Assembly: GCA_030602705.1 (NCBI GenBank)
Contig: JAUVZF010000005.1
Coordinates: forward strand, 2,663 to 66,662
Length of the DNA: 64,000 nucleotides
Direction: 5' to 3'
Source: Planctomycetota bacterium
GTDB taxonomy: Bacteria; Planctomycetota; Phycisphaerae; FEN-1346
Part shown: one piece after another, positions 1 to 64,000 of the stretch
How the letters are laid out: the number at the start of each line of letters is the position of its first letter
Position numbering within the stretch: position 1 is the stretch's first letter
Made by a program: the position numbers and the translations under genes
The notes under the pieces: model-generated
The model's database searches: none
What the model saw: only the letters and a program-made list of their open reading frames with translations
Told to the model about the DNA's origin: nothing

Positions 1-233
1 GCATCAGCGTCAGCGTCCACGAGACGCGGCCGGGCCACCGCTGGTCGATCATCCAACCCAGGAGGATGCCCAGCACGGTCGGCACGGCCACCGACCAGCC
101 GACGATGCCGAACATGCCGGCGTAGAACAAGGGGCTCCGGCGCCGCTGGCGTCGGCCCTTGATCTTGCGTTTCTCCTTCGTACCGACCTCGCGGGCGAAC
201 TGTGCCCGCTCGGCCCGTCCGCGTTCGGCGGTT

Positions 234-250
<17 letters not shown>
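1..250 (-). CDS. AtpZ/AtpI-like small membrane protein (ATPase_gene1 family; N-ATPase AtpQ-like). Partial: C-terminus runs off the window start.
   Basis: Reverse-complement translation from ATG at 250: MARTDKTAERGRAERAQFAREVGTKEKRKIKGRRQRRRSPLFYAGMFGIVGWSVAVPTVLGILLGWMIDQRWP..., a basic N-terminus followed by a TM helix. Lies 15 nt downstream of atpC on the same strand. It is absent from the supplied ORF track because no stop codon falls inside the window. Confidence 0.55.
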
Positions 251-2149
<1,899 letters not shown>

Positions 2150-2265
2150 TCAGTGACGTTTTGGGAACTGAATCGCTGAACTCGGCAGCGCTATGCGTGT
2201 CGCGCCGAGGAACACGCGGTCACGCTGCGCGTGGCCGTGTAAACAGGTGCCACCCCAAGAGGGCC

Positions 2266-3387
2266 TCACGGGCACCACGGCAGTCTCATGGCCCAGCGCC
2301 TCCAGGCGGGCGAAAATATGACGCGGGCCTTGATAAACTTCCGTGCCACACGCCGGGCCAGCCTTCGAAACGTCCGGCCGTAGGCGACCTCCGGCGACGG
2401 TTCCCCGGCGGCGCGACCGGCGGCGGCGCCGCTTGCGATGGCGAAGGAGAGTCCCTCGCCGCTCGACGGGCTTACGAGCCCGGCCGCCTCCCCCGCAAGG
2501 AGCACCCGTCCTGAGCCGGCCAACAGGTCATGGCCGGCTCGCGGCCGCGTGAGCCGCCGCGCCGAGTTCTCGAGCACCTCACCGTCCAGGCCGAACGTCT
2601 CGCGGTACCACGCGAGGATTTGCTGAAATCGCTCGCGTGCCCCGCGCGGCCGCCCGAACGCGCTGCCCACCAGCACGGCACCCGGCTTCGGGATGGACCA
2701 CGCGTAGAAGTCCGTCATGCGGCTGGCGAACAGGACCTCGTGAACGGGCGTCGGCTCGGCGGCCGCCAGCCGTACCTGGATCGCCAGCATGGTTGGGGGG
2801 GCCGGTGCGAGCGGCAGCGCCGCCCGGCGCACGGCCGACGCCGCACCGTCGGCGCCGACGAGCAACCGTGCCCGCACGTTCTCCTCGATGCCGGCCGACG
2901 CGATGCGCGCTGCCACGCCTTCGCCCTGTATATCCAGGCCGACGAGCCGCGTATGCGGACGAAACTGGGCCCGCGCCGCCGCAAGACCCAGCAGCCACGC
3001 GTCGAACCGCCTGCGGTCAAGGTTCAGGTAGTCTCGGCGATAGACCTGGTCTCGCCCGGAATCGAGATCGTGGACGTGGACGGCCTGCGGCTCCGGACGG
3101 ACGCGTACGTCCTGCGGCAGCGTAAGGCCAAGCCGTGCGATCACGCGCTGCGCATCCGGCGCCAACAGCCCGCCGCAGCAGCGACCGTCGGACGGCTGGC
3201 CGCGATCCACAAGCAGCGCTCTCACGCCCCGTGGCAGATTCATGGCGGCGGCACAACCGGCTGCGCCGGCCCCAACGATCAGAACATCGTAGGTCCGCTC
3301 GCTCAAGCGCCACCCCGCAAACGGCGTCCTCGGGCCACGCACGAAGTCTAGGGCCGGTCCAGCCGCGTGCAAGCGGATTATCCGCAC
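2266..3387 (-). CDS. FAD/NAD(P)-binding oxidoreductase (geranylgeranyl-reductase-like family).
   Basis: YDVLIVGAGAAGCAAA Rossmann GxGxxG near the N-terminus, GGLLAP, and the overall ~370-aa flavoprotein layout. The start codon is uncertain and may lie downstream of the listed M1. Confidence 0.65.
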   Translation of the reverse strand: MRIIRLHAAGPALDFVRGPRTPFAGWRLSERTYDVLIVGAGAAGCAAAMNLPRGVRALLVDRGQPSDGRCCGGLLAPDAQRVIARLGLTLPQDVRVRPEPQAVHVHDLDSGRDQVYRRDYLNLDRRRFDAWLLGLAAARAQFRPHTRLVGLDIQGEGVAARIASAGIEENVRARLLVGADGAASAVRRAALPLAPAPPTMLAIQVRLAAAEPTPVHEVLFASRMTDFYAWSIPKPGAVLVGSAFGRPRGARERFQQILAWYRETFGLDGEVLENSARRLTRPRAGHDLLAGSGRVLLAGEAAGLVSPSSGEGLSFAIASGAAAGRAAGEPSPEVAYGRTFRRLARRVARKFIKARVIFSPAWRRWAMRLPWCP

Positions 3388-3449
3388 GCGCCGTTACGCG
3401 GCCGTTACCGACGCTGCGGCCCCCTGCGCGTCTATGAGCAGGTAGGAAC

Positions 3450-5114
3450 GTGGTCTGGAACGAACCGCACGAAAGGAGGTGTCTTATGAGAGGCTCACAT
3501 GGAAGATGCCGGCTGAAGCATCCGGCGACCGTCGCGCTTGCCGTGTTGCTGGTGTTCGTTGCCGCCGCATGCGCGGCCGCGCCCGCACGCGCTGCTGCGC
3601 CCCCGGCGGCGGACGGGGACGAGAACCCCTATCTCTGGGAACCGCGCGTCACGAGCGTCGCGGTCTTCAAGAACGGCCTGGGGTTCTTCGTGCGGGAAGG
3701 GGAGGTAGGCCTGCGCGACGGCTGGTGCGTCGCACGGGAGGTCCCGCCCGCAACGTTCGGCACGCTGGCCATCTACTCGCACTCGCTCCAGGAGACGGTG
3801 GACGTCGTCGGCTCCGGGCCGGGCGAAGTCGTCGAGTTCGATGGCATCGACGCCCCGAAGGACCTGGAAACCAAGCGGGCGCGCCTGAGGTCCTGCCTGC
3901 ACCTGAAGGTTCAACTGACCTACACCCACAAAGGCGGCGAGCGGACGGCGGCGGGACGGCTCGTGTCGGTCGAACGCGATTACGCCGCACTCGAAACCGG
4001 CACCAACACCTTCGCCGTGCCGGTCGAAGGGGTCAAGCGGCTGGTAGTTCTCGAACTGCCGGTCCGCGTCCACCTTACGGGCCGCGACGAGGAGCCGCCG
4101 AAACGGGCGAAGATCGGCATGGCGTACCTCAGGAAGGGCATCACGTGGATCCCCGAATACACGCTCAAGGTCATCGACGAGGAGACGGCGGAACTCGTGC
4201 TCCGCGGCACGCTCGTCAACATGGCCGAGGACCTGATCCACGCCGACGTCAACTTCGTCGTCGGCGTGCCGCACTTCGTGCACACCGATTACCTGGCGCC
4301 CGTCGCGGTGGGTCAGATCATCCGGACGATCGGCGCAGCGGTCGCACCGGCGCAGGTTCGGACGCAGATCGCCAGCCGCGCCGCCATCACGTCAAACCTC
4401 CAGCGGGCGAACCAGTTCGGCGTGGGCCCGAACGTGGTCGATCGGCCCGTGGCCGGCGGCGGCGACGTGAAGGCGGCCGTCGGAAACCTGCCGCAAATGG
4501 CGACCGTCGCCGGAACCGATTTCACCGTCTACACGAAGAAGAACCTGACCGTCCGCCGGGGCGAGAAGGCCATCGTCACGCTTTTCACGAAACGGATCAA
4601 ATACGCGCACCTGTACCGTTGGACGCCGCCCGAGCGGATGAAACATTTCCTCGTGCTGCACAACGCGACCGACACCGCCTGGACGACCGGCCCGTGCCTG
4701 GCCGTCAGCGGCGCCAGCCCCTTGAGCGAGGACCTCTTGAAGTACACGCCGCGCGGCGGCAAGGTCGAGATTCCCGTGACGGCGGCCGTCAACGTCGCCC
4801 ACGACCAGACCGAGAAGGAGGCCGACCGCAAACTCCGGGCCTACTCGCCGGCGCACAACTACTGGCTCGACCTCGTGACGATCGACGGCCGCCTCAAGGT
4901 CCGAAACTATGAGAAGAAAACCGTGGACATCATCATCGAGCCGGCCATCATCGGCAAACCGACCGATGCGTCCGACCGCGGGGCCATCTGGCTCGATACA
5001 TCCAAACTCAAACTGCTGGAGCGGCGCGGCCGGATTCGCTGGCGCGTCACGCTTGAGCCGAGCGAGACACGCGAGTTCACCTACACCTACGAGCGCTACG
5101 TCCCGTCGCGGTAG
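3450..5114 (+). CDS. Secreted hypothetical protein (possibly DUF4139-like). The start is probably at M13, near 3486.
   Basis: Signal-peptide-like N-terminus MRGSHGRCRLKHPATVALAVLLVFVAAACAAAPARA, no TM segments afterwards, and high GC3. I cannot assign a function from sequence alone. Confidence 0.55.
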   Translation: MVWNEPHERRCLMRGSHGRCRLKHPATVALAVLLVFVAAACAAAPARAAAPPAADGDENPYLWEPRVTSVAVFKNGLGFFVREGEVGLRDGWCVAREVPPATFGTLAIYSHSLQETVDVVGSGPGEVVEFDGIDAPKDLETKRARLRSCLHLKVQLTYTHKGGERTAAGRLVSVERDYAALETGTNTFAVPVEGVKRLVVLELPVRVHLTGRDEEPPKRAKIGMAYLRKGITWIPEYTLKVIDEETAELVLRGTLVNMAEDLIHADVNFVVGVPHFVHTDYLAPVAVGQIIRTIGAAVAPAQVRTQIASRAAITSNLQRANQFGVGPNVVDRPVAGGGDVKAAVGNLPQMATVAGTDFTVYTKKNLTVRRGEKAIVTLFTKRIKYAHLYRWTPPERMKHFLVLHNATDTAWTTGPCLAVSGASPLSEDLLKYTPRGGKVEIPVTAAVNVAHDQTEKEADRKLRAYSPAHNYWLDLVTIDGRLKVRNYEKKTVDIIIEPAIIGKPTDASDRGAIWLDTSKLKLLERRGRIRWRVTLEPSETREFTYTYERYVPSR

Positions 5115-5377
5115 AGTTACCCGCGGGGCTTGTCCCGCCGGGTCGAAACAGAGAACAGGGAGCAAGTCGATGCGCGGCCCGTACGGGCCGCGCTCGGCCC
5201 TCACGTTGTTACAAAGTCGTTACCCGCGCGGCGGGCGTCGTGTACGATACTGCTTGTGGAGAGCGACGTTGCGAGCCGGTGCGCGGGCAGTGTGTTGTGT
5301 GGTGGCGTTGAAGAAGTAGAATGGATTGATGCAGGCGCACGGGCATCCGCGCCAATTGCGTCCGGGGAGCCTGAAAC

Positions 5378-6085
5378 ATGCAGCAGCGGACCGTCCTGGT
5401 TATCGAAGACGACGACGCCATCCGCACCGGCATCGTCGATACCCTCTCCTACGCCGGCTACACGCCGCTTGAGGCCGCAGACGGCGATGACGGTCTGCGG
5501 CTGGCGCGGGAGGCCGAGTGCGACCTCATTCTGCTCGACCTGGTGCTGCCCGGCCCCGACGGCCTGGAGATCCTGAAGGCGGTTCGGACGGAGCGGCCGA
5601 CGCTTCCGGTCATCATCCTGACTGCCCTCGGCTCGGAGGACGACCGCGTCCAGGGCCTGCGCCTGGGCGCCGACGACTACGTCGTCAAACCGTTCAGCGT
5701 GAAGGAACTCCTGGCCCGGGTCGAGGCCGTCCTTCGCCGCAGCCCCGAGCGGCCGGCCGACGTTACGGTGGTCAAGATTCCGGGCGGGGAGGCCGACCTC
5801 GCTCGCCGCGAGGTCCGCTTCGACGGCGGCGCGCGCGAGGAACTCTCGGAAAGGGAAGCGGCGCTCCTGGAGTACCTGGCCGCCAACGCCGGACGGGCCA
5901 TCTCGCGCGATGAGATCCTGACGCGGGTCTGGCGGCTCGACCCGCGGGGCCTTGCGACCCGCACCATCGACATGCACGTGGCCCGCCTGCGCGAAAAACT
6001 CCACGACGACCCGTCCGAGCCGTCCGTCATCCTGACCGTCCGCGGCACCGGCTACATGTTCGCCGAGCGGAGGGCGAGCGGATGA
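5378..6085 (+). CDS. OmpR-family two-component response regulator.
   Basis: Receiver domain (VLVIEDDDAIR...DLILLDLVLPGPDG...DDYVVKPF) plus a winged-helix trans_reg_C domain (LTVRGTGYMF). Confidence 0.9.
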   Translation: MQQRTVLVIEDDDAIRTGIVDTLSYAGYTPLEAADGDDGLRLAREAECDLILLDLVLPGPDGLEILKAVRTERPTLPVIILTALGSEDDRVQGLRLGADDYVVKPFSVKELLARVEAVLRRSPERPADVTVVKIPGGEADLARREVRFDGGAREELSEREAALLEYLAANAGRAISRDEILTRVWRLDPRGLATRTIDMHVARLREKLHDDPSEPSVILTVRGTGYMFAERRASG

Positions 6086-7884
6086 AACGCCCGTGGCAGA
6101 TCGCACTGGCCTTTGCCCTGGCGCTGGCCGTTCTCCTGGCCGCCATGGGATGGATCAGCCGCGAGGTCCTGCGCCTGGACCGGGCCCAGGCCGAGGCGAA
6201 GCGTCTCGCGCTTCGGGAAGAGAACGTGCGCCTGGCGCTGTGGCGGATGGACTCGGCCGTGGCGCCGCTCTTGGCACGGGAGAACGCGCGCCCGTACTTT
6301 GTGTACGCCTCCTTCTACCTGCCCGAACTCCCATACGCTGAGATGCTCAAGGACGTCTCGACGCATCAGCGGGTGTATGCCCATCTGCCGTCGCCGATCC
6401 TCGTCCAGACGTCGCCGTACATCCGGCTGCATTTTCAGATCGGGCCCGATGGGCGCCTCACCTCGCCGCAGGTCCCGCCTCCATCGGAGGCTGCCGGCGG
6501 ATATGCTCTGCCGAAGTACGTGAGTGCGAAGACCATCGCTGCTGCCAGGGCTCGGCTCGCGCGACTTGAGAAAATCGTCGGCCGCGAGGCGCTCGAGACG
6601 GCGCTCGCCGTGCGCCCCGAGCCGATGCCTCCGATGGCGGCTGCCGCGCAGGCCGATCTGCAACAGGAGATCCAGGACCCGTCCCAGGCTCCTCAGCAGG
6701 AACGGCCGCAGACCCAGGCCCGACGCAACGTTCAGGAATGGCAAGCCAGGTACCAGCAAATGACCATGATGCACCGTGACATCAACGACCAGATCGCCGG
6801 CAACCTGTACGCCTTCGGCGCCGTCGGGGCTAGCGTGATGCGGCCGGTTTGGGTTGGCGGCGAACTGCTCCTGGTGCGTTGGGCACGGATCGACGGCGCG
6901 GATCATATGCAGGGCGTGTGGCTTGCCTGGCCCGCGATTCGCCGGTGGCTCCTCGACGGTGCGGCCGACCTCGTGCCGCAGGCAGACCTGGCGCCCATCA
7001 CCGATGGTCCGGGCGAAGCCCATGCGCGGCGGCTGGCGGCGCTGCCCGTACGACTCGTGCCGGGCAAGGTGCCGGCCGACGCCGTGGACGGCCTCTCGCC
7101 GGTCGTCCTGTCGCTGGTCGTGGCGTGGGCGTGTGTGCTGGCGGGGGCGGCGGCGGTCGGCGTGCTGCTGATGGGGGCCGTTGCCTTGAGCGAGCGCCGC
7201 GGCGATTTCGTCTCGGCCGTCACGCACGAACTGCGCACCCCCCTGACCACGTTCCGCATGTACTCCGAGATGCTCGCCGAAGACATGGTTGCCGACCCAG
7301 ACAAGCGCCGCCGCTACCTTACCACCCTGTGCGCCGAGGCCGAACGCCTGACCCACATGGTCGAGAACGTCCTGGCCTACGCGCGCCTGGAGCGAGGCCG
7401 GGCAAGCGACGAGGCCGAGCGTCTGACGCTCGCGGACCTGGTGGGCCGGGTTCGCGATCGTCTCGAACACCGCGCCAGCGGGACCGGCATGGAACTGGTT
7501 GTCGAGGTGCCCGAAGAGGCCGGCTCCGTCGCCGTATGGGCACGCGTCTCGGCCGTCGAACAGATCCTCTATAACCTGGTGGACAACGCGTGCAAGTATG
7601 CCGCCTCGGCCTCCGACAGGCGCATCCATCTGACGGCGTCTCTCGCCGCCGGCGGCACCGTCCTCACGGTCCGCGACTACGGGCGGGGTATCTCGCGGGC
7701 CGAGGCCCGGCGCCTGTTCCGTCCGTTCTCGAAATCGGCCCGCGAGGCGGCGACCAGTGCACCCGGCGTGGGCCTGGGCTTGGCGCTGGCGCGGCGGCTG
7801 GCGCGCGACATGGGCGGCGACCTGGTCTTTGATCGCTTGGACGCCGAGGGCGCGTCTTTCACCCTCCAACTGCTGTCCGCGTGA
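6082..7884 (+). CDS. Sensor histidine kinase.
   Basis: N-terminal TM segment and a second TM around residues 330-360, a HisKA H-box (VSAVTHELRTPLTT) and an HATPase_c region (NLVDNACKYA...DYGRGIS...GVGLGLALARRLA). Its start overlaps the response-regulator stop (ATGA). Confidence 0.85.
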   Translation: MKRPWQIALAFALALAVLLAAMGWISREVLRLDRAQAEAKRLALREENVRLALWRMDSAVAPLLARENARPYFVYASFYLPELPYAEMLKDVSTHQRVYAHLPSPILVQTSPYIRLHFQIGPDGRLTSPQVPPPSEAAGGYALPKYVSAKTIAAARARLARLEKIVGREALETALAVRPEPMPPMAAAAQADLQQEIQDPSQAPQQERPQTQARRNVQEWQARYQQMTMMHRDINDQIAGNLYAFGAVGASVMRPVWVGGELLLVRWARIDGADHMQGVWLAWPAIRRWLLDGAADLVPQADLAPITDGPGEAHARRLAALPVRLVPGKVPADAVDGLSPVVLSLVVAWACVLAGAAAVGVLLMGAVALSERRGDFVSAVTHELRTPLTTFRMYSEMLAEDMVADPDKRRRYLTTLCAEAERLTHMVENVLAYARLERGRASDEAERLTLADLVGRVRDRLEHRASGTGMELVVEVPEEAGSVAVWARVSAVEQILYNLVDNACKYAASASDRRIHLTASLAAGGTVLTVRDYGRGISRAEARRLFRPFSKSAREAATSAPGVGLGLALARRLARDMGGDLVFDRLDAEGASFTLQLLSA

Positions 7885-7896
7885 CCGGCCGCTGCC

Positions 7897-7980
7897 GCGG
7901 CCGGCTCGAACGGCTCGCGCGGTGGGCAATCTTGCCCACCGCGCCCAAGGCCAACCCTGCGCGCGGCCGGCTCGAACGGC
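7897..7980. repeat. Perfect palindrome CGGTGGGCAA-TC-TTGCCCACCG (7920-7941) flanked by two 18-bp direct repeats GCGGCCGGCTCGAACGGC (7897-7914 and 7963-7980). Hairpin or protein-binding site just after the kinase stop.
   Basis: Read directly from the sequence. GC-rich 10-bp stem with no U-tract, so not a canonical intrinsic terminator. Confidence 0.35.
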
Positions 7981-8434
7981 AATCCGAAATCGTTTTGCTG
8001 CTCCATCCGCTTGCTTTGGCGTCCGATTCTGGTATACTTTGGGTGTGTGGCGAAGTCGCACTGTGGTACGCGATTTGCACACGCTTTCTGGAGAGGGAAA
8101 AATGGCCGTGCTAGGCGGGGGGTCAGGCGCGGCTTCCTCTTTATCTGCTTTGCCCTTCCACATCCGCTGAAGACTGAACCAGTTCATGGCGCGGGACCAT
8201 GAAGTATAGAACTGGATTAGCCAAGGGGGTGTTCCGCGTGGCGGGTTAGCGAACTGGACCTTTTCGGCCGTCACGCACACCCCCCTTGCCCGGAAGGAAA
8301 AGCACATGGGCACACGGCATAAGCCACCGTGTTGGACCGCCTAAAGGCGTCCAATGCTGCTGCGGGGCGCTTCGGTGCGTTCCCGCCTCGCAGCGGCTGC
8401 CCCTTATTGGCCAGGAACGCAAAAAGAAAGTGCC

Positions 8435-9346
8435 ATGAAGAAGCTAGGTTACGAGTATCTTGATGAAGCCCCCTATGTCAGCATCCCCCTTCCCCTTCTT
8501 TGGCATACAAGGTTGAGTGCCACCGACAGGGAAGTTCTTTGCTACATCAGGGGTCGGCAGGGAGCCCAAAGTTTCATCTCTTTGGGCCAACGGCTCATAG
8601 CGAAAGAATTGGGCCACAATCGAACTACGGTCACGCGTTGCATCCGGGTATTAGAGGCAGAGGGTTTGTTGGTGACAAAAGGCGAGGAGAAACGGCGACT
8701 CGACTATGATGCACGTCCGTTGGATCGGTGGCTCAAGAAATGGGCGCCCAGGTGGTTGAAGAAAACCAATCATCAAAACTGGTCGCGTAACGCGACCAGC
8801 GCATGTAGCCAAAAGCGACCAGCGCATGTGGCCAAAAGCAACCAGATTCGCCCAAACTGGTCGCATGCTTCAACCACGGTAAGAAAAGGGAAGAAGGGGA
8901 AGAAGGGGAAGAAGGCGAAAACGGCCCCCTTTGCTTCGCATCCCTCAAAACGGCCATCTTCCCTGGTAGGACGACGTCTGGTTCGACGGATTGAATCTGC
9001 CCTGGGTTCGGACTTCTGTCTGGAACGGAAAGATCGGCAAGCGCGGCTGGATCACTTAGCGCAGCGGTTGGATTATGTCAACCGAAGAGAGGCCGGTGCC
9101 CTGGAGGAGTTGTTGGAAGAAGCTCGGCGGTTTGCCGCCCGCCCTGGCTTTGATCCGCCCATGCGGGTTTCGACCCTGCTAAGCGCCCGGCTTTGGAAGC
9201 CGCTGCTAACGCGCCGAGGGTTTGCAATGGAAGAATTCTTTCCCAAACAGGACAAGGGGATAATAGATTACAACCACCCCGAAGACGACGGAGATGATCT
9301 GGATCGCAGGAACATCAGGAATCCGTATGAAGGGCTGCTTGATTGA
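8435..9346 (+). CDS. Winged-helix DNA-binding protein, replication-initiator (Rep)-like, with a poly-Lys/Gly linker.
   Basis: The N-terminal wHTH (LGQRLIAKELGHNRTTVTRCIRVLEAEGLL) resembles the helix-turn-helix of plasmid or phage Rep/O proteins. Start taken at MKKLGYEY (ATG 8435). The gene contains direct and inverted repeats at about 8776-8868. Confidence 0.5.
   Translation: MKKLGYEYLDEAPYVSIPLPLLWHTRLSATDREVLCYIRGRQGAQSFISLGQRLIAKELGHNRTTVTRCIRVLEAEGLLVTKGEEKRRLDYDARPLDRWLKKWAPRWLKKTNHQNWSRNATSACSQKRPAHVAKSNQIRPNWSHASTTVRKGKKGKKGKKAKTAPFASHPSKRPSSLVGRRLVRRIESALGSDFCLERKDRQARLDHLAQRLDYVNRREAGALEELLEEARRFAARPGFDPPMRVSTLLSARLWKPLLTRRGFAMEEFFPKQDKGIIDYNHPEDDGDDLDRRNIRNPYEGLLD
8776..8868. repeat. 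Iteron-like repeats inside the Rep-like gene.
   Basis: AACTGGTCGCGTAACGCGACCAG is an inverted repeat. CGACCAGCGCATGT(A/G)GCCAAAAG occurs twice in tandem, and the ..CAAACTGGTCGCATGC element recurs. Confidence 0.4.
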
Positions 9347-9504
9347 ACCCCCCGCTGCGGCGAAGGCGCAGGACAAGCAGCAGGAGGCCCGGACGTATCG
9401 AAGTGCCCCGATGTCTAAAATGTCATCATCCGCTGGCCCGCTTCCGATATCGCACAGGGAAGCGGGCTCGCCACTTTGAGCCGGTTCTAAAGACCCAATT
9501 TTAG

Positions 9505-9533
9505 TTGACTTTTGAATATCTAACCCCTACACT
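9505..9533 (+). promoter_or_regulatory. Sigma-70-like promoter for the serine recombinase gene.
   Basis: -35 TTGACT (9505-9510), 17-nt spacer, -10 TACACT (9528-9533). The SD GGGGGAAAGGAA precedes the ATG at 9568. Confidence 0.4.
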
Positions 9534-9567
9534 CATCGGGGCACGTGAGGGGGAAAGGAAATTGACG

Positions 9568-10173
9568 ATGGAACGGCACACCGCGATTTACGTAAGGGTT
9601 TCAACGCGGCAGCAGAGGGACCGCAGCCAGCGGGATGCGCTGGAGCGGTGGATTGCCGCTCAGAACGGCATCGGGCCGGTCAAGTGGTACGCCGACGAGT
9701 TCACGGGCAAGACCATGAAGCGGCCCGGATGGGCAAGGCTTGAAGCCGCGATGCGTAAGGGACTCGTGACGCGCCTTGTAGTGTACCGGCTGGACCGCCT
9801 GGGCAGGACGCTCTCAGGCTTGGCCGCGCTGTTCGATGAGTTGCAGGAACGCGGCGTTGGGTTTGCATCCTTGACCGAGGGCCTTGATCTGGGCACGCCA
9901 GCAGGACGGCTCGTGGCGGGTGTCCTGGCGAGCGCGGCCCAGTACGAGACGGAGATACGGGCCGAGCGTGTCAAGGCGGGCCAACAAGCCGCCCGCGAGA
10001 GGGGCAAGCGCTGGGGCGGCAGCAAGAAGGGGCGCATCTTGAAACTGACGCCGCAGGTGTTGGACGCGATCAAGGACGGCAGGCAGCGGGGTGAAAGCAA
10101 GACCGCGCTTGCTCGGTTGCTAGGGCTATCGTGGCCGACCGTGCACGAGGCCTGCCGACGGCTGGGGGTGTGA
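9568..10173 (+). CDS. Small serine recombinase (resolvase/invertase family) with a C-terminal HTH.
   Basis: AIYVRVSTRQQ (catalytic Ser), LVVYRLDRLGR, and C-terminal HTH ALARLLGLSWPTVHEA. Start at MERHT with a strong SD. Confidence 0.85.
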   Translation: MERHTAIYVRVSTRQQRDRSQRDALERWIAAQNGIGPVKWYADEFTGKTMKRPGWARLEAAMRKGLVTRLVVYRLDRLGRTLSGLAALFDELQERGVGFASLTEGLDLGTPAGRLVAGVLASAAQYETEIRAERVKAGQQAARERGKRWGGSKKGRILKLTPQVLDAIKDGRQRGESKTALARLLGLSWPTVHEACRRLGV

Positions 10174-10350
10174 GACTTGCTGTGAGGCGTTGACTCAGGG
10201 CGCCTCAAGGGCGCTGGCGGTGGGATAAGGGTTTGACGTACCCTTAGCGGCACAAGCCCACCAGCAAAAGGTTTCAAGGAGCCACGAAGCAGGCTTGCGA
10301 CGTTTGCGCCTGGCAGGAAGTGGCAGCCTTCCATGCAGCCAAACTCAATG

Positions 10351-10599
10351 TCAACGGGAAGGATGTTCAATAAGTCGCATACGAATTCTGGGCATGAGAC
10401 GGCCAGGCTGGACCCCCAGCGCAACGGCAAGTCTCTCAACGGTTTCCAGGCGTACGGATCGCTTGCCGCGCTCGATCAGGCTGATATGCGTCCGGTGTAA
10501 CCCCGCAGCGTCTGCAAGCGCCTCTTGTGACATGCCTCTGGCCCCCCTGAAGGCTCGGACCCTTCCGCCGAACTCTTGTGCAAACCGGTCGCCTTTCAT
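10351..10599 (-). CDS. XRE-family HTH transcriptional regulator (~82 aa).
   Basis: MKGDRFAQEFGGRVRAFRGARGMSQEALADAAGLHRTHISLIERGKRSVRLETVERLAVALGV is a canonical Cro/C1-type HTH. The upstream part of the listed ORF is probably non-coding. Confidence 0.75.
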   Translation of the reverse strand: MKGDRFAQEFGGRVRAFRGARGMSQEALADAAGLHRTHISLIERGKRSVRLETVERLAVALGVQPGRLMPRIRMRLIEHPSR

Positions 10600-10842
10600 G
10601 CTTGACAAGCATCCGGTTTTATAGACAATCAAGCCACAGACAATGCGCAACACAAAGAGGAAGAAAAAACATCTGCCCCCGGAAAACCATCCGGCCAAAA
10701 GGCCGTGAACGGTTACGGTTTTTGTCTTGCACTTTGCGGGCGGAGTATGCTCTTGGTTATCAGGCTCATCGGGATCCTGAACGACTGTAGAACCGTGAAC
10801 GGTTACGAGTCTGGGCTGTCGCATGGACACAAGGACCGATTG

Positions 10843-11175
10843 ATGCGAACTGCCGACCTGATCCGCCCATACAAACCGGCGATCCTCGACTTGTTGTCCG
10901 TGCGCACTCTCATGCTTCCCGCGCTCGTTGCCTATGGATTCCTGGTGAATCCGCTCACCGGTCACGGAGGACTACCGTGCATTTGGCGAGTGTGCTTTGG
11001 ATTTGAATGCCCTGGTTGTGGCCTCTCCCGGGCTGATGCGCTCCTTGTGCGTGGCTCTTTCCGGGATGCAGTGGCCTTGAATTGGCTCATCGTTCCGGTG
11101 TGGCTGGTCGCCATTAAGTCATTTGTGTCCCAAGTGCTCACCCTCATCAAGAAAGGCGGGGAGACCCATGGCTGA
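10843..11175 (+). CDS. DUF2752-family membrane protein.
   Basis: ECPGCGLSRA motif plus flanking hydrophobic helices. Start taken at MRTADLIRPY. Confidence 0.55.
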   Translation: MRTADLIRPYKPAILDLLSVRTLMLPALVAYGFLVNPLTGHGGLPCIWRVCFGFECPGCGLSRADALLVRGSFRDAVALNWLIVPVWLVAIKSFVSQVLTLIKKGGETHG

Positions 11176-11470
11176 ACTAGGCGCTGCAGAAATCGCACAA
11201 CTCACGAAAGGCTTTGACGACTCGAAGAAAATGATCTTCCAGTCGCAATTCGCTTCCGAGAAGAAGGACCGCGGAACGGCGACGATCCTGGCGCTGTTTC
11301 TCTACGACCGCATCTGGCTGGGTGATATCGGCCTCGGCATCGTGAAGATGATTACCTTCGGTGGTTGCGGCATTTGGGGGTTGATCGATATCTTCACCGC
11401 CGGCTCTCGGTGCGACAAGTACAACCGGCGGAAATCTCAGGAAATCATCGCGGCCTTGAAGGCATCCTGA
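11168..11470 (+). CDS. TM2-domain membrane protein.
   Basis: TATILALFLYDRIWLGDIGLGIVKMITFGGCGIWGLIDIF is the TM2 two-helix signature. DUF2752 and TM2 proteins commonly co-occur. Start MAELGAAE has an SD. Confidence 0.65.
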   Translation: MAELGAAEIAQLTKGFDDSKKMIFQSQFASEKKDRGTATILALFLYDRIWLGDIGLGIVKMITFGGCGIWGLIDIFTAGSRCDKYNRRKSQEIIAALKAS

Positions 11471-11499
11471 GCAGCGCGAGTGCCGCGCGACCGAGTTCC

Positions 11500-11578
11500 G
11501 GGGACACCCATAACCGTACCCGTCAAGGCCCTGGCCACAGGGGTCCAGAGTTTTTTTCCCACAGCATGGGGTGTCCCC
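11500..11578. repeat. Inverted repeat GGGGACACCC ... GGGTGTCCCC (about 58 nt apart) containing CCACAGGGGT twice and a T7 run. Possible structured RNA or regulatory element.
   Basis: Read from the sequence in the non-coding gap between the TM2 gene and the methyltransferase 3' end. Confidence 0.25.
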
Positions 11579-11769
11579 AAGAAATAGGCACGACCAGATT
11601 CGTGCCAGGTAGCATTGAGGACGTATCCCACAGGGGTATGGCGCGCCGACGCCCTCGGCGCTTGGCGCTCAGTTTGGCGCTCGGCGCGCCCGGGACCGAC
11701 GCTGAGAGCCACAAAAGCGCTGGCCGGAATATGCCTGCTCTCCGACTTGCGACGGCATCCTCAGTTTGG

Positions 11770-14604
11770 CTACGCCTCGGTGTCATACACCCTCAACACC
11801 TCATCCCCGTAGTGGTTGATGACCTTGATGGCGATCTTGCCGGTTTCGGGCGGGTCGAAGGGGCGGCTCACGGTCGAGTAGAGGGCCGACCACGCGCCCT
11901 CGTCGATCTCGGCGCGGAGGGCACGCTTCAGTTTGTCGTAGGGCTCGTCGCCGCCGGTGAAGTAGGCGTGGCGGACGAAGAATGACTCGCCGTTGTAGTT
12001 CGTGTCAATGAACCAGCACGCGATGTCGTCGGTCGAGTTCGAGCGGATCTCGCCCGTCGTCGGGTCGTAGATGTCCACGCCCTTGATCTCGACCGTCAGT
12101 TTCCCGTCCTTGGCCTTTTTGACCTCCAGGTCCGGCTCGCCGAAGACCATGAACAGGTTCCCGGCCCCGGTACGCTTGAGGAACTCATCGCCCATCGCCA
12201 GGTCAGCGTTCATACGGCAGGGAAGGACCACAAGTTCCCCGTACCGCTTCGCCTCCTCCGAGACGTGCGGATCGAAGGCGAGGCCGCAGACGATGAGCAC
12301 GTCGAACCCGACGCCCTGCACAGCCTCCTTGGCCGCCTCCTTGATGAGTTCCGGCCCGACCGTGCCGTATTCGGGGCCAATCGAAATGGCCGCGCGCCGC
12401 TCCGTGCCGTCTTTCTCGGTGTAGCGGCCCTCGCCGTGAATCCACACGCCGGGGTACGGGTCGAGTGTGTCAAACTTCAGGCGTTCGTTCTTGATCGTGT
12501 TCTGGACGCCGGCCTTCTTGAGGTTCTCAAGGATGATGTTGCCGAACTCGTTGGGTCCGCGCGTATCGACGGTGACGCCGATCTCCGGCATGCCCTTCTC
12601 GGCCCGCTCCTTCTTCTCTTGGGCGCTGATGGTGCGGTGGGGCGAGAGGCTTTCGACGGTCAACGGCCCGCTCACGCGCACGCGCTTCGTGTCCTCATAG
12701 GGCTGGTCGTAGAGGATCTCGGTGTCACTGGCGCGGGCGATGGAGGCGTCGATCTCGTCCTGGCGTTTCCGCCGCAGCCGCCACCACTCGGCCAGGAGGT
12801 CCTTGGCCTTCTTGGGCCACTCCTTGTCCGCCGTGCGCGGCACCTCCCATTCCTGCCACTTCTTTTTGAGCAGGCTATTGAGTTCCTTTCTGAGTGGTTC
12901 CAGGCGCTCCTCGTACCTGGCGTGGATATCGTTGATCTCCTCGTTGTTGGCGATGGACTTGAGCGTGACGTGCGGCACGCGCTTGTAAACAAAGCCCATC
13001 TTGATGTCGCCTTGGGGCGTTGCCATCGAGGGCGGGCGGCCGGTGACTTCGGCCTCCTTCTTGATGCCTTCGGGCGAGTCGGCGAGGAGATAGTACGGAT
13101 ACCGTGCGGCCATCAGGCGCGTCCGCGCCAGAGCCAGGGCCACGCGGCTCGTGTCGATGGTGATCCAGCGCCGGCCCCACTGTTCGGCAACGTAGGCCGT
13201 CGTTCCACTGCCGCATGTGGGATCGAGAACCAAGTCGCCTGGGTCTGTCGTCATGAGCACGCACCGCTCGATAACCCGGCGTGCCGTTTGCACCACGTAG
13301 ACCTTCCCAGAGGCCGGGGCTGTGTACGCCCATATGTTGTGAATGGGCGAGACGGGGTAGTCAGAGAGTTTCAGCACGTAGCGAACGGTGTTCCCGCCCG
13401 CGTAGGGTTCGAGCCGCTCTGCCCAGTCAAGCCTCCTCATCCCCTCTATGGGGCTCTTCCACGAGCGTCCGGTGGGGGGCCTGTAAGTCCTGCCTCGGCA
13501 GTCGAAGGCGTAGATCCCCGTGTCAAACGGCCCGGCCGGATATAGAGAAGCCAACTGGTAGATCTCCGCCTCGGCTGGGATTTTCTTGGGATCGTTGATC
13601 TGCTCGCGGGCCAGGGCGTGTCTGGTTCCGTCCGGGAGCATGTACTTGTTCCAATGGGAGTCGCCAGCCGTCTCCGTCTGCTCATACAGCCGCCTGAACT
13701 TGGCTGCTCCCTTGTCCTTCGCGTACCAGACGATATAGTCGCAGACGCCCTCAAGCATCGTCCCCCCAAGCGTCATGCTCTTGGTACGGTAGGCGATGAG
13801 TTCCACGAAGTTCTCGCAGCCAAAGACCTCATCCATCAGGCAGCGAACCAAGTGGACATTCTCGGTACCGATCTGAACGAAGACGGAGCCCGTTTCCGTC
13901 AGGAGTTCGCGTGCCGTGACCAGCCGGTCACGCCAGTAGGACAAATAGGAGTGGATGCCGAGTTTCCAGGTGTCGCGAAAGGCCCGGATCTGTTCCGGCT
14001 GACGGGTCGCGTCCTCTACCTTGCCGTCCGTCACCCTTCTCTTACGCGTGGAGACCTGCCAGTTCGACTTGAACTGGATGCCGTAGGGCGGGTCGATGTA
14101 GATCATCTGGACCTGCCCTTTGAGACCCTCCTTCTCGACGAGGCTGGTCATCACGAGGAGCGAGTCGCCCAGGATCATCCGGTTCGACCAGTTCGCCTCG
14201 TGCTGGTAGAACTCGATGAGTTGCTCGAAGTCGATGCCGTTGAAATCGGCAAAGAGTTCCAGTTGCTCCTCGGCCGGCTCTCTCTTCGCCTGGGCCCGCA
14301 CGTCCTCGATGATGGCCTGGGGATGAATCTTCTCCTGGATGTAGATCGGGACCGACGGGGCCGTCAGTTCTTCCTGGTCCTGCTCGTCCTTCCCTTTCCA
14401 CACGAGTTGCGGATCGAGCGACGGATCCCGCGCATAGAGGAGGCCGGGGTAGGTGATCTCCTCCGGCCGCGCCTCGTCCTCGGCCACGAAATCCCGCAGT
14501 TCCTCGGTGGGGATGTTCCTGCGCTTGTCCTTGTGCCGGACAGACTCCACCTTCTTCTTCGATCCGGCGCTTCGCTTCCGTCCGCGTGTGCTCTTTTTGG
14601 CCAT
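11770..14604 (-). CDS. N6-adenine-specific DNA methyltransferase, beta-class (Type III Mod-like order), 944 aa, with a ~450-aa C-terminal extension of unknown function.
   Basis: Motif IV IYIDPPYG lies upstream of motif I LDPTCGSGTTAYVAEQ, about 300 aa apart, which is the TRD position in the beta-class arrangement. Basic N-terminus MAKKSTRGRKRSAGSKKK. Confidence 0.8.
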   Translation of the reverse strand: MAKKSTRGRKRSAGSKKKVESVRHKDKRRNIPTEELRDFVAEDEARPEEITYPGLLYARDPSLDPQLVWKGKDEQDQEELTAPSVPIYIQEKIHPQAIIEDVRAQAKREPAEEQLELFADFNGIDFEQLIEFYQHEANWSNRMILGDSLLVMTSLVEKEGLKGQVQMIYIDPPYGIQFKSNWQVSTRKRRVTDGKVEDATRQPEQIRAFRDTWKLGIHSYLSYWRDRLVTARELLTETGSVFVQIGTENVHLVRCLMDEVFGCENFVELIAYRTKSMTLGGTMLEGVCDYIVWYAKDKGAAKFRRLYEQTETAGDSHWNKYMLPDGTRHALAREQINDPKKIPAEAEIYQLASLYPAGPFDTGIYAFDCRGRTYRPPTGRSWKSPIEGMRRLDWAERLEPYAGGNTVRYVLKLSDYPVSPIHNIWAYTAPASGKVYVVQTARRVIERCVLMTTDPGDLVLDPTCGSGTTAYVAEQWGRRWITIDTSRVALALARTRLMAARYPYYLLADSPEGIKKEAEVTGRPPSMATPQGDIKMGFVYKRVPHVTLKSIANNEEINDIHARYEERLEPLRKELNSLLKKKWQEWEVPRTADKEWPKKAKDLLAEWWRLRRKRQDEIDASIARASDTEILYDQPYEDTKRVRVSGPLTVESLSPHRTISAQEKKERAEKGMPEIGVTVDTRGPNEFGNIILENLKKAGVQNTIKNERLKFDTLDPYPGVWIHGEGRYTEKDGTERRAAISIGPEYGTVGPELIKEAAKEAVQGVGFDVLIVCGLAFDPHVSEEAKRYGELVVLPCRMNADLAMGDEFLKRTGAGNLFMVFGEPDLEVKKAKDGKLTVEIKGVDIYDPTTGEIRSNSTDDIACWFIDTNYNGESFFVRHAYFTGGDEPYDKLKRALRAEIDEGAWSALYSTVSRPFDPPETGKIAIKVINHYGDEVLRVYDTEA

Positions 14605-14606
14605 GT

Positions 14607-15149
14607 TTATGCCGCCTCGTTACTCGGTGTCTTGTCAGCCCAGGGAACCTCCACCACAGCACCCAAGCCTCTGCTGACCAGCCTGTTTCCGTAATCCCCG
14701 TGATGATCGAACAGACGCAGAAGGACCATCTCCAAGTACCACAGGCCTAGATTCCAGGCTTCGTAAAACGCCTTCTCGTACTTGCCATACTGCTTGTGTT
14801 CTGGGTGAACGATGGAGTTGCGCACCTCAGTGAGCCCGTCCATCGCATCTCTCCAGTTCCAGCCCTTCTGCAACGCGGTCAATTTGGCCAGGCTCGCAGG
14901 AATGACAGACGGGATATCCAGCGAAGCGAATAACAACCTGAGCCTGTCCGACGCAGTGAGCCTTTTGAACCCGTCCTTCGTGATTAGCCCTCTGTCCTCA
15001 ACGGTGTACGTCCATGACAGGAGCTCCAGGGCCGTCTGAGTTAGGACGATGCCCCCATCGACACCGCGGCGACCGCTGTTGCTCGAAAGATACCAGTAGA
15101 TCGCGGTTTGAGTGGGCCTCCTCCAGACTTCGCTGTTCCACCGAACCAT
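14607..15149 (-). CDS. Hypothetical protein (~180 aa) with an R-x4-H HEPN-like motif, 3 nt upstream of and co-oriented with the methyltransferase.
   Basis: Start taken at MVRWNSEVW; the listed ORF's N-terminal 180 aa look like a non-coding extension. Motif EVRNSIVHPEH. Function not established. Confidence 0.4.
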   Translation of the reverse strand: MVRWNSEVWRRPTQTAIYWYLSSNSGRRGVDGGIVLTQTALELLSWTYTVEDRGLITKDGFKRLTASDRLRLLFASLDIPSVIPASLAKLTALQKGWNWRDAMDGLTEVRNSIVHPEHKQYGKYEKAFYEAWNLGLWYLEMVLLRLFDHHGDYGNRLVSRGLGAVVEVPWADKTPSNEAA

Positions 15150-15310
15150 GAAGCCAGGAAACACTTCCTCGCCTACGTTCACTCGTCTGATAGGCGTGCG
15201 GTTCGCCTGGACGCCGCGGCAGACGTGTGAGAGCAAACCGTATGCGGTCGTCGGCTTGGAGTGATCAGAGGCTTGGGGGGGCGTTCGCCGTCGAGTCCCC
15301 AAGTGCCCGT

Positions 15311-15907
15311 CTATGCGTCCGGAGGGGAACCGCCGGGCAGGCGGGATACGGCGATGTCTTCGGGAAGGCCCTCGTGGACCCGGTGGACGAGTCCGATGAG
15401 CAGGAGGCCCGTCCCGTCGTCCGGCAGCGTCGCGTCGATCCTCTTGCGTATGTATGCATCGCGCCGCTTCAGCAGGTCGTCGGCCTCCTTCTGACAGGCC
15501 TTGCCGGCGGCCCGTTCCTGAGCGGCTGCGGCGAAGACGTTCCGCATGAGTTCGTATTCTTCGAGGAGGAGTTTCGGCGCCTCGGTTCCGACGAGGGTGG
15601 CTCCCTGGTCGACGAGCCAGAGGATCAACTGGTGGTTCCGGCTGTCGCGGCGCGCCAGGTCGGTGACGATCTGGAGTTCTTTGCCACACACAGGGAGACC
15701 GTCCTGGTAAACGTAGGTGCGCGCGTAATCCAGACCGAAGCCGTCAATGCGTTCCCGCAGGTTGCGCCAGAACTGTTCGATGGTCTCGATGTGTTCTTGC
15801 CACTCGCGCTGAGTGTACCTGGAAAGGAACTCAGCCTTGGCCCCCGGCAGGAGCGAACCCATATCGGCCCCCGTGTGGACGATCGGGACGTGGATCAGTC
15901 TTCTCAC
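15311..15907 (-). CDS. Hypothetical protein (198 aa).
   Basis: ORF with high GC3 and no recognisable motifs. Confidence 0.45.
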   Translation of the reverse strand: MRRLIHVPIVHTGADMGSLLPGAKAEFLSRYTQREWQEHIETIEQFWRNLRERIDGFGLDYARTYVYQDGLPVCGKELQIVTDLARRDSRNHQLILWLVDQGATLVGTEAPKLLLEEYELMRNVFAAAAQERAAGKACQKEADDLLKRRDAYIRKRIDATLPDDGTGLLLIGLVHRVHEGLPEDIAVSRLPGGSPPDA

Positions 15908-15929
15908 GGCTCCTCTTTCGAGGGTGGGT

Positions 15930-16595
15930 TCAGGAAGAGACTTCCACCACCTGGCGCCAGCGGTCGCGCACCCTGCTGCGCACTTCCTCCAACTGCTCGA
16001 CGACGTGGAAGATATCCTTCTCTCTAGTCACCCAGCGTGTCGTCAGCGTCTTGACCGCGCTGCGTAGATGTGTAACGGTGGCCTTCTCTCCTTTATCGAG
16101 CAGCCACCGTAACGAAGTCAGCAGTTCGTGCTCCTGGATTTCGAACTTGCGCAAGACGGCGATGACTTCTCGCTCGCGTTGTTTCTGGCGCGTGAGGATA
16201 TCCTCCCGTATCTTACGCAGGTCGGCAAGGTCGCTCGCCTTGCCGCCGGCAAGAATGCGGCGCAGCCGCATGATCACATCTTCGTCTTCCGCGGCGAAGG
16301 CGTCAAGACGTTCCGAGACCTGCTGTTGGCAACGGGCGCGGGTGTCGGCCAGGTCGCGGATGATGCTGTCGAAGTCGCAGCGGCGCAAACTCTGGCCTTT
16401 GGCCATGTTGCGCTGCAGGAGAGCCAACATGTTCTCCACGTCCTGCTGGTACGATCCGACCAGTTCATAGGCCTGCTTCATCATTTGCGAGATCGTCCTG
16501 ACGCGGACCTCGTAGGCGTCAATGACGCTTTCGGCCAAGTCGCGCAGCATCTGGCCCTTCTCCGCGAGGGGACTGGTTCTGTCGTCCGGCATCAC
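15930..16595 (-). CDS. Hypothetical coiled-coil protein (~221 aa).
   Basis: Start at MPDDRTSPL. The ATGA overlap with the upstream gene's stop suggests translational coupling. Heptad-rich and charged throughout. Confidence 0.5.
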   Translation of the reverse strand: MMPDDRTSPLAEKGQMLRDLAESVIDAYEVRVRTISQMMKQAYELVGSYQQDVENMLALLQRNMAKGQSLRRCDFDSIIRDLADTRARCQQQVSERLDAFAAEDEDVIMRLRRILAGGKASDLADLRKIREDILTRQKQREREVIAVLRKFEIQEHELLTSLRWLLDKGEKATVTHLRSAVKTLTTRWVTREKDIFHVVEQLEEVRSRVRDRWRQVVEVSS

Positions 16596-17554
16596 CGTTT
16601 CCCCTGTTCCACAGCCGGGGCCGACCGATCCGGGCCGCCCCAGCACAGTTCAAGGATTCCATTGCGAAACGTCTGCCGGCAGTTCTCCGGCTCCAGGCCG
16701 GGCGGCAGCGGGACCCTTGCGGGCTTTCCGCCACCGTCGGAGGAGATCTCGACCGCTCCCCCGCAAAACGAGACGCTCACGTCGCGTGCCTCGCCACACG
16801 GCAGGCACGCGAGGATTCGGAAGCCATCCGCCTCATGGAAGGTATCGACCGTGACCTCGGGACGCCGCTGTTCCTGGGTGCGCCGGGCTCCGACGAGCCA
16901 CCAACTGTTGGGGACGTTCCGGCCGGTAAGCGCGTCGGTCCGCGCCGGCACAAAAGTGAGCAGGGGGAAGCCGAGCACGTCCTCCGCGACCGGATTGATG
17001 ACCTCCCTGATCTTCAACAGGACGTCCATCTGCGAGGGTATCCGGGCGTGCTGGGCCAGTTCTCCGACGGTTGCGTGGCGTTGCTGCCAGAGGAACCAGA
17101 CGATGCTCTCGGCGTCGGCATCGAGGTGGGAGGCCAGACGTTCGAGAGCGGCCAGGTCGATCGGCGCTGCCAGGTCGGCCAGTCGTTCCCGCACGGCGTG
17201 CAGGTTGGGCGCTGTCAGCCAAAGGCGCGAACGCTTGTGCTTGGCGTGGCCCGAGCGGTAGTCCAGGCACAGGGCTTCTTTCTTTCGGCCCAGAACGGAG
17301 CGGACGCCCTCAATGCGGAGTCCGGCGATGCGATCGGCGGTCAGGTCGAAGACGGGGCGCCCTCCCTGCGTCAGCGTGATCCCGTTCGGCGTCAGGCGGA
17401 TGCGACACGGCCGCCACCCGGAACGCAGCACGGTTTTGAAGGTTGCCCTGGTCTCGAGGACGGCCTCGCGCGCATCGCAAGCCGCTGCGCGGTCGGTGGC
17501 GACCTTCCGCCTCAGCGGCGCGACGGGCGTTTGGATTCCTGATGCCCTCGTCAT
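16592..17554 (-). CDS. Hypothetical protein with a C-terminal Hsp20/alpha-crystallin-like segment.
   Basis: C-terminus ...FHEADGFRILACLPCGEARDVSVSFCGGAVEISSDG...FRNGILELCW resembles the ACD beta-sandwich ending. The N-terminal domain is unknown. Confidence 0.45.
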   Translation of the reverse strand: MTRASGIQTPVAPLRRKVATDRAAACDAREAVLETRATFKTVLRSGWRPCRIRLTPNGITLTQGGRPVFDLTADRIAGLRIEGVRSVLGRKKEALCLDYRSGHAKHKRSRLWLTAPNLHAVRERLADLAAPIDLAALERLASHLDADAESIVWFLWQQRHATVGELAQHARIPSQMDVLLKIREVINPVAEDVLGFPLLTFVPARTDALTGRNVPNSWWLVGARRTQEQRRPEVTVDTFHEADGFRILACLPCGEARDVSVSFCGGAVEISSDGGGKPARVPLPPGLEPENCRQTFRNGILELCWGGPDRSAPAVEQGKR

Positions 17555-17570
17555 GGCAACGGCCCTCTAC

Positions 17571-17822
17571 CTAGAGTTGATCTTTCTGTGGCGCACGAAT
17601 TAAATACAGATCCATCTGGCGCGAGTATTCGAGGAGCCCGTCGTTCTGCATTCTGGTCAAGTGTTTCTCGAGGCGGTCGCGGGCGGCCAGGATTCTCCCT
17701 CCCCGGATGCCTGCTGCCAGGAGCAGGTCCGCCTCGCGAATCCTCAGTTTGCCGCCGGCACGGTGGACCTGTTCATAGATTCCGCGAGCCACCGGCGGCA
17801 AAGCGGATTTGATTCCGGACAT
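17571..17822 (-). CDS. Small hypothetical protein, possibly wHTH-like. It may be the C-terminal part of a longer gene interrupted by an in-frame TAG at 18012-18014.
   Basis: It is in the same frame as the 18012..18311 ORF. The 190-nt gap between them is open in that frame. Confidence 0.3.
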   Translation of the reverse strand: MSGIKSALPPVARGIYEQVHRAGGKLRIREADLLLAAGIRGGRILAARDRLEKHLTRMQNDGLLEYSRQMDLYLIRAPQKDQL

Positions 17823-18011
17823 CTCATACCCGCCAAGTAGTTTCAGAACCTTCAGGGCATCCGCGTCCTGCTCATCGACCTCGCATTGTTGAGCGGCCTG
17901 CTCCTTGTTCCCGGCAATGGCTTTCGCGTAGAGGTCTCGGTCATGTGGGCGCGAATCGAGGAACTGCGATTCGGCCGACCGGATGGTGGAGTTCAGTTCG
18001 GTGATCTCGTC

Positions 18012-18311
18012 CTACATGGCGCAGATTCTGACGGCCTCCTTGCGTGCTCGCGCAATCCAGGTATTCATGGCTGAGGCGAGTTTGGCCTGGCGGCGTCGTT
18101 CTTCAATGTACATTGGGCCCAGTTCCCGTTGGACGGCCTGCATCGCTTCTTGCCAAGTCGCTTCACGGAGCGCCTTCTCCGCCTCCACGATTTGCGCGTC
18201 CAATTGTGCGAGGGTTTGCTTCATATCGACAGATGTGCTCTCTTTTTGCCCTCTCAGCCTCTCGAACTGCGATTTGCGGTCTGCGACCATGTTAGCGGCT
18301 GTTTTCATCAT
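18012..18311 (-). CDS. Small coiled-coil protein (99 aa).
   Basis: ORF only; lower GC3 than the surrounding cluster. Confidence 0.35.
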   Translation of the reverse strand: MMKTAANMVADRKSQFERLRGQKESTSVDMKQTLAQLDAQIVEAEKALREATWQEAMQAVQRELGPMYIEERRRQAKLASAMNTWIARARKEAVRICAM

Positions 18312-18348
18312 GCGCTCCTTTCGTGGTTGATCATGTCTCAGGTCGGCC

Positions 18349-18930
18349 TCAGCGAATTGAGCCGGAGGTCCTATTCTTGAGTTTCCTCATTGCCCTCTGT
18401 CCTTTGGCAGTCAGGCGACAAGCCCCATCGGCCGCCACGTCGATGAAGTCCTGCCGTCCCAAGGAATTGCAGAGCATCCTGGCATAAGCATTGCTGAGGC
18501 CCATTTTCATTCGAACGGTTCCCACCCTGCCGTGGTCGGCGGCGTCGATGATGATCTCGAGCGCCTCCAGTTCGCTTCCGCCAGGGAGGGCTACGCCGCC
18601 CTGGCGGTCGTGTATGTCGCCGATTTCCCATCCGAAGTCGAAGACCCTGGACTGCTCGTGCTTAAGATCCGCCCGGAGTTCGTTGGCCCCCTCAACCGCG
18701 ACGTTCAGTTCCTCGCGGACCGCCGCGATACTGTCCAGTTGACTGTCTATTTCGTCGGCCAGTCTCCGGCACCCGATGTCCGACGCTTCCAAACCCAAGG
18801 CGTCCAGCCTGGCCTGAAGTTTGCGGACCCTCTCTTGCCCGTATCGGATCGTACTTTGGAGGCCCTCTGCGCGAGTGAGAGCATCTTGCAGTTCGTGCCT
18901 CAACCGAGCAATCCTGTCTTGGGTCTGCAT
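18349..18930 (-). CDS. Coiled-coil protein with a C-terminal wHTH of the cluster-specific family.
   Basis: C-terminal LSNAYARMLCNSLGRQDFIDV matches the recurring x-YA(R/E)-x-(I/L)-C-R-x-L motif. Confidence 0.5.
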   Translation of the reverse strand: MQTQDRIARLRHELQDALTRAEGLQSTIRYGQERVRKLQARLDALGLEASDIGCRRLADEIDSQLDSIAAVREELNVAVEGANELRADLKHEQSRVFDFGWEIGDIHDRQGGVALPGGSELEALEIIIDAADHGRVGTVRMKMGLSNAYARMLCNSLGRQDFIDVAADGACRLTAKGQRAMRKLKNRTSGSIR

Positions 18931-18977
18931 GCAGGGCGACTCCTTTGATCAGGCTGAGTGCAAACTTGGTGCCACAC

Positions 18978-19682
18978 TCACACCTTGCTCACCGAAGAGG
19001 CCACGACTCCCTGGCCGTTGCACGTGAGGCAGTGTTGGCGCATGCGGCGTTTGCCGCGGGCCGTTTTCAGCGTATGCCGCCCCGTGCCATCGCAGTCTTG
19101 ACACATCGCGGGGTTCTTGATCGCCGGGACCTCCCCCGTGCCGCCGCAGGCGAGGCAACTCAGGTTGTCCGTATTGTCCGGCTGTATACCTGTCCCCTTG
19201 CAGAAGGCACACTGTGTCATGCCCCGGCGTTTGGTTTTGCGCATGACTGCGGCACGCGCCCTGGCTATCAGACGTTGGCCGTTGCAGACGAGGCAGCGCT
19301 GCCGCACGGGCCTCTTGCCCTTGGCAGTTCGCTTCATCTGATGCCCGGTTCCATCGCACGCCGGACACTTCACCGGGTCCTCGATCACGGGAACCACGCC
19401 TGTGCCACGACAGGCCAGGCAATGGAGGCGGTCCGTCGTGTTGGGTTGGACGCCGGTTCCGTTGCAGAACACGCAGGGCAGGACAGGCTGGTTCGCGTGG
19501 ATTTCTCCGGTTCCGCCGCACACCTGGCAGTTCGACAGAGCGGAAAGGCAGCCGAAAGGATCTTTGCCGGTGCCCCGGCAGAAAGCGCACTTAATCGTGC
19601 CGGTCGTCGGCTTGGGTTTGGCACGGGTTGCAGTTGCGGGGGTTCGTTTGATCTTCTTCCTTTGCAACTTGGCTTTTCCCAT
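18978..19682 (-). CDS. DnaJ-type zinc-finger repeat protein, with about eight CxxCxGxG units.
   Basis: CAFCRGTGKD...CQVCGGTGE...CVFCNGTGV...CLACRGTGV...CPACDGTGH...CLVCNGQ...CAFCKGTGI...CLACGGTGE...CQDCDGTGR. Basic N-terminus. Confidence 0.7.
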   Translation of the reverse strand: MGKAKLQRKKIKRTPATATRAKPKPTTGTIKCAFCRGTGKDPFGCLSALSNCQVCGGTGEIHANQPVLPCVFCNGTGVQPNTTDRLHCLACRGTGVVPVIEDPVKCPACDGTGHQMKRTAKGKRPVRQRCLVCNGQRLIARARAAVMRKTKRRGMTQCAFCKGTGIQPDNTDNLSCLACGGTGEVPAIKNPAMCQDCDGTGRHTLKTARGKRRMRQHCLTCNGQGVVASSVSKV

Positions 19683-19850
19683 CTTGTTTTCCCCTAACTA
19701 TGGGCAGCGCGCCGGCGGATATCTCTGCGAGTCTGCCGCATCGGCGGCGCAATTGATGCTTGAGTCCTGAATTTGGTCTCCGTCGGGCTATGGGGTCCGC
19801 ACCGTTCGCTTTTCAGTCCGCGTGTGCCATCAGTCAGACAACTTGCTCCT

Positions 19851-20303
19851 CTAGCCCGCCACAACTCCCTGGCCTTTGCAGGTGAGGCAGTACTGACGCA
19901 TGCGTCGCTTGCCACGGAACGTCCGCAATGTATGCCGGCCGGTGCCATCGCAATCCGGGCACTTGACCGAGTCCTTGATGGCGGCGACTTCCCCCGCGCC
20001 GCCACAGACCAGACAGTGAAGGCGGTCTGTGGTGTTGGGCTGCACGCCCGTTCCCTTGCAGAATGCACACATGCGCGTGGGCCCCTTGACAGGGCTCTTT
20101 CCGGTTCCGCCGCAGACCTGACAGTTCGACAGGCGGGAAAGCGAACCGAAACGATCCTTGCCCGTGCCCTCGCAAAAAGCGCACACGCCGTTGCCGACCT
20201 TGCGCTTCGGGGCAACAGTGGTTTTGGGTTCAACCCTTGGGTTGCCCTTCTTCCCCTTCGGTGAACTACCCCCTGCGGTCACTTTTGACTTGGCTCTTGG
20301 CAT
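19851..20303 (-). CDS. DnaJ-type zinc-finger repeat protein, paralog of 18978..19682.
   Basis: CAFCEGTGKD, CQVCGGTGKS, CAFCKGTGVQ, CLVCGGAGE, CPDCDGTGRH. About 70% identical to its neighbour over the repeats. Confidence 0.65.
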   Translation of the reverse strand: MPRAKSKVTAGGSSPKGKKGNPRVEPKTTVAPKRKVGNGVCAFCEGTGKDRFGSLSRLSNCQVCGGTGKSPVKGPTRMCAFCKGTGVQPNTTDRLHCLVCGGAGEVAAIKDSVKCPDCDGTGRHTLRTFRGKRRMRQYCLTCKGQGVVAG

Positions 20304-20494
20304 CTATCGGCCTCCTGTTCTGTTGAGCCCAAATTGCCGGCTATCACAAACAACCAATCCGCCGCGCGCCGCTGCAATTCACGTAAGCGCCGGTTCTCGC
20401 AAGAAGGTGCCCCACCCCTCCTGCAGTGGGCTTTTCGTCAGGCTCCGGACGGTCGGCTCCGGCGCTTCAACCTTCTTTCCCAGAGTGCTGCTGT

Positions 20495-21901
20495 TCAACC
20501 GCCTTCGACGGACAACGGCGCAAACATCTCGTCCATCTCTCCTGCCAAATCGTCCTTGAGACTGCCGAGAACGGTCATGGAATGCGCCTTCCGATACAGG
20601 GAAACCAATTCAAGGTCGTCGTTGATGTTCGGCAGATTGATTATTCCGTGGTCCGGATGGAAGTAACTGTATTCTTCCCAGTTATCCGATCGGAGCCAGC
20701 CATTGCGCTTGCATTTGTCGTACAGATCGGTGCCTGGAAACGGGACGACAATGGAGGCAGTGCTGAACTCGAGGCCGAGGGTCTCGATCAGGTCAATGGT
20801 GGCCTCGATGTCCGCTCTCGTCTCTGTGGGGTAGCCGATCATGAAATTCCCCGTCGGCGTTATTCCAGCGTCGTTTGTCATCTGGACGGCCTTCTTTATC
20901 TGGGAAGGTTTGGTCCTCTTGCCACACTCATCCAGTATTCTCTGGCTGCCGAATTCAATTCCGTAGAATATGACTTGGCAGCCGGCTGCCTTCATTTCTT
21001 CAAGAATATCCTCCGAAACTGTGTCCACGCGGCTATCACAGTTCCAGGCAACCTTCCGGCTCAGGCCTCTTTCGATCATGCCCCGGCAAAGCGAGACGAG
21101 CCACTTCTTGTTCGCCGTGATCAGTTCATCGGTGAAGCGCACGATCCTGATCCCGTACACGTCGGCGATCTCGGCCAGTTCGTCGAGCACATTCTGCACG
21201 GACCTTCGCCGCAGGACCGGCCAGAATCGCGGAACGGAGCAGTAGTCGCAGTGGAAGGGACAACCTCTGCTGGCTGAGACCGCTGTGAACCGCCCCCGGC
21301 TCTTTCCCAACCTGGTCACGTAGAGGTGATTCGGCAACAGATCTCTTGCCGGGAAAGGCAGCGAGTCAAGGTCCTCGATAAACGGACGAGCTGGCGTAAC
21401 CACGACGTGGTCTCCGTCCTTGAACGTGAGTCCTTTCACCTTCTCGAGACTCCCGTCGCCGGAGAGCGCCCGAGCCAGTTCGACGATGGTGATCTCGCCC
21501 TCTCCCCTGACGCAGAAGTCAATGAACGGCTTCTCAATGAGTTCCCTGTGGCAGGGATGGACGTGCGCCCCTCCAAGAACGATCTTTGCTGGAGGATAGG
21601 CCGCCCTTATCTGCCTACAGGCGTCCAGGGCGCTCTTCAAGTTCGAGGTGAAAACGGTAAGGCCGACGAGGTCCGGCTGTGCCTCCGCCACCTGCTGGGC
21701 AAGTCTGTCATGGGGCATCCCGATTGATTTTGCATCCACGATCTCAACCCCGGCCCCCTGTGCCCTCAGTGCCGAGGCGAGATAAGCCAGCCCGATGGGC
21801 GGGAACTTCGAGCCGGTCCGGACCGCTTGCCGGATCACCTTTTCTTTGGTGATGTTGACCGAACGTCGTAGCGGGTCAACAAGAACGCACTTGAGGGTCA
21901 T
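20495..21901 (-). CDS. B12-binding-domain radical SAM protein.
   Basis: N-terminal cobalamin-binding Rossmann region (IGLAYLASALRAQGAGVEIVD...LVGLTVFT) followed by the radical-SAM cysteine triad SRGCPFHCDYCSVP. Confidence 0.85.
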   Translation of the reverse strand: MTLKCVLVDPLRRSVNITKEKVIRQAVRTGSKFPPIGLAYLASALRAQGAGVEIVDAKSIGMPHDRLAQQVAEAQPDLVGLTVFTSNLKSALDACRQIRAAYPPAKIVLGGAHVHPCHRELIEKPFIDFCVRGEGEITIVELARALSGDGSLEKVKGLTFKDGDHVVVTPARPFIEDLDSLPFPARDLLPNHLYVTRLGKSRGRFTAVSASRGCPFHCDYCSVPRFWPVLRRRSVQNVLDELAEIADVYGIRIVRFTDELITANKKWLVSLCRGMIERGLSRKVAWNCDSRVDTVSEDILEEMKAAGCQVIFYGIEFGSQRILDECGKRTKPSQIKKAVQMTNDAGITPTGNFMIGYPTETRADIEATIDLIETLGLEFSTASIVVPFPGTDLYDKCKRNGWLRSDNWEEYSYFHPDHGIINLPNINDDLELVSLYRKAHSMTVLGSLKDDLAGEMDEMFAPLSVEGG

Positions 21902-22080
21902 GTAGTAGTTTCCCCTTCTTCGTTCTCGGTTTCGCCTTTTTCGCCCTGCTCCTCCGGACTCGGTTCACGCTCGTCGCCGCGCGTTTCCTTGGACCCACCA
22001 AACATGCCGCCCACCATGTCGGTGATCTTGTTTGCCGTGTCGCTAACGACTCTGACCACACGCGTAACTGTGTCCATCAT
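21898..22080 (-). CDS. 60-aa peptide with a hydrophobic N-terminal half and a highly acidic C-terminal half, start-overlapping the downstream radical-SAM gene. Candidate substrate or partner peptide.
   Basis: MMDTVTRVVRVVSDTANKITDMVGGMFGGSKETRGDEREPSPEEQGEKGETENEEGETTT. Its stop overlaps the radical-SAM start. Confidence 0.35.
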   Translation of the reverse strand: MMDTVTRVVRVVSDTANKITDMVGGMFGGSKETRGDEREPSPEEQGEKGETENEEGETTT

Positions 22081-22092
22081 TGGTTCACTCCT

Positions 22093-22374
22093 TTACTGTT
22101 GTGATCGCTCCAGTTCCAACAAGAACTGCTCACCCTTCTCGGTAATCTCGTAGCCGGTTACGGTCGTTCCCCTTATATAGTCGCCCCTCCATAAAGACCG
22201 GCAAAGGATGGCGGCATACTTCGTTGAGAACCCCATCTCGGTGCCCACGGCCTCGGCCTTCACCTTTCCCAACTCATCCGCTTTCCCCAGTTCACGGATC
22301 AGTTTGAGCGCCTCTCGTTCGCTGGCCACGATTGATGCCATGTTCATGCCCTCCGAGGCCTTGGGGGCAGACAC
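22093..22374 (-). CDS. Small wHTH protein of the cluster family. Start is probably an internal Met near 22341.
   Basis: MGFSTKYAAILCRSLWRGDYIRG motif. Confidence 0.5.
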   Translation of the reverse strand: MSAPKASEGMNMASIVASEREALKLIRELGKADELGKVKAEAVGTEMGFSTKYAAILCRSLWRGDYIRGTTVTGYEITEKGEQFLLELERSQQ

Positions 22375-22408
22375 GCGAGAAACCGATTCCCGGCCGCGTC
22401 GATCAGGT

Positions 22409-22669
22409 TCATGATGCCGGCCCCGCTGTTCCAGAGAGAAGACGGTATTGGCATTTTTTTCTTTGCTTCACCGCGTCGTCTACCAGTTTGAGTATCGCAT
22501 CCTCATCTCGGCGGCGCCCCTCCTGTGCAATCCGGTTATACTTGGCGAGGGCTTCTCTGGCGCGGCCGGCCACAAGCAGTCTGCCCGCCTCCGAATAGAG
22601 CCCGACCATTCGAGCCCAGATTTCGGCAGCCGTCTCGGTCCGTCCTTCTTCAGCACCCTTCACGGTCAT
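22409..22669 (-). CDS. Small hypothetical, helical or TPR-like protein (86 aa).
   Basis: ORF only. Confidence 0.3.
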   Translation of the reverse strand: MTVKGAEEGRTETAAEIWARMVGLYSEAGRLLVAGRAREALAKYNRIAQEGRRRDEDAILKLVDDAVKQRKKCQYRLLSGTAGPAS

Positions 22670-23487
22670 GGTGCTCCCTGGTTCGCCTTATCGCCAAGCG
22701 TTTGACGTTCGTGCTGCGTTTGCGGCGCGCATGGGACAGGCTTGCACTGTTGGCTCAGCAGGTCCCGCCACAGGCCGGTTGTTTCCGGCGGAACCTCGTG
22801 CCGCGGTGATGGGTCCGCGGCCGCTGCCGGCTGCTGCTCGTGCTGCGTTTGCGGCGCGCGTGGGACAGGCTGTTGGCTCAGCAGGTCCCGCCACGGTCCG
22901 GTTGTTATTTCCGGCGGAACCTCGCGCCCCGGTGATGGGCCCGCGGCTGCTGCCGGCGTCTGCTCCTCGCCTATTCCACGAAGATGTCGCACGAACCCCC
23001 TCATCTGCTCCCTGCGCCTGGCCGACTGCTCCCGCCAGGCCTCTCGCTGCTTCGCGGTCTCTTCCTTATGCTTTCTAATGAGCGCGCGCATATCTTGCCG
23101 CCTAGTCGTCCCCTTTCCCGAAGGCGGCGGCTGGTGCTTGGGGCGAGAGGGCCGCGCCACCACCTTGTCCGGCCCAACCTCGGGCTGTTTATTGGCAGCC
23201 GCGGATATCCATTTCGCGTATTTTTCATCCGCCGACAAACGAGGCCCCTGCCGTTGTTCTTCGCGCTGCTTCTTGCCGATCGCTCCCATTCCTAAGTCCG
23301 TGATCCTGACCCTTCCCGCGGCGGACACGTCAAGGAAACCCCTCCTGCCCACTGAGGCCAGCACCGTTCTGGCATAATCGACGCGCCATCCCATGTGGTT
23401 GGCGATCCGCACCTCGTGAAGTTCGCCGTCGCCCTCTTCCAGCAGAAACTCCATGATCTCCTTCTCATCAGGAGTAGGCATGCTCAC
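22666..23487 (-). CDS. N-terminal wHTH protein with a long disordered tail containing a ~125-bp tandem duplication.
   Basis: N-terminus ...HMGWRVDYARTVLASVGRRGFLDV. The repeated peptide PSPxxEVPPExTTGxWRDLLSQQ occurs twice, and the DNA repeat lies at about 22680-22930. Confidence 0.5.
   Translation of the reverse strand: MSMPTPDEKEIMEFLLEEGDGELHEVRIANHMGWRVDYARTVLASVGRRGFLDVSAAGRVRITDLGMGAIGKKQREEQRQGPRLSADEKYAKWISAAANKQPEVGPDKVVARPSRPKHQPPPSGKGTTRRQDMRALIRKHKEETAKQREAWREQSARRREQMRGFVRHLRGIGEEQTPAAAAGPSPGREVPPEITTGPWRDLLSQQPVPRAPQTQHEQQPAAAADPSPRHEVPPETTGLWRDLLSQQCKPVPCAPQTQHERQTLGDKANQGAP
22680..22930. repeat. Tandem direct repeat (2 units, ~125 bp, ~90% identical) within the coding sequence.
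   Basis: gttcgtgctgcgtttgcggcgcgc(a/g)tgggacaggc...ccggcggaacctcg is repeated. Confidence 0.6.
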
Positions 23488-23867
23488 GCTCCGTCTGCCG
23501 ACGGGGCGTTACGCTCTCCCCGCCTTGGGTTCCTCTTGCGAAGATGCGCGACAAGGTCCCTCCCCTCCCGGCGAATCCACTTGATTTCCGACCTGGACCT
23601 GCCTCGTATCTCATGGATGTCGTCCTTGCATCGTGCGCGGAGTTCCTTTACGGCTTCTCGTCTCTGTTGCTTGTTCACCTCGCACAGCGCCTTACGTGCC
23701 TCACGGCCCGCTTGCCAGTCCTGCATCCAGGTCGCGACGTCGCCACGACGGTACCGGCGTTCATCCGCCGCGGTCCGTCGGGTCTTGCGGTTTGACTCAC
23801 TGAGTCGCTGGCGTAACTCTTGGCAGTCGTGCCGCCGGGCGCCCGCATTGAAAGCGCTTACCCCCAT
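23484..23867 (-). CDS. Hypothetical basic protein (127 aa).
   Basis: ORF only; highly Arg-rich. Confidence 0.35.
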   Translation of the reverse strand: MGVSAFNAGARRHDCQELRQRLSESNRKTRRTAADERRYRRGDVATWMQDWQAGREARKALCEVNKQQRREAVKELRARCKDDIHEIRGRSRSEIKWIRREGRDLVAHLRKRNPRRGERNAPSADGA

Positions 23868-23875
23868 GGATCACT

Positions 23876-24301
23876 TCACCCCCTTTTCACGGAGCGCTGG
23901 GGGGCTACTTGCTGTTGGTTTCGCCTAACCCCGCGCCTGCTCTTCTCCGTTTTCGATTTCGTCTGCCGCCTCTTGTCCTTGACCTTCCGGGGGACGAAGC
24001 CTTCGCCCTGACAGTGCAGGCAAACAAGATTCTTATCAGTGCCGGCGCCTGTCCCGCCACAGACCTGACAGGTGTCGTAAGGCTTGTCCACGTACACGCT
24101 CTTACGGCCGTGGCAAACCGGGCATTCCGCCAAAGACGGCACGCCGTAGAAGTGCCCCAATCCGGTGCCTTTGCAGAATGCGCAAGGAAGTTTTGCCAGT
24201 TCCCGCACGGCTTCATGAGCGCCCCGCTTTCTCCCCTTCCCAGGCGCCTCGTTCGCAGCATTCTTTCGGACGTGTTTCGTTTTCACTGCTGTTCTTGCCA
24301 T
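23876..24301 (-). CDS. DnaJ-type zinc-finger repeat protein (paralog).
   Basis: Start at MARTAVKTKH. Repeats CAFCKGTGLG, CPVCHGRKS, CQVCGGTGAG, CLHCQGEGF, with a basic C-terminal tail. Confidence 0.6.
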   Translation of the reverse strand: MARTAVKTKHVRKNAANEAPGKGRKRGAHEAVRELAKLPCAFCKGTGLGHFYGVPSLAECPVCHGRKSVYVDKPYDTCQVCGGTGAGTDKNLVCLHCQGEGFVPRKVKDKRRQTKSKTEKSRRGVRRNQQQVAPQRSVKRG

Positions 24302-24459
24302 TTGCGTGATTTCCTCTCGCTCATTGAGCCGGACACTTGACGGGCATCCCATGCCGCATGCCCCGCCATGTAAGGGACACGCCACGCCTTGGCGCGCCCG
24401 ATGCCGAAGCCCTCAGGCTCGGCGACTGCACCGGTTCGCCGATAACCTCCCTCGCCGTC

Positions 24460-24684
24460 TCACTTGCGGAACTTGCCCGCCACGTCTTTCCCCGTGGGAG
24501 TCAAGCCGAATCGGTGCGACTCCGGCTGTTGTGCTATACAACCGGTTCGGAGCAGCCTCCGACAAATGAGTCGCGCATAACGAGGCTCGATATTCAGCCT
24601 CTTGGCCAGCGCAAATGCGGTGCAGTCGCCTGCATCGGCAATACTCTGGAGTACTTCCCGTTCAACCCCAACGACGCTAACCAT
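24460..24684 (-). CDS. Small wHTH protein of the cluster family.
   Basis: LAKRLNIEPRYARLICRRLLRTGCI. Confidence 0.5.
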   Translation of the reverse strand: MVSVVGVEREVLQSIADAGDCTAFALAKRLNIEPRYARLICRRLLRTGCIAQQPESHRFGLTPTGKDVAGKFRK

Positions 24685-24736
24685 ATTTTCACCCTCCTCC
24701 CTTCAGCCCAGGGCGTCCCCCGACGCGTCGCCGCTC

Positions 24737-24946
24737 CTACTCGCTGCCGGAGAACACGTGCTCAGCCTTGCTCAAAGGTACGTAGTGATAGCCAACCTTG
24801 CGCAGTTTTTTCTTGCGGATGAGGATGTTGCACAGTTGTTCGGCGTAACCGCTGGTTAGGCTTAGCAACTGACCGATTTTCCGCGGCGTTGCTTTCTCGC
24901 CCAAGGTTGCAACAGCATCCATCACGTCCTTCTCCCTTCCGGTCAT
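24737..24946 (-). CDS. Small wHTH protein of the cluster family.
   Basis: Start at MTGREKDV, preceded by AAGGAGGTG. Motif LTSGYAEQLCNILIRKKKL. Confidence 0.55.
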   Translation of the reverse strand: MTGREKDVMDAVATLGEKATPRKIGQLLSLTSGYAEQLCNILIRKKKLRKVGYHYVPLSKAEHVFSGSE

Positions 24947-25018
24947 CGCAGCCACCTCCTTATCTGTAGCCTGTCTGCTCTTGTCCGACAACGCGCCGGG
25001 CAGAACTCCGAGGCCAAT

Positions 25019-25933
25019 CTACTGCCTTCCCATATCCTTCGCGAACACTCCGCGGCAGCACGGGGCGCCGTCGGGGACGGTTGCGCTGAACGAGAAACCG
25101 ATCGCCGGGTTGATGGCGCGTGCGGCGCAGTCCATGTGTTCGGCACATGAGACCGAACACGGTATCCACCCCGGCGAGGCGTCCAAGCCCATGCTTCGTA
25201 TGACGCTGTGCCGCCAGCAGGCGAGGACTTGTATGGTGCAGCGGTCGGCGGTTTGCTCGCCGAGCGTCACTTGCTGTGCGCCGGTAACGGCGGCCATGGC
25301 GCCAACGGTTCTGGCGATGGCAGAGGGTCCATCTCCGTGGATGCCGACTTTTTGCTTGAACCGCCGATAATTCGCTGCGACATCCTGGAGTGCCCCCTGC
25401 CGGATTTCGTGGAGGAAGTGCCAGGAAACGCCCTTCTGGACGTAACCCAGTTCCACCTTGCAGGTTTCGACGAGCGACTTGACCACGTAAATGACCCTGA
25501 TCCACTCCTTGCCGGCCAGTTCGAACTTGGCCCTGGTTGAGAGCCTCTTGACCAGCCGCTCGATTGAGTCGAAGGTTATGCCCTCGAACTCCGGCACAAG
25601 CCTTTCGAGTTTGTGTTGCGCCTGAAGGACGCGGGCCACGGCCTCCTTGTGCTTTCCCTGACCCTGGAGGACCTGCCCAAGCGTAACGTCGGGAAACGCG
25701 TCATCCGGCGCCGCTTCGACGGCCCTGTTCGCGTAGGAGGCGGCCCGGTCGATCCGGCCGCCCTTAAGGCATGCGTCCGCCAGATTGTTGAGCAGGGCCA
25801 CGTCGTTCGGGTTCTGCGCGAGGCCCTTCTTGTAGAAAGAGATCGCCTCCGCATAGAGCCCCTTCGTAGCGCTTCGGCGTCCTATGCGGAGCGCTTCGCT
25901 GGAACGGATTGCCTGTGCGCTATGGACGGTCAT
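25019..25933 (-). CDS. TPR-repeat protein with a C-terminal cysteine-containing domain of unknown function.
   Basis: N-terminal TPR-like repeats (YAEAISFYKKGLAQNPNDVALLNNLADACLKGGRIDRAASYANRAVEAAP). Confidence 0.55.
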   Translation of the reverse strand: MTVHSAQAIRSSEALRIGRRSATKGLYAEAISFYKKGLAQNPNDVALLNNLADACLKGGRIDRAASYANRAVEAAPDDAFPDVTLGQVLQGQGKHKEAVARVLQAQHKLERLVPEFEGITFDSIERLVKRLSTRAKFELAGKEWIRVIYVVKSLVETCKVELGYVQKGVSWHFLHEIRQGALQDVAANYRRFKQKVGIHGDGPSAIARTVGAMAAVTGAQQVTLGEQTADRCTIQVLACWRHSVIRSMGLDASPGWIPCSVSCAEHMDCAARAINPAIGFSFSATVPDGAPCCRGVFAKDMGRQ

Positions 25934-25949
25934 CGATCCATCTCCTCGG

Positions 25950-27308
25950 TCAAGCGAACTGCCGCAGTTGCTCCCTGAACTGGAATTCCAGGCCGGCCCT
26001 CTCGTATAGTTCGCGCAGTTGGGTATCCGTAATATGTTCGAGTTTGATAACGCCCTGCTTCAACTGGTAAGAGTAATACCGCCAGTCCGAGGTCCTCAGC
26101 AGGTTGTGCTCTTTGCAGTAATCGTAGAGCGGGGTGCCGGGGAAAGGAGTTACGATCGAGAAGCCGGCACTATCCAGACCGTGATCGATGGCAAGTTCCT
26201 TGGCGAAGTTGATGGTGTCCTCGACCGTTTCGACGGTTTCGGTCGGATACCCCATCATGAAGTAGCCGTAGGAGGAGATGCCGCTCTTTGCAGTCATTTC
26301 TACGGTCCGGCGAACCTGCTCTGTCGTGAACCCCTTCTTGCAAAGGTCCAGTATCCTCTGATTTCCGAACTCAATCCCGTAGAAGACCACCCGACAGTTG
26401 GCCTGGCTCATGGCGGCCAAGAGTTCCTCCGACATCAGGCCGACCCTGCCGTCGCAGGCCCAGGCGAGGTCCTGGAGGCCCCTGCGGACCATTCCCTCGC
26501 ACAGCGCCATTGCCCACCGGCGGTTCGCAAGGAGGAGGTCATCGAGGAAGCGGACATACGTAACGCCAAGGTTGTTGCGGATCTGTTCGAGTTCATCGAG
26601 CACGTCGTCCACCGACCGTCTCCGTTGCCGTCTGCCCCAAATGGCCGGCGCGTCGCAGAACGCGCAGCAATACGGACAGCCCCGAGACGCGAGCACCGGG
26701 CTGAAGGGGACGCCACCGGTCCACGAGCCTGTGTAGGCGGGATGCCGCAACAGATCGCGAGCCGGAAGCGGCAACGTATCCAAGTCCTGAACGAACGGCC
26801 TGTCGGGCGTTACATGGACCTGGCCGTCGCGCCTAAAAGTGATACCTGCCACATCGGCCGGGTTTGTGCCGTCCCGCAGCGCTCTGAGCAACTCGACGGC
26901 TGTCAGTTCGCCCTCGCCTCTTACGCAGAAGTCGACCGCGTCGTGCTCAATAACCGCCCGATGCTCAAAATGGACGTGCGGCCCCCCAAGGATCACCGTC
27001 GTTTCGGGGTCGAGGCGCTTTACTGCGGCCGCGATACGCACAGCACTGTGGATTCTGGCGGTGATCGCCGTTATACCGACGACTTCGGGGCGTTCTCTCT
27101 CCACCTCAGCCAGCACGTCGTCGCTTGACAGGCGCAGGGCTCTGGACTCGACTATTCCAGAATCGACACCGTGGGCCCGCAGTGCTGCGGCGATGTACAG
27201 AAGGCCGAGAGGCGGATATGCCTCGTGCATTTCGGTGGCGATCTCCTGATCGCCCCCGCAGGAGCCAGCGAACAACTCGTCCGGCGGGTCTATAAGGAGG
27301 CATTTCAT
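25950..27308 (-). CDS. B12-binding-domain radical SAM protein (second paralog).
   Basis: Cobalamin-binding N-terminal region plus radical-SAM cysteine triad SRGCPYCCAFCDAP. Same overall layout as 20495..21901. Confidence 0.85.
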   Translation of the reverse strand: MKCLLIDPPDELFAGSCGGDQEIATEMHEAYPPLGLLYIAAALRAHGVDSGIVESRALRLSSDDVLAEVERERPEVVGITAITARIHSAVRIAAAVKRLDPETTVILGGPHVHFEHRAVIEHDAVDFCVRGEGELTAVELLRALRDGTNPADVAGITFRRDGQVHVTPDRPFVQDLDTLPLPARDLLRHPAYTGSWTGGVPFSPVLASRGCPYCCAFCDAPAIWGRRQRRRSVDDVLDELEQIRNNLGVTYVRFLDDLLLANRRWAMALCEGMVRRGLQDLAWACDGRVGLMSEELLAAMSQANCRVVFYGIEFGNQRILDLCKKGFTTEQVRRTVEMTAKSGISSYGYFMMGYPTETVETVEDTINFAKELAIDHGLDSAGFSIVTPFPGTPLYDYCKEHNLLRTSDWRYYSYQLKQGVIKLEHITDTQLRELYERAGLEFQFREQLRQFA

Positions 27309-27778
27309 GTGGTCAGTCGCTTCCTCGGTGGTGTCCGTGCAGGGCGAGGGCCGGGCTTCGGCTGAAGTTCTCCGCCGCCAGGCTCCGCCTCGGCGCCGTC
27401 CACCGTCCGAATGAGGGCCTGCAACCGGTCCCGCCAGGACTCGAGGTCATCGATGCGCAGGTGGATGGTGCTTTCGCCGTGTGCGGTTGCCCGCCGCACG
27501 GCCAGTTGCGGGCACGTCTTCTTGGAGATCCAGCGGCGCTCGACGATCTCGACGCCGAGAACGGCTTCGGCCGGCAGTTCCCACAACTTGTTCGGGCCCT
27601 GGTAGAACAACAGGCGCGTCGGAGCCTGGTAGAGATACCCGGGTTTCCAGGACGGAAACATCTTGTTGCCGCCGTCCCACGAGGCCTGCTCGCGCCGGGT
27701 GTACCTCTCGCCGTCTATCACCGGCGGGCCGAGCGACTCGCGGTGCCTTTCCAGGGCGCTTTTGAGAATGCCGCGCAT
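27305..27778 (-). CDS. Hypothetical protein (157 aa), start-coupled to the radical-SAM gene.
   Basis: Its stop overlaps the radical-SAM start (ATGA). No recognisable motif. Confidence 0.45.
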   Translation of the reverse strand: MRGILKSALERHRESLGPPVIDGERYTRREQASWDGGNKMFPSWKPGYLYQAPTRLLFYQGPNKLWELPAEAVLGVEIVERRWISKKTCPQLAVRRATAHGESTIHLRIDDLESWRDRLQALIRTVDGAEAEPGGGELQPKPGPRPARTPPRKRLTT

Positions 27779-27851
27779 CAGCCGCGTTCCTTCACACGTC
27801 TTGCCCAGTCAGCGCGTACGGCTCTACGCCCAAGGTGTCCTTGAGCGGGTC

Positions 27852-29627
27852 TCATTGCGCGCTCTCGACACTTTCGGGAATGCCGGCTCGCCGCGCGCCG
27901 GCTCCCGCACGTTCGGCGGCCTGGATTGCTGCCACCGCCTTGTCGGTCTCGGCTGCGAGGCGTTCGATGTCGCCGTCCGCGAGCAGCGTTTCGAGTGTAG
28001 CGTGTGCCTGTTGGATATCGGCCACACGCTCGTCCGGCAACTGCTCGCCGGCGTCGCCGGTTCCCGCCAGGATGGCGGCGCTTTCGCTGAGCGCGTTGCG
28101 CGCACGGGTGCGTGCCTCGAATTCGCGACGGCGCCGCCTGTCTTCGGCGTAGAACGCCTCGGCTTCTCTGAGCCGCGCCCGCACGTCCGCCTCTCCAAGG
28201 AGGGCGTCGCTGCGGATCTCGATGCTGCTGCACTCGTCGGTCCGCAGGTCTTCCGCCTCGACCCGAACAACGCCGTCGGCATCGACGAAGAACGTCACTT
28301 CGACGCGGCCTCGCCCGCGTTCGAGCGGGTGGATGTCGAGGTTGAAACTACCGAGCGAGACGTTCTCGCCGGCCACCTCGCGTTCGCCCTGAAGCACCTC
28401 GATGTTCATCGATTGCTGTCCGTCGGCGGCGTTGGTGAACAACCGGTTTGCGGAACAGGGAATCGTAGTATTGCGGCGGATGAGCCGCGAGAACAGCCTG
28501 CCCTCGGTCTTGATTCCCAGCGACAGTGGAATGACATCGACCAGGACGGCCCTTCGCGGCAGCCCCGACAGCATGCCCGCCTGCACCGCGGCCCCGATTG
28601 CCACAACCTCGTCGGGGTTGACCTTTGTGTAGGGTTCCTGTCGAAACATCTCCCGGACCAGCGCCCGCACGGCGGGCATGCGCGTTGAGCCGCCGACCAA
28701 CACCACGCGGTCGATCTGATCGACCTCCAGGCGAGCGTCCTTGAGGGCTTGGCGGGTCGGCCCGACCATGCGGCCGAGGAGGTGCCTGGTGGCCGCCTCG
28801 AATTCAGCGCGCCTCACGCGCGATTGCAGTTCGTGATGCCGGTCCGTCTCGGCGGAGGCGACCGTCAGAGAGACGAATGCCTCGGCGTGGTCGGAGAGGT
28901 CGCGTTTGGCCTTCTCGGCGGCGTCCAGGGCTCGGCGCCTCAGTCTCCGGTCTGCCAAGACATCAAAGCCGGACTGCCGGCGGAACCGTTCCGCCAGGAG
29001 CATGAGCATGACCTCATCCCAATCATCTCCGCCCAGATGGTTGTCGCCGTTGACCGCCTTGACCTCGAACAGGCCGTCACCGAGTTCCAGGATCGAGACG
29101 TCGAACGTGCCGCCGCCCAGGTCCCAGATCAAGACGGTTTGGAGGTCCTCCCGGTCGAGGCCGTAAGCCAGTGCTGCGGCCGTAGGCTCGTTGATGACGC
29201 GCAGGACCTGGAGTCCGGCCAGCCGCCCCGCCTCGAGAGTTGCCTGACGCTGCGTATGGGTGAAGTACGCGGGTACGGTGATGACGGCGCGGCGGATTTC
29301 GGTGCCGAGCCGGGCGGCGGCCCGGGCCTTGACACCTTCCAGTATGCGGGCAGAGACTTCCTGGGGTGTCATCCGGCGTCCGCCCAGAGAGACGACATGG
29401 GCCGTGCCCATGCGTCTCTTGATCGAGAAGACGGCGTCGTCCGGCTCCGCTTCGGCGCGGGCGCGGGCCGGGGCGCCGGCGAGCACTCTGCCGCCGGCAT
29501 CGACTGCGACGACGGACGGCAACAGCCGCTCGCCGGCAGCGTCTGTGATGACCTCCGCGCGCCGGCCGTCGTAGAGTGCCGCGACGGAGAACGTTGTCCC
29601 CAGGTCGATGCCGATGGCCTCATGCAC
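27852..29627 (-). CDS. Hsp70-family chaperone (DnaK-like), about 590 aa.
   Basis: IGIDLGTTFSVAAL, AVITVPAYFTHTQRQAT, VLIWDLGGGTFDVSIL. Start taken at the GTG (VHEAIGIDLG) at 29627, 6 nt after a perfect AAGGAGG; the listed upstream extension overlaps gvpJ. Confidence 0.85.
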   Translation of the reverse strand: MHEAIGIDLGTTFSVAALYDGRRAEVITDAAGERLLPSVVAVDAGGRVLAGAPARARAEAEPDDAVFSIKRRMGTAHVVSLGGRRMTPQEVSARILEGVKARAAARLGTEIRRAVITVPAYFTHTQRQATLEAGRLAGLQVLRVINEPTAAALAYGLDREDLQTVLIWDLGGGTFDVSILELGDGLFEVKAVNGDNHLGGDDWDEVMLMLLAERFRRQSGFDVLADRRLRRRALDAAEKAKRDLSDHAEAFVSLTVASAETDRHHELQSRVRRAEFEAATRHLLGRMVGPTRQALKDARLEVDQIDRVVLVGGSTRMPAVRALVREMFRQEPYTKVNPDEVVAIGAAVQAGMLSGLPRRAVLVDVIPLSLGIKTEGRLFSRLIRRNTTIPCSANRLFTNAADGQQSMNIEVLQGEREVAGENVSLGSFNLDIHPLERGRGRVEVTFFVDADGVVRVEAEDLRTDECSSIEIRSDALLGEADVRARLREAEAFYAEDRRRRREFEARTRARNALSESAAILAGTGDAGEQLPDERVADIQQAHATLETLLADGDIERLAAETDKAVAAIQAAERAGAGARRAGIPESVESAQ

Positions 29628-29880
29628 GGATGGCCTCCTTCGGCTCCGGTGTTCTGCGGGCGCGTTCCCATGCGCGGATGTTCTCATCCCACTGGGTGAA
29701 TATGCCGTAGTTGAGCATGGTTTCCATGCCGGCCAGGGCCGCCCGCAGTTTCACGCCCAGCAGCGGAATGCCCGCCACCGAAATGACGACGTCGGCGTCG
29801 ATGATCAGTCCCTTTTCCAGGACGCGATCCAGCAGATCGACGAGTGTCGCTTTCGCCGCGAATTCGGGAACGTCGTTCAT
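29620..29880 (-). CDS. Gas vesicle protein of the GvpA/J/M family (GvpJ-like).
   Basis: ATLVDLLDRVLEKGLIIDADVVISVAGIPLLGVKLRAALAGMETMLNYG matches the GvpA-family core LxDxLDRxLDKGxVIxAD...GIELL. Confidence 0.8.
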   Translation of the reverse strand: MNDVPEFAAKATLVDLLDRVLEKGLIIDADVVISVAGIPLLGVKLRAALAGMETMLNYGIFTQWDENIRAWERARRTPEPKEAIRA

Positions 29881-29896
29881 CTCGAATTACCCCAGG

Positions 29897-30895
29897 CTAT
29901 GTAAAACTGTAAGGCGGCCACGGGCCCGTCACGCGGACCGAGAGGCCCTTGCCGGTGCAGTAATCCGTGAAGGCCGCCCTCAACGCCTCATCCGTGCCGT
30001 TCTCGACCAGGCAGGAGAGGTTCGCCACCATGCGCAGGTTGTCTTCGCCTGTCTTGAGTTTGCCGACCGACACCTCGACCGCGTGTCGGCCGGCCAGATC
30101 GAACGCCTCGCGGAAAACGGTCTCGGCACGTTTCAGGATCTGTTCCCTCACCCGCTTCTCCAACTCCTGCCTCTGGAAGTAGAGGGCGCCCTCGGATTTG
30201 CCGGTCAGGCCCTTTTTGAGTTCGACAACCTCCGGGCAGGTCGCCATCACGTCGGGCGTGGCCGATTCCACGTCCAGAAAGACCTGGACGCCGTACTCCT
30301 GCCGGCGTCGCACCCGGTCGGCTTTCTGGAGCAGTACGTCGCCCTCATCGTGGAGCCACCTTCGGAGGTGATCCGCGGCATCCGCACGGTCCTTTCCGGA
30401 GACCATCGTGTCGAACGCCATCGGCAGGACGGCCGCATAGCGCTGGCATGCTTCCGCCACCACCGCCTGATGGCGGATGACCCACTTCTCAACGGTTTCC
30501 TTGTCTTTCGAGGCATACGGCTTCGCCGCGCACTCATGGACAACGGCCACCAGGCCATTCCCAGGAACGGCAAACACTTCGGCGTCGTCGATGCCGGCGG
30601 TTTCAAACGGGATGGGCTCTCCCACCGTCACGGCATAGACGTAGAGGGCCCGCTGATGGGTGTCCTGGGCGTTTTCCGTTCTCGGCCGTGGGGATGCCTG
30701 TCTCGCCGGCCGCCCTTGGGGACCCGTTGCCGGCCCGCCCTCGACGAGGGAAAGCAGGGCGTCGACCTCGGCCGGGTCCGTCTGGACGCCGGCCGCGCCC
30801 AGCAGCGTGCTCAGGTTCTCACGTGTCACCGGTTTACCGGCCGATCTCAGCGTTGCTGCCGCATAGATCAGGCTCGCGTCGTCTCTTTTGTTCAT
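29897..30895 (-). CDS. GvpF/L-family gas vesicle protein with an N-terminal extension resembling the ribosomal P-stalk (aL12/P1/P2) N-terminal domain.
   Basis: The C-terminal two-thirds is GvpF/L-like (ALYVYAVTVG..., ending VTGPWPPYSFT). N-terminus LIYAAATLRSAGKPVTRENLSTLLGAAGVQTDPAEVDALLSLVEGG versus archaeal P1 [47 protein letters not shown]. Start overlaps the gvpK 3' end by ~60 nt, so the start is uncertain. Confidence 0.7.
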   Translation of the reverse strand: MNKRDDASLIYAAATLRSAGKPVTRENLSTLLGAAGVQTDPAEVDALLSLVEGGPATGPQGRPARQASPRPRTENAQDTHQRALYVYAVTVGEPIPFETAGIDDAEVFAVPGNGLVAVVHECAAKPYASKDKETVEKWVIRHQAVVAEACQRYAAVLPMAFDTMVSGKDRADAADHLRRWLHDEGDVLLQKADRVRRRQEYGVQVFLDVESATPDVMATCPEVVELKKGLTGKSEGALYFQRQELEKRVREQILKRAETVFREAFDLAGRHAVEVSVGKLKTGEDNLRMVANLSCLVENGTDEALRAAFTDYCTGKGLSVRVTGPWPPYSFT

Positions 30896-31214
30896 CGTTC
30901 ACCGCTCTGTTGGCCGCCTCCGTCACGCCCGGCGCGACGAGGGTCCGCAGGGCGTCGTCCACCAGGTCGTCGAGGCCTTCGCGGACGTTGGCGACCGCTT
31001 CTGAAATGCCCTGCTCCCGTTTGATCTGCTCGATGGCCTTGTCGAGTTCGATAAACGCGTTGCCGAGCCGCTCGACCTCCTCTTCGGTAAGGCTGCCGCC
31101 TTCCACACGGCGCATGGCCTGGAGGCGCAGGGCGTCTCGAATGATCTCGATAAGCGCGAGGACGAGCCCCAACAGGCCGGCCTTGAGTTTTTTCTCGTCG
31201 ATATTGATTGCCAC
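30834..31214 (-). CDS. gvpK: Gas vesicle protein GvpK.
   Basis: LLGLVLALIEIIRDALRLQAMRRVEGGSLTEEEVERLGNAF is the GvpK signature. Confidence 0.8.
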   Translation of the reverse strand: MAINIDEKKLKAGLLGLVLALIEIIRDALRLQAMRRVEGGSLTEEEVERLGNAFIELDKAIEQIKREQGISEAVANVREGLDDLVDDALRTLVAPGVTEAANRAVNDEQKRRREPDLCGSNAEIGR

Positions 31215-31241
31215 GATAGATACACTCCCGGCTTTGAGCCT

Positions 31242-31634
31242 TTAGGCCTTCATCGCCTCCGCGCTGATCCAACCGCACCACGGGCAGCCCTGCTCGATCA
31301 ATTCCGTACGCGCCATGCGCTTGCCGCACTGCGGGCAGGTGTCCTTGGCCTCCATTGCGTCCTTCCATGCTGGCGTCTGGAGGTTGGTGCCGGAGGGGAA
31401 CTCAAGGCCGTACTGGGCGGCGGTCTCAAACGATGCCAGCGCCGCCCGGATCCTGATGCCCAGCAGTTCCACGCCGACAAGGTCAATCGTGATATCGGCG
31501 TTGATCACGAGGCCCTTGTCGAGGATACGGTCAACGAGATCGACAAGGGTGCCGCCCTGTCGCTGGGGGGCCTGTTGCTGGAGGGCCTGTTCAGGAGCCA
31601 CGAATTCTCCTTCCCTTCGCCTTGGCAAGCGCAA
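31242..31634 (-). CDS. GvpA/J-family gas vesicle protein fused to a C-terminal C4 zinc ribbon.
   Basis: GvpA-family core [48 protein letters not shown], then ...CPQCGKRM...CPWCGW at the C-terminus. Confidence 0.7.
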   Translation of the reverse strand: MRLPRRREGEFVAPEQALQQQAPQRQGGTLVDLVDRILDKGLVINADITIDLVGVELLGIRIRAALASFETAAQYGLEFPSGTNLQTPAWKDAMEAKDTCPQCGKRMARTELIEQGCPWCGWISAEAMKA

Positions 31635-32625
31635 CCATTTCCCTGCCGAGATCGGTGGTGTGGTATCGGCGTCCCCCTAGCGCGGCCAGAAGCCCCTTGT
31701 CGCACAGTTTCTTGCGCAGCATTTGCACGTAGCCGTCGGTCAGACGGGTACGGTACGGGACATTGGGGGCCTGGCCGGCGTCTTCCGCCTCACAGTAGGC
31801 TCGGAGGACCTGTAGTTCCGTGGCGGTGGGTGACGCCCGCGTTTGAGGGGCCCCGCCGGTGTCCGAACGGTGTGGAGTGACCACGCCCTTGCCTTTGCAC
31901 CCCTTACAGTACAAGTTAGTACCGGGCTCTTTGCCCCTTCCCCGACAGGTGGCGCACGTGATCGCCCCCTCATCAACCTCGACGTATCCGCGCCCTCGGC
32001 AGACCAGACAGGTCACATAGTTCCTGGCCTCTTTCGAACCGCGGCCCTTGCAGAAAGCGCACACGACCACAGGCGGCTTAAGCACGATCGCTCCCGTGCC
32101 GTGACAGACGGGACACCTGGTGCCGGCCGGGCGTTCGCCCTTGCCCTTGCAGAAGGAGCAAAGCAGGTGGCTCTCGTACAAGAGTTCAGCCGGCCCCGAA
32201 GTCCACTTCTTGACAGTGCCCTTTGGGCTGGACCCGCCACTGCCGGCCACCCTGATCGCATTCCACAGATCAGGTTCTTGGCCCGGCTTTGCAAAGGACC
32301 TGGCTTGCGGCGAGCGACGAACGCCACGGCCCATAACCTTCCAGGGCTCGCCTTCCCGGAAGGAGACGGGCTGGGCCCCTGTGTCACCGCCGGCGGGCGC
32401 CAGCACATCCCCATTGCCGCCAACCGCCTGTTTACCTTTTTGGGTGACACAGAATCCCCGATTGGGCTTGAAAGCCACATAATCGGCCTTGACGAGGTCG
32501 ATGCACAGCCCGAGGGCCTCTTCGACGGTCGTACCGATTCTCTCGCTGACAGCGCCCGTGGATGCATGTCCATCCAACGCAGCCACGGCCTCCAGTGCTT
32601 GTTGTTCGATCGTGCTCGCACTCAT
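31591..32625 (-). CDS. wHTH, DnaJ-type zinc-finger repeats, wHTH three-part protein.
   Basis: N-terminal wHTH, central CSFCKGKGE/CPVCHGTGA/CAFCKGRGS/CLVCRGRGY/CATCRGRGK/CKGCKGKGV, and C-terminal ...TDGYVQMLRKKLCDKGLL. Start probably at MSASTIEQ with SD GGGAGA. Confidence 0.6.
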   Translation of the reverse strand: MSASTIEQQALEAVAALDGHASTGAVSERIGTTVEEALGLCIDLVKADYVAFKPNRGFCVTQKGKQAVGGNGDVLAPAGGDTGAQPVSFREGEPWKVMGRGVRRSPQARSFAKPGQEPDLWNAIRVAGSGGSSPKGTVKKWTSGPAELLYESHLLCSFCKGKGERPAGTRCPVCHGTGAIVLKPPVVVCAFCKGRGSKEARNYVTCLVCRGRGYVEVDEGAITCATCRGRGKEPGTNLYCKGCKGKGVVTPHRSDTGGAPQTRASPTATELQVLRAYCEAEDAGQAPNVPYRTRLTDGYVQMLRKKLCDKGLLAALGGRRYHTTDLGREMVALAKAKGRRIRGS

Positions 32626-32739
32626 GTTTACCGTCTCCCTTGCCATGAGGTGTTGGCTCAGTTCCAGGCTGACTTGGGCCGGTTTTCATCGGCGCCGCGA
32701 GGCTGCAACGGCCCGCGTGCCGCGTTCGGCCGCGGCGGT

Positions 32740-33018
32740 TTATTCTGCGGCAGCCTCGTCTGCCCGCGCGCGCCTTGCCCTTTGTTCTGCTTGCAGTTCT
32801 CGGACCTTCGACCGCCAGGTTTCGCGAGGGACGTCCGGTTCGTCGTCCGTCTCCTTTCCGGTCCGTGTGCCCGTAAAATGCTCTATAGGCGACTCGCGCC
32901 CTGTTGAATAGCGGATCCTGCCGTAGCGCCTGTTTTTCCGCTGATACCGCCTCAGTTCGTCCCAGTCCATGCCCGTGGACTTCTTGACCTTTGACTTTCT
33001 ACCGATCGAGTACCTCAT
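32740..33018 (-). CDS. Small 'YSTG'-motif protein (92 aa), paralog of 34305..34556.
   Basis: MRYSIGRKSKVKKSTGMDWDEL...RIRYSTGRESPIEHFTGTRTG aligns with MKYSTGKSGRVLHSTGTEWDEV...RVRYSTGRDSRMLHFTGTMTG. Confidence 0.5.
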   Translation of the reverse strand: MRYSIGRKSKVKKSTGMDWDELRRYQRKNRRYGRIRYSTGRESPIEHFTGTRTGKETDDEPDVPRETWRSKVRELQAEQRARRARADEAAAE

Positions 33019-33060
33019 CTTCCGTCCTCCGATCGTGCCCGCGGTTGCAAAGAAGAGCGC

Positions 33061-33753
33061 CTACTCGTCAGGCACATACTGAATCTTGGTTCCACAGTTG
33101 TGACACGCTACTTTCTTCCCGCTGAGAGGAAGTGAAACGATCTCGTCACATGTGGGACAGTATTCCCAAGACTTGCCTTCAACGGGCTCTCGATCGATTG
33201 GTTTGCCAGCCTTCAAACCTCGTCTTCCCCGCACCGGGACAGGCCTGTAGGGCTTGATGGGGACAGGGGTGTAAGGCTTGATGGGGACCGGCGTGTAGTC
33301 CTTGATGGGCACCGGCTTGTAGGGTTTGAGCGGCGCCGGCGTATAGTCCTTGAGGGGGGCCGGCCTATAGTCCTTGAGCGGCGCCGGCCTATAGGGCTTG
33401 AGCGGCGCCGGGGTGTAGGCCTTGGGAGGGACAGGCTTGTAGGGCTTAGGCGGCACCGGCGTGTAGTCCTTGACAGGGACAGGCTCGTAAGGCTTAAGCG
33501 GCACCGGTGTATAGTCCTTTAGCGGGGCTGGCGTGTAGTCCTTCAGAGGGGCGGGCTTGTAAGGCTTAAGCGGCACTGGCGTGTAGTCTTTGAGTGGGAC
33601 CGGCTTGTAAGGTTTAGGCGGCACTGGCCTGTAGGGCTTTAACGCCACCGGCCTGTAGGGTTTGGACGAACCCGGCGACGGTGTCCGCTTTGTAGTTGAA
33701 GGTTGATGACGGCTGTCGGTCCGCATGTTAATCTGCTTTCCTGTGAGGGGCAA
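33061..33753 (-). CDS. Proline-rich octapeptide-repeat protein (about 25 copies of KPYxPVPLK/DYTPxPLK) with a C-terminal zinc ribbon.
   Basis: The protein is dominated by P-x-P-L-K-(D/P)-Y-(T/K) octads. The DNA shows the matching 24-bp periodicity at 33200-33700. C-terminus CPTCDEIV...CHNCGTK. Confidence 0.6.
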   Translation of the reverse strand: MPLTGKQINMRTDSRHQPSTTKRTPSPGSSKPYRPVALKPYRPVPPKPYKPVPLKDYTPVPLKPYKPAPLKDYTPAPLKDYTPVPLKPYEPVPVKDYTPVPPKPYKPVPPKAYTPAPLKPYRPAPLKDYRPAPLKDYTPAPLKPYKPVPIKDYTPVPIKPYTPVPIKPYRPVPVRGRRGLKAGKPIDREPVEGKSWEYCPTCDEIVSLPLSGKKVACHNCGTKIQYVPDE

Positions 33754-34039
33754 CTCCTTCCGCGATTTCGTTTCGATCCAGGTACGACTTCAGAATCCAG
33801 AGTTGCCGATAGCCCATGATTCGGCGGAACCTTTTTTCGGCGTCCCGTCCCGATCCCGAGGCCTCGGAAAGACCGGGGCGGCCCGGTGAAGCACCATCGC
33901 TCCAGCCTGCCACCGGCTCACGCCGCGCGTCCGCCGCTCAGCGGAACCTCTGGAAGCATCGAGGCGGCCCATAGCCGCGCCACCGGCCGCTGGACCACCC
34001 GTTCCGTAAGCGAGCCATCTTGTCCGTAGGCCCGGACCG

Positions 34040-34175
34040 CCTCGGCCTCGACCACATGGACGGTTTTTCGGGCTTTGAAAACCGCGAGCGTTTTTCGGGC
34101 GGCCCGGAGAACACAGAGGGACGTTCGGGCCGCTCGGAAAACACGGAGGGACGTTCTGGCGGCTCCGACCAGCGC
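34040..34175. repeat. Three to four tandem ~30-bp repeats, TTYKGGCBGCYCGGARAACACRGAGGGACG, in an apparently non-coding gap.
   Basis: Read from the sequence. The overlapping ORF 33938..34399 has GC3 near 65%, against 85-90% in the neighbouring genes. Confidence 0.4.
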
Positions 34176-34304
34176 GATGATTCCCTGTGCCGTCGTCTTG
34201 GCGCGACTATCCAGTTTTCCATTCTGTTTTGCTCCCGGCTATGCGCTATCTCGGGCCGGCTGACCTGCCCGGCAAGGACTGCCGGCACAGGTTGACCTGG
34301 CCAT

Positions 34305-34556
34305 TCACCAAGGGAACCGCTCTTGCCGACTTTCGTTTTCATCCCTGACGTCGGGCTTGGGCCGGGGCTCAGGTTCGTCCTCGTCCTCAGGGGGCTCATA
34401 GCCCGTCATTGTGCCCGTGAAATGCAGCATGCGCGAGTCGCGGCCCGTTGAATAGCGGACCCTGCTATTGCGCTTCTTCTTTTGTCGTTCCACTTCATCC
34501 CATTCGGTACCCGTTGAATGGAGTACTCGTCCGCTTTTTCCGGTGGAGTATTTCAT
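34305..34556 (-). CDS. Small 'YSTG'-motif protein (83 aa), paralog of 32740..33018.
   Basis: See the paralog alignment above; acidic C-terminal tail. Confidence 0.5.
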   Translation of the reverse strand: MKYSTGKSGRVLHSTGTEWDEVERQKKKRNSRVRYSTGRDSRMLHFTGTMTGYEPPEDEDEPEPRPKPDVRDENESRQERFPW

Positions 34557-34645
34557 GCCACACTGCTCCTCGTGATTGCGAGTTTCCGGCGCTTGTCCTT
34601 TTCCTGTTTCGCCTGCTCAGTCGGTCGGTGCGCTTGTATCCTTCA

Positions 34646-35101
34646 TCAGTACTCCATTGGCATTCGCTGCCATTTGCCGCGCTTGCCCTTCCGCGTTCTC
34701 GGAAATCCGCGAACGTTCATGCGCTCCTGGAGCGTCGAGACGATCACGGGGCCTCGCCAGCGGATCGCCAGCCATCGCAGCGTGCCGGTGCCTGCAAGTT
34801 TAATCGCCACGTGGCTGTTGGGGGCAAAGCACGTGTCCGTAAGGAGTTTGTCCCCAAGGCAGATACAACCGTCCTCGATCGCGAACCGACCGGTCGCCAA
34901 AACACACTCGAATATGCTCAATGCCGGCACGAAGCCGATTCGAAAAACAAAAAGGTACTCCTTGCGGCTGCCGCAATTCTTCAGACCCACGAGAATATAC
35001 GCCGCTTCGGTGGCATCGAGCATGCGGCAGTGTCTCCAGAGATTGCGTCCGACGTGGATACGTCCGTCGTCGTCCACCTTACTGAAGGCGCGCATCAACA
35101 T
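34646..35101 (-). CDS. Hypothetical protein with an N-terminal AbrB/SpoVT/MazE-like swapped-hairpin motif.
   Basis: MLMRAFSKVDDDGRIHVGRNLWRHC resembles the AbrB-N fold (KVDxxGRIxIP). Noticeably lower GC. Confidence 0.4.
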   Translation of the reverse strand: MLMRAFSKVDDDGRIHVGRNLWRHCRMLDATEAAYILVGLKNCGSRKEYLFVFRIGFVPALSIFECVLATGRFAIEDGCICLGDKLLTDTCFAPNSHVAIKLAGTGTLRWLAIRWRGPVIVSTLQERMNVRGFPRTRKGKRGKWQRMPMEY

Positions 35102-35109
35102 TCCGATGG

Positions 35110-35880
35110 TTACCCCTTACGCCGTTTTCTCTTGGCAGGCGATTTTTTCTTCGCCGGCTTGGCAGTTTTCGCGGCAGGTTCTTCGCCGGCGGCCTCGATC
35201 TGCGCTTTCAGGCGGCGGAACTCGGCCTGGGTGATGTCGCCGGTCTCCAGTTTCATCCGCATGGCGAGCAGTTGCTCGGCCGCGCTCCGTTTCTGTCTTG
35301 ATGCGGCATCGCGAACGCCCTTGGCGATTCGATGCACTAAGCGCGGCCCGCCCAGCACCGGCTGGCTCAGGAACCAGGCCAGCGCGCTGATCAGGCCTAT
35401 CTCTTTGGGTCGGCCGGGGCGGAAAGGCGTGTCCCGGAACTCGGCCGGCCAGTTCGCGCCCCGGGTCCCGAAGTGCCGCGCAAGCGTAATCCGGCCTGTA
35501 ACATTCGCCGGCGACGGGAGACGCCTGCTGATCGATGCGGCGGGAAACTGGCCGGCACCCGGCAGATACCGGCAGGTACGAACCTTCGACACTGCGGCCG
35601 TGGGAGGCAAGGCCGCTGCGGCGATCGTGGGTTCGGCCTTCTTCGCGGCCGCGCGGGGTGCCGCGGCTCTGCGCGCCCCCTCGCCGTCGCCTCCGGAGGG
35701 TCTTTTCTTCGCGCGCGCGGCCTTCTTCGCGGCCGCGCGGGGGTCCACGGCGCTGCGTGCCCCTTCGCCGTCGCCTCTGGGAGGCTTCTTCTTCGCACGC
35801 GCGGTCCGCCTCGCCGCCGTGCGGGTCTTGACGTTCCTGCGGGCGGTCTTGGCGCGGTCTGTGGAAATCTTTCTGATCAT
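35110..35880 (-). CDS. Basic, low-complexity N-terminus joined to a GvpG-like C-terminal domain.
   Basis: C-terminus LISALAWFLSQPVLGGPRLVHRIAKGVRDAASRQKRSAAEQLLAMRMKLETGDITQAEFRRLKAQIEAA parallels GvpG (LLLxPVxG...W...I......LL.LQ...GEISEEEF). N-terminus is a KKA/RAA-rich repeat. Confidence 0.5.
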   Translation of the reverse strand: MIRKISTDRAKTARRNVKTRTAARRTARAKKKPPRGDGEGARSAVDPRAAAKKAARAKKRPSGGDGEGARRAAAPRAAAKKAEPTIAAAALPPTAAVSKVRTCRYLPGAGQFPAASISRRLPSPANVTGRITLARHFGTRGANWPAEFRDTPFRPGRPKEIGLISALAWFLSQPVLGGPRLVHRIAKGVRDAASRQKRSAAEQLLAMRMKLETGDITQAEFRRLKAQIEAAGEEPAAKTAKPAKKKSPAKRKRRKG

Positions 35881-37928
35881 CCTTTTCTCCCCACGTCAAA
35901 CAAGATCGACTCGATGTCCCTGAGGGCGTCCAGCCCTGCAATCGGCTGGGGCAACAGGGGCACCGAGACGACGCGCAGACCGGGATGTGCCTTGCGAAAC
36001 CTGGCCCGGTGCTGCTCCTGTACCTTTCTGGTGCGTCGGCAGAAGGCGCACCGGTTCTTGGGGATCATCTTGTTGAAGACGACCGAATGGACACCGACGC
36101 CCAGTCCGGAGAGCCGTTCGATGAGGCGCTGCGACTCGCGGACGGCCATCTTCTCGGCGACCGTCACAACGACCGATTCGGCCTGCGCGGGGTCCGTCAG
36201 GATGGCCTGAAAACGGCGCAGGCCGCGGGCCAGATCGACCATCTCCTCGCCGGCGGTGTGCCCGTACTTGAGCAATACTTTGAAGATGGCTCGCAGCCAG
36301 GCATGGGCCAGTTCAGGCAGTTCGAGAAACCGCAGCGCATGGCCGGTAGGCGCCATGTCGAAAACGAACAAGTCGTACTGCCCGCCGTCGGCCAGGTCCA
36401 TCACGCTCTTGAGGAACATGATCTCATCGACGCCGGGAGGAGAAAGCGACGCGAACTGCTGCATCGATTCCTTTTCGAACCGGACTTGCACTCCGCTGGA
36501 GGTGAGATTGTCGAAGATGCCGGTAATCGAATCGCCGTAACGCTGCCGGAAACGCTCGAACATCACCTCCGGATCCTGCTCGCAGGCGAAGAGGTTCTCG
36601 GCCGCCACGGACACGATCTCAGGACCGACGGGCGAACCGAGGCAATCGGCCAGGGAATGGGCCGGGTCCGCCGAGAACACGAGGACCCGCTTGTCGGGGT
36701 GGGCACCGGCCAGGCGCAGGCCCGTGGCGGCGGCCAGCGATGTCTTGCCCACGCCGCCCTTGCCCGCGAAGAACGTGAAACGAACGCCCTCGGTGAGCAC
36801 CAGTGGTTCGCCCGGCTTGCACCGGACGGGACGCGTCTCCTTCCCTTGCTTTGGCACCGATCGGACGAACGGATTGACCGAGGTAGGTTCGTCGGCGAGG
36901 CCCTCCAGCACGCCCACAACGCGGTTCAGGCCCTCTTTGCCGTGCACCTCGCCGGCAAACAAGGGGACAGGCAGCAATTTCCGGGGTGACAGCGCCGTCG
37001 TAGCGGCGAGCACCGATGATTGCCAGTGATTTCTGGCGGCACAGAACGCACACTTGGCCGGCTCGACCAACTGATTCACGATCAGTCGTTTTACATGGAT
37101 TCCCAGAGCGGCCAGTTCTTGCAGAAGGCGCTCTGTCTCGGCAAGGGCCATCGGCTCGGCGATCGTCACCGGAACGAATTCCGCCCGGTCACGCGCCGTG
37201 AACATTTGCCTGGCCCTCTCAATCCTCCGATCAAAGTTGATCAGGAACCGCTCCGCGGCGTCAACCGGCGGACGCTTCCGACCGCGGAAATGACGTTTCA
37301 GATAGCGGAACTTGCGCTGCATGATGTCCAGGGCCTTCAGCCAGCGCTTCATCTCCCCCGGCATGGTCAGGAAGCACAGCGCGTGCCCGGTCGGCGCGGT
37401 GTCCACCAGGATTAAACCCCATTGGCCCTCGTCCAGCAGGCGTGCGATCTCCACGACCGCCATCACCTCGTCCACGCCCGGAAGCGTCAGGTCGAAGAAG
37501 CCATCGATGTCGGAGCGGTCCAGGAGCGTCCCCCGATCGAGCAGGGTGCGCAAGGCTTCGCCGTTCTCCCTGGCAAAGGCGTCCGCCAGGCTCGCCGCGT
37601 CGAGTTCCATCGCCCACAGGCCGTCGGCGCCCCGGACGGGAACCGCCTCCGCGCCGACGGTCTGGCCGAGGCTGTCGGCCAGCGAGTGGGCCGGGTCGAC
37701 AGACAGGACGAGAATCCTGCGACCGTCGCGCGAGGGGCGGCGGGCGATGGCGAGTGCGGCGGCGGCTGCCAGCGTCGTCTTGCCCACACCGCCCTTGCCG
37801 CCGAAGAACACGAGTTGTGCCCCGGCCCATTCGTCGAGAAACCCCTTCGGCGGGGCGACCTGCGGCCGCGCTGCCGGCGGCCGCGCCGGCGGCGCCGTCG
37901 GGATCGCTTGTGCCATGGACACAGCCAA
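35877..37928 (-). CDS. ArsA/Get3-family ATPase, internally duplicated into two halves.
   Basis: Two P-loops (FFGGKGGVGKTTLAAAAALA and FFAGKGGVGKTSLAAATGLRLA), two DPAHSLAD(S/C)LG motifs, and two A-loops (VDTAPTGHALCFL, FDMAPTGHALRFL). Confidence 0.8.
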   Translation of the reverse strand: MAVSMAQAIPTAPPARPPAARPQVAPPKGFLDEWAGAQLVFFGGKGGVGKTTLAAAAALAIARRPSRDGRRILVLSVDPAHSLADSLGQTVGAEAVPVRGADGLWAMELDAASLADAFARENGEALRTLLDRGTLLDRSDIDGFFDLTLPGVDEVMAVVEIARLLDEGQWGLILVDTAPTGHALCFLTMPGEMKRWLKALDIMQRKFRYLKRHFRGRKRPPVDAAERFLINFDRRIERARQMFTARDRAEFVPVTIAEPMALAETERLLQELAALGIHVKRLIVNQLVEPAKCAFCAARNHWQSSVLAATTALSPRKLLPVPLFAGEVHGKEGLNRVVGVLEGLADEPTSVNPFVRSVPKQGKETRPVRCKPGEPLVLTEGVRFTFFAGKGGVGKTSLAAATGLRLAGAHPDKRVLVFSADPAHSLADCLGSPVGPEIVSVAAENLFACEQDPEVMFERFRQRYGDSITGIFDNLTSSGVQVRFEKESMQQFASLSPPGVDEIMFLKSVMDLADGGQYDLFVFDMAPTGHALRFLELPELAHAWLRAIFKVLLKYGHTAGEEMVDLARGLRRFQAILTDPAQAESVVVTVAEKMAVRESQRLIERLSGLGVGVHSVVFNKMIPKNRCAFCRRTRKVQEQHRARFRKAHPGLRVVSVPLLPQPIAGLDALRDIESILFDVGRKG

Positions 37929-37932
37929 GGGA

Positions 37933-38262
37933 TCAGCCTCCCCCTTTGAGGACGGGGATGAAGCCGCGCGAAACGGTCCTGGACACGGCCCTGAGGCCGG
38001 CCTCGGAAAGCACGTAGGTCTTTACCTTTGGAAGGGTCTTTATGGGCGAGGGGCCGCGGCCAGGGGCTGCTTCAGAGCCGCCCCTGATGTGGGCTCCGGT
38101 GTTCGCCTGTTTATGGCACCGGAGATAGCCGTCCTCGACCAGGACCTGGCACGCGGCCTCTACCTTGGAGGCTTGCATGCAGATTCGCCGGGCGATACTG
38201 ACCGCCCTGGCCTTTCGGAGTTCGCGCACGACGCTGAGTATCTGTTTCTCAATGCCTTTCAA
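37933..38262 (-). CDS. Small wHTH protein of the cluster family.
   Basis: ARRICMQASKVEAACQVLVEDGYL. Weaker match to the family motif. Confidence 0.45.
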   Translation of the reverse strand: MKGIEKQILSVVRELRKARAVSIARRICMQASKVEAACQVLVEDGYLRCHKQANTGAHIRGGSEAAPGRGPSPIKTLPKVKTYVLSEAGLRAVSRTVSRGFIPVLKGGG

Positions 38263-38687
38263 GGGACTACCCTCCCTCCGTCTCCGATTGCGCCCGCAAC
38301 CGCCCGGGCGTCGGCCTGGGGCGGCTCTGCTGAACCCGTGGTCCAGAGGCGGTATTTCTCTTGTGGGGAAAGCGGCTTCTGATCATCGCTCCGGCTGTCG
38401 GCATCTTGGGATCCGCCGTGGCCGGGCTTCCCGGCGTCGGCCCCTTCGGAAGCCTCCGGCGGCACTGCGGGTTCGGGCGCGGCTTTGCGCAGAGCGGCCA
38501 TGCCCTTTTCGGTGAGCCTGACCCGGCCGTTTCTGAACACGTCCACGTAGTCGCTCATTCCCAGGCCGCGGCAGACAATTCGGGCATAGTCGGAACTCAT
38601 CTTGATCTGGGCGGCGATGGCCGAGACCGACGCTTCGCCGCCTTTTTTTCGCACGGCTTTCAGGACTTCAAGTTCGGTTCCTCCCAC
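38259..38687 (-). CDS. wHTH protein of the cluster family with an acidic disordered tail.
   Basis: VSAIAAQIKMSSDYARIVCRGLGMSDYVDV. Confidence 0.5.
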   Translation of the reverse strand: MGGTELEVLKAVRKKGGEASVSAIAAQIKMSSDYARIVCRGLGMSDYVDVFRNGRVRLTEKGMAALRKAAPEPAVPPEASEGADAGKPGHGGSQDADSRSDDQKPLSPQEKYRLWTTGSAEPPQADARAVAGAIGDGGRVVP

Positions 38688-38696
38688 GACAGCCTC

Positions 38697-38882
38697 CTAC
38701 TTGGTTGTCCTGGTGGTGAAGTGACGGCCCTTGCGGAAAAGTTTCTTGTGCCATACCAGGTCGCGGCAGATCTGTTCGGCGTAGTCCGGTGAGATTCCCA
38801 TCTGACGTCCGATCGTCGCGGGGGATGCGCTTCCGCCCCCTTTGTTAATCGCCTTGAGTACTTCCTGTTCTCGACTGGTCAT
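38697..38882 (-). CDS. Small wHTH protein of the cluster family.
   Basis: Start at MTSREQEVL after GGAGAAGGGAGG. Motif PATIGRQMGISPDYAEQICRDLVWHKKL. Confidence 0.55.
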   Translation of the reverse strand: MTSREQEVLKAINKGGGSASPATIGRQMGISPDYAEQICRDLVWHKKLFRKGRHFTTRTTK

Positions 38883-38981
38883 CTCAGTCCTCCCTTCTCC
38901 TCGTTCTTGCGGCGCGATGGCGTGCTCGCAGCGACTGGAATCGTGTGCGAGCACGCCTGGCGCCTGTTCGCCACTTGCGGA

Positions 38982-39152
38982 CTACCGCACGTCTAGTGGC
39001 TGGTACTTGCCCAGGGTCTTTTCGTACCCGGCGTGCGTGGCCAGGCAGGCCTTGCGCCGTTCCTTGAAGACGCCGGCATCGGCCTTTAGCCGAGCCTTCG
39101 ACTTCGCGGCGTACTCCCTGGACGTGGCCCTCTGCTTGTCCATGTAAGCCAT
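38982..39152 (-). CDS. Unlisted small basic ORF (56 aa), MAYMDKQRATSREYAAKSKARLKADAGVFKERRKACLATHAGYEKTLGKYQPLDVR.
   Basis: Preceded by GGAGGTGAGGAAC. Hand-translated; falls below the ORF-track length cut-off. Confidence 0.3.
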   Translation of the reverse strand: MAYMDKQRATSREYAAKSKARLKADAGVFKERRKACLATHAGYEKTLGKYQPLDVR

Positions 39153-39168
39153 GTTCCTCACCTCCTTT

Positions 39169-39238
39169 CTTTGGGCCCAAAGTGTTCTCTATCTCAAACA
39201 GTCGGGCTGGGCGTGGCCTAACCGGTGTTGCCACGCCC
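39169..39238. promoter_or_regulatory. Perfect 14-bp palindrome CTTTGGGCCCAAAG (39169-39182) followed by an inverted repeat GGGCGTGGC-N12-GCCACGCCC (39209-39238). Possible operator or terminator-like structure between ArsA-like gene 2 and the small ORF.
   Basis: Read from the sequence. Confidence 0.3.
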
Positions 39239-39262
39239 TTTGCGGGCAACGGCCTTTCCCGG

Positions 39263-41560
39263 TCACCGATTCTCCTCTTCCAGCAGGACTTCCTCCCGTG
39301 GTGCGTCTGACAGACCGTGTCTGAACCGTCGTGGCGGCGGCTTTCTTGGCGGATGCGCCTCAAGAACCGGACGTTGCCATGCACGCTCGTGATGATGGCC
39401 GGCGTGAGTCGGGCAAGGCGGGGCATCGGCCGCGCCGCCGCCGTAGAGTTCGGCGCCCATGCGGTCGAGGGCGTCCGGTCCCCGCACCTCTTGAGGAAAC
39501 TGGCGGACCGCCGTTACGACGCAGCCGATGGACGAGGCGAAGTCGGCGATCTCATCGACGCAAGCGAGTTGCTGGCACCGTTTGGCGGCGCAGAACGCGC
39601 AGTCCGTCGCGGGCGCCAGGAAGTTGCAGACGATGCGTGCTACGGGGATTCCGGCCGCCGTCACCGTCTCGAGCATCCGCTGCATCTCGAGTTTGCCCAT
39701 GGCCTCGGCGATCGTGACGGCGACCAGTTCCGTTTGGGCCGGGTCGGTCAGGGCGGCGTGCATCGTCTTGACGGCGTTGGTTGAGCGCACCATTCGCTCC
39801 GCAAGCGTGGCCAGGTGCTCGACGGGGCGCCTCTGTTGGTACTTGAGGATGGCCCGGTAGGTTACACGGAGCCAATCCTTGATTAGTTCCGGGAAGGCCA
39901 GGAGTTTGAGCATGTGCCCGGTGGGCGCCGGGTCGAGCACGTAGAGGTCGAACCGGTCGGCCTCGGTGAAGTCAAAGAGACGCTCCATCACGAGCACTTC
40001 CTCGACGCCCGGCGGGTAACTCTTGACGTACTCGAGCAGGGTGCCGCGGTCGAACTTGATCCGGTCCAGGTTCATGACGCCGATTTCGTGGCTTTCCCAG
40101 GCCTCGAAGGCGGCGTTGATGTTCTCGACGTACTCGGCACGGAACTTCTCGTAGAGCGCCGCGGCGTCCAGTTCCAGCGCGGTCAGGTTGTCGCGGCCGG
40201 GAACCGCGGTCAGGGAGTCGCCGATCTCCAGGTCGAGCGAGTCTCCGAGCGAATGCGCCGGGTCGGTCGAGACCACGAGAACTCGCTTCTCGGGGTAACG
40301 CCGCGCCAGGCGCAGCGCGGTGCTTGCCGACACGGACGTCTTGCCGACGCCGCCCTTGCCGGCGAAGATGAGGAACCGTTTGCCCGCTTCCACGGCCAGT
40401 TCGCTGGGAGGGGCGATTGAGCCGGACACGCTCACGCGGTTCGGCCCGGCCGGCTGCGGGGGCATCGGCTGCACGGAATCATTCTCGCCGGCCAGGACCT
40501 GGCCGTAGCGCACCAGGGCTTCCTGTCCGCGTATCTCTTCGGGGGAAAGTGGAACCTGGAGGATGCGGCGGGGAGCGAACTGCTCCTGAATCTGCTTCAG
40601 ATACGGCGTTTGCCCTTCCGCCTGCGACCGGCAGAAGGGGCAGTCCGGGTCGGCACGTCGCACGCGGTTGACGATCACGTTGCCGGCGGCAATGCCCTGG
40701 CGGTCGAGCGCCCGGGCGAGGCGCACCGTCTCGGCGACGCCCATCTCCTCGGGGATGGTCACCATGACGAACTCGCATCGCGCGGGGTCGGTGAGGAGTT
40801 TCCCGACAAACTCCATGTGCTTAATCAATTTGCTCAGGAACTGCGGCACTCCCCGTCCGCCCCTTTCCTGGCCGGGAATATTGAACAGACCCAGGCCCTG
40901 CAGGCCGGCCGAGGTCCGGTGATACTTGTTGAACGACCTCTTGAAGAGCGTGACCCAGCGAGCGTATTTTTCGGGCATCGTCAGCAGCCGCAGAGTGTGG
41001 CCCGTCGGCGCGGTGTCGATGACCACCAGGTCGCAGCGTGTGGAGGGGAGCGGATCGTGCGGGATGCCGCGCTGCAAGTACTCCGCCACGGCGGCGAAGA
41101 TCATCAGGTCTTCCATGCCGGGCAGACGGAAGGCGAGGAAATCGCGGATATCCGCCTGGTTGGAGAAGACGGTGCCGCGGGCCATTTGCTTGAGGTGCTT
41201 GCCGTACCTGCGTTTGAAGGTCGCCAGCAGGGAGGGCGGATCGACCTCGACCGCCGAGAGGTTGGGGACACCGCGCACGCGAACGATCTTCGGCCCCACG
41301 GACTGGTCAAGACTGTCGCCGAGCGAGTGGGCCGGATCGGTCGACATGATCAGCACCTGGCGGTCGGGCATGGCTTGGACCAGGCGCAGAGCGGTGGCGG
41401 CCGACGAGGTCGTCTTGCCGGTTCCACCCTTGCCGCCGAAGAACAGCAGTTGCAGAGAAGACGGGGCGCTCAGGAAACTCGGCGCCGCCTGCTTGCCGCC
41501 GCTATCCTGCTGGACAGCCTGTTGCTGTGTGGCTTCGGCTAGTAACGCTTGCGCGCTCAT
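39263..41560 (-). CDS. ArsA/Get3-family ATPase, internally duplicated (second paralog, 765 aa).
   Basis: FFGGKGGTGKTTSSAATALRL / STDPAHSLGDSL / IDTAPTGHTLRLL in half 1, and FAGKGGVGKTSVSASTALRLA / STDPAHSLGDSL / LDPAPTGHMLKLL in half 2. Confidence 0.8.
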   Translation of the reverse strand: MSAQALLAEATQQQAVQQDSGGKQAAPSFLSAPSSLQLLFFGGKGGTGKTTSSAATALRLVQAMPDRQVLIMSTDPAHSLGDSLDQSVGPKIVRVRGVPNLSAVEVDPPSLLATFKRRYGKHLKQMARGTVFSNQADIRDFLAFRLPGMEDLMIFAAVAEYLQRGIPHDPLPSTRCDLVVIDTAPTGHTLRLLTMPEKYARWVTLFKRSFNKYHRTSAGLQGLGLFNIPGQERGGRGVPQFLSKLIKHMEFVGKLLTDPARCEFVMVTIPEEMGVAETVRLARALDRQGIAAGNVIVNRVRRADPDCPFCRSQAEGQTPYLKQIQEQFAPRRILQVPLSPEEIRGQEALVRYGQVLAGENDSVQPMPPQPAGPNRVSVSGSIAPPSELAVEAGKRFLIFAGKGGVGKTSVSASTALRLARRYPEKRVLVVSTDPAHSLGDSLDLEIGDSLTAVPGRDNLTALELDAAALYEKFRAEYVENINAAFEAWESHEIGVMNLDRIKFDRGTLLEYVKSYPPGVEEVLVMERLFDFTEADRFDLYVLDPAPTGHMLKLLAFPELIKDWLRVTYRAILKYQQRRPVEHLATLAERMVRSTNAVKTMHAALTDPAQTELVAVTIAEAMGKLEMQRMLETVTAAGIPVARIVCNFLAPATDCAFCAAKRCQQLACVDEIADFASSIGCVVTAVRQFPQEVRGPDALDRMGAELYGGGAADAPPCPTHAGHHHERAWQRPVLEAHPPRKPPPRRFRHGLSDAPREEVLLEEENR

Positions 41561-41578
41561 GTAGGCTCCGTTGTTCCG

Positions 41579-42484
41579 CTATGCGCCACGCAGGGCCGTC
41601 CACCGCAGGCCGTTCTCCCAAGCGTCTGACGGCACCGGAGCGGAGGCGGTGGCCGGCGGCCGGTCCACCTGGTTCTGTTCGAGGGCTTCAGGTCCGGCAG
41701 TACGGTCATCTTTCTCTACAGTCTCGATCCCGCCCCGCTTGCGAACTACCTGCAAGCCGGTGTCGGTGATCTGACATCTGCGGGAGCCGGCTCCGCGCAA
41801 CAACCCCTTCTTGATGAGCGACTTCTGGAGCAGGTTGACGTACGCTGGTGTGTGGCGGGCTTCCCTGGACAGAACAATCCGTTCGCCGAGAGACGCACGG
41901 GCGTAAAGTCGCAGGATCTCCAGTTCGCTCGCGAGGACGGCCGGGAGGTGGGCGGCAGTCGAACCCGCCGCGACCCTTCTGGCCGCCGCGCTCGCGGTGG
42001 CCGCTCTACGGTTGCCGGTTGAAGGCTGCTCGCCTATGCGGAAGGTAAAGGCAGGCCGCGGCACCCGTCCCCCGACCGACACGGCTTTTGTCTCTTCGCC
42101 CCGCGGCTTCACGCTCACGACGCCGGCGCCGCGGCAGGCGATGCACGTCAGGCGCGAGCCTTGCTGTCGGCCCGTGCCGCGGCAAGATGCACACTTCTCC
42201 ACGGGCGGCTTAACCGTGACGTAACCTTTGCCGCGGCAGGCGTTGCAGGTGACGTTGCCTCGGGGTCGTTCTTCGCCTCGGCCCTTGCAGAGGGCACACC
42301 TGACGGCCGGCGGACGGATCTCGACCGTGCCTTTGCCCCGGCACACCGAGCACTTCGAGCCGGCCGGCTTCTCGCCCTTGCCCCGGCAGAAGGCGCAGGC
42401 CTGAACGGGGTCCTCGATGATCGCATAGGCCGCGCCGGTTCCCCGGCTGCTGTCTTTGTCGTCCTTCACTGGACGCCATTGCAT
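41579..42484 (-). CDS. DnaJ-type zinc-finger repeat protein with a C-terminal wHTH.
   Basis: CAFCRGKGE/CSVCRGKGT/CALCKGRGE/CNACRGKGY/CASCRGTGR/CIACRGAGV, then ...PAYVNLLQKSLIKKGLL. Start at MQWRPV after GGAGG. Confidence 0.6.
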   Translation of the reverse strand: MQWRPVKDDKDSSRGTGAAYAIIEDPVQACAFCRGKGEKPAGSKCSVCRGKGTVEIRPPAVRCALCKGRGEERPRGNVTCNACRGKGYVTVKPPVEKCASCRGTGRQQGSRLTCIACRGAGVVSVKPRGEETKAVSVGGRVPRPAFTFRIGEQPSTGNRRAATASAAARRVAAGSTAAHLPAVLASELEILRLYARASLGERIVLSREARHTPAYVNLLQKSLIKKGLLRGAGSRRCQITDTGLQVVRKRGGIETVEKDDRTAGPEALEQNQVDRPPATASAPVPSDAWENGLRWTALRGA

Positions 42485-42619
42485 GATGTGGCCTCCGCAC
42501 AATCCGGCGATCCTCTCCGGCGGGGCATGGCAGGTCCGGCACAGGCCGGTTGGTCAGGCCTGGAGCGGTCCCGCCGTCACGGCCTGTCCGCGCTATGCCA
42601 ACCATCCAGCCGGAGGCGG

Positions 42620-42895
42620 CTACTCTTCGACGAGGGCAACCGCGGTGTCGATGCGCTTCCGCAGTCCGGTCCGCTTGAATCCCGCGACGTTGCCATTGTC
42701 GTCGAGGACGACGTCGTAGGTGGCGAGGATGTCCATGCCGTCGGGCAGTGAGTGCTTCTCGACCACGTCGATCGAGACGCGCCATCCTTCGCCTTCGCGG
42801 TTGGCGGAGAGCGTGCTTCCGAGTTCCAGCCCCGTCAACGAGGCCAACTCGCTACGGGCGGCCTCAACGATGTCAGCCATTCCCATTCCTGCCAT
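42620..42895 (-). CDS. gvpO: Gas vesicle protein GvpO.
   Basis: GEGWRVSIDVVEKHSLPDGMDILATYDVVLDDNGNVAGFKRTGLRKRID matches the GvpO core (..GW.a.vEvvE...vPDtqDilg.Y.v.lDd.G.v.gy.R...Y.R.D). Confidence 0.7.
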   Translation of the reverse strand: MAGMGMADIVEAARSELASLTGLELGSTLSANREGEGWRVSIDVVEKHSLPDGMDILATYDVVLDDNGNVAGFKRTGLRKRIDTAVALVEE

Positions 42896-42936
42896 TGCGA
42901 TTCACTCCTTTCGTTGGATTGCTGTCGGTGCGGCCC

Positions 42937-43152
42937 TTAGCGGACCGTTTGCTCCTGCTCGATGCGCGTCTCGATGCGCGTCCCGCACTTGGGGCAGAAC
43001 GCGTAGTCCGCCTCCCAGTACCGCCATTCTTGGCCACACTCGGGGCACCCGACGTGCAGGCTGAGGCCGCACTCGGGGCAGTTGTCAAAATTGCCTATTG
43101 TCGTGGCCCCGCACCGGGGACATTTGAACGCTCCTGTCGCTTGGTTACCCAT
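42937..43152 (-). CDS. Small double zinc-ribbon protein (71 aa).
   Basis: CPRCG...CPECG...CPECG...CPKCG. Confidence 0.5.
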   Translation of the reverse strand: MGNQATGAFKCPRCGATTIGNFDNCPECGLSLHVGCPECGQEWRYWEADYAFCPKCGTRIETRIEQEQTVR

Positions 43153-43190
43153 TTCGATAGACTCCTTGTGTTTGGTGCCCGCCCGGCCCC

Positions 43191-43439
43191 CTAAACGGGG
43201 GCGCCTTCTTCCTTGAGTTTTCGGATGCGTTCGATCTCCTCGAGCAGGTCGGCCTCTCGCCGCTCGTACTCCTCCTCGGAGACCTCGCCTAGTTCGAGGC
43301 GCATCTGGAGTTCGAGCAGTTGCTGTCGGACCGAGTTTTCGTCGGTCATCTCCGCGTACGCGGCTTCCCCGAGCTTCTTGGAGACCCAGACCGGGACCCT
43401 GATTGGCGCGAGCAAGATGTCGTCTAGCACGAAAGCCAT
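43191..43439 (-). CDS. gvpG: Gas vesicle protein GvpG.
   Basis: MAFVLDDILLAPIRVPVWVSKKL...QLLELQMRLELGEVSEEEYERREADLLEEIERIR is the GvpG pattern. Confidence 0.75.
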   Translation of the reverse strand: MAFVLDDILLAPIRVPVWVSKKLGEAAYAEMTDENSVRQQLLELQMRLELGEVSEEEYERREADLLEEIERIRKLKEEGAPV

Positions 43440-43452
43440 AGGTCCTCTCGCA

Positions 43453-44205
43453 TCATTCCCAGGTCACCACGACCTCAACGAAGTTCAGGGGGGGAATCGG
43501 GCCGACGTACTTGAGGCGCACCCGGCCGTTCGTTTCGCCCTCCAGCGCCTCGACGCACCCGTCGAACTCCTGCTCGTGCCTGCGTTCCACGAGGAACGAC
43601 GCGTTGAGGATCATGGGGTCGCCGAAGACGTCGTTCACTTTGCGGTCGAACCAATGGCCGTCGAAGCGGCGGAGGATGTGCCTGGCTTCCCTGGCTTTCT
43701 TGCGCTCGAGGGCGTTCTTGACCATCTCTCCAAGGCGGACGCCGTCGGCCGGCGTGACGGCTGTGCGGCTGCTGGCGTGGGCGCGGGCGGCCTTGATGCG
43801 GGGGTTTTCGTCGACGATTTCGGCGAAGATGGCCGGCATGTCGGTCCACAGGACTTTGAGGCCCAGTTCGGCCTTGTCCGCCACCATTTCGAGCAGATCG
43901 CACAACTCGTCGTGTCGGGCGAGCAGGACTTTCTCAACGATCTGGTCCCGATGGTTGGCAATGCAGCCAAAGCGGACCGGCAGCATCGGCCAGCGCGCCA
44001 TCGCCGCCTCCATGACGCGCTGGTGCGCGATCACGCTGGCGCGGGCCACGTCGTAGCGGTCGGCCTTGCAGCGGCTGACAACGGCGGCGATATCGCCGTG
44101 CGGCAGCATCTCGACCGGCTCGCCGTTTCCATCGATGCCGGGCACGTCCAGGACGGCCGGTTCGGCTGTGCCGACGATGGCGTAGATGTAGAATCCCCCT
44201 TCCAT
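43453..44205 (-). CDS. gvpF: Gas vesicle protein GvpF/L family.
   Basis: FYIYAIVGTAEP...AAVVS..., VLPVRFG, and C-terminal YVGPIPPLNF. Confidence 0.8.
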   Translation of the reverse strand: MEGGFYIYAIVGTAEPAVLDVPGIDGNGEPVEMLPHGDIAAVVSRCKADRYDVARASVIAHQRVMEAAMARWPMLPVRFGCIANHRDQIVEKVLLARHDELCDLLEMVADKAELGLKVLWTDMPAIFAEIVDENPRIKAARAHASSRTAVTPADGVRLGEMVKNALERKKAREARHILRRFDGHWFDRKVNDVFGDPMILNASFLVERRHEQEFDGCVEALEGETNGRVRLKYVGPIPPLNFVEVVVTWE

Positions 44206-44207
44206 CG

Positions 44208-45227
44208 CTAGGGCGCCTCCACCGGTTCGACGAGCAGGACCTCGGGGCGGTCGGTGTCGCGAAGGTCGAGTCCTTGCGGCGGGCAGAAACGCTTGAGGAG
44301 GTCCGCCGCCGCCTTGACGCGTTCGAACTTCTGCGGGAGGTTAGGGTCTGCGGGATCGGTGTCCGGATGAAAGCGGCGCATGGCGGACCGGGCGGCATCC
44401 GCCACCATCTGCGGGGTGATGCGTTCCGCCAAGTCGATCTCGCGCCGGGCCGCATCCAGGTCAGCCACCCGCGCACGATGCAACTGGACCGTGGTGAAAC
44501 TGTACGGCGGCAGTGGGCCGACGATGCGGAAGTTCAGGGCGCCCTGTTCCTGCCGGTCGGCTTCTGCGACCCGGGCTTCGAGCCGGTCACGCCCCTCGGC
44601 ATTAACCAGGAAGGCCGCGTTGATGATCATGGCCTCGTGGCGGGTCTGGTGCCGGACGGTCCGGCGCGCCACCTGTTCCCACTGCGGCAGGATGCGGTCT
44701 TCGAGGGCACGCTTCCTGTCATCGAGGCGGTCCTTGACGAGTTTGCCCAGGCCCAACCGTTCGGCCATCGACCGGCCGGGCGGGAGTTCGGCAATCCGGT
44801 TCTTGTGTTCCACGATGTCTTCTTCGCGGCCTATCTCCCGGAACACCTGCTGGATGTCCGGCCACATGGCCACCACGTCGATTTCGATCAGGCCGTCGAC
44901 TTCGGCGAGCAAAGCCTGCAGGTTGTCGCGGTTGGTCCGGAGCATCTCGGCCACCTGGACCTCGCTGTCAAGCACGGTTCCGAACTTCATAGGCAAGACG
45001 GTATGGCCGGCGTTCATAACCGTCTCAGAAACGAACTGGTGCTGGGCCAGGTGCCTGGCCAGTTCCTCCTTCGGCACCGAGGTGACGTCGCCGTTGCCGG
45101 TGTCGCTGACGACGGCGGCAATGCTGCCGTAGGCGATGCTATGGACGCTGGTCGCCTCGCCACCGACGCCGATCGGCCCGAAATCGGCGGATGCGCCGTC
45201 CGCGATGAATCCGTAGGTGTACTTCAT
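44208..45227 (-). CDS. GvpF/L-family protein fused to a C-terminal J-domain (Hsp70 co-chaperone module).
   Basis: GvpL core (YTYGFIADGA...IAAVVSD...LPMKFGTV...IVGPLPPYSF) followed by RREIDLAERITPQMVADAARSAMRRFHPDTDPADPNLPQKFERVKAAADLLKRF, which contains the J-domain HPD motif. Compare ...AYRKLAMKYHPDRN...KFKEIKEAYEVL. Confidence 0.75.
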   Translation of the reverse strand: MKYTYGFIADGASADFGPIGVGGEATSVHSIAYGSIAAVVSDTGNGDVTSVPKEELARHLAQHQFVSETVMNAGHTVLPMKFGTVLDSEVQVAEMLRTNRDNLQALLAEVDGLIEIDVVAMWPDIQQVFREIGREEDIVEHKNRIAELPPGRSMAERLGLGKLVKDRLDDRKRALEDRILPQWEQVARRTVRHQTRHEAMIINAAFLVNAEGRDRLEARVAEADRQEQGALNFRIVGPLPPYSFTTVQLHRARVADLDAARREIDLAERITPQMVADAARSAMRRFHPDTDPADPNLPQKFERVKAAADLLKRFCPPQGLDLRDTDRPEVLLVEPVEAP

Positions 45228-47419
45228 CAGGGGGCGTCTCCTTTTGCCGGCGGCTCGGCCGATTCGCCGATGACCTCACGCACCGCGGCATCCATATCGG
45301 CCGCCGTAAGGGCCATCTTCGAGAGCGGCAATTCCTTCTTCTCGGCAAGGTGGATGAACCGCCGGATGGCGTTAAGCGCGGCACAGCGGCAGATAGCGGC
45401 AATCCGGGCGCCGCTGGCGTGACCGCAGGCTTTTGCGATCCGCTTCAGGTCCACGTCGTCGGCCAGCGGCTTGCCGCGCATGTGCACCTTGAAGATCTCC
45501 AGTTTCGCGTCCTCGTCCGGAAACGGCAGTTCGATGATGAGGTCGAAACGGCCTTCTCGCAGGAGTGCGGGGTCGAGCATGTCCATGCGGTTCGTGGCCG
45601 CCAGGACAATGACGTCTTTGAGTTCTTCGATGCCGTCCATTTCGCTGAGGAACTGGCTGATGACGCGGTCTGCGGCGCCCTGGGCGGTGCCCCGCCTGGG
45701 CACCAGGGCGTCGATTTCGTCGAAGAACACGATGCAGGGCGCCGCCTGCTTGGCCTTGTGGAAGACCTCTCGCACGCCGCGCTCGCTCTCGCCCACCCAC
45801 TTGGACATAAGTTCCGGCCCTTTGACGGGGATGAAGTTGAGGCTGCTCTCCTTGGCCAGCGCTTTCGCCGCCAGCGTCTTTCCGGTGCCGGGGGCGCCGT
45901 GCATGAGGATGCCCTTGGCTGGCCGGGTCTTGGCGTGCTCGAAGAGTTTGCGGTGCTTGAGCGGCCACTCGACGGCTTCGCGGAGCGACTGCTTGACCTC
46001 CTGGAGGCCGCCGACGTCCGCCCAACCGACGTTGGGCACTTCGACGAAGACCTCGCGCATGACGGACGGCTCGACCTCGCACAGGGCTTCGCGGAAGTTG
46101 TCCATGGTGACCTCAAGCGTCTCGAGCGTCTCGTAGGGTATCTCTTTGAGTTCGAAGTCGATGTCGGGGAAGATGCCGCGCAGCGCTGCCATGGCGGCTT
46201 CGCGGCCGAGGGCCTCGAGGTCGGCGCCGACGTAGCCGTGTGTGATCTCGGCGATCTTGTCGAGGTCAACGTCTTCGGCCAGGGGCATGCCGCGGGTATG
46301 GATCTGGAGGATGTCGGCCCGGCCGTTGCGGTCCGGAATGCCGATCTCGAGTTCCCGGTCGAACCGCCCCGGCCGCCGCAGGGCGGGGTCGACCAGGTTG
46401 GGCAGGTTCGTGGCGCCGATGACGATGATCTGGCCGCGGCTCTTCAGGCCGTCCATCAGGGCGAGCAACTGGGAGACGACGCGTTTTTCGAGTTGCTTCT
46501 CGCCGCCCAACTCCGCGCGCTTCGGCGCGATGGCGTCGATCTCGTCGAGGAACACAATCGCCGGGGCGTGCGCGGAGGCGTCCTCGAAGATCTGGCGCAG
46601 GTGAGCCTCGCTCTCTCCGTAGTACTTGTGCATGATCTCCGGGCCGCTCAGGTGGGTGAAATAGGCGTCGGTCTCGTTGGCCACCGCCCGCGCGATCAGC
46701 GTCTTGCCGCATCCCGGAGGACCGTGAAGAAAGACCCCTTTCGGCGGTTCAATGCCAAGCCGCTCGAAGACCTCGGGGTACTTCAGCGGCAGTTCGATCA
46801 TCTCGCGTACCCGCTGGGTCTCACGCGCCAGCCCTCCGATGTCCTCATAGGTGACCCTTGCGCGAGCCGCGGGTTCGCCGGCCTTGGCTTCGCCGCGCAT
46901 CTCAATCGTGGTGGTCGATTGAATGAGCACGGCGCCCTTGGGCACGGTGGTAACGACCTCGAAATCCTGTGTCCGCGAGCCGAACATCGTCGCGCGCACG
47001 GAATCCCCCGCCGTAAGCGGCAGGCTCTCCAAAAGCGTTCCGATGTAACGCATGTCCCGCTTGCCGCGCAGGCCGCGCATCTCTGTCAGCGGCGCCAGGA
47101 CGATCTTCCTGGCGGGGGCGGCGTCGGCCTTCTCGATCTGGACGTGCTCGTCGATCCCGGCGCCCGCATTGCCGCGAAGGATGCCGTCGATGCGGATCAT
47201 GTCGGTGCCGCGATCCTCGACGTACGTCGGCATGACCTTCGCCGGCGTCGCACGCTTGCCGCGCACCCAGACAACGTCGCCGACCTTCACACCGAGCGGA
47301 TCGAACAGTTTCGGGTCGAACCGTGCGAGGCCGCGGCCGACGTCCTTGGACGCGGCTTCGGCCACCTTCAGCGAGAGCGTTGGGGCCTTCTTCTCTTTCT
47401 TCTTCGCGCTCGGAGTCAT
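45227..47419 (-). CDS. Cdc48/VCP-like AAA+ ATPase (N-domain, D1 and D2).
   Basis: Cdc48-type N-domain ([22 protein letters not shown]...[12 protein letters not shown]), two Walker A sites ([15 protein letters not shown]; [15 protein letters not shown]), and second-region-of-homology motifs. Start taken at MTPSAKKK. Confidence 0.85.
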
Positions 47420-47535
47420 GACGACTTTCCTGTTGCTCTCCCGCCGCTCGCCCGGTAGGCGCACGCCGCGGATGGGTATGCCGGCGCCGTCGCTTGCGTT
47501 CCTCGAGCCCGCCGCCTCAGGAGACCGGCAGTAAC

Positions 47536-48126
47536 CTATTCGCCTTTCTTCTTGAGGACGATCTCGAGGATGCCGTTCTCGTAGGAGGAGGTGACGTTCT
47601 CCTCGTCGACGACTGCGGGGAGCAGGACTTCCTTCTGGTACTTCCTCTTGCCCTCGGCCGAGAGCGTGAGCATGTCGCCCTTGACCTCCACGTGGATGTC
47701 GGCTTCCTGGATTCCCGGCAGTTCCGCGATGGCCCGGATGGTGTCGCCTTCCTCGAAGACGTCGACGATCGGCTCGCGCATTTCCTCGACGACCGGCCCC
47801 TTGGGGGTCTTCTTGATGTTGCCGAACGTCTCGACCTTCGGCTTGCCTCCGGCCATGGTGCGGACCGTGAAGCCGTAAACGCCTTTGATGTCCCTTCCGC
47901 GCCGCACGCCGGGAGGGATACCCCCGACGCGGAACTCGCCGGTCTTGCTCAGTTCCTCGCCCTTCTCGGCGAGTTCGGTGGCCTTGTCCACGAGGCTGCT
48001 GAGACCATTGATGAGCCCGCCAAGGCCAAGGCCCTTGAAGATGCCGCCAAGGTCAACCACGGGCGTGGCATCTTCCTCTGCGGCTTCCTCTTTCTTGTCC
48101 TGGTCTTTCTCTTCTTTTTTCGCCAT
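47536..48126 (-). CDS. Hsp20/alpha-crystallin-family small heat-shock protein (GvpH-like position).
   Basis: Start at [11 protein letters not shown] segment ...[34 protein letters not shown]...[13 protein letters not shown]. Confidence 0.75.
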
Positions 48127-48200
48127 GGTTCGATTCCTCTCTCGGTTTGTCGGCCCGGCGCCGCTTCCGATTGCGGAGGGTCTGCCCCGCGGCGCCTTGT

Positions 48201-48551
48201 TCACTCGTCGGACACGTTGGCGGCGGTCGCCATTTCCTCGATCCGGTCGGCCCGCTCCTCGACGATGGCGGTGATGCGGCGTGCTCTGGCAACCCGGCCT
48301 CTCAGGTTCTTCACCACTCCGCGCCACATGTCCGCCAGGATCGCTTGCGACTTCGGTGTCAACCGGTAAGCGCGCCTGGGCCTTTTGCCCGAATCGTCCA
48401 CGCATTCGGTCAGAAGGTCGCGGTTGACCATCCCCGCGCAGAGGTACTTCGTGTACTCAACGGAGTTCTCCAGGTGTTTGGCAACCTGGCGGAGGGTGAC
48501 CGTGTCGGTGTCGTCGAACAGGAGCAGGATGTGGTATTCGTTGGGCGTCAT
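48201..48551 (-). CDS. Small wHTH protein of the cluster family.
   Basis: LRQVAKHLENSVEYTKYLCAGMVNRDLL. Confidence 0.5.
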   Translation of the reverse strand: MTPNEYHILLLFDDTDTVTLRQVAKHLENSVEYTKYLCAGMVNRDLLTECVDDSGKRPRRAYRLTPKSQAILADMWRGVVKNLRGRVARARRITAIVEERADRIEEMATAANVSDE

Positions 48552-48563
48552 CCAGGCGGCCCC

Positions 48564-49469
48564 TTAACAATGCTTCTCGATCAGTGTGATGAGCCCTTTT
48601 TCCAGGCCGGGATCGGCATCTCCGTCCCCCCCGCCCGCGAGCACGTCGAGACACGTTTGCCGGAATGCCACGTCGGAAGCCGACATTCTCATGCCGTTCG
48701 TGCTCACGAGTCTGGCGATCATGATGCTGGCCCGGACGGTGGGAACCGTGCCGGTGTCCGTTTCCCTGGCGCCGCGCACAACGTCCACGATGGCGCGGGC
48801 CGTCTCGTTCGCCACGCCGCCCTTGGCGGCGGCGATGGCGATCTCGCTGTCGCGATCGTAGTGGCCGAGCCGGATGGTGATCATGCGGTCCAGCAGCGCA
48901 TCCTGTGCCCTGTGGATCCCGGCGTACTCCTCGGGGTTGCTGGTGAAGATGGCGCAGAACTCCGGTGCCACGCGCAGGTACCCGTCCTCTCCCCGGGCGG
49001 CCGGCAGGTCGAGAATCTTCTCCTCCAGGATGGGCAGCAGGACGTTGTTGGCCTCGGCCTTCGAGCGTGTGAACTCGTCGTAGAGCAGCGTGTAGCCGTT
49101 TTTGCAGGCCGCGGTCACGCGGTTGTCGACCCATTCGGGCGAGACGCTCTCTTCCGACTTGAGGACCGTGTGGATGAAGTTATCGACGAGTTTCTTTCGC
49201 CGGTATCCGTACTGGCCGCCGATCAGGTCCGAGGTGCCGAACTCCTCGTCGCCGTGGATCAGCATCACGGGGCGGCCGATCTGGCCCGCGACGTACATGG
49301 CGATCGTCGTTTTGCCCGTGCCGGCCGGCCCGCTCAGATGGACGGGGAAGCCTGCCGCCAAGTACCTCATGGCCCGTTCCACCACGTTCTGCACCGCGGG
49401 CGTGACGACGAAGCCGGGCTGCTCCTTGTCGATGAGGATCGGTGAGACCTCTGAATGTGTTGCGGTCAT
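48564..49469 (-). CDS. gvpN: Gas vesicle AAA+ ATPase GvpN (CbbQ/NirQ/MoxR-like).
   Basis: FPVHLSGPAGTGKTTIAMYVAGQIGRPVMLIHGDEEF...LLYDEFTRS...AIFTSNPEEY. Start at MTATHSEV after GGAGG. Confidence 0.85.
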   Translation of the reverse strand: MTATHSEVSPILIDKEQPGFVVTPAVQNVVERAMRYLAAGFPVHLSGPAGTGKTTIAMYVAGQIGRPVMLIHGDEEFGTSDLIGGQYGYRRKKLVDNFIHTVLKSEESVSPEWVDNRVTAACKNGYTLLYDEFTRSKAEANNVLLPILEEKILDLPAARGEDGYLRVAPEFCAIFTSNPEEYAGIHRAQDALLDRMITIRLGHYDRDSEIAIAAAKGGVANETARAIVDVVRGARETDTGTVPTVRASIMIARLVSTNGMRMSASDVAFRQTCLDVLAGGGDGDADPGLEKGLITLIEKHC

Positions 49470-49594
49470 GGTCTGCCTCCGGGTCTGGAGAGGCGCCTTC
49501 CTCGGGAAGCCAGGCGAACCGCCGGTGCCATCTCTATGGTTTTGATGGGGCACATGTGCGGGTCCCCGAACGGCTTCCGAGGAAGGCTCCCTCT

Positions 49595-50515
49595 CTAATG
49601 ACAGGGCTCACAACGGATGTTCTCCAGTGCAGGGTCGGCGCTGACCATGTACACGATGGCCGGCGCCTGCCCGGTTCGTTCCAGCCTGCGTCGTCTGACC
49701 TCTTCCCAGGGCTCGACGCCCGTGGCGATGCCGCCGTCGCTCATGTCTCTGTGGCCGACGACGCGGCCGACCCGGCGGAGCGCATTGTGCAAGGCCTGGG
49801 GTGTGCGGCCGTGGGTGCGCAGGGCTGCCTGGAGGCGGTCCACAATGGATTCGCGTCGCGATGCCTCGTAGCGCGCACCCTCCAGCGGCACGCAGTCCGT
49901 CAGGTGGAGGCCGGCGTCCACGCTGGCCCGGAACAGGACCGGGCGTCCAGCCCGGTTCTTGCGTCTCAGCCGCCTTTCGTCCCAAGGCTCGAATACGATG
50001 TGACACCCGTCCGAGTCCCAGTGGACGTGGTCGACCTCGCCCACAGGGCGTATCGACTCGGCGAGGAGGTCCGCGGCACGGGCGGGGCGTTCTTCGGGCG
50101 GCAGTTCGCTAAGACGGGGCCCGAAGGCGGACAGCGCCTCCTGAAGCGAACCGCTCAGGCGCGCCGCCCGCCCCAGCGCAAGGGCCCTCATTCTCTTCTT
50201 CCTCTCGTTTCCCTGCTGGTACTCGGCCGCCTCTCGTTCAAGCCGGGCCACCCGCTGTCTTGCGAGCCTTGTCCCGAGCGTTCCCCTGGCCCTCGCCCAT
50301 TCCCGCGCCATGATCTTTCGGGCAAGGCGGTTCAGGCCGGATGCGGAAAGGCTCTTCGGCTTTTTCTTCTTGCGGAAGGCGGCGCCGGCGGGCGTTGCGG
50401 GCAGTTCCCTCCACCCGGCGGAATCCGGCTCGGAGGGCCACAAAGGGGCCAATTTCTTCGCAGGATCGCCGCCCTTCTTGAAGGCAATCGTGGAACCCGA
50501 CGGTCCATCGGTCAT
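49595..50515 (-). CDS. Hypothetical protein (306 aa).
   Basis: ORF with high GC3 and no recognisable motif. Confidence 0.45.
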   Translation of the reverse strand: MTDGPSGSTIAFKKGGDPAKKLAPLWPSEPDSAGWRELPATPAGAAFRKKKKPKSLSASGLNRLARKIMAREWARARGTLGTRLARQRVARLEREAAEYQQGNERKKRMRALALGRAARLSGSLQEALSAFGPRLSELPPEERPARAADLLAESIRPVGEVDHVHWDSDGCHIVFEPWDERRLRRKNRAGRPVLFRASVDAGLHLTDCVPLEGARYEASRRESIVDRLQAALRTHGRTPQALHNALRRVGRVVGHRDMSDGGIATGVEPWEEVRRRRLERTGQAPAIVYMVSADPALENIRCEPCH

Positions 50516-50529
50516 GCCAGGTCCTTTCC

Positions 50530-50868
50530 TCAGTATGGCAGGTCCATCTTCTTCATGGATCGGGGGAGTTTCTTGGCTTTGCCGGCACCCGGCTTAGGCG
50601 TCCCATGCGCGTTTGCGGGCAATTGGGCCTCGAGCACCTGGCCCAGTTTTTGCTGGATCCTCTGCATGTCTTTCAGCATAAGTTTTTGATCCAGGGCGAC
50701 GAACTCCTTGCGGGTCTCCATGTTTTCACATTCGCGTTCGTGGCGTTCCTGCCTCTTCTGCTGAAGGTACATGTCGAGGAACTCTTGCCCGACTTGCTTG
50801 GGCATAGCCCGCAGTCGCATCTTCTGCGAGGTCCTCAGGTTGTTGATCCCCGTCATTTTCTGTTGCAC
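50530..50868 (-). CDS. Hypothetical coiled-coil protein (112 aa).
   Basis: ORF only. Confidence 0.4.
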   Translation of the reverse strand: MQQKMTGINNLRTSQKMRLRAMPKQVGQEFLDMYLQQKRQERHERECENMETRKEFVALDQKLMLKDMQRIQQKLGQVLEAQLPANAHGTPKPGAGKAKKLPRSMKKMDLPY

Positions 50869-50882
50869 GAGGGGCCTCCCTT

Positions 50883-51059
50883 CTATCTCAGCCGGCCCTT
50901 CTTGCGTGCGTGAACGGTGATGAACCGGCCCGGCCCGGGGCCGCAGGCCTTGATCTCGACGGTGGCTCCGGGCTTGAGGCCCGTCTCGCGCGCGATGTTC
51001 TTGGCGATTCGGATCTTGCCTTCTTCGTCCACCTTCGCGAACGCTCTCATCAGCGCCAT
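50883..51059 (-). CDS. Unlisted small AbrB/SpoVT/MazE-like protein (58 aa), MALMRAFAKVDEEGKIRIAKNIARETGLKPGATVEIKACGPGPGRFITVHARKKGRLR.
   Basis: Hand-translated. The KVDEEGKIRI swapped-hairpin motif is paralogous to the N-terminus of 34646..35101. Sits 3 nt downstream of gvpN-2. Confidence 0.45.
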   Translation of the reverse strand: MALMRAFAKVDEEGKIRIAKNIARETGLKPGATVEIKACGPGPGRFITVHARKKGRLR

Positions 51060-51062
51060 GGT

Positions 51063-52088
51063 TTACTCTCCTTCCGTTGCGCCCGCCATTTCGAGGACAG
51101 GCTGCTCAGACTCAGGCCCGAGGCCGGGCTGTTGCGGCTCGGGCGGCCCTTCGGCCGGCATCGGCCGCGAGGCGCAGTGCTTGTCGATCAGATTCGAGAT
51201 CACCTCCGCCGCCCTGGAGTGGTGCGCGCGGTCGCCCACGCGGCTGGTCTCGGAGGACAGGATGTCGATGCAGGTCTGCCTGAAGACGGTGTTGTCGCGG
51301 GCGACGACGCCCTTGCGAATCCTGAGCGTCTTGGCAATCATCATGGCGCCGCGCACCGTCGGGGCGAACTCGATCGCGTCGGACTCGCGCAGGGCGCGCA
51401 CGATCCGCACGATGCTCGTGGCGTCGGCCTCGGACAGGCCCGACTTGGCCACCGTAATCTGGATCTCGGTCTCCTCGTCGTAGTGGTCCAGGTCGAGGGT
51501 GATCATGCGGTCCCTGAGGGCGTCCTGGCTGCGGTGGACGCCGGCGTATTCCTCCGGGTTGCTGGTGAAGATGGCGGTGAAGTCCGGGTCGACCCGCAGG
51601 TAGTTCCCGTCACCCTCGCGTGCGGCGGGCAGGTCCATCATGCGTTCCTGGAGGACCGAGAGCAGGACGTTGTTGGCTTCGGGCCGCGAGCGCGTGAACT
51701 CGTCGTAGATGAGCGTAAAGCCGTGCTTGCAGGCGACCGTCAGGCGGTTGTCCACCCAGCGGCGCTGCATGTCCTCTTCGGTCTTCAGGACCGAGTGGAT
51801 GAAGTTGTCCACGACCTTTCGGATGCGGTACCCGTACTCGCCGCCCACCAGGTCGGAGGTCGAGAACTCCTCGTCGCCGTGGATCATCACGACCGGCCGG
51901 CCGATCTTGGCCGCAACGTGCATCGCCAGCGTGGTCTTGCCGGTGCCGGAGACGCCCCGGAAGTGAATGGGGAACCCGGCAGCGACGTACCCGAGTGCCC
52001 GCGCCGTGATGTCCTTGACCGCCTTGGTCTCGACGAAGTTCGGCAAGGGGCGCGGTTCCAGAACCGTCGTCATCTCCTCGATTGGCAT
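51063..52088 (-). CDS. gvpN: Gas vesicle AAA+ ATPase GvpN (second paralog).
   Basis: FPIHFRGVSGTGKTTLAMHVAAKIGRPVVMIHGDEEF...LIYDEFTRS...AIFTSNPEEY. Confidence 0.85.
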   Translation of the reverse strand: MPIEEMTTVLEPRPLPNFVETKAVKDITARALGYVAAGFPIHFRGVSGTGKTTLAMHVAAKIGRPVVMIHGDEEFSTSDLVGGEYGYRIRKVVDNFIHSVLKTEEDMQRRWVDNRLTVACKHGFTLIYDEFTRSRPEANNVLLSVLQERMMDLPAAREGDGNYLRVDPDFTAIFTSNPEEYAGVHRSQDALRDRMITLDLDHYDEETEIQITVAKSGLSEADATSIVRIVRALRESDAIEFAPTVRGAMMIAKTLRIRKGVVARDNTVFRQTCIDILSSETSRVGDRAHHSRAAEVISNLIDKHCASRPMPAEGPPEPQQPGLGPESEQPVLEMAGATEGE

Positions 52089-52200
52089 GAGTCTTCTCCC
52101 TCCCTTTAGTAAGGATCCCGGTGCAGCCCTCGCGCTGCCGGTCGGACCGTTCCCACCCTCGCACGGAGCCTGGAGGCCGGAGACGACGAGATCACAAACG

Positions 52201-52788
52201 TCACTCGTTCGCCTTGGCCTTTTTCTTCTTCTTCGCCCTCTTGTTTTTGTTCGCCTTCTTGTTCCTATTCGCTTTCTTGCGGGCCGCTGCTTTGGGGGCA
52301 GCGACCGTCGTCTTCCGGTCGGCTGAGGACGTCCAACGCATCGAGGTCGAACTGGGAGCGGCGGCCGTCGTCTTAGGCCTGGGTACGTCTCGCGGGGCCC
52401 CTTGCTCGATGCCCTCCGGGTGCAGCGCTGCGTGCTCCTTGCTCACAACGCCCGTGCCGCCACAGTCGGTGCAGGTCAGGTAGTACCCGTGCACGTGGCC
52501 TTTGCCGTCACAGGAAGGACACTTGACGGCGTCCTTGGGCACCGTGACCATGCCCTTGCCCCTGCATACCATGCAGGTGATGCGTTTGTTTCGTTCGACG
52601 CCCGTGCCGCCGCAGAAGGCGCACTCGATGGCCGGCTTGGTGAGGCTCACCTTGCCGCGCCCGCCGCACACCTGGCACTTCGAGAGTTTTGACATTATTT
52701 CAAAGGGGTCCTTCCCGGTTCCTCCGCAGAAGGCACACGTCGTGGTCAACCTTCCGGCGGTCCTGGTTAACACTTTTATCTGTGCCAT
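52201..52788 (-). CDS. DnaJ-type zinc-finger repeat protein with a Lys/Ala-rich basic tail.
   Basis: CAFCGGTGKD/CQVCGGRGK/CAFCGGTGV/CMVCRGKGM/CPSCDGKGH/CTDCGGTGV, and C-terminus ...KKANRNKKANKNKRAKKKKKAKANE. Confidence 0.65.
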   Translation of the reverse strand: MAQIKVLTRTAGRLTTTCAFCGGTGKDPFEIMSKLSKCQVCGGRGKVSLTKPAIECAFCGGTGVERNKRITCMVCRGKGMVTVPKDAVKCPSCDGKGHVHGYYLTCTDCGGTGVVSKEHAALHPEGIEQGAPRDVPRPKTTAAAPSSTSMRWTSSADRKTTVAAPKAAARKKANRNKKANKNKRAKKKKKAKANE

Positions 52789-52891
52789 TGGTTATCTCCT
52801 CATCCGTTGCCCGCAGGTCCGGGCCGTCAGGCGCGCCTGGCGGCGTGCCGGCGTCCGGCCGCTCGGGCGGCCGGCGGTTACCGAAGGCTCG

Positions 52892-54088
52892 CTACGCGAA
52901 ATAGACCGAACCTTCCTTCTCCACCTTGCCTTCCTCAACCAGTTCCCGGGCAACGGGAAGGAGGTCGCGCCAACTCTCGAAGCCCAACCGCTCGGCCACG
53001 GCGGCCAGTTTCATGCCGTCTTCGCTCCCGGCGATCAGGGCCAGGACCTTCCGTTTCAACTCAGCGGGTGAAGGCCCTTCCTTGGCGCCTTTGGCAGGCT
53101 TGGGCTTCGCGGGCGCCGGCCTGCCGTCGCCGCCGTGGACATGTCTCATCTTCGCGAGCAGGTCCTGCCACGCCGCCGCCGTCTCGGCACGGTCCGCAGC
53201 AGCCTCTGCCTTGAGTTCGACGTTCTCTTTGTGGAATTGGTCCAGAAGGCCCGCCACCTCCTGTGCACGCGCCTTGTCCTGTTCGGCCGCCTCGGCGATC
53301 AGTGCGGTGTTCTGCTGCGCGAGATCCTTGACCGTGGCGTCAGCCTCCGCCCTGATATCAAGATTCTCCTGATGGAACTGGGTGACCAGTTCCGTCATCT
53401 CCTGGGCCCTGGCCTTGTCCTCCTCGGCGGCCTCAGCCTTCAGGGCGACGTTCTGCTGCGCGAGGTCCTTGACGGTCGCGTCAGCCTCCGCCTTCAGGTC
53501 CACGTTCTCTTTGTGGAATTGGGTGACCAGTTCCGTCATCTCTTGTGCCCGCGCCTTGTCCCCCTCGGCGGCCTCAGCCTTCAGGGCGACGTTCTGTTGG
53601 GCGAGGTCCTTGACCGTGGCGTCAGCCTCCGCCTTCAGGTCCACGTTCTCTTTGTGGAATTGGTCCACAAGACCCGCCATCTCCTGTGCCCGCGCCTTGT
53701 CCTCTTCGGCGGCCTCGGCGATCAGGGCGGCGTTCTGCTGCGCGAGATCCTTGACCGTGGTGTCAGCCTCCGCCCTGATATCAAGATTCTCCTGATGGAA
53801 CTGGGTGACCAGTTCCGCCATCTCCTGCGTCCGCGCCTTGTCTTCCTCGGCGGCCTCGGCGATCAAGGCGACGTTCTGCTGCGCGAGATCCTTGACCGTG
53901 GCGTCAGCCTCCGCCTTCAGGTCGACGTTCTCTTTGTGGAATTGGTTCAGAAGGTCCGCCACCTCCTGCCTCCTGGCCTTGCTCTCCTCGGCGGCTTCGG
54001 CGATAATGCGCGGCACGTCCTGCTTGCGCTGCGTGTGACAGGCAGCCATCTCCTCGGCCAGGCTCTTTAGATCCGTTGCGTTCGACAT
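52892..54088 (-). CDS. GvpC-like repeat protein (about seven 45-aa repeats) with a C-terminal wHTH-like domain, directly downstream of gvpA.
   Basis: Repeats of AEAAEEDKARAQEM(A/T)ELVTQFH(K/Q)ENVDLKAEADATVKDLAQQNVAL(I/K), with matching 135-bp DNA periodicity at 53150-54050. Start taken at MSNATDL after GGAGGA. Confidence 0.6.
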   Translation of the reverse strand: MSNATDLKSLAEEMAACHTQRKQDVPRIIAEAAEESKARRQEVADLLNQFHKENVDLKAEADATVKDLAQQNVALIAEAAEEDKARTQEMAELVTQFHQENLDIRAEADTTVKDLAQQNAALIAEAAEEDKARAQEMAGLVDQFHKENVDLKAEADATVKDLAQQNVALKAEAAEGDKARAQEMTELVTQFHKENVDLKAEADATVKDLAQQNVALKAEAAEEDKARAQEMTELVTQFHQENLDIRAEADATVKDLAQQNTALIAEAAEQDKARAQEVAGLLDQFHKENVELKAEAAADRAETAAAWQDLLAKMRHVHGGDGRPAPAKPKPAKGAKEGPSPAELKRKVLALIAGSEDGMKLAAVAERLGFESWRDLLPVARELVEEGKVEKEGSVYFA

Positions 54089-54254
54089 TGCCTGTTCCTC
54101 CATCCTGCATCGACTTGACGTTACTGACTCAGGAGAGGGGTGCCCGTTACACGCCTCTTCGCAAAGACTCCAGGCTGCGCCCGAACCGCCTGCCTTGCAT
54201 CGGCCGGTGCAGGAGGGCCCGTGTCGGACGCTCCTACCGCTCGGGGGCAACCCA

Positions 54255-54281
54255 GCGTCCTGTCCGACTCAGAGCCGGACG
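54255..54281 (-). terminator. Stem-loop immediately 3' of the gvpA stop (between gvpA and the gvpC-like gene). Possible attenuator or partial terminator, or an mRNA-stabilising hairpin.
   Basis: Minus-strand RNA ACGUCCGGCUCUGAGUCGGACAGGACGC forms a 5-6 bp outer stem plus a 5 bp inner stem. No U-tract. Confidence 0.25.
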
Positions 54282-54488
54282 TTACGCCTCTTCGGGAAGA
54301 AGCCCCACGGCCTCGGCGTACTTCAGGAACGTCTCGACGCCGGCGATGACGATCCGCGCCTCGATGGCCAGGAGTTCGATCCCGACGAGCGACACCCGCA
54401 CCCAGGCATCGATGACGATGCCCTTGTCGAGGATGCGGTCCACGACTTCGACCAGACTGGAACTCGCGATTGCTTTCTCGACAGCCAT
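54282..54488 (-). CDS. gvpA: Major gas vesicle structural protein GvpA.
   Basis: [63 protein letters not shown] is near-identical to the GvpA consensus. Start at MAVEK. Confidence 0.92.
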
Positions 54489-54924
54489 TTCCGTCTCCCT
54501 TCCTAAGAACGTGTGCGTACATAGCGATACGGCGAGCCTGCACCGAGCAGGCTCCACCTCCGGAGGTTATCAGGTAAGATCCGACGTGCCGGCGGCGCGC
54601 GGCGGCGGCGCTTATCGCCTCGGCGCCGCCTCGAGAGCGTTTGGGAACGAGGAAGAAGGGAATAAGCCGCCCCGGCCCGGCCGCATCGGACGGCCGGCGG
54701 GGCGGGCGACTGATCACCGCGACTTTACTCCTACGCATCTCCATCCCAGCGTTCCCAGCGCTTACGGCATCGAGACGTGCATCCTTGCAACCACTAATTG
54801 ACGGGTTGCGGGTGCAACTTAAAGGTTTTTCTGCTTTTCATCAAAAATTCCGGCCGAGCCAATCACGCATGCACAATCGTCGTACCCGCCCGTCCTCGCC
54901 GGCGTCCTTCCGCGGCCGCCGGTG

Positions 54925-54950
54925 CCTTCTGTGTGTGTGTGGGGGGGTGT
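54925..54950. repeat. (GT)5 followed by a G7 homopolymer, CTGTGTGTGTGTGGGGGGGTG, in the gvpA leader.
   Basis: Read from the sequence. A simple-sequence tract with slipped-strand potential. Confidence 0.5.
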
Positions 54951-55059
54951 GCGTCGCGGCCGCGCGTGGGGGACGCGGCCGCGACGACGTGGGGTCCAAC
55001 GCGTGCAGGCCGTTGGTCATGTCGATGCGGGCTCCAGTGCTCATTGCTGATTCCAGAAG

Positions 55060-55078
55060 GGGCAAACGCCGTGCCATC
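55060..55078 (-). promoter_or_regulatory. Consensus sigma-54 (-24/-12) promoter, TGGCAC-GGCGT-TTGC, oriented toward gvpA.
   Basis: Plus-strand GCAAACGCCGTGCCA at 55062-55076 is the reverse complement of TGGCACGGCGTTTGC. A sigma-54 activator gene sits immediately upstream. Confidence 0.5.
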
Positions 55079-55247
55079 GGGAGCGAGCGCGTCGCGGCGC
55101 CAAGCATGCGGCCATATCAGTATTGGCAGAGGCGATGCGCGACGATGGCCGTTCGCGCGGCAGGAGCGGAAGCACCTGCGGTTGTGGAGAGCGTTCCCCA
55201 TAGTTGCGGAATCCATTCCATAGGCGGCAGGGGCTGCCCATCCGGCG

Positions 55248-56291
55248 TTATGCCCGAGAGATGCCGTAATCCCTTGCCTTGGTGAGGAGGGTTTTGTAGT
55301 CGATCCGGAGGAGCCGAGCGGCCTTGGCCTTGTTTCCGCCGGTCCGCCTGAGGACCTCGGCGAGGATCTGCCGTTCGACGCGGGCCACGACTCGCCGCAC
55401 GACTTCCTTGAAGGAAGCGCTGCCCCCGATCACCTCGTTGATGTCGGGCGGCGCGGCATCGGCCTCCAGGGGCGCCCCGGAGATGTCCAGGTGGTCGGGT
55501 TCGATGCGGGTATCGGCCATGAGGACGCCCCGGCGGACGACGTTGCGGAGTTCGCGGACGTTGCCCGGCCACGGGTAGTTCAGGAGCCGCTCGATGGCGG
55601 CCTCGGAGAGCCCGCGGACGTCCTTTTCGAGTTCGCGGTTCGTCAGTTCGACAAACCGGTTCGCTAGTGGGATGATGTCGGCCCGGCGCCGGCGCAGCGG
55701 CGGCACCTCGATGTGGAACTCGTTCAGGCGGTGATACAGGTCGCGGCGAAAGCCGTCGGCCCGAACGAGCGAGCCGACATCGCGATTGGTGGCGGCGATG
55801 ACGCGGATGTCCACCTCGATGCCGTCTGTGCTGCCGACGCGCCAGATGCGCCTCTCCTGGAGCGCGCGGAGGAGCCTTGGCTGGAGGTCAAGGGGCAGGT
55901 TCGAGACCTCATCGAGGAAGAGCGTCCCGCCGGAGGCCAGTTCGAACTTGCCCGGCCGTGCCCGGTCCGCCCCCGTAAAGGCGCCCTTCTCGTGCCCGAA
56001 CAGTTCGCTCTCGATGAGGGTCTCGGGTATCGAGCCGCAGTCCACCGCGATGAACGGCGCCGAGGCGCGGCGGCTGATGCGGTGAATCGCCCGGGCGACG
56101 ACTTCCTTTCCGGCGCCGGTCTCGCCGGTGATGAGCACCGTAAAGGACGTGGGGGCCACCCGCTCGACGGTCGCGAAGACCGCCTGCATCGCCTCGCTTG
56201 ATCCGATGACGTCGCGCGTGGAGATGCCGCTGTCCAGGCAGGGGGCTTCTGCGACGTTCTCCTGGATGGTGCCGCTCGTTGCCGTAGTCAT
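55248..56291 (-). CDS. Sigma-54-dependent transcriptional activator, PspF-like (AAA+ domain plus C-terminal HTH, no receiver or sensor domain).
   Basis: [33 protein letters not shown] (GAFTGA motif), and C-terminal [22 protein letters not shown]. Start taken at MTTATSGT; the upstream part of the listed ORF is probably non-coding. Confidence 0.85.
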
Positions 56292-57010
56292 GAGGAGCCC
56301 TTTCCGTTGCTCGCCATGAGATTGTGGCCGGCTCTCGACGTACGCAATCTGCCGTGGGAGCAGGCGACGAACACGGGACAGGCGCGGCGTGAGGGCGGAC
56401 AGAGCACCACCGCTGAAGAACGGCCGGACCTCTGGTCCAGGCATGCGCTCAACATTCTCTCCCATCCCAGCAGCGCCAACTAGGACGGTTATCGGACGTT
56501 CTCCGCCGACGGCTTGAGGAATTCTTGCACGGATTCGGAGTCTGTGAGACGGAGCCGCACCAGGCGTCTTGGGGAAGACGAATCAGGGCGGGCACGTTCT
56601 TCGCATCTCCGGCGGCGCTGCCGACGAGACACACGAACTCTCTCGCCCCGGCGCCGGAGGCGTCTGTTCCAACAAGGACCGAACGCGAGAACCTAGCACA
56701 CGCCCTGCCCGCCTGTCCGAAGTCCGGACCCGTTCCGGGGAAGACCGCCGGGTGGATGGACTCCAGGAAGATAGAGTGGTGGTATCGGCGGGCGAGGCGC
56801 CTCGCCCGGGCCTGCCGACGGCCAGATACCCCAGGACGCCCAGCACGAGGACGGCACGATGTGGGTCTGGGACTTCGAGGTCACGCTGCTGTAGCCGCAT
56901 CACACATCTGCCTTCGCCCCGGTCATAGCCATGGCTGGGGCGCTCTCCGGGCCTTCGGGCCAGCCTTGACCGTTGCAGCAGAGAATCGGCCAACGACTTC
57001 CATCTGAGGC

Positions 57011-58081
57011 TTGGCGCGCCGCCCGGCGCCGGTTAGACTCCGCCATCACAGTCCAGGCGATGGGAATGGCACACGTCTGGCGAGGGGCCCTGCGTTGGCA
57101 GACGACTTCTCCGACACGATCATTGACGCCATCGACCGCGAGGTGCTCTCGCTTCTGCGCACGGCGTCGCCGGACTGGAGCCCGGCAGACGTCGACCGGA
57201 TGCCACACAACCGTGCCGTGGCCTTGGCCTTGCTGGTCCAAAGCCACCTCGTTGAAATGCGTTTGCACGTCCGGGCGTGGGGAGAAGGGACGCCGCGGGT
57301 CGTCCACGCCGACTGCATTGTCTCCGGCCGCTGGCGCGACGTCCTGCCCGAGGAGGTGCGCCGCGCGATTCCGGATTTCCCAGGCCATGTCATGGTCCAG
57401 CCGGAGCCGCAGTTTGAGTACCGCCTGACGCTCGAGGGCCAGGAGGCCCAGCGGGACGCCACGAGGGCACAGGGCCCCGACCTCATCGGCTTCCTCATCG
57501 CCATCAAACGGGTGCTTCCGGGCCGGGTGCAGGTCCGTATCACAGGCTTTGGCGAGGAGACACATGAGCAGATCCCGACGGCAGTCGCCTCGTCGCAGGC
57601 GAGTGCGAGTGTGGGGGATGTTGACATTAGCCTCGCGCCGGTCTTCAACATCGACGTCTCGAAGGTCGTCCATCCCCAGGAGCAGACGGGGCACGGCAGA
57701 GCCGAGGCGCCGGAAGAAAGCCATCCTGCTCCGGAAGCCACTGATGGCACGAAAGGGCGGCCGCTGGAATCTGAGGAGTCCGACGATCCCGTGGACAGGC
57801 TGCCGAACCGGGTGCGTCGGGCCTATGCTCAGTATCTGCTCGCCGCGGAGCAGTACGAGGGCAACGCAGGCGGACCACCAACGGACCGCCAGTTGCACGC
57901 TTGGCTGAAGCGCCACTCCGAGGAGCGTCTGCCAGCCTTCGAGACGTGGGCGAGATACCTCCGGGATGCTCGACAGGCCTTGGGTACGCAGAAGAACTCC
58001 CCGCTCGCGGGCCGCGAACACGGCCGGTCCGTTGTTTCCTGCCACGACGTTGAGCCGCTCCGCCGACACGAGGTGGACTAA
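57011..58081 (+). CDS. Hypothetical protein (356 aa; start uncertain).
   Basis: High GC3 in this frame. The antisense ORF 56900..58069 was judged spurious. Confidence 0.4.
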   Translation: MARRPAPVRLRHHSPGDGNGTRLARGPALADDFSDTIIDAIDREVLSLLRTASPDWSPADVDRMPHNRAVALALLVQSHLVEMRLHVRAWGEGTPRVVHADCIVSGRWRDVLPEEVRRAIPDFPGHVMVQPEPQFEYRLTLEGQEAQRDATRAQGPDLIGFLIAIKRVLPGRVQVRITGFGEETHEQIPTAVASSQASASVGDVDISLAPVFNIDVSKVVHPQEQTGHGRAEAPEESHPAPEATDGTKGRPLESEESDDPVDRLPNRVRRAYAQYLLAAEQYEGNAGGPPTDRQLHAWLKRHSEERLPAFETWARYLRDARQALGTQKNSPLAGREHGRSVVSCHDVEPLRRHEVD

Positions 58082-58267
58082 AGCGGACCCCTCCGCAGAA
58101 ATCCCCCCTCCTTCCCGCCTGACCGAAGTGCCTTAGCATCAGCAGCTTACTGTTCCCTGGTGCGGATTCCGCGCCGGCATCCGCCCCCCATCCGCCCATC
58201 CGTTTTATGGACTGTGGAATCGCGCGTGCGGAATCACACACGGATGGTTCCGAAAGGAGAAGCGGCC

Positions 58268-58474
58268 ATGATCGGCACGAAGCAGGCGGCGGCCATCCTG
58301 GGTGTCCGGCCGGGGACGCTGACCCGAGCGATATGGGAAGGGCGCATCCCTGCACCCGCGAAGGGGCCCGGCGGGGCCTACGTCTGGAGCCGCCGGGACA
58401 TCGAGCGCGCCAGTTGGGTGCTACGGCACTGCAGCGCCGCCAATGTCCTGCCCGAGGAACGGGGTGACCGGTGA
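58268..58474 (+). CDS. Excisionase/AlpA-like HTH DNA-binding protein (~68 aa).
   Basis: MIGTKQAAAILGVRPGTLTRAIWEGRIPAPAKGPGGAYVWSRRDIE is the HTH_17/Xis-like pattern. Confidence 0.5.
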   Translation: MIGTKQAAAILGVRPGTLTRAIWEGRIPAPAKGPGGAYVWSRRDIERASWVLRHCSAANVLPEERGDR

Positions 58475-58734
58475 AAACGGACACCTCCAAGACCAAACCC
58501 GTCGGCCGGTTTACGGTCTGGGTCGAGCGCGCCGAACCGTCCCCTGAAAGCCAGGAGCGCTGGTCCCGTCGCGCCGAGGCGTTGTGCGCATGGCTTGTGC
58601 GCCGGTGGGAGGAGAAGCGATCAGAAAGGGAATGCGCATGAGACAGGTGGAACGCGCCTGGTCTGGTTTGAGGGGTGGATCTCGCTTGTGCAGCGGGCGG
58701 CCACGGCTGCGGTGTGGATGATCGAGGGGGCGCG

Positions 58735-59382
58735 ATGAGCATCCTGGAGACGGCCACGTCGTATCGCCGCACCGGCCTGTGCGTCCTGCCGGCCATTGCG
58801 ACCGAAAAACGGCCGGCCCTCTCCTCCTGGAAGCCGTACCAGACCCGTCTGCCGACCGACGACGAACTGCGCGCCTGGTTCACGGACAGCCAGGTCATGT
58901 GCCTAGTTACCGGGGCCGTCAGCGGCAACCTCGAGATGCTCGACTTCGATGGCGGCGGTGCACTGTACGGTCCGTGGGCCGAACTCGTCATGAGTGAAGC
59001 CCCGGGGCTTCTGGAGCGGCTCGTCATTGAGCGCTCGCCGTCGGGTGGTTGCCACGTCGTTTACCGGTCCGAAGTGGCCGTGTCCGGCAACCAGAAACTT
59101 GCCCAGCAGCTCGTCGACGGGCGGCCGGTCACGCTCATCGAAACGCGTGGTGAAGGTGGCCTCTTCCTGTGCGACCCGACTCCCGGCTACGAACTCAAGC
59201 AAAGCCGGTTCGAGGACATGCCAACCCTCTCGGCCGTTGAGCGCGACGTCCTGATCAAGGCGGCCGGGGCGCTGAACGAGGTTATCCCCGGGCCCGACTC
59301 GCCTCGTGTGCCATCCGAGCCATGCGGTCGGCCCGGCGGGAGAGTGCCGTCTGAGTCCGCCGGTCGTGCCGTTGACCTGTGA
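58735..59382 (+). CDS. Bifunctional primase-polymerase (Prim-Pol) N-terminal-domain protein.
   Basis: GLCVLPAIATEKRPALSSWKPYQT...NLEMLDFDGGG...LIETRGEGGLFLCDPTPG matches the Prim-Pol motif pattern. Start MSILETAT after GAGGGGG. Confidence 0.65.
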   Translation: MSILETATSYRRTGLCVLPAIATEKRPALSSWKPYQTRLPTDDELRAWFTDSQVMCLVTGAVSGNLEMLDFDGGGALYGPWAELVMSEAPGLLERLVIERSPSGGCHVVYRSEVAVSGNQKLAQQLVDGRPVTLIETRGEGGLFLCDPTPGYELKQSRFEDMPTLSAVERDVLIKAAGALNEVIPGPDSPRVPSEPCGRPGGRVPSESAGRAVDL

Positions 59383-59851
59383 GGGCCAGCACCGCGACGA
59401 TACGCCCGGCCACTGGCCCATCGTGTTCGCGTCGGGCTGGTGCGGCCAGTATCGACCGCGGGAATCGCCGGAGGCGAGGCCGGCCGAGCCCGAACCTGAG
59501 AAAACCGGGGCACGGGAGCGGTTGTGCAGACCTGTAAGGCGGTCGGGAAGGCACCGAGAGGACGATCAGGAAGACGCTGAAGGCGAACCGACGCTCATCA
59601 TCGACGGCAACGCCCTGACGATCCGCTGGAACAACTTGGCCGCAGGCGGCATCTGCCCCGTCTGTGGCGGACCGACGGACCCGCAGGAGGGACCGGAACT
59701 GTGCATTCGTGGAACGTGGAAGGTCGTCTGCCACGAGTGCGGCAAACGGCTGAATCCTGAGCTGATGGCAACACTCCAGGAGATGTGGGACGATCCGGCA
59801 TGGCCGCACCATGCGTACCTGTTCGGCCGGGCCGAGACGCCTTCGCGCTGA
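59306..59851 (+). CDS. Hypothetical Zn-finger protein (CPVCGG...CHECG). It overlaps the Prim-Pol 3' end in another frame, so the start is uncertain.
   Basis: ORF with a C4 motif. It may be a frameshifted continuation of the Prim-Pol gene or a separate gene. Confidence 0.35.
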   Translation: MCHPSHAVGPAGECRLSPPVVPLTCEGQHRDDTPGHWPIVFASGWCGQYRPRESPEARPAEPEPEKTGARERLCRPVRRSGRHREDDQEDAEGEPTLIIDGNALTIRWNNLAAGGICPVCGGPTDPQEGPELCIRGTWKVVCHECGKRLNPELMATLQEMWDDPAWPHHAYLFGRAETPSR

Positions 59852-60052
59852 GGTGGGACCCTGATGGGCGGCGTTGCCGGCCACGAGGGCCCGTCCGCTC
59901 CAGGAGTTCCGACAGCGATGATGGATATGTGGGGAATAGGTACTTCGCCGCCGGCGGTCCGTTCTCGATGGCCGCGGGAACAATCGCAGGCCATCTTTTA
60001 GTTTGTTTGTTAGCGCGCGAAAACGCCGCGATGTTAGCGCAGGAGGCCAGAC

Positions 60053-60514
60053 ATGGCATTGACGCCGCACATGGAGACCATCCTGACGGCCGTGCTGCAC
60101 GACATGCGCCGGATCGAAGCCGTCCCGGACCGCCCCCTGCCCAGCATGGACCGGGACACATGGCGTACGCTCTGCCAGGAGAAGCAGGAACTCAGCCTCC
60201 ACGGCGTGCGCTACGACTTGGCTCGGTGGCTCGGCTATCCGCCCACGCGGTCCGACTCGGCAGTCTTCTCCCGGGCGCTTCGGCGCATGGAGGACCTGGG
60301 CCTCCTGGTCCGTGTGAACTACTGGGGCGGCCGACGGACAACGCACCTACGGCTCACGCCCCTGGGGAGGCGCGTCGTGGAGCAGTTCATGGCTGCGGAC
60401 AACGCAGCGGAGGGGGCCGGCACAGAGGTGAACAACGGCGTGCCCATCGACTGGGCCCACCCCGACCTCTTGCCCCTGGAGCCGCCGCCGGAAGACGGGT
60501 TGGCCGACAATTAA
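60053..60514 (+). CDS. Hypothetical wHTH-like protein (153 aa).
   Basis: ...RALRRMEDLGLLVRV... helix-wing pattern. Preceded by an AT-richer region with duplicated GTTAGCGC. Confidence 0.45.
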   Translation: MALTPHMETILTAVLHDMRRIEAVPDRPLPSMDRDTWRTLCQEKQELSLHGVRYDLARWLGYPPTRSDSAVFSRALRRMEDLGLLVRVNYWGGRRTTHLRLTPLGRRVVEQFMAADNAAEGAGTEVNNGVPIDWAHPDLLPLEPPPEDGLADN

Positions 60515-60588
60515 GTGGATTCCCCCGGCCCCGTGAGTAAAGGTCCAGGTGCGGCCGGGTCGGCCGGCACGGGACAAGGAGAAGCGAC

Positions 60589-62379
60589 ATGGCAGCCAAG
60601 CGCAAGGTCAGGGCGGTCGGATATGCCCGACGCTCGACGGACATGCAAGAGCGGTCCATCCCGGACCAGAAGGCCTACGTCCAGCGCTGGGCCGAGGAAC
60701 ATGGCTACACGATCCGCCGGTGGTTCACGGACGACGCCGTCTCGGGCACGTCCACCAAAGGCCGCGAGGCCTTCGAACGATTCATCCACGACGCCGAGAA
60801 CAGCCGCGACTTCGACGCGGTGCTTTGCTACGACATTTCCCGCTTCTCCCGCGGCGGTACGAACGAGATTGGCTACTACCTGTATCGCCTTGAGCAGGCC
60901 GGCGTCCGGGTCATCTTTTGTGCGGAGGCCCTTCCCGATGACGACGGCGGCGAACTCCTGTTGGGCGTCAAGTCGTGGCAGGCTCATCAGTACAGCGTGA
61001 AGTTGTCGCGCGACTGCATCCGAGGGGCCGTCTCCAGCATCACGGTCAAACGCAGCGCCCCCGGCGGCCGGGCGCCCTACGGCTACGACAAGCGGTTCCT
61101 GACGGCCGACGGCCAGGTCCTTCGGACCATCCGGTACCTGCCCGACGGGCGCAAACGGGAGTTCGACGCCCAGGGCCGCCACGTCCGGTTCATCCCGGGC
61201 TCGGAGGGGGTCGGTAAGGTGAAGTCCGACGTCGTTCGCTACGTGCCCGGCGATCCGCAGTACGTGAAGACCGTCCGCCGCATCTTCGAGATGTGCTGCC
61301 AGGGCTACGGGTTCCGCTGCACCGCCATCGCCCTGAATGACGACGGTATCCCGAGCCCGACCGGTGGCCGCTGGAACCACAGGCAGGTCAAACTGATGCT
61401 CACCAACCCCGTCTACCGCGGCGCGCTCTGCTACAACAAAACAAGCCAGGCGAAGATACACGGAATCGCGGCCGACGGTCGGCCCCGCACGAGGCAGGGC
61501 AAGGGCACGGAACGAAACAGCCGCGACCGCTGGCTCGTCGTCGAGGATGTGCACGAGCCGCTCGTGAGCAAGGAGGTCTTCGAGAAGGCCCGGGCCGAGA
61601 TGGCCTGCCGACGCGACGCCAAGGGTGAGGCGCGGCCGACGCACCGATACCTCTTGTCGGGCCTGCTCAAGTGCACCCACTGCCGTCTGAACTTCTGGGG
61701 CGCCATCCTGACGCTGTACCCCAAGAACGCTCGCCGCCGCTATTATGTGGACGCCGGGTACAGGAAGTACGGGCCGAAGGTGTGCAAGTCGACCAGCATC
61801 CAGGCCGAGCCGCTGGACCGCTGGGTGCTGGGCAAGGTCCGCGAGGTCATCCTGGCCGACGCCGAGGGGACTCAGGCGGCGGTGGACGCGTTCGTCAAGG
61901 CCGTCATGGCCAAGCAGAAACGCGGTGCGGATACGTCGGCCATCGAGAAGGAATTGGCGGCCGTGAACAGGCGCATCAAGACCACGGTCGCCATGCTGGC
62001 CGACCACGACTTGGCGGACATGGACGAACTCAAGGTGGCGCTGGTGGACCTGAAGCGTCAGCGCGAACTGCTGGAGGCCAGGAAGGAGAAGGCGGCGGGC
62101 AAGAAGGGCGAACGGCTTGACGAGGCCGCGCTGCGGAAGTGGGCGATGGAAAAACTCGACCGGCTGGGCGAGGCCCTGGACGGGAACCTCTCGCCGCTGG
62201 AGACGCGGCGGCTGGTCCACAGTTACGTGAGCCACATCGACATCGACCCGTACGCCTGCACCGGCACCATGTTCATGGTGCCCGACGCCCTGGCCGCCCT
62301 CGAGGCCGAATCTATCAGACGAGTGAACGTATCCTCAAGAAGATTGCCGTGGTGTGTGTCGAACCAACTCGGGACATAG
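60589..62379 (+). CDS. Large serine recombinase (integrase).
   Basis: N-terminal resolvase domain (AVGYARRSTDMQ with catalytic Ser, VLCYDISRFSR), recombinase domain, zinc ribbon (CTHCRLNFWG...C), and C-terminal coiled coil. Confidence 0.85.
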   Translation: MAAKRKVRAVGYARRSTDMQERSIPDQKAYVQRWAEEHGYTIRRWFTDDAVSGTSTKGREAFERFIHDAENSRDFDAVLCYDISRFSRGGTNEIGYYLYRLEQAGVRVIFCAEALPDDDGGELLLGVKSWQAHQYSVKLSRDCIRGAVSSITVKRSAPGGRAPYGYDKRFLTADGQVLRTIRYLPDGRKREFDAQGRHVRFIPGSEGVGKVKSDVVRYVPGDPQYVKTVRRIFEMCCQGYGFRCTAIALNDDGIPSPTGGRWNHRQVKLMLTNPVYRGALCYNKTSQAKIHGIAADGRPRTRQGKGTERNSRDRWLVVEDVHEPLVSKEVFEKARAEMACRRDAKGEARPTHRYLLSGLLKCTHCRLNFWGAILTLYPKNARRRYYVDAGYRKYGPKVCKSTSIQAEPLDRWVLGKVREVILADAEGTQAAVDAFVKAVMAKQKRGADTSAIEKELAAVNRRIKTTVAMLADHDLADMDELKVALVDLKRQRELLEARKEKAAGKKGERLDEAALRKWAMEKLDRLGEALDGNLSPLETRRLVHSYVSHIDIDPYACTGTMFMVPDALAALEAESIRRVNVSSRRLPWCVSNQLGT

Positions 62380-63125
62380 CGCCACGAGTCACATGAACCG
62401 CTGCCCCACATCTCCCAGGCACAAACGCTGTCCCGGTCAAAACCCACGGGAAGGATCGGAGCCGCCCAACCACCCTTTGCGAAGGACAGGAAGTAGTGCA
62501 GCGCGGTTAGGATTTCCTCTGCGTCACGTTGGCCAATTGCCTGCTCGTCGTCGCGCTCAACCAGCCCTACTTGCGTAATCGCAAATCCCCCGGACTCCTT
62601 CAGGAGTTTGACGTGCTCCCGCGTCGTAACGAGGAGGGACAGGGCGATTCTCCAACCATCCGCCGATAGGGTGACCCGATCAATCCGGTGCTGCTTCTTT
62701 CCTTCCCCTGCGGTTGCAGCGGCTGTACCTGTGAATGCGGGAAAGTTCACGAGATGGAAAACCACGTGCGTGATATTCTTCGCGCCTGGCCTGAGGGCAG
62801 TAATCGGCTCGCATGTTGGCGTCAGCACAAGGTGCTTGCCCTCGGCCCGCACGCACAATGTGGGAACAACAATCTCGCGCTCCGTGAAGGTCAGTTCCGA
62901 ACCCACTTCATCGATGAGTATGAAGGGGGAACCGTTCTCGACTTCTACTTCGAAGACAAGGCGTGGCGCGGGGAGAAATCGCACGGACACCTGGGCGGTT
63001 CCCGTCACTTGCTCTCCACGAATTTCGAGGCTGACTGCTTCCCGGGCTAGGGAAATGGTCTCGTTGGGCGAAGGGGTCGTGTAAATGGGCGTGATTCCCT
63101 GCGACACGTTGTCGTTCGAGCCCAT
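62223..63125 (-). CDS. Hypothetical protein (300 aa). Its 3' end overlaps the recombinase 3' end convergently by ~150 nt.
   Basis: ORF with no motif. The overlap suggests one of the two C-termini is an artefactual extension or an insertion junction. Confidence 0.4.
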   Translation of the reverse strand: MGSNDNVSQGITPIYTTPSPNETISLAREAVSLEIRGEQVTGTAQVSVRFLPAPRLVFEVEVENGSPFILIDEVGSELTFTEREIVVPTLCVRAEGKHLVLTPTCEPITALRPGAKNITHVVFHLVNFPAFTGTAAATAGEGKKQHRIDRVTLSADGWRIALSLLVTTREHVKLLKESGGFAITQVGLVERDDEQAIGQRDAEEILTALHYFLSFAKGGWAAPILPVGFDRDSVCAWEMWGSGSCDSWRYVPSWFDTHHGNLLEDTFTRLIDSASRAARASGTMNMVPVQAYGSMSMWLT

Positions 63126-63190
63126 GGCTAATCGATCCTGACGACCGCCTCCGCGGTGGTATCATCGCAAAGGCTGCTGCACTTTATGCC

Positions 63191-63730
63191 CTAGCGAGCC
63201 TTGCCGCTCCCGTCTTGCGTCATTGCCATCGAGAACAGGTGCAGCGTTCTCATCGTATCATCATCGTGGTAGGGCCGTTCGCCAATGACGGTCTGTGCAA
63301 TCTCTCTCATGAGGTCCCGGAAGTCCCACAGGACAATGCTATGTCGCCGGGCCTCTTCGGCTACGCCCTGCTCCCATCCCCACGAAACGATTACCTTGGT
63401 GTAGTTGCCGTTGCGGAAGCCAAACTTCGCCAAGGTTTCCAAAACGCTAGGGTTTCCGAACTTGCGCTCGACGAAATAGCCCAGTGTTCGTCTCTGGCCA
63501 GCAGCCTTGACGCGCTGTTTCAGATCCTCGCTGCTGAAGGGCTTGGTCGTCAACTTGCTGTATGCGCCGGAGATGGAGACGCCGCTCTCGATGTGGTAGC
63601 GCTCAAGATTGACCGGATCCACGGCCAACAGATCGATTTCAAGTTGGCCCTTGCACTTGATGTTGGGGATCGTGGCCCAGCCCTTGACGTAGCGGACGTA
63701 GGCTTCAACTACCTTCTCGGTCGTTTCCAT
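63191..63730 (-). CDS. Hypothetical protein (179 aa), possibly nuclease-fold; lower GC.
   Basis: ORF. Segment ...GQLEIDLLAVDP...YHIESGV... weakly resembles a PD-(D/E)xK nuclease. Confidence 0.4.
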   Translation of the reverse strand: METTEKVVEAYVRYVKGWATIPNIKCKGQLEIDLLAVDPVNLERYHIESGVSISGAYSKLTTKPFSSEDLKQRVKAAGQRRTLGYFVERKFGNPSVLETLAKFGFRNGNYTKVIVSWGWEQGVAEEARRHSIVLWDFRDLMREIAQTVIGERPYHDDDTMRTLHLFSMAMTQDGSGKAR

Positions 63731-63732
63731 CG

Positions 63733-64000
63733 CTATCGGGTTTCCTTAGCCCCAAGCCCCTCCAGCCTCGGTCGGATCAGGTTCTTAGCATCCCAGGGAT
63801 CGGCGATCTCGATGAACGCCCACCGCCCGAAGCCGCCGTGGTTGTTGACGGCGGGGACCCAGAGGTCGCGCGCCGTGGCGACCTTGGCCTCCTTGTCCTT
63901 CCTGCGCTCGCCCGTCACTTCGACGATGAGATTCAGTGGCTCCTCGGGGCCGCGGCCGTCGTCGAGGCGAACGATGAAGTCGGGGACGTAGTTTCGCTGC
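63733..64000 (-). CDS. C-terminal tail of a restriction-endonuclease-like protein (Type III Res-like nuclease-domain end); partial, the N-terminus runs off the window end.
   Basis: The frame is open to the window edge: ...QRNYVPDFIVRLDDGRGPEEPLNLIVEVTGERRKDKEAKVATARDLWVPAVNNHGGFGRWAFIEIADPWDAKNLIRPRLEGL. The YxPDF...(I/L)xVE(V)(K/T)G...AVNNxGxFGRWAF pattern is what I recall from Res-subunit C-termini. The ORF track lists only the last 61 aa from an internal GTG. Confidence 0.45.
   Translation of the reverse strand, partial: QRNYVPDFIVRLDDGRGPEEPLNLIVEVTGERRKDKEAKVATARDLWVPAVNNHGGFGRWAFIEIADPWDAKNLIRPRLEGLGAKETR

Follow-up and report, generated by a model that had tools for sequence, protein, structure and literature searches.

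The gas vesicle (gvp) locus of this Planctomycetota contig raises the question of what two internally duplicated ATPases of the ArsA/Get3 family do among gas vesicle genes. The answer that we favor, with a probability of about 0.5, is that both products belong to the Get3 branch of this family and are dedicated to gas vesicles; powered by ATP, they may clamp hydrophobic segments of Gvp proteins and chaperone or deliver them while vesicles assemble.

Organization of the ATPase genes within the gvp island

In the window, by which we mean the whole 64,000-nucleotide stretch analyzed, the two genes belong to a gvp island of about 40 kb. Its first part holds, in order, a sigma-54 activator, gvpA, a GvpC-like gene, two gvpN genes, Hsp20, CDC48, and gvpF/L/G/O. 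The second part continues with arsA2, winged-helix (wHTH) genes, arsA1, gvpJ/K/F/A, Hsp70, two radical SAM genes, and more wHTH and zinc-finger genes. The main features are as follows.

15311..56465, minus strand: whole gvp island
20495-21901 and 25950-27308, in the gvp island: two B12-binding radical SAM genes
27852-29687, in the gvp island: Hsp70
35110..35880, minus strand: GvpG-like protein, 256 aa, with a basic N-terminal region and a GvpG-like C-terminal part
35877..37928, minus strand: ArsA1-type fused Get3-like ATPase, 683 aa, TTG start (PF02374, TIGR00345, motif mapping)
37933..38262, minus strand: winged-helix protein 3, 109 aa
38259..38687, minus strand: winged-helix protein 2, 142 aa, with an N-terminal wHTH and a disordered tail
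38697..38882, minus strand: winged-helix protein 1, 61 aa
38982..39152, minus strand: small basic ORF, 56 aa, no family match
39263..41560, minus strand: ArsA2-type fused Get3-like ATPase, 765 aa, ATG start (two PF02374 stretches, 426 bits)
41579..42502, minus strand: DnaJ-type CXXCXGXG zinc-finger protein with a C-terminal wHTH, immediately upstream of ArsA2
42620..45227, minus strand: block of gvpF/L, gvpF/L, gvpG, zinc ribbon, and gvpO, the conserved upstream neighbor of arsA
45227-47464, in the gvp island: CDC48
47536-48405, in the gvp island: Hsp20, which passes the 'ArsA_HSP20' model

The preliminary description had read the two ATPase genes as encoding two complete ArsA halves each, set in a gvp locus. 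Both ORFs are found on the minus strand at the coordinates given there. Pfam agrees on the architecture, with two stretches of PF02374 (ArsA_ATPase) per protein at E-values of about 1e-127 (8e-127 and 7.9e-128). The gvp setting is equally clear, as the ATPase strand also encodes GvpA, a GvpC-like protein, two GvpN, three GvpF/L, GvpG, GvpO, GvpK, and GvpJ/A-like proteins. In ArsA2, the N half spans approximately aa 30-360 and the C half aa 390-710, followed by a low-complexity tail. Public gene calls include the same 683-aa ArsA1 product (P0125), and ArsA2 is identical to P0122. They are diverged paralogues with 37% identity, and the fused halves have diverged as well, the insert of the C half being about 10 residues shorter.

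Both ATPase genes lie inside an operon on the gvp strand and are translationally coupled to their neighbors. The TTG start of ArsA1 is located 8 nt downstream of the Shine-Dalgarno sequence GGGGGAGG, which falls within the 3' end of the gene for winged-helix protein 3, whose stop precedes the ArsA1 start by 4 nt. At the other end, the ATG of the GvpG-like gene overlaps the ArsA1 stop (ATGA). The GvpG-like product has a weak PF05120 match (aa 180-230, E = 0.001), and its homologues sit behind an arsA paralogue in three other contigs (L001, L002, and L085).

The genes between the two ATPases are, as described previously, one small ORF and three wHTH genes. None of the three winged-helix ORFs exceeds the Pfam threshold; all belong to an island family of which a profile of 13 paralogous modules matches solved winged-helix domains of DtxR/MntR (6.8e-6 and 2e-5) and MarR (5.2e-5). 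These profile matches support the wHTH label. Orthologues of winged-helix gene 1 likewise lie between both arsA paralogues in L001 and L084.

Catalytic motifs, CxxC pairs, and predicted structure

All motifs claimed for each half were mapped in four of four halves. The P-loop GKGG(V/T)GKT occupies aa 44-51 and 389-396 of ArsA1 and aa 43-50 and 401-408 of ArsA2. DPAHS is located at aa 78 and 421 (ArsA1) and aa 75 and 433 (ArsA2), and D(T/M/P)APTGH at aa 176 and 524 (ArsA1) and aa 182 and 543 (ArsA2). The last motif had been called an A-loop; its presence stands, and the label gives way to ArsA signature or switch II motif. Every half thus has a deviant Walker A motif with its signature Lys, a switch I Asp, and switch II. 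Across 244 relatives, the signature Lys, the P-loop Lys, and the switch I and II Asp of both halves are invariant, and the N-half switch II His is kept in 242.

A CxxC motif of the Get3 type, which the earlier account had proposed to look for, is present in every half.

40631..40642, minus strand: CPFC, ArsA2 N half, aa 307-310; Cys in 244/244 relatives
39590..39601, minus strand: CAFC, ArsA2 C half, aa 654-657; Cys in 243/244 relatives, the remaining one gapped
37041..37052, minus strand: CAFC, ArsA1 N half, aa 293-296 (alignment and motif mapping)
36039..36050, minus strand: CAFC, ArsA1 C half, aa 627-630 (alignment and motif mapping)

All four align with the CxxC through which archaeal and eukaryotic Get3 bind Zn, the CPFC of the ArsA2 N half with that of M. 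jannaschii, M. thermautotrophicus, and Giardia Get3. The four cysteines of a fused protein are invariant in 243-244 of 244 relatives, and the two CxxC motifs are predicted to form a putative zinc hinge tying both halves together.

An AlphaFold2 model of ArsA1 (pLDDT 85, pTM 0.85) folds as a pseudo-dimer. In Foldseek searches, the full-length model matches closed ArsA and Chlamydomonas reinhardtii ArsA1 (CrArsA1), with Leptospirillum ferriphilum and E. coli ArsA as top matches (closed-form ArsA, E = 1e-30, target-normalized TM-score 0.76). Single halves match client-bound Get3 (target-normalized TM-score 0.72-0.81). The 'Get3 insert' region, which follows switch II, measures 70-83 residues in gas-vesicle N halves and 61-70 in C halves, compared with 73-82 in Get3 and 59 or 44-50 in ArsA, which makes the C halves intermediate between Get3 and ArsA. 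The helical subdomain comprises about 102 residues, of which 45-48% are hydrophobic and about 10% aromatic, whereas that of ArsA has 68-80 residues with 39-40% hydrophobic. The methionine-rich groove typical of Get3 was not found in the window helical subdomains, where Met accounts for about 3% as opposed to 9.4% in archaeal and 6% in Giardia Get3. Both proteins are Get3-like: each half has the CxxC motif, complete catalytic motifs, and a helical subdomain of Get3 size.

Placement within the ArsA/Get3 family

With the family model TIGR00345 (GET3/ArsA/TRC40), the proteins reach 419-423 bits where the cut-off is 135 (ArsA2, 422.8), and membership in the ArsA/Get3 family is therewith borne out. 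The two ArsA equivalog models stay far below their cut-offs: TIGR04291 gives 204.4 bits, and 222.8 for ArsA2, against 650, while NF041417 gives 237.5 and 231.8 against 800. Affinity to Mrp, MinD, or ParA, which would have argued against the original assignment, did not appear either. MinD reaches 34-36 bits against 213 and ParA_partition 45-46 against 180; the MrpORP, ApbC, and NifH models yield 15-26 bits against cut-offs of 348-450 (MrpORP, 23-26 against 450; ApbC, 15 against 348).

The metalloid-binding cysteines of ArsA (C113, C172, and C422) are all present in 26 of 26 true two-domain ArsA sampled. In both window proteins, the C113 and C422 positions are Gly, and the C172 position is not Cys either. 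Gly occupies the C113 position in 242 and the C422 position in 239 of 244 relatives, and Cys at the C172 position occurs in none of the gas-vesicle-clade halves sampled in a smaller half-domain alignment. Nor are arsB, acr3, arsR, arsD, or arsC found among about 60 window ORFs scanned with Pfam, a set that excludes ten small or doubtful ORFs. At the level of sequence, the missing triad and the lack of these genes refute an ordinary ars operon, the alternative against which the preliminary description had set its own proposal.

A half-domain tree agrees with this picture. The N and C halves of ArsA are split together from all else with a neighbor-joining bootstrap of 97%, and both gas-vesicle halves, including those of the window, fall outside. 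Because the ArsA halves group with each other to the exclusion of both gas-vesicle halves, the fusion in the gas-vesicle clade probably arose separately from that in ArsA. For the gas-vesicle clade as a monophyletic group, and likewise for its N halves and its C halves, neighbor-joining support is only moderate, with 53-93% in the core set and 10-40% after the addition of divergent members.

Comparison with known systems

The closest solved relatives by sequence are CrArsA1 (5zme; 3e-63 and 2e-55), followed by archaeal Get3 (3zq6 and 3ug6). CrArsA1 (5zme/5zmf) is a monomeric pseudo-dimer that carries hydrophobic, tail-anchored clients (PMC11170914) and, like the window proteins, combines two Get3-like halves and enlarged helical subdomains in one chain. 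It lacks CxxC, its halves being held by swapped helices (PMC11170914), whereas the window proteins have CxxC in both halves. It is also eukaryotic, and its clients are destined for a lipid membrane. Archaeal Get3 (M. jannaschii 3ug6, M. thermautotrophicus 3zq6) and eukaryotic Get3/TRC40 share with the window the P-loop, switch I/II, the CxxC at the same alignment position, and the long insert after switch II. They differ in being homodimers or tetramers of single-domain chains, although CrArsA1 provides a precedent for the fused halves, and in a Met-rich groove (~9% in archaea) where the window has ~3% Met and ~10% aromatic residues. Moreover, Get3 serves tail-anchored clients through a membrane receptor, and neither is present at the window locus.

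ArsA of ars operons (E. coli R773 1f48; L. ferriphilum 9nbl) resembles the window proteins in its fused two-domain build and DTAPTGH signature. It belongs to a different clade, however, with the metalloid triad instead of CxxC, smaller helical subdomains, and an ArsB/Acr3/ArsD partner that the window lacks. Get3d/NosAFP and mycobacterial BagA/BagB have the same fold family but are single-domain proteins, and the window ATPases fall short of their equivalog cut-offs (NosAFP, 83-86 bits against 325; BagB, 67-145 against 521; BagA, 66-85 against 400). Get3d-type proteins carry an Hsp20-like domain, and a stand-alone Hsp20 matching the 'ArsA_HSP20' model is encoded in the island.

The link between gvp genes and ArsA homologues is already known. 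Castillo & Saier 2010 (PMC2963123) described two-domain ArsA homologues co-located with gvp genes and proposed that they supply energy for some step in vesicle biogenesis; the link emerged once more from phylogenetic profiles in cyanobacteria (PMC5464585). In the former study, Clusters 4 and 6 comprise two-domain proteins of ~640 aa whose genes share gvp operons with gvpF/L, G, J, K, N, and hsp20, and like the window they have neither the three ArsA cysteines nor arsR/arsB nearby. The window ATPases, being two-domain, gvp-operon-encoded, and devoid of ArsA cysteines and ars partners, belong to this group of gas-vesicle ArsA homologues. Differences lie in the copy number, one per cluster there and two paralogues with winged-helix genes between them here, and in the C113 position, which is Trp in the cyanobacterial cluster and Gly in the window clade. 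That study mentions neither Get3 nor CxxC nor zinc and proposes no mechanism; nor does it contain the Get3-type features, a separate origin of the fusion, the pair of paralogues, or the winged-helix partner.

Distribution and linkage to gas vesicle operons

In a genome-wide sample, gvp genes occur within 10 kb of 12 of 13 clade members and of 0 of 67 other ArsA/Get3 loci. Of seven contigs retrieved by way of close homologues, five have full gvp clusters, one has a gvpF/L fragment adjoining the gene, and the seventh is too short to judge its context. The clade is widespread and nearly exclusively linked to gvp operons, and the dedication to the gvp locus proposed earlier is likewise upheld. Given this near-exclusive occurrence, the ATPases probably help to handle the very hydrophobic shell proteins.

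Six contigs carry both paralogues (the window, L001, L084, L002, L085, and L086), so the arrangement recurs in at least five beyond the window, with named examples from three phyla. The order gvpF/L-gvpG-(gvpO)-arsA is found across phyla (L001, L002, L006, L008, L010, L011, L014, L030, L085, and L086). Simpler gvp clusters retain the ArsA-like gene without Hsp70 or CDC48 (L007, L010, L011, L014, L018, and L030), so it goes with the core gvp genes, not with the chaperone set. The best-studied gvp clusters, those of Halobacterium, B. megaterium, and Serratia, are not known to contain such an ATPase gene, yet vesicles are made. The function is therefore accessory or lineage-specific.

A possible clamp mechanism and its alternatives

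A targeting or insertion role in shell assembly, as suggested in the preliminary description, is what we infer by analogy with Get3. Each ATPase is a single-chain pseudo-dimer with two catalytically complete nucleotide sites and a putative zinc hinge of two CxxC motifs, and its two enlarged helical subdomains, hydrophobic and rich in aromatic residues, lie opposite one another. On binding ATP, the clamp would close and create a composite hydrophobic groove, in which a hydrophobic, aggregation-prone stretch of a vesicle protein would be shielded. As clients, the β-hairpin core of GvpA/J/M-type proteins and the N-terminal hydrophobic helix of GvpG-type proteins are candidates. Hydrolysis, triggered at the assembly site (the nucleation or growth complex of GvpF/L-G-K-J), would reopen the clamp and pass the client on. 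The two paralogues may serve different clients or may jointly represent the equivalent of a Get3 tetramer.

Within the island, hydrophobicity is highest in the hairpins of GvpA/J, the N-terminal ends of GvpK and GvpG, and a doubtful ORF (34646-35101). No island protein carries a C-terminal transmembrane anchor, judged by a hydrophobic segment within about 25 residues of the C terminus, and the GvpA hairpin ends 26 residues short of it; this search covers island proteins, and clients may also be encoded in other parts of the genome. The shell of gas vesicles consists of protein and offers no lipid membrane for insertion, and no homologue of a Get1/2-like (WRB/CAML) receptor was recognized at the locus. 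The Get3 analogy therefore cannot be a literal one.

Among other explanations, an arsenite or antimonite efflux pump whose ordinary ArsA subunits lie in the island by chance is the least probable. Two-domain architecture, overall fold, and the top Foldseek matches are indeed ArsA-like, and relatives are labeled 'arsenite-transporting ATPase' or 'ArsA family ATPase' in public sources; nevertheless, as far as sequence can show, the absent triad, the low equivalog scores, the tree, and the lack of ars genes among the ORFs scanned rule this candidate out. ParA-like ATPases position other bacterial organelles, and the window ATPases could act like those of the ParA/MinD type, relatives within one P-loop class, to space or anchor vesicles in the cell without assembling them. 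The deviant Walker A motif with its signature lysine, the dimer-type organization, and weak matches to the CbiA, ParA, and MinD models fit such a role. It is nonetheless improbable, as the Get3/ArsA model scores about 420 bits where ParA_partition and MinD fail, helical subdomains and CxxC are Get3 features missing in ParA and MinD, and no ParB or McdB-like adaptor partner was identified. Slightly less probable still is a bridging Fe-S cluster or other metal held by the paired CxxC, as in NifH or Mrp/NBP35-like proteins, for maturing or feeding the radical SAM enzymes of the island. Four invariant cysteines predicted at the inter-half interface, the two B12/radical SAM genes, and an L002 radical SAM gene that overlaps the end of the ArsA2-type gene speak for it. 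Against this, the cysteines align exactly with the Get3 Zn site, the Fe-S-related models score poorly, and a radical SAM gene nearby is absent at most gvp loci carrying the ArsA-like gene.

A more serious contender, though clearly behind the clamp reading, is a general or stress-related holdase or quality-control function with a Zn-CxxC redox switch, as in oxidized Get3. Together with Hsp70, DnaJ-type zinc fingers, Hsp20, and CDC48, the ATPases would maintain Gvp proteins in solution, or would take apart and recycle vesicles that have collapsed, instead of delivering subunits to the growing shell. Yeast Get3 turns into an ATP-independent holdase upon oxidation, the CxxC cysteines are invariant, and the island is unusually rich in chaperones (Hsp70, CDC48, Hsp20, and at least seven CXXCXGXG zinc-finger proteins). 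Furthermore, the Hsp20 passes 'ArsA_HSP20', and in Chlorobiaceae an Hsp20 gene lies directly 5' of the ArsA-like gene. However, the invariant ATPase residues of both halves argue for an ATP-driven cycle, and the simpler clusters keep the ArsA-like gene without Hsp70/CDC48. The holdase and delivery readings also overlap, the sole difference being the direction of client flow.

A more specific version of the clamp proposal is tentative and, on balance, doubtful. Here, the paired pseudo-dimers would act as the equivalent of a Get3 tetramer that surrounds the hydrophobic core of GvpA-family or GvpG-type subunits for their delivery to the shell with ATP hydrolysis, and the conserved small wHTH proteins would serve as adaptors or receptors instead of transcription factors. 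If true, this would represent a bacterial Get3-type targeting pathway that ends at a non-membrane organelle, with a growing protein shell in place of the bilayer.

The two ATPase genes and their motifs

The two ATPase genes of the gvp island are minus-strand open reading frames (ORFs) whose exact limits were given correctly in the preliminary description.

35877-37928, minus strand: ArsA1, 683 aa, TTG start
39263-41560, minus strand: ArsA2, 765 aa, identical to the public protein entry P0122

The TTG codon of ArsA1 lies 8 nt after a GGGGGAGG Shine-Dalgarno sequence placed inside the end of the preceding gene, and the public gene call (P0125) corresponds to the same 683-aa product. Downstream, the ATG of a GvpG-like gene overlaps the ArsA1 stop codon (ATGA). 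Pfam ArsA_ATPase is matched twice at full length in each protein (E = 8e-127 and 7.9e-128). The proposed internal duplication holds, with GKGG(V/T)GKT, DPAHS, and D-x-APTGH found in all four halves. The switch I aspartates are D78 and D421 in ArsA1, and D75 and D433 in ArsA2. The last motif had been read as an A-loop, which is incorrect, as it represents switch II, the ArsA signature.

Separation from ArsA and other ATPase families

Curated models separate both proteins from arsenite-pump ATPases. The broad NCBIfam GET3/ArsA/TRC40 subfamily model is exceeded widely (419 and 423 bits against a cut-off of 135), whereas the ArsA equivalog models are far from reached (204 and 223 against 650; 238 and 232 against 800). 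No ArsB, Acr3, ArsR, ArsD, or ArsC family member occurs among the scanned ORFs of the window, so the arsB/arsR neighborhood that the preliminary description had named as counter-evidence is not found.

For residue-level comparison, two-domain proteins were split and 159 half-domains aligned, including 26 true two-domain ArsA proteins, archaeal Get3, Giardia Get3, Leptospirillum ferriphilum ArsA, and both halves of ArsA1 from Chlamydomonas reinhardtii (CrArsA1). Reference sequences were transcribed from PDB alignment output and cover aligned regions only. All 26 true ArsA proteins carry cysteines at the metalloid-binding positions C113, C172, and C422, and none contains the CxxC motif of the Get3 zinc hinge. 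The window proteins lack this triad, with glycine at the C113 and C422 positions and no cysteine at that of C172. These glycines belong to a Get3-like P-G-x-D/E-E motif and are conserved among relatives retrieved with both queries (242/244 at C113, 239/244 at C422).

Neighbor-joining trees based on Kimura distances group the N and C halves of ArsA apart from all other sequences with 97% bootstrap support, and both gas-vesicle halves fall outside. In trees of a core taxon set, bootstrap support is 53% for the gas-vesicle clade (the ArsA/Get3 relatives of ArsA1 and ArsA2), 69% for its N halves, and 93% for its C halves, with N and C halves as sister groups. Addition of divergent members lowers these values to 10-40%, and the sister-group relationship is thus moderately supported. 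We infer from these trees an internal duplication in the gas-vesicle clade separate from that of ArsA. A clade uniting gas-vesicle proteins with archaeal Get3 was not recovered (0-3% bootstrap). Hence, the tree-based claim is best limited to exclusion from ArsA, with no specific sister group. Among the paralogues, an ArsA2-type clade receives moderate support (56-70%), and an ArsA1-type orthologue clade is not supported (0-5%).

Get3-type features

The nearest solved structure by sequence is CrArsA1 (PDB 5zme), followed by Get3 from Methanothermobacter thermautotrophicus and Methanocaldococcus jannaschii. CrArsA1, a fused pseudo-dimer, acts as a carrier of tail-anchored proteins (PMC11170914). 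A search for the Get3 CxxC motif, suggested earlier, was positive in 4/4 halves, in exact alignment with the CxxC that binds zinc in archaeal and eukaryotic Get3, and the four CxxC cysteines are conserved throughout (243-244 of 244 relatives). Both nucleotide sites look catalytic, since the lysines of the signature and P-loop, like the aspartates of switch I and II, are invariant in both halves of these 244 relatives.

CrArsA1, the only characterized fused Get3, lacks CxxC, whereas the window proteins retain it in both halves. Judged by these sequences, fusion combined with a double CxxC is distinctive of the gas-vesicle clade. The segment after switch II, known as the Get3 insert region, spans 70-83 residues in the N and 61-70 residues in the C halves, compared with 73-82 in Get3 and 59 or 44-50 in ArsA. 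The helical subdomain is Get3-sized, with a hydrophobicity (45-48%) above that of both ArsA and Get3, and is enriched in aromatic residues rather than in methionine. In an AlphaFold2 model (pLDDT 85, pTM 0.85), ArsA1 forms a pseudo-dimer. The model can be aligned end to end with closed ArsA and CrArsA1, and each of its halves separately with client-bound Get3.

Linkage to gas-vesicle clusters

A genome-collection scan with P-loop and DPAHS patterns provided 80 ArsA/Get3 loci of all kinds among the matches listed. These are mostly distant homologues, poor as a source of close relatives, and served as a control set in which gvp genes were searched within a 10 kb radius using the Gvp proteins of the window. 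Among the matches listed, gvp genes were present at 12/13 gas-vesicle-clade loci versus 0/67 others. The positive loci belong to Anaerolineales, Dehalococcoidales, several acidobacterial lineages, Labilithrix (Myxococcota), Gemmatimonadaceae, Rokubacteria, and Chlorobiaceae, the last encoding a single-domain protein. The sole gvp-less clade member among these matches (L009, 9926-12037, Lyngbya sp. HA4199-MV5) lacks CxxC in both halves and adjoins a CDC48-type gene on the opposite strand.

Close homologues led to seven further contigs, five of which contain an extended gvp cluster like that of the window (L001, L002, L085, L086, and L087). Of the remaining two, L003 contains a gvpF/L fragment beside the ATPase gene and L084 comprises only 5.8 kb. 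The order gvpF/L-gvpG-(gvpO)-arsA is seen repeatedly across phyla, and a GvpG-like gene follows an arsA paralogue in the window, L001, L002, and L085. The two paralogues are encoded side by side on one contig in the window, L001, L084, L002 (Thermodesulfovibrionales), L085 (Actinomycetota), and L086 (Bacteroidota, according to the NCBI name of an identical protein), and contigs of equal length in the hit lists of both queries suggest at least two further cases.

Organization of the gvp island

The island spans approximately 15.3-56.5 kb of the window, with all genes on the minus strand.

Gene content of the island in order of transcription
1. Sigma-54 activator, gvpA, GvpC-like 33-residue-repeat protein, DnaJ-type zinc-finger protein
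2. Two gvpN, Hsp20, CDC48-type AAA ATPase
3. Two gvpF/L, gvpG, zinc ribbon, gvpO, zinc-finger protein
4. ArsA2, small ORF, three winged-helix genes, ArsA1
5. GvpG-like gene directly after ArsA1
6. Repeat proteins, zinc-finger/winged-helix protein, gvpJ/A-like, gvpK, gvpF/L, gvpA/J-like
7. Hsp70, B12-radical SAM enzyme, TPR protein
8. Further winged-helix, zinc-finger, and radical SAM genes

Selected island genes by coordinate (all minus strand)
17571-17822: winged-helix module
18349-18930: winged-helix module
18978-19682: DnaJ-type zinc fingers
19851-20303: DnaJ-type zinc fingers
20495-21901: B12-binding radical SAM enzyme
22093-22374: winged-helix module
22666-23487: winged-helix module
23876-24385: DnaJ-type zinc fingers
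24460-24684: winged-helix module
24737-24991: winged-helix module
25950-27308: B12-binding radical SAM enzyme
27852-29687: Hsp70
29620-29880: GvpA/J-like, 86 aa; 3' end overlaps the Hsp70 ORF as called
31242-31634: GvpJ/A-like
31591-32646: DnaJ-type zinc fingers and winged-helix module
32740-33018: small repeat ORF, 92 aa
33061-33753: proline-rich repeat protein, 230 aa
34305-34556: small repeat ORF, 83 aa
35110-35880: GvpG-like
37933-38882: winged-helix module
41579-42502: DnaJ-type zinc fingers and winged-helix module
43191-43439: gvpG
44208-45227: gvpF/L
47536-48405: Hsp20
52201-52788: DnaJ-type zinc fingers
52892-54250: GvpC-like, with winged-helix module
54282-54557: gvpA

ArsA2 and ArsA1 are separated by a 56-aa ORF and three small ORFs. 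A Pfam scan of these three gave no match above any threshold, and a profile of the module to which they belong was therefore built from island paralogues. It matches solved winged-helix domains (DtxR/MntR, 6.8e-6 and 2e-5; MarR, 5.2e-5), in agreement with the label initially assigned. In L001 and L084, the two paralogues likewise flank an island-family winged-helix gene, and in L003 and L006 such a gene adjoins arsA; module homologues are found in these four related loci. The module (about 70 residues, E-x-E-V-L ... Y-A-x-x-L-C ... L-T-x-K-G) is present in 13-14 copies in the island, either as small stand-alone proteins or fused to DnaJ-type CXXCXGXG zinc-finger arrays or coiled coils. It also forms the C terminus of the GvpC-like protein, after about nine 33-residue repeats (…AEADATVKDLAQQNVALIAEAAEEDKARAQEM…) for which Pfam returned spurious coiled-coil matches only. 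The fusions point to protein adaptors rather than classic transcription factors.

At least six proteins consist mostly of repeated DnaJ-type CXXCXGXG zinc fingers and lack a J domain; a weak J-domain match occurs at the C-terminal end of the gvpF/L product at 44208-45227. Together with the operon-encoded Hsp70, they resemble an Hsp70 system reserved for the vesicle, a combination shared by L002, L085, and L086. These three loci also encode fusions of about 365 aa between a GvpA-family domain and a GRAM/Vps36-like domain just upstream of Hsp70 (L002, 6435-7532; L085, 17980-19089; L086, 14407-15513), where the window has its 86-aa GvpA/J-like gene.

The island Hsp20 passes the Pfam ArsA_HSP20 threshold (28.8 bits against 22.5), a family describing the alpha-crystallin domain fused to some ArsA/Get3 proteins. 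In Chlorobiaceae, an Hsp20 gene (L015, 3705-4304; L016, 9370-9963) immediately precedes the single-domain gas-vesicle-clade ArsA, followed by CDC48. In L002, a radical SAM gene (12294-13712) overlaps the end of the ArsA2-type gene, and modification of Gvp proteins by the island radical SAM enzymes is one possibility. In the 230-aa protein, about 20 tandem proline-rich repeats (K-P-Y-x-P-V-P-L-K-D-Y-T-P) are followed by a terminal CxxC...CxxC zinc ribbon. The 92-aa and 83-aa ORFs are paralogous, each with repeated R-Y-S-T-G-R-(D/E)-S ... H-F-T-G-T and an acidic tail. None of the three matches a known family.

Mobility genes border the island on both sides. One flank contains a resolvase (9505-10173) together with a DNA methylase of 944 aa (11770-14604), and the other (58160-62379) contains HTH_17, Prim-Pol, and a large serine recombinase (60589-62379). 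Inside the island, GC content is 0.58-0.66, compared with 0.67-0.70 at window positions 1-8000. The whole gvp cluster may be an integrative element.

Proposed function and alternatives

ArsA1 and ArsA2 are single-chain, double-site, CxxC-bearing ATPases of the Get3 type and form part of the gvp operon. Gas vesicles contain no lipid, so insertion in the Get3 sense, as entertained in the preliminary description, cannot be meant literally, and a better fit is the role of a holdase or hand-over factor. In an ATP-dependent step, the helical subdomains of both halves would close on a hydrophobic stretch of a client vesicle protein, and they would let it go at the assembly site. The most hydrophobic island segments are the GvpA/J-type beta-hairpin cores (19-residue Kyte-Doolittle mean 1.7-2.1), and the N-terminal helices of GvpG and GvpK reach 1.57 and 1.64. 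Both classes are candidate client segments. No tail-anchored client was found among the island proteins, whose most hydrophobic segments are all of other types. The conserved paralogue pair may serve different clients or form a heteromer equivalent to the Get3 tetramer, which binds clients in archaea and diatoms (PMC11170914).

Alternative readings assign these ATPases to other tasks. One is an ordinary arsenite pump, whose two-domain layout and fold they share, and another is a ParA-like positioning ATPase, which would place vesicles in the cell rather than help to assemble them. Curated model scores and motifs led us to reject membership of an ordinary ars operon, and likewise of the ParA/MinD, Mrp/NBP35, BagAB, and NosAFP groups. 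Two further alternatives are a stress or quality-control holdase, and a carrier of Fe-S clusters or metals for the island radical SAM enzymes.

Relation to previous work and implications

The core association between ArsA and gvp genes is already known from publications of 2010 and 2017. In Castillo & Saier 2010 (PMC2963123), gvp operons from cyanobacteria, Bacteroidetes/Chlorobi, Acidobacteria, and a delta-proteobacterium were reported to contain two-domain ArsA homologues. The authors pointed out that the cysteines are absent and suggested that a biogenic step is energized by the ATPase; Get3, CxxC, and zinc are not mentioned there. A 2017 co-evolution study (PMC5464585) placed one ArsA and eight gas-vesicle proteins in a single cluster. 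Copies beside gvp genes are still catalogued among arsenic genes in genome papers, as is nsp15480, adjacent to gvp genes nsp15380-15470, in Nodularia. Literature searches combining gas vesicles with Get3 or NosAFP returned nothing relevant, and no description was found of a chaperone-rich (Hsp70/CDC48/DnaJ) gvp cluster type. The new elements are a Get3-type zinc hinge predicted in every half from CxxC, a probable separate fusion origin, the paralogue pair, and the putative winged-helix partner.

A long-standing question in vesicle assembly is how the extremely hydrophobic, aggregation-prone GvpA-family subunits stay soluble and enter the growing wall, and model gvp clusters offer little handle on the matter. 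A dedicated, operon-encoded, ATP-driven clamp of the Get3 type is a concrete, purifiable, and testable candidate for subunit handling, which would open this question to direct tests. The candidate spans many uncultivated anaerobic lineages, Chlorobi, and Acidobacteria, as well as cyanobacteria according to the literature. Hundreds of such proteins are labeled as arsenite-transporting ATPases and tallied as arsenic-resistance genes in metagenome surveys. For acoustic reporter gene engineering, accessory chaperones of this kind may explain the failure of some gvp clusters in heterologous hosts. In terms of Get3 evolution, the findings would reveal a bacterial, fused, CxxC-retaining lineage with an internal duplication separate from that of ArsA.

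Follow-up and report, generated by a model that had tools for sequence, protein, structure and literature searches.

A clade of Cdc48-family AAA+ ATPases associated with gas vesicle gene clusters, and a second GvpN, in a Planctomycetota locus

Gas vesicle (gvp) clusters with tandem-domain ArsA homologues and hsp20 among gvpN/L/F/G/J/K/O have been described in Chlorobi, Bacteroidetes, Geobacter and Acidobacteria (Castillo & Saier 2010, PMC2963123). The locus we have studied belongs to the same cluster type, and it also contains a cdc48 gene. Cdc48 is unmentioned in PMC2963123, and the reviews consulted list the well-studied gvp clusters of Halobacterium, Anabaena, B. megaterium and Serratia without it, so it is not universally required. 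Several properties of gas vesicle proteins are relevant here. Without chaperones the A-J-M proteins form aggregates, GvpF binds monomeric GvpA, and in haloarchaea GvpL is an interaction hub which binds nearly all accessory Gvps (PMC9501494). In E. coli, GvpA aggregation causes proteotoxic stress (PMC12848028). Haloarchaeal GvpH is an accessory protein which is reported to prevent GvpM aggregation (PMC9501494). Its functional counterpart in our locus is the Hsp20 which precedes cdc48, but the reviews consulted report no AAA+ unfoldase partner for GvpH.

The window, that is, the whole stretch of 64,000 nt which was analysed, contains a single long gas vesicle operon region driven by sigma-54, with the order gvpA...gvpN1...gvpN2, hsp20, cdc48, gvpL-J, gvpF, gvpG, gvpO...arsA. 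Coordinates written as x..y are on the minus strand. The first gene codes for the major shell protein GvpA (54282..54488, PF00741, start assigned), and an exact sigma-54 -24/-12 consensus, TGGCAC-N5-TTGC, is found upstream of it (55062..55076). A preliminary description of this DNA had counted three AAA+ machines, two GvpN paralogs and a Cdc48-like protein. The minus strand does contain all three genes, at the coordinates first given or very close to them, but the region has a fourth AAA+ protein, a sigma-54-dependent transcriptional activator with a regulatory role (55248..56465, PF00158 with 234 bits plus HTH_8). Other genes of the cluster code for GvpF (43453..44205, PF06386, 202 bits), GvpG (43191..43439, PF05120), GvpO (42620..42895, PF05800) and two ArsA/Get3-like ATPases with tandem P-loop domains, at 39263..41560 and, as a second copy, at 35877-37928 (PF02374, 426 and 423 bits). 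A 116 amino acid winged-helix-like protein, with only weak MarR-like and dimerisation matches, lies between GvpN2 and Hsp20 (48201..48551); its position is kept in three of the loci surveyed below (L001, L002, L007). Many small winged helix-turn-helix-like proteins are encoded in the cluster.

The Cdc48 protein (45227..47419) has 730 amino acids and the architecture N (double-psi barrel and beta-clam)-D1-D2. Its open reading frame spans 45227-47464, and ATG 47419, preceded by the Shine-Dalgarno-like AGGAAAG, is the likely true start: The resulting product is identical to a database protein (P0001). Pfam detects CDC48_N (84.1 bits, cutoff 35.1) and CDC48_2 (43.4 bits, cutoff 22.4), and both AAA (298 bits) and AAA_lid_3 match twice, while the NCBIfam model TIGR01243, "CDC48 family AAA ATPase", gives 950 bits (cutoff 802.65). 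The N-domain claimed in the preliminary description is therefore present. FtsH, PAN, ClpX and ClpA were also considered and rejected, all four models scoring below their own cutoffs, ClpA and ClpX far below.

The closest solved structure is that of VAT, the VCP-like ATPase of Thermoplasma acidophilum (5g4g, 744 bits), which aligns with residues 16-686 and covers N, D1 and D2. Both proteins have aromatic pore loops, K[F/Y]YG in D1 and KWVG in D2 of Cdc48, where VAT has KYYG and KWVG. Across the Cdc48s of the gvp clade, both rings have Walker A/B motifs and arginine fingers with at least 90% conservation. Judging from these intact motifs, the protein appears to be a catalytically complete, VAT-like double-ring AAA+ ATPase. 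It is also homologous over N, D1 and D2 to eukaryotic p97/VCP/Cdc48 (637 bits), and the segregase concept is the same: The N-domain binds adaptors and subunits are pulled from stable assemblies. Nevertheless, p97 differs in its ubiquitin and UBX/SHP adaptors and in its long C-terminal tail, none of which applies here, and its D1 pore loop is non-aromatic.

Several features separate this protein from VAT and archaeal Cdc48. It is bacterial, has its own N-domain residues, found as clade-specific positions in gvp-linked Cdc48s, and its gene lies inside gas vesicle operons beside those for Hsp20 and GvpL/F, instead of being a general proteostasis gene. The C-terminal HbYX motif for proteasome docking is absent in the gvp clade; the archaeal protein of locus L039 ends in LYR. 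Archaeal Cdc48/VAT and actinobacterial Cpa work with the 20S proteasome, and by analogy the gvp protein might deliver substrates to a protease or switch off a regulator and so time vesicle formation, with an outcome like that of haloarchaeal GvpD lowering GvpE. The small winged helix-turn-helix-like proteins of the cluster would fit such a role. However, the missing HbYX tail speaks against it, no protease was recognised in the cluster ORFs examined, and most of the host phyla are not known to have proteasomes. We consider this explanation extremely unlikely.

The distribution of related proteins is informative. When the genomic context of homologues 68-84% identical to our Cdc48 was looked up, a gvp cluster was found in five cases out of five. 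We have extended the survey of Cdc48 relatives to 80 GTDB species loci. All those with a relative of at least 56% identity and a usable flank have gvpA, gvpN, gvpF/L and hsp20. The hosts include Planctomycetota, Desulfobacteraceae, Alpha- and Betaproteobacteria, Acidobacteriota, Bacillota and others. At 53% identity or less, most relatives lack gvp neighbours; these are about 35 loci from Moorella, Thermoanaerobacteraceae and archaea. In a neighbour-joining tree, distance-based and without support values, gvp-linked sequences group together, with two non-gvp sequences (L039 and L043) near the base of their clade. A search in the reverse direction, starting from GvpN, finds Cdc48 in 16 of 26 metagenome loci of at least 9 kb. 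A cultured example is plasmid p1 of Methylocella tundrae T4, where the PGAP label is only "CDC48 family AAA ATPase".

These sequence comparisons delimit a widespread bacterial Cdc48 clade, which is almost confined to gvp clusters. Since Cdc48 turns up in gvp clusters from both search directions, it is a dedicated part of a common cluster type and not a housekeeping gene. In fact, close relatives in gvp-free surroundings, which would point to a housekeeping role, were not seen; gvp clusters across many phyla were found instead. The preliminary description had treated Cdc48 as a peculiarity of one locus, a view which has to be replaced by that of a large, conserved, gvp-dedicated clade. In the searchable literature we have found no description of this clade, nor any paper linking Cdc48 to gas vesicles.

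The position of the gene inside these clusters is also conserved. Of 59 loci, 37 have Hsp20 as the upstream neighbour of Cdc48 and 10 have ArsA, while the commonest downstream neighbour is GvpL/F (38 of 51 loci), so that the core order is typically Hsp20-(ArsA)-Cdc48-GvpL/F. The alphaproteobacterial clusters L017-L023, where Hsp20 is not next to Cdc48, are an exception. As a component of gvp clusters, Cdc48 is as consistent as Hsp20 and more consistent than ArsA. In our locus, the gene directly upstream of cdc48 codes for an Hsp20/alpha-crystallin small heat-shock protein of 196 amino acids from ATG 48126 (47536..48126; PF00011, PF17886; NF041800, 143 bits, cutoff 140).

An overlapping Hsp20-Cdc48 pair without gvp genes is found in Natrinema thermotolerans, so the pair might serve proteostasis in general and merely travel with the cluster or buffer GvpA toxicity without specific Gvp recognition. 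Bacillota often have Cdc48s without gvp genes, and so do plasmids of rhizobia and haloarchaea, which agrees with such a general role. On the other hand, a distinct clade tied to gvp clusters in at least eight phyla, the conserved position beside gvpL/F, the clade-specific N-domain residues and the probable translational coupling of the gene make this very improbable.

This coupling is suggested by the junction with the next gene, whose overlap at 45225-45229 had already been pointed out. The minus strand reads ...GCC CCC TGATG AAG, where the cdc48 TGA (45229-45227) and the gvpL ATG (45227-45225) have one base in common, and a Shine-Dalgarno sequence for gvpL, AAAGGAG, is found within cdc48, 10 nt upstream of the start. 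End and start coordinates are likewise shared between cdc48 and the next gene in L001, L002 and L006. Translation of gvpL is thus predicted to be coupled to that of cdc48. The gaps between gvpL and gvpF (2 nt) and between gvpF and gvpG (13 nt) are short, and no terminator signal exceeds the chance level, which implies that cdc48 is co-expressed with assembly factors.

The protein encoded downstream of the junction (44208..45227, PF06386, 186 bits) belongs to the GvpL/F family and had been described as a GvpL-J fusion. Its C-terminal region has the HPD motif of a J domain and its orthologues in L003 and L005 give confident PF00226 matches, but its own DnaJ score (19.1 bits) is under the Pfam cutoff of 27.8. 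The presumed partner of this J domain is the Hsp70 of the cluster (27852..29687, PF00012, 581 bits). Contrary to the preliminary description, it is not adjacent to Cdc48: Both belong to the same cluster, but they are about 15.5 kb apart. Hsp70 genes are also present in the gvp clusters L005, L008, L014, L026, L059, L068 and L069.

We propose, with about even confidence, that Cdc48 is a stand-alone unfoldase/disaggregase which keeps aggregation-prone GvpA-family proteins assembly-competent, together with Hsp20, GvpL-J/Hsp70 and GvpF/L adaptors. ATP-driven Cdc48 would act on gas vesicle proteins without a partner protease. The Hsp20 holdase, and perhaps the Get3-like ArsA too, would capture the very hydrophobic, aggregation-prone subunits of the GvpA/J/M families. 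GvpL/F-family proteins, which in haloarchaea bind GvpA-family proteins and serve as an assembly hub, would hand over clients or off-pathway assemblies to the N-domain of Cdc48, a putative adaptor role suggested by their adjacency. The J domain fused to GvpL would recruit Hsp70, and Cdc48 would then thread and release subunits and so keep or make them ready for insertion into the growing shell. The proposed logic is that of the sHsp-Hsp70-ClpB bi-chaperone system, with Cdc48 replacing ClpB. As in the ClpB/Hsp104 system, an sHsp holdase, an Hsp70 with a J protein and a double-ring AAA+ motor would work together, here co-encoded. Nevertheless, Cdc48 belongs to another family, without Clp_N or a coiled-coil M-domain, and the likeness would be functional only.

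The idea that GvpA-family assemblies are remodelled, checked for quality or taken apart had been put forward before; it seems reasonable and is strengthened by the Hsp20-Cdc48-GvpL/F arrangement. Gene order is compatible both with quality control during assembly and with vesicle disassembly or recycling. The latter is the main rival: Cdc48 might pull GvpA out of vesicles which are collapsed or unwanted, or out of the vesicle tips, so that an extremely stable shell could be actively turned over and buoyancy lost fast. The segregase-type build of the protein, with its N-domain and aromatic pore loops, and its dedication to gvp clusters agree with this possibility, and the Hsp20 and Hsp70/J of the cluster could take up the extracted hydrophobic subunits. 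However, separate regulation would be more plausible for such a factor, while cdc48 is apparently coupled to gvpL/F/G, in the same sigma-54 operon as gvpA, with no protease or regulator of its own alongside. We regard disassembly as unlikely; that cdc48 is so closely linked with assembly genes in one operon is a mild argument for quality control during assembly.

GvpL could also be a substrate instead of an adaptor: Cdc48 would take the accessory nucleation complex, in which F, G, J, K and M join the GvpL hub, off nascent vesicles or remodel it. A few scaffold proteins could then seed many vesicles. Such recycling would account for the frequency of GvpL/F as downstream neighbour and for the coupling observed here, and the haloarchaeal GvpL interactions mentioned above also fit. 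Nevertheless, it leaves the equally strong Hsp20 linkage unexplained, and subunit turnover in the complex has already been proposed for GvpN (PMC9501494), so we find it quite unlikely.

The duplication of GvpN, a MoxR/CbbQ-like AAA+ protein, is confirmed. GvpN1 (341 amino acids, 51063..52088) and GvpN2 (301 amino acids, 48564..49469) score 347 and 350 bits with TIGR02640, above its cutoff of 266.8. The mechanical ORF of GvpN2 is 48564-49553, with a likely start at ATG 49469. The two proteins are 54% identical over 301 amino acids, and both retain every column which is invariant in nine diverse GvpNs, including the Walker A GxxGxGKTT and the Walker B DE. In a tree, GvpN1 clusters with the single GvpN of other gvp clusters, as expected for an orthologue, whereas GvpN2 is part of a separate orthologous clade with L001, L002, L003, L008, L011 and L068. 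From these comparisons, GvpN2 appears to be an old paralog confined to clusters of the Planctomycetota and Desulfobacteraceae types. In the literature we have come across no report of GvpN paralogs in a single cluster.

Unlike the usual GvpN, this second copy has its own upstream partner gene in the same operon. It codes for u306, a conserved protein of 306 amino acids with an internal repeat, EPW[DE]E.R.RR (49595..50515), and is always found directly upstream of GvpN2-type genes. GvpN1 would be the canonical shell-growth ATPase, while GvpN2 with u306 may be a subfunctionalised paralog. Between GvpN1 and u306 there is a protein of 112 amino acids (50530..50868), which matches no Pfam or NCBIfam family and has homologues at the same position in L001 and L002.

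The gene at positions 45227–47419 of the minus strand (cdc48) codes for a 730 amino acid protein whose sequence and domains place it in the Cdc48/VAT family. Both subdomains of the N-domain exceed their Pfam gathering scores: the double-psi beta-barrel (PF02359, residues 32–114, 84.1 bits, cutoff 35.1) and the beta-clam (PF02933, residues 137–193, 43.4 bits, cutoff 22.4). Two PF00004 and two PF17862 (lid) stretches are also found. The first AAA module, D1, has the motifs GPPGCGKT and IVFLDEID, and the arginines of the second region of homology are present; the second module, D2, has GAPGTGKT, IVFFDEID and LREGRFD. The full-length model TIGR01243 covers residues 31–713 with 950.2 bits (cutoff 802.65). 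Among solved structures, the closest is that of VAT, an archaeal unfoldase (744 bits, residues 16–686), ahead of p97 with 637 bits. The 60 best PDB matches correspond to VAT, p97, Cdc48, AFG2 and NVL, with no mycobacterial chain (Cpa/Msm0858) among them.

Other AAA+ families fail the cutoffs of their models. FtsH (TIGR01241) reaches 473 bits of the 600 required, its match being limited to the AAA modules; FtsH has a transmembrane N-terminus and a C-terminal M41 zinc protease, and here the whole 730 amino acids are accounted for by N, D1 and D2. ClpX (28–34 bits, cutoffs 359–371) and ClpA (32 bits, cutoff 993) are far below, and the PAN model is also below its cutoff. Two high-scoring homologues, P0008 (1007 amino acids) and P0010 (993 amino acids), are about 270 amino acids longer and have extra AAA/Vps4_C-type Pfam matches. 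They may be three-module or fused variants of the gvp-type Cdc48.

The Walker A and B motifs and the arginine fingers of both rings are kept throughout the gvp clade, that is, the Cdc48 relatives encoded inside gas vesicle (gvp) gene clusters. Pore loop 1 reads K[F/Y]YG for D1 and KWVG for D2, and the aligned residues of VAT are KYYG and KWVG. A threading unfoldase would be expected to have this arrangement. With its intact motifs and aromatic pore loops, the protein is a candidate hexameric ATP-dependent unfoldase or segregase. The HbYX motif for docking to the 20S proteasome is absent from its C-terminus (...PPAKGDAP), and tails are variable across the gvp clade, whereas an archaeal homologue (L039) retains the motif, ending in ...EELYR. 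No protease gene was seen among the cluster ORFs examined. The N-domain is the part which has diverged most from relatives outside gvp clusters (27–38% identity, compared to 50–64% for D1 and D2), and a descriptive comparison finds several clade-specific residues in it.

The relevant genes are all on the minus strand, in a region with about 65% GC. Identities were assigned with family HMMs, starts and spacing separately. In the direction of transcription, the cluster begins with a sigma-54 activator (55248–56465), followed by an exact sigma-54 promoter, TGGCAC-N5-TTGC (55062–55076), and gvpA (54282–54488). Then come a repeat protein of about 400 amino acids (52892–54088), a DnaJ-type zinc-finger protein (52201–52788), gvpN1 (51063–52088), a gene without family (50530–50868), a second one coding for a 306 amino acid protein (u306, 49595–50515), gvpN2 (48564–49469), a small gene resembling a winged helix (48201–48551), hsp20 (47536–48126), cdc48, and a gvpL gene fused to a J domain (44208–45227). 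They are followed by gvpF, gvpG, a zinc-ribbon gene and gvpO, a second zinc-finger protein (41579–42502) and two tandem-domain ArsA/Get3-like ATPases (39263–41560 and 35877–37928). Further along, at lower coordinates, we find gvpJ, gvpK, a third gvpF/L, a gvpS/M-like gene and Hsp70. Besides gvpN, the gvp set of the window is gvpA, J, K, S/M-like, F/L (three copies), G and O. Intergenic spacing goes from −1 to 194 nt, and a search for terminators in the cluster gave no signal above chance.

This arrangement agrees in most respects with the preliminary description, which reported two GvpN paralogs and a Cdc48-like N-D1-D2 protein overlapping the start of gvpL. The observation is confirmed by the domains and HMM scores of Cdc48, by the GvpN model scores and by the overlap itself: the stop codon of cdc48 and the start codon of gvpL have one base in common (TGATG), and the 3' end of cdc48 includes a Shine-Dalgarno sequence. 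All genes are present, but the likely starts of cdc48 and gvpN2 lie downstream of the mechanical ORF starts. The three AAA+ machines are accompanied by a fourth AAA+ protein, the sigma-54 activator. The J domain of GvpL is below threshold in this copy, but it has the HPD motif and is detected with confidence in orthologues. Hsp70, which had been described as adjacent to the unfoldase, is actually 15.5 kb away.

Both GvpNs belong to the GvpN family. They are 54% identical and exceed the equivalog model TIGR02640 (350.3 and 347.2 bits, cutoff 266.8). An alignment including both has invariant residues G30, G33, G35, K36, T37, T38, D114, E115, N124, N125, R179 and R231. A neighbour-joining tree, without support values, separates two orthologous groups. 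GvpN1 is placed with the single GvpN of most clusters, while GvpN2 is grouped with second copies, which are confined to Planctomycetota-like (L001, L002) and Desulfobacteraceae loci (L003, L008, L011, L068). In the loci screened, a u306 homologue precedes every GvpN2-type gene. The two orthologous groups and this linkage indicate that the duplication is old and maintained, both copies having all the invariant catalytic residues; subfunctionalisation is the natural reading. We found no description in the open literature of GvpN paralogs inside one cluster. As for u306, a Pfam/NCBIfam search gave no assignment. It contains an internal repeat (EPW[DE]E.R.RR), and its AF2 model is reasonably confident (pLDDT 78.5), although a structural search with it gave no convincing relative.

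A protein database search with Cdc48 gives one identical sequence, a handful with 81–86% identity and, below them, many sequences spread continuously around 65–70%. Five homologues (68–84% identical) were looked up in their genomic context: all five are in gvp clusters with the same core order. A scan of GTDB species genomes gave 80 Cdc48 loci, which were screened by tblastn with the Gvp proteins of the window, a method which may miss divergent genes. All loci with at least 56% Cdc48 identity and more than a few kb of flank carry gvpA, gvpN, gvpF/L and hsp20. They are found in Planctomycetota (including Brocadiaceae and Phycisphaeraceae), Desulfobacteraceae, Syntrophaceae, Aerophobetes, Thalassospiraceae, Hyphomicrobiales, Burkholderiales, Gallionella, Rhodoferax, Acidobacteriota, Dethiobacter and Desulfotomaculum. 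Among named relatives, an uncultured Planctomycetota MAG comes closest (86% Cdc48 identity). In about 35 loci at or below 53% identity (Moorella, Thermoanaerobacteraceae, Syntrophomonadaceae, archaea), gvp genes are absent, with one weak exception (L056). The thresholds (about 54–56%) were set empirically, and at about 50–55% the boundary is not sharp: L165 (54.8%) and L056 (about 50%) are linked to gvp genes, L039 and L043 (51–52%) are not. In a neighbour-joining distance tree, also without support values, gvp-linked Cdc48s form one large group, apart from a Bacillota group without gvp genes; two Cdc48s not linked to gvp genes are found on long branches near its base.

A search of JGI metagenome contigs with the GvpN alignment avoids selection on Cdc48 itself: 16 of the 26 GvpN loci of at least 9 kb contain a Cdc48 gene (57–65% identity). 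A cultured example (L165) is plasmid p1 of Methylocella tundrae T4 (NZ_CP139088.1, 138.5–151.5 kb). Its cluster has a sigma-54 regulator, gvpA, gvpN, gvpF/L, gvpG, gvpJ, hsp20 and a Cdc48 gene, labelled by PGAP merely as "CDC48 family AAA ATPase". In 62 non-redundant loci, the Cdc48 gene is directly preceded by Hsp20 in 37 of 59 cases and by ArsA in 10 of 59, and it is directly followed by a GvpL/F-family gene in 38 of 51. Taken together, the context look-ups, GTDB loci, tree, GvpN-based sampling, cultured example and neighbour counts make it very probable that a common type of gvp cluster has this Cdc48 as a component which is both conserved and dedicated to it. The preliminary description had considered a conserved housekeeping gene as an alternative; close relatives are found in gvp clusters, which argues against a bystander. 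It is also quite improbable that Cdc48 is a generic stress module.

M. tundrae is a methanotroph, and its plasmid-borne gvp cluster is complete. A plasmid of Methylosinus sp. C49 (NZ_AP022334.1) has a Cdc48 gene at 53.7% identity. In a plasmid of Natrinema thermotolerans (L166, CP031304.1, 354393–356902), an Hsp20 gene overlaps the Cdc48 gene by 4 nt, and no gvp genes are found within 8 kb. To judge from this locus, the small heat shock protein and Cdc48 form an independent module in haloarchaea, which suggests that a pre-existing module was recruited into gvp clusters. Many metagenome loci have the order Hsp20-ArsA-Cdc48 (L090, L093, L094, L096, L097, L107, L118), and the Hsp20 of the window also matches the Pfam entry "HSP20-like domain found in ArsA"; both features hint at an ArsA-Hsp20-Cdc48 functional unit.

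Gas vesicle proteins GvpA, GvpJ and GvpM aggregate without chaperones; monomeric GvpA is bound by GvpF, and GvpH prevents the aggregation of GvpM (PMC9501494). In E. coli, GvpA aggregation is proteotoxic unless assembly factors are expressed first (PMC12848028). Given these data and the gene set of the cluster, the conserved Hsp20-Cdc48-GvpL/F triad, the J domain fused to GvpL, Hsp70 and the Get3-like ArsA look like a dedicated proteostasis network. Cdc48 would be its threading motor, as ClpB is in the sHsp-Hsp70-ClpB system, and would pull GvpA-family subunits out of holdase complexes or off-pathway assemblies for insertion into the shell, with GvpL/F proteins as putative adaptors to its N-domain. 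GvpL is the hub of accessory proteins (PMC9501494), and Cdc48 might instead recycle a scaffold centred on it, which we consider unlikely. A regulatory unfoldase is very improbable. Cdc48 might also serve for vesicle disassembly or recycling, a rather unlikely role. The predicted co-transcription and translational coupling of cdc48 with assembly genes speak mildly for action in assembly, and against a disassembly factor with its own regulation.

Castillo and Saier (2010, PMC2963123) noted ArsA and Hsp20 in such clusters, and hsp20 beside gvp genes was noted in the Hakuba actinobacterium study. Cdc48 is mentioned neither in a 2022 gas vesicle review nor in a genome-mining study of 15 clusters. 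In the open literature we found no link between Cdc48 and gas vesicles, nor a deletion or expression study of such a Cdc48; the genes are visible in public annotations and may have been noticed before. What seems to be new is the context: a bacterial Cdc48 clade dedicated to gvp clusters, in which the Hsp20 and GvpL/F neighbours are fixed. This Cdc48 is apparently missing from the model clusters (Halobacterium, Anabaena, B. megaterium, Serratia). On the other hand, most GvpN neighbourhoods in the environmental loci sampled have it, with Hsp20 and often ArsA and Hsp70/J components.

Apart from GvpN, itself poorly understood, we know of no step in gas vesicle assembly for which an energy-dependent mechanism is defined. 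If Cdc48 is a dedicated unfoldase, many bacteria would rely on a specialised network of chaperones to handle the shell protein, which is amyloid-like and proteotoxic. Substrate-trap mutants could then reveal the true client and assembly intermediates, Cdc48 would be a candidate for active vesicle turnover, and these genes might help recalcitrant clusters work as acoustic reporter genes. Bacterial Cdc48 homologues, for which few roles are established outside actinobacteria, would gain a defined physiological context. A tentative extension is that gvp-clade Cdc48, with Hsp20 and GvpL/F, is a hitherto unrecognised core factor in the type of bacterial gvp cluster that is commonest in the environment. 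It might be an unfoldase essential for assembly, and heterologous clusters might often fail in part because it is left out or does not work; or it might be the first known enzyme for ATP-driven shell disassembly. A defined, non-proteasomal and organelle-specific client would also be a first for a bacterial Cdc48.

Several other genes of the cluster deserve a comment. At least five proteins (52201–52788, 41579–42502, 31591–32646, 23876–24385 and 18978–19682, all on the minus strand) have DnaJ-type CXXCXGXG zinc-finger repeats and no J domain. Similar genes recur in related gvp clusters, and they may be client-binding holdase modules. A winged-helix-like module of about 60 amino acids, with no Pfam assignment, appears in stand-alone small ORFs (37933–38262, 38259–38687, 38697–38954, 48201–48551) and at the ends of 41579–42502, 31591–32646, 22666–23487 and 18349–18930, including fusions to zinc-finger proteins. 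The repeat protein which follows gvpA (52892–54088) has tandem helical repeats of about 45 amino acids (…AEADATVKDLAQQNVAL…DKARAQEM…QFHKENVDLK…); it occupies the usual position of gvpC and does not match any GvpC family. Two B12-binding radical SAM enzymes (20495–21901 and 25950–27308, minus strand) are found among the gvp-associated genes, the second adjoining a TPR protein (25019–25933); such enzymes are not mentioned in the gas vesicle reviews examined. The product of 33061–33753 (minus strand) is rich in proline, with many PYKPVP/KDYTPxPLK repeats and a C-terminal zinc-ribbon-like CxxC...CxxC.

A second exact match to TGGCAC-N5-TTGC is found at the far end of the cluster (18960–18974, minus strand), upstream of the ORF at 18349–18930. 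The two consensus matches suggest that at least two transcription units are under sigma-54 control. GC content is 58–63% from 8000 to 27000, compared to 65–70% elsewhere. Inside this stretch, a 944 amino acid ORF (11770–14604) resembles a DNA methyltransferase or restriction-modification gene. Both features point to a segment bordering the gvp cluster which is possibly mosaic or horizontally acquired.

Follow-up and report, generated by a model that had tools for sequence, protein, structure and literature searches.

A helical repeat protein encoded between gvpA and gvpN in a Planctomycetota gas-vesicle cluster is a candidate functional counterpart of GvpC

The gas-vesicle cluster of a Planctomycetota bacterium encodes, downstream of gvpA, a long repeat protein that we regard, on balance, as a functional counterpart of GvpC drawn from an undescribed sequence family. 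Because the gene is always found in the slot of gvpC, the family probably constitutes a third type of GvpC that has yet to be described; to our knowledge, only two GvpC sequence types, the cyanobacterial and the haloarchaeal, have been characterised. Within the window (the whole 64,000-nucleotide stretch of DNA that was analysed), the gvp cluster extends over approximately 29 kb, and the relevant genes are ordered gvpA, repeat gene, zinc-finger gene and gvpN, with a gap of 193 nt between gvpA and the repeat gene (Table 1). The first-pass annotation had placed gvpA and the repeat protein in succession, and that arrangement stands. Both genes are on the same strand, and the repeat gene has the position characteristic of gvpC, with gvpA and gvpN on either side. 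No canonical GvpC was detected in the window or in the long related loci, so the GvpC slot would otherwise be empty. The DnaJ-type zinc-finger gene that follows the repeat gene is syntenic in loci L006, L007 and L010.

Table 1. Features of the gvpA-gvpN region, with positions in the window
Feature	Position	Strand	Evidence or remarks
gvpA, major gas-vesicle shell protein, 68 aa	54282..54488	-	PF00741 E 1e-16; NCBIfam GvpA NF006874 123.6 bits
Small hairpin after gvpA stop, GUCCGGCU-cug-AGUCGGAC, 8 bp, 3-nt loop, without U-tract	54262..54280	-	fold -12 kcal/mol
Conserved intergenic element, probably structured RNA, ~135 nt	54130..54264	-	alignments, RNAalifold, covariance model
P1, long stem	54239-54261 paired with 54164-54186	-	
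P2, inner hairpin	54209-54237	-	
P3, hairpin, GAGGCGUGU-loop-GCACCCCUC	54134-54158	-	3' arm resembles anti-Shine-Dalgarno
Shine-Dalgarno GGAGGA of repeat gene	54096..54101	-	7 nt before ATG; read from sequence
Repeat protein, 398 aa	52892-54088	-	start ATG at 54088; stop 52892-52894
Conserved N-terminal module, residues 1-28, MSNATDLKSLAEEMAACHTQRKQDVPRI	54005..54088	-	79-82% identical to L007 and L010
Five full 47-residue (141-bp) tandem repeats, residues 29-263	53300..54004	-	TRF; unit table; predicted continuous helix
Sixth, partial repeat leading into family-wide AETAAAWQDLL motif and helix end, residues 264-317	53138..53299	-	
Disordered basic Pro/Lys/Ala-rich linker, residues 318-340	53069..53137	-	pLDDT <50 for 317-336; pI 10
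C-terminal winged-helix domain, residues 341-398, and stop codon	52892..53068	-	AF2 pLDDT 96.5
DnaJ-type CXXCXGXG zinc-finger protein, Lys-rich tail	52201..52788	-	PF00684 E 8e-11
gvpN, AAA+ ATPase	51063..52088	-	TIGR02640 347 bits

The repeat protein is acidic and hydrophilic (pI 4.8, GRAVY -0.59), and residues 3-317 are predicted to form one long helix, followed by a disordered linker and a confidently modelled winged helix of 58 residues; the initial description of a repetitive protein in a GvpC-type setting was borne out. The assigned ATG is the true start, as the N-terminus MSNATDLKSL is kept in homologues and an in-frame stop lies just upstream in L010. Sequences resembling a Shine-Dalgarno are present at the equivalent place in L001, L003 and L007. 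An HMM built on the motif of the N-terminal module recovers every member of the family, along with a paralogue of approximately 211-238 aa that has no winged helix.

The repeat array differs in its details from what had first been reported. A unit of 135 bp and 45 residues had been proposed, but TRF gives 141 bp, or 47 residues; the seven repeats initially counted are in fact five full units and a partial sixth (5.7 units), and the DNA identity, put at about 90%, is 78-91% among units 1-5, with 72-89% identity at the amino acid level. The last 15 residues of the sixth unit merge into the family-wide AETAAAWQDL motif. The best-scoring TRF period is a higher-order one of 423 bp (three units, 88%), and different units have exact runs of 45-56 nt in common, which makes copy-number change plausible. 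The earlier suggestion that the array is prone to such change is upheld by these runs and by close relatives, which differ in both copy number and period. When the window is compared to L007, GvpA and GvpN are 86-88% identical, whereas the repeat region of L007 is under half the length and only 41% identical; in L010, the termini are 82-91% identical to those of the window protein, but the repeats are of 18 or 36 residues. Three residues, R11, L18 and F22, are invariant across all units of the window protein, with a spacing of i, i+7 and i+11. Neither Fourier analysis of hydrophobicity nor the hydrophobic moments of whole units proved discriminating, true GvpC included: the moment of the 47-residue unit was not significant (p = 0.11), and neither was that of true GvpC in the same test.

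An exhaustive HMMER search assembled an unnamed family of approximately 98 cluster representatives from Planctomycetota and deltaproteobacterial MAGs. Searches of Pfam, NCBIfam and a PDB sequence set that does not include GvpC returned nothing for the repeat protein, or chance coiled-coil matches. Its relatives are confined to gas-vesicle clusters, and in all nine of the related loci with enough upstream sequence (the window, L001, L003, L004/5, L006, L007/L011, L008, L009 and L013, representing both Planctomycetota and deltaproteobacterial MAGs), the gene is located downstream of gvpA, within approximately 1.5 kb, and before gvpN. A narrower alignment served to locate further loci where broader ones had proved too diverse. 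Wherever a locus reaches downstream of the gene, gvpN or other gvp genes are present. The deltaproteobacterial loci encode, between gvpA and the repeat gene, another protein that carries the N-terminal module, and either of the two module proteins could be the shell binder.

Ten distinct repeat periods are found in the family (18, 25, 33, 36, 44, 47, 51, 58, 65 and 73 residues), and in a helix of 3.62-3.64 residues per turn these fit whole numbers of turns, departing from them by 0.078 turn on average (p = 0.0002 versus random periods). The same ten periods do not fit the 3.5 residues per turn of heptads. Within the family, 33 is the period that most often gives the best autocorrelation, with a signal that is weak in many members, and the 33-residue repeat of GvpC obeys the whole-turn rule as well. 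Whole-turn periods are the geometry of a straight helix lying along a surface, such as GvpC. The 47-residue unit makes 13.0 turns at 3.62 residues per turn, and so successive repeats would show the shell the same face. Apolipoproteins, perilipins, alpha-synuclein and LEA proteins use 11/3 or 18/5 periodicity to keep one helix face to a surface; such surface-binding amphipathic helices share the non-heptad periodicity of the repeat protein, but bind lipid and have neither a gas-vesicle context nor homology to it. At the 12.1-12.7 A spacing of GvpA subunits, four of which are spanned by a 33-residue GvpC repeat (PMC9994262), the 47-residue unit (70.5 A at 1.5 A per residue) would cover 5.6-5.8 subunits, which, unlike the cyanobacterial case, is not a whole number. 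Relatives with repeats of 25, 33, 58 and 65 residues do fit the GvpA lattice in whole subunits, but those of 18, 36, 44 and 47 residues do not, and a lattice match was rejected as a general rule of repeat length.

Judged by profile comparison, the repeat protein is not a sequence relative of either cyanobacterial or haloarchaeal GvpC. It had originally been called GvpC-like, with PF01304 as the proposed check, but no PF01304 match was found for the window protein at E <=1 or for eight relatives at E <=10, while the control, Anabaena GvpC, scores 249.4 bits, and hhalign of the family against GvpC gives a probability of 0.55%. A home-made repeat HMM reached at most 12.6 bits. No PF05465 match was obtained for the window protein, and the sole trace of that profile is in P0026 (12.7 bits, E 0.16, against a cut-off of 22.4).

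With cyanobacterial GvpC (Anabaena flos-aquae, PF01304), the repeat protein shares its gene position, continuous helical repeats and a variable repeat number. The repeats of both make whole turns at approximately 3.63-3.67 residues per turn, nine for the 33 residues of GvpC and 13 for the 47 residues here, and relatives of the repeat protein often have 33-residue repeats themselves. The invariant R11, L18 and F22 are spaced like R19, Q26 and L30 of GvpC (7/11 spacing), and a short motif, (K/Q)AR-AQ-E...L..F, is common to the two proteins. The repeat protein is about twice as long, and has an additional N-terminal module and C-terminal winged helix. The alpha2 helix of the partner GvpA is nearly identical to that of the cyanobacterial system: residues 51-61 match the GvpC docking site of what we take to be the Anabaena GvpA sequence, save for one change, Y54F. 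The GvpC site on GvpA is this alpha2 helix, including E52 and E59 (PMC9994262), with which the numbering of the Anabaena sequence agrees.

The gene for haloarchaeal GvpC (Halobacterium salinarum, PF05465; 382 aa, compared to 398 aa here) is also located after gvpA and before gvpN. Haloarchaeal GvpC is acidic; six to seven helical repeats on its N-terminal side are followed by an extended linker and then by a compact C-terminal domain of approximately 55 residues (PMC10903477, PMC9372576), and this last domain binds GvpN, GvpO and GvpC itself (PMC9372576). The layout of repeats, linker and globular C-terminal domain is common to both proteins, but the repeats are of 47 residues here and of 32-40 in haloarchaeal GvpC. 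The haloarchaeal C-terminal domain features a zinc-finger motif, whereas the domain described here is a winged helix, with a DnaJ-type zinc finger present instead in the product of the neighbouring gene. No Cys/His cluster of the zinc-motif kind is present in the winged-helix domain.

The AF2 model of this domain has the topology H-b-H-H-b-b, and Foldseek matches it to winged-helix domains (Zalpha, MotA, CggR, ScpB, IclR, MarR and ArsR; TM 0.75-0.84). The wHTH-like nature first ascribed to the tail is supported by the model and these matches, but its description as a domain shared within the locus is not, as an HMM finds no second copy in the window. The MarR-like wHTH protein encoded at 48201-48551 has no detectable relation to it. 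No match above cut-off to a regulator family was found for the winged helix in Pfam or NCBIfam.

The spacer between gvpA and the repeat gene contains a conserved element, not noted in the first-pass annotation, that is probably a structured RNA, as suggested by alignments and covariance modelling. In the alignment, 96.8% of cells are paired, compared to 40-50% when the partners are slid, and five pairs change on both sides; the covariation is equalled in 17-40 of 500 shuffles, and the structure rests on four independent sequences. The covariance model, R1, matches only Planctomycetota-type loci, at 128-139 bits, and an Rfam cmscan of 50000-57000 at E <=1 gave no match in 54089-54281. The fold of the spacer as a whole is unremarkable (z-score -1.6). 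No conserved ORF was found in the spacer, and a small ORF on either strand was rejected, given that stops fall in differing frames in each locus and there is no conserved start. A sigma-54 promoter was likewise rejected, as the candidate CGGCAC-N5-TCTC does not have the -12 GC and its spacing is inconsistent. The spacer 3' of the repeat gene also contains GC-rich hairpins, but its conservation does not extend past the closest relative and its fold z-score is -0.8.

It is possible, if rather unlikely, that the repeat protein is a scaffold or organiser of the assembly phase and not a permanent brace. The helix would then serve as a ruler or tether, and the termini would recruit chaperones or the proteins GvpN, GvpO or GvpF, or would attach vesicles to one another or to the nucleoid; comparable roles are those of the clustering factor GvpU and the adaptor function of the haloarchaeal GvpC C-terminus. 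Such a role would suit a protein whose termini are its two conserved parts and whose helix is freely variable, and a second gvp-linked protein also has the N-terminal module. Chaperones and ATPases are, moreover, unusually numerous in the cluster (two GvpN, CDC48, Hsp20, Hsp70, two ArsA and two DnaJ-type zinc-finger proteins), and the structural matches of the winged helix include protein-binding domains, such as ScpB and methyltransferase dimerisation domains. However, the whole-turn rule suggests that the same binding face is kept all along the helix, for which a passive spacer would have no need, and the repeat gene is in the gvpC position, where it is expected to be co-transcribed with gvpA.

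A role as a nucleic acid-binding regulator is improbable. In that case, DNA or the conserved RNA leader would be the target of the winged helix, the long helix would mediate oligomerisation, and the protein would control gvp expression. The fold itself is compatible with this, with Zalpha, MotA, CggR, IclR and MarR as best matches and weak HTH_IclR, HTH_24 and MarR_2 matches in relatives, and the conserved residues W33 and R34 (at the start of helix 3) and K51 and Y56 (in the wing) are on the face that usually binds nucleic acid. In addition, the conserved element, which is partly palindromic at P3, is located just upstream of the gene. On the other hand, the domain is acidic (pI 5.05, net charge -2), with a family consensus rich in Asp and Glu, and we know of no regulator architecture that includes a rapidly changing repeat helix of approximately 300 residues. 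The repeat periods are not heptad-based, which makes an oligomerising coiled coil unlikely. The conserved leader is found only in the Planctomycetota subgroup, whereas the winged helix is family-wide, and dedicated regulators are already present in the window in the form of a sigma-54 activator (55248-56465) and the MarR-like protein.

We similarly doubt that the hairpin after gvpA acts as an intrinsic terminator and sets the GvpA:GvpC ratio by partial termination, the mechanism put forward in the first-pass annotation. The hairpin does exist: it is stable and GC-rich, it begins 2 nt after the gvpA stop, and some short hairpin is found there in every related locus. However, it is followed by AGGACGCUGGG and not by a U-tract, the terminator scan does not report it, and across loci its counterparts differ in sequence and range in strength from -3.5 to -13 kcal/mol. 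Selection acts mainly on the larger P1-P3 element that abuts the hairpin on its downstream side, and control of the GvpA:GvpC ratio, if it occurs, is more likely to operate via this element than by simple partial termination. Least probable is a self-regulating third coat class of independent evolutionary origin, in which coat molecules left over once the free vesicle surface is covered would bind their own mRNA leader via the winged helix at P3, whose CCCCUCUC arm can compete for GGAGGA, so that coat synthesis would track the amount of shell built.

For the favoured reading, that of a GvpC counterpart, we infer vesicle binding and a stiffening role for the repeat protein, along with a role for its winged helix and a function for the RNA. 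A helix of approximately 315 residues, roughly 47 nm in length, would run along the GvpA ribs on the outer face of the vesicle and make the shell stiffer. The N-terminal module and the winged helix, the latter on its flexible linker, would be available for protein-protein contacts, and these termini may allow head-to-tail joining of molecules or contact GvpN or other assembly factors, as the C-terminal domain of haloarchaeal GvpC does. Fast expansion, contraction and change of period in the repeat array may allow shell strength to be tuned. The structured RNA probably uncouples the expression of gvpA from that of the repeat gene, whether by processing, transcript stability or access to the ribosome-binding site, and would not act as a simple terminator.

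GvpC sets the collapse pressure of gas vesicles, and is also the handle for the engineering of acoustic reporter genes. A third family, if true, with its different terminal domain and freely variable repeat length, would show which features a shell brace needs. What the evidence favours is a straight helix whose repeat makes whole turns, together with an adaptor domain, and not a particular sequence; the whole-turn rule is itself a simple and testable constraint on repeat length. Through the conserved RNA between gvpA and the repeat gene, one could study how GvpA comes to be in large excess over the coat protein, and the family would yield new parts for vesicle engineering from Planctomycetota and sulfate reducers.

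The repeat protein is encoded downstream of gvpA on the same strand, as the first-pass annotation had it, within an unusually large and chaperone-rich gas vesicle cluster of about 29 kb (27852-56465, minus strand) that also encodes GvpF/L, G, O, K and J/M paralogues, in a window with a GC content of 64%. The start codon is preceded, 7 nt 5' of the ATG, by GGAGGA. A longer TTG-initiated ORF was rejected because the homologues all start with MSNA(T/D)DL and, in the closest of them (related locus L010), an in-frame stop immediately precedes the start. A sigma-54 activator gene lies upstream of gvpA, and the two are separated by a gap of ~760 nt (54489-55247); a sigma-54 promoter match in this gap lies ~575 nt ahead of the gvpA ATG, which would mean either a very long leader or some element that is not annotated. 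Elsewhere in the cluster, a MarR-like ORF overlaps the Hsp20 ORF by ~200 nt as called; the true Hsp20 start is probably further downstream, since the NCBIfam Hsp20 model aligns only from residue 141 onward.

Coordinates of the features discussed (window positions, minus strand)
Feature	Position	Details
sigma-54 promoter match	55061-55076	TGGCACGGCGTTTGCC; one mismatch
gvpA	54282-54488	68 aa; PF00741 E 1e-16; NCBIfam GvpA 123.6 bits
Hairpin	54262-54280	8 bp; -12 kcal/mol
Spacer	54089-54281	193 nt; conserved element 54130-54264
Stem P1	54239-54261/54164-54186	long stem
Stem P2	54209-54237	inner hairpin
Stem P3	54134-54158	hairpin; 3' arm CCCCUCUC
Repeat gene	52892-54088	398 aa; ATG at 54088, stop 52892-52894
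DnaJ-type zinc-finger gene	52201-52788	adjoins repeat gene; four CXXCXGXG motifs, Lys-rich tail; syntenic in L006, L007, L010
gvpN	51063-52088	TIGR02640, 347 bits
58-aa ORF after gvpN	50883-51059	MALMRAFAKVDEEGKIRIAKNI...; kept in L007 (9298-9498); resembles, by eye, an AbrB/SpoVT-type domain
Second gvpN	48564-49553
MarR-like wHTH ORF	48201-48551
Hsp20	47536-48405	long form of ORF
CDC48	45227-47464
GvpL/F	44208-45227	J-domain-like tail
ArsA-type ATPases (two)	35877-37928, 39263-41560	tandem-domain
Second DnaJ-type zinc-finger gene	31591-32646
Hsp70	27852-29687
sigma-54 promoter match	18959-18974	TGGCAC-N5-TTGCA; perfect
238-aa ORF	15930-16646	37 kb from the repeat gene

Tandem Repeats Finder gives a repeat period of 141 bp, and the array consists of five full 47-residue units (residues 29-263) and a sixth whose last third turns into an AETAAAWQDL motif, replacing the seven 45-residue (135-bp) repeats first described. 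Pairwise identity among units 1-5 is 72-89% for amino acids and 78-91% for nucleotides, not about 90% as first given; the closest pair is units 2 and 5 (91% in nucleotides). Different units share exact runs of 45-56 nt, which makes unequal recombination, and with it the suggested copy-number change, plausible. The best score was obtained at a higher-order period of 423 bp (53159-54004, minus strand), at which units 1-2-3 resemble units 4-5-6; together with the similarity of units 2 and 5, this favours a recent segmental duplication over the addition of units one by one. An AlphaFold model built on a 22-sequence alignment is helical over residues 3-317, with one low-confidence break, followed by a basic, disordered linker (318-340) and the winged-helix tail already suspected (341-398; pLDDT 96.5 when modelled alone).

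Searched exhaustively with HMMER, 1.84 billion representatives yielded 98 family proteins at E<=0.001. None of them has a Pfam domain, the only name given to any is "hypothetical protein", and a literature search found no description of the family. Its members have an N-terminal module (M-x-N-A-D-D-L-R-R-L-A-E-E...A-Y-E-x-R), central repeats whose period varies widely, a family-wide E-T-A-A-A-W-K-x-L-L motif, a variable and often acidic linker, and a C-terminal winged helix (G-(I/L)-K-M..I-A-E.L-G.E-N-W-R-S-L-I-P..R-E-L..E-G....K-E.S.Y-F). In all related loci whose sequence reaches far enough upstream (the window, L001, L003, L004/5, L006, L007/L011, L008, L009 and L013, with L008 and L009 being deltaproteobacterial MAGs), gvpA is found within ~1.5 kb upstream of the family gene, and the loci that extend downstream carry gvpN or other gvp genes. 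In L007, an uncultured Planctomycetota MAG, the order is that of the window (gvpA, family gene, zinc-finger gene, gvpN), and GvpA and GvpN are 86-88% identical to those of the window (GvpN 86%); the central region of its family protein shares just 41% identity and has less than half the length. The identity of GvpA and GvpN, together with the 64% GC, makes a planctomycetal origin of the window most likely. The L010 protein, of only ~272 aa, retains 82% identity across the N-terminal module and 91% across the winged helix, but its repeats are 18 or 36 residues long. Close relatives preserve the termini and not the repeats. The deltaproteobacterial loci feature a further protein of ~211 aa between gvpA and the family gene (4018-4653 in L004; 8979-9617 in L006), with the same N-terminal module and no winged helix. 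Its orthologue in the window, similarly built, is the 238-aa ORF, which forms part of an operon whose genes are unknown, downstream of a perfect sigma-54 promoter match.

Among clearly repetitive members, periods of 18, 25, 33, 36, 44, 47, 51, 58, 65 and 73 residues occur. All ten correspond to whole helical turns at 3.62-3.64 residues per turn, with a mean deviation of 0.078 turn (p = 0.0002 against random period sets, pitch optimisation included), and fit a coiled-coil 3.5 residues per turn worse than chance. The predicted helix is therefore no heptad coiled coil; every repeat presents the same face, which is what a straight, surface-lying helix would be expected to do. The commonest best autocorrelation period in the family is 33, although the signal is weak in many members.

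By sequence, the repeat protein is not a relative of GvpC. It matches neither PF01304 nor PF05465, nor any NCBIfam model or PDB sequence; eight relatives lack a PF01304 match, and their sole PF05465 trace is a 12.7-bit hit in one (E 0.16, under the cut-off). In hhalign, the family profile reaches 0.55% probability against GvpC. The positive control, an Anabaena GvpC sequence, scores 249 bits on PF01304; this score and the consensus repeat in PMC9994262 validate the sequence. No canonical GvpC is found in the window or in long related loci.

Cyanobacterial GvpC follows the ribs, lying on helix alpha2, and its 33-residue repeat covers four GvpA subunits (PMC9994262, PMC10185304). That repeat obeys the same whole-turn rule, and R19, Q26 and L30 of its GvpA-binding face are spaced like R11, L18 and F22, invariant within the 47-residue unit (i, i+7, i+11), a lead rather than a test; however, a 47-residue unit measures 70.5 A and would cover a non-integral number of GvpA subunits, ~5.7. 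The GvpA docking helix comprises residues 51-61, including E52 and E59; it is VETYLKYAEAV in Anabaena, and GvpA of the window differs there by one change, Y54F. In haloarchaeal GvpC, helical repeats are followed by an extended linker and then by a compact C-terminal domain (PMC10903477); the binding partners of this domain include GvpN, GvpO and further accessory proteins, and it also binds GvpC (PMC9372576). The repeat protein shares this plan, but with a winged helix where haloarchaeal GvpC has a zinc-finger domain. Because haloarchaeal GvpC holds its zinc motif within one protein, the zinc-finger and repeat parts may be split between neighbouring genes in the window. A role as assembly scaffold or organiser, rather than as a shell-binding protein, is unlikely.

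The winged helix superposes with TM 0.75-0.84 on many such domains (Zalpha, MotA, CggR, ScpB, IclR, MarR); the protein as a whole is strongly acidic, with a pI of 4.8 and a net charge of about -30, and this domain is acidic too (pI 5.05). We regard a nucleic-acid-binding regulator as improbable.

The hairpin following gvpA, initially proposed as a terminator, is real, but it has no U-tract and is unreported by the terminator scan, and a terminator role for it is improbable; related loci have short hairpins at the same place that differ in sequence and strength. The rest of the spacer is unexpectedly conserved, with 66-72% identity versus 44-63% at four-fold degenerate sites of gvpA and gvpN, and three blocks are invariant in four independent loci: GGTTGCCCC; GGGCGC..CT..AGTCTT; and GAGGCGTGT-N4-GGCACCCCTCTC. 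RNAalifold and single-sequence folds agree on stems P1-P3, with an invariant stem and variable loop in P3. In the predicted structure 96.8% of cells are paired, versus 40-50% with partners slid; five pairs show changes on both sides, and many pair changes are G-U wobbles, workable on the sense strand only. Shuffles of the four sequences match the observed values in 17-40 of 500 trials, and the structure is therefore supported but not proven. With a covariance model, each Planctomycetota-type locus gives a single hit to the element (128-139 bits), and no hit occurs elsewhere, deltaproteobacterial loci included; no Rfam family matches it, and no conserved ORF was found in it. The P3 3' arm may be able to pair with GGAGGA further downstream, and this makes control at the level of translation, or through gvpA transcript processing and stabilisation, seem likelier than simple partial termination.

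The repeat protein is thus probably a GvpC-type brace that binds the vesicle shell and belongs to a new sequence family, its winged helix serving as an adaptor and its repeat array evolving rapidly.
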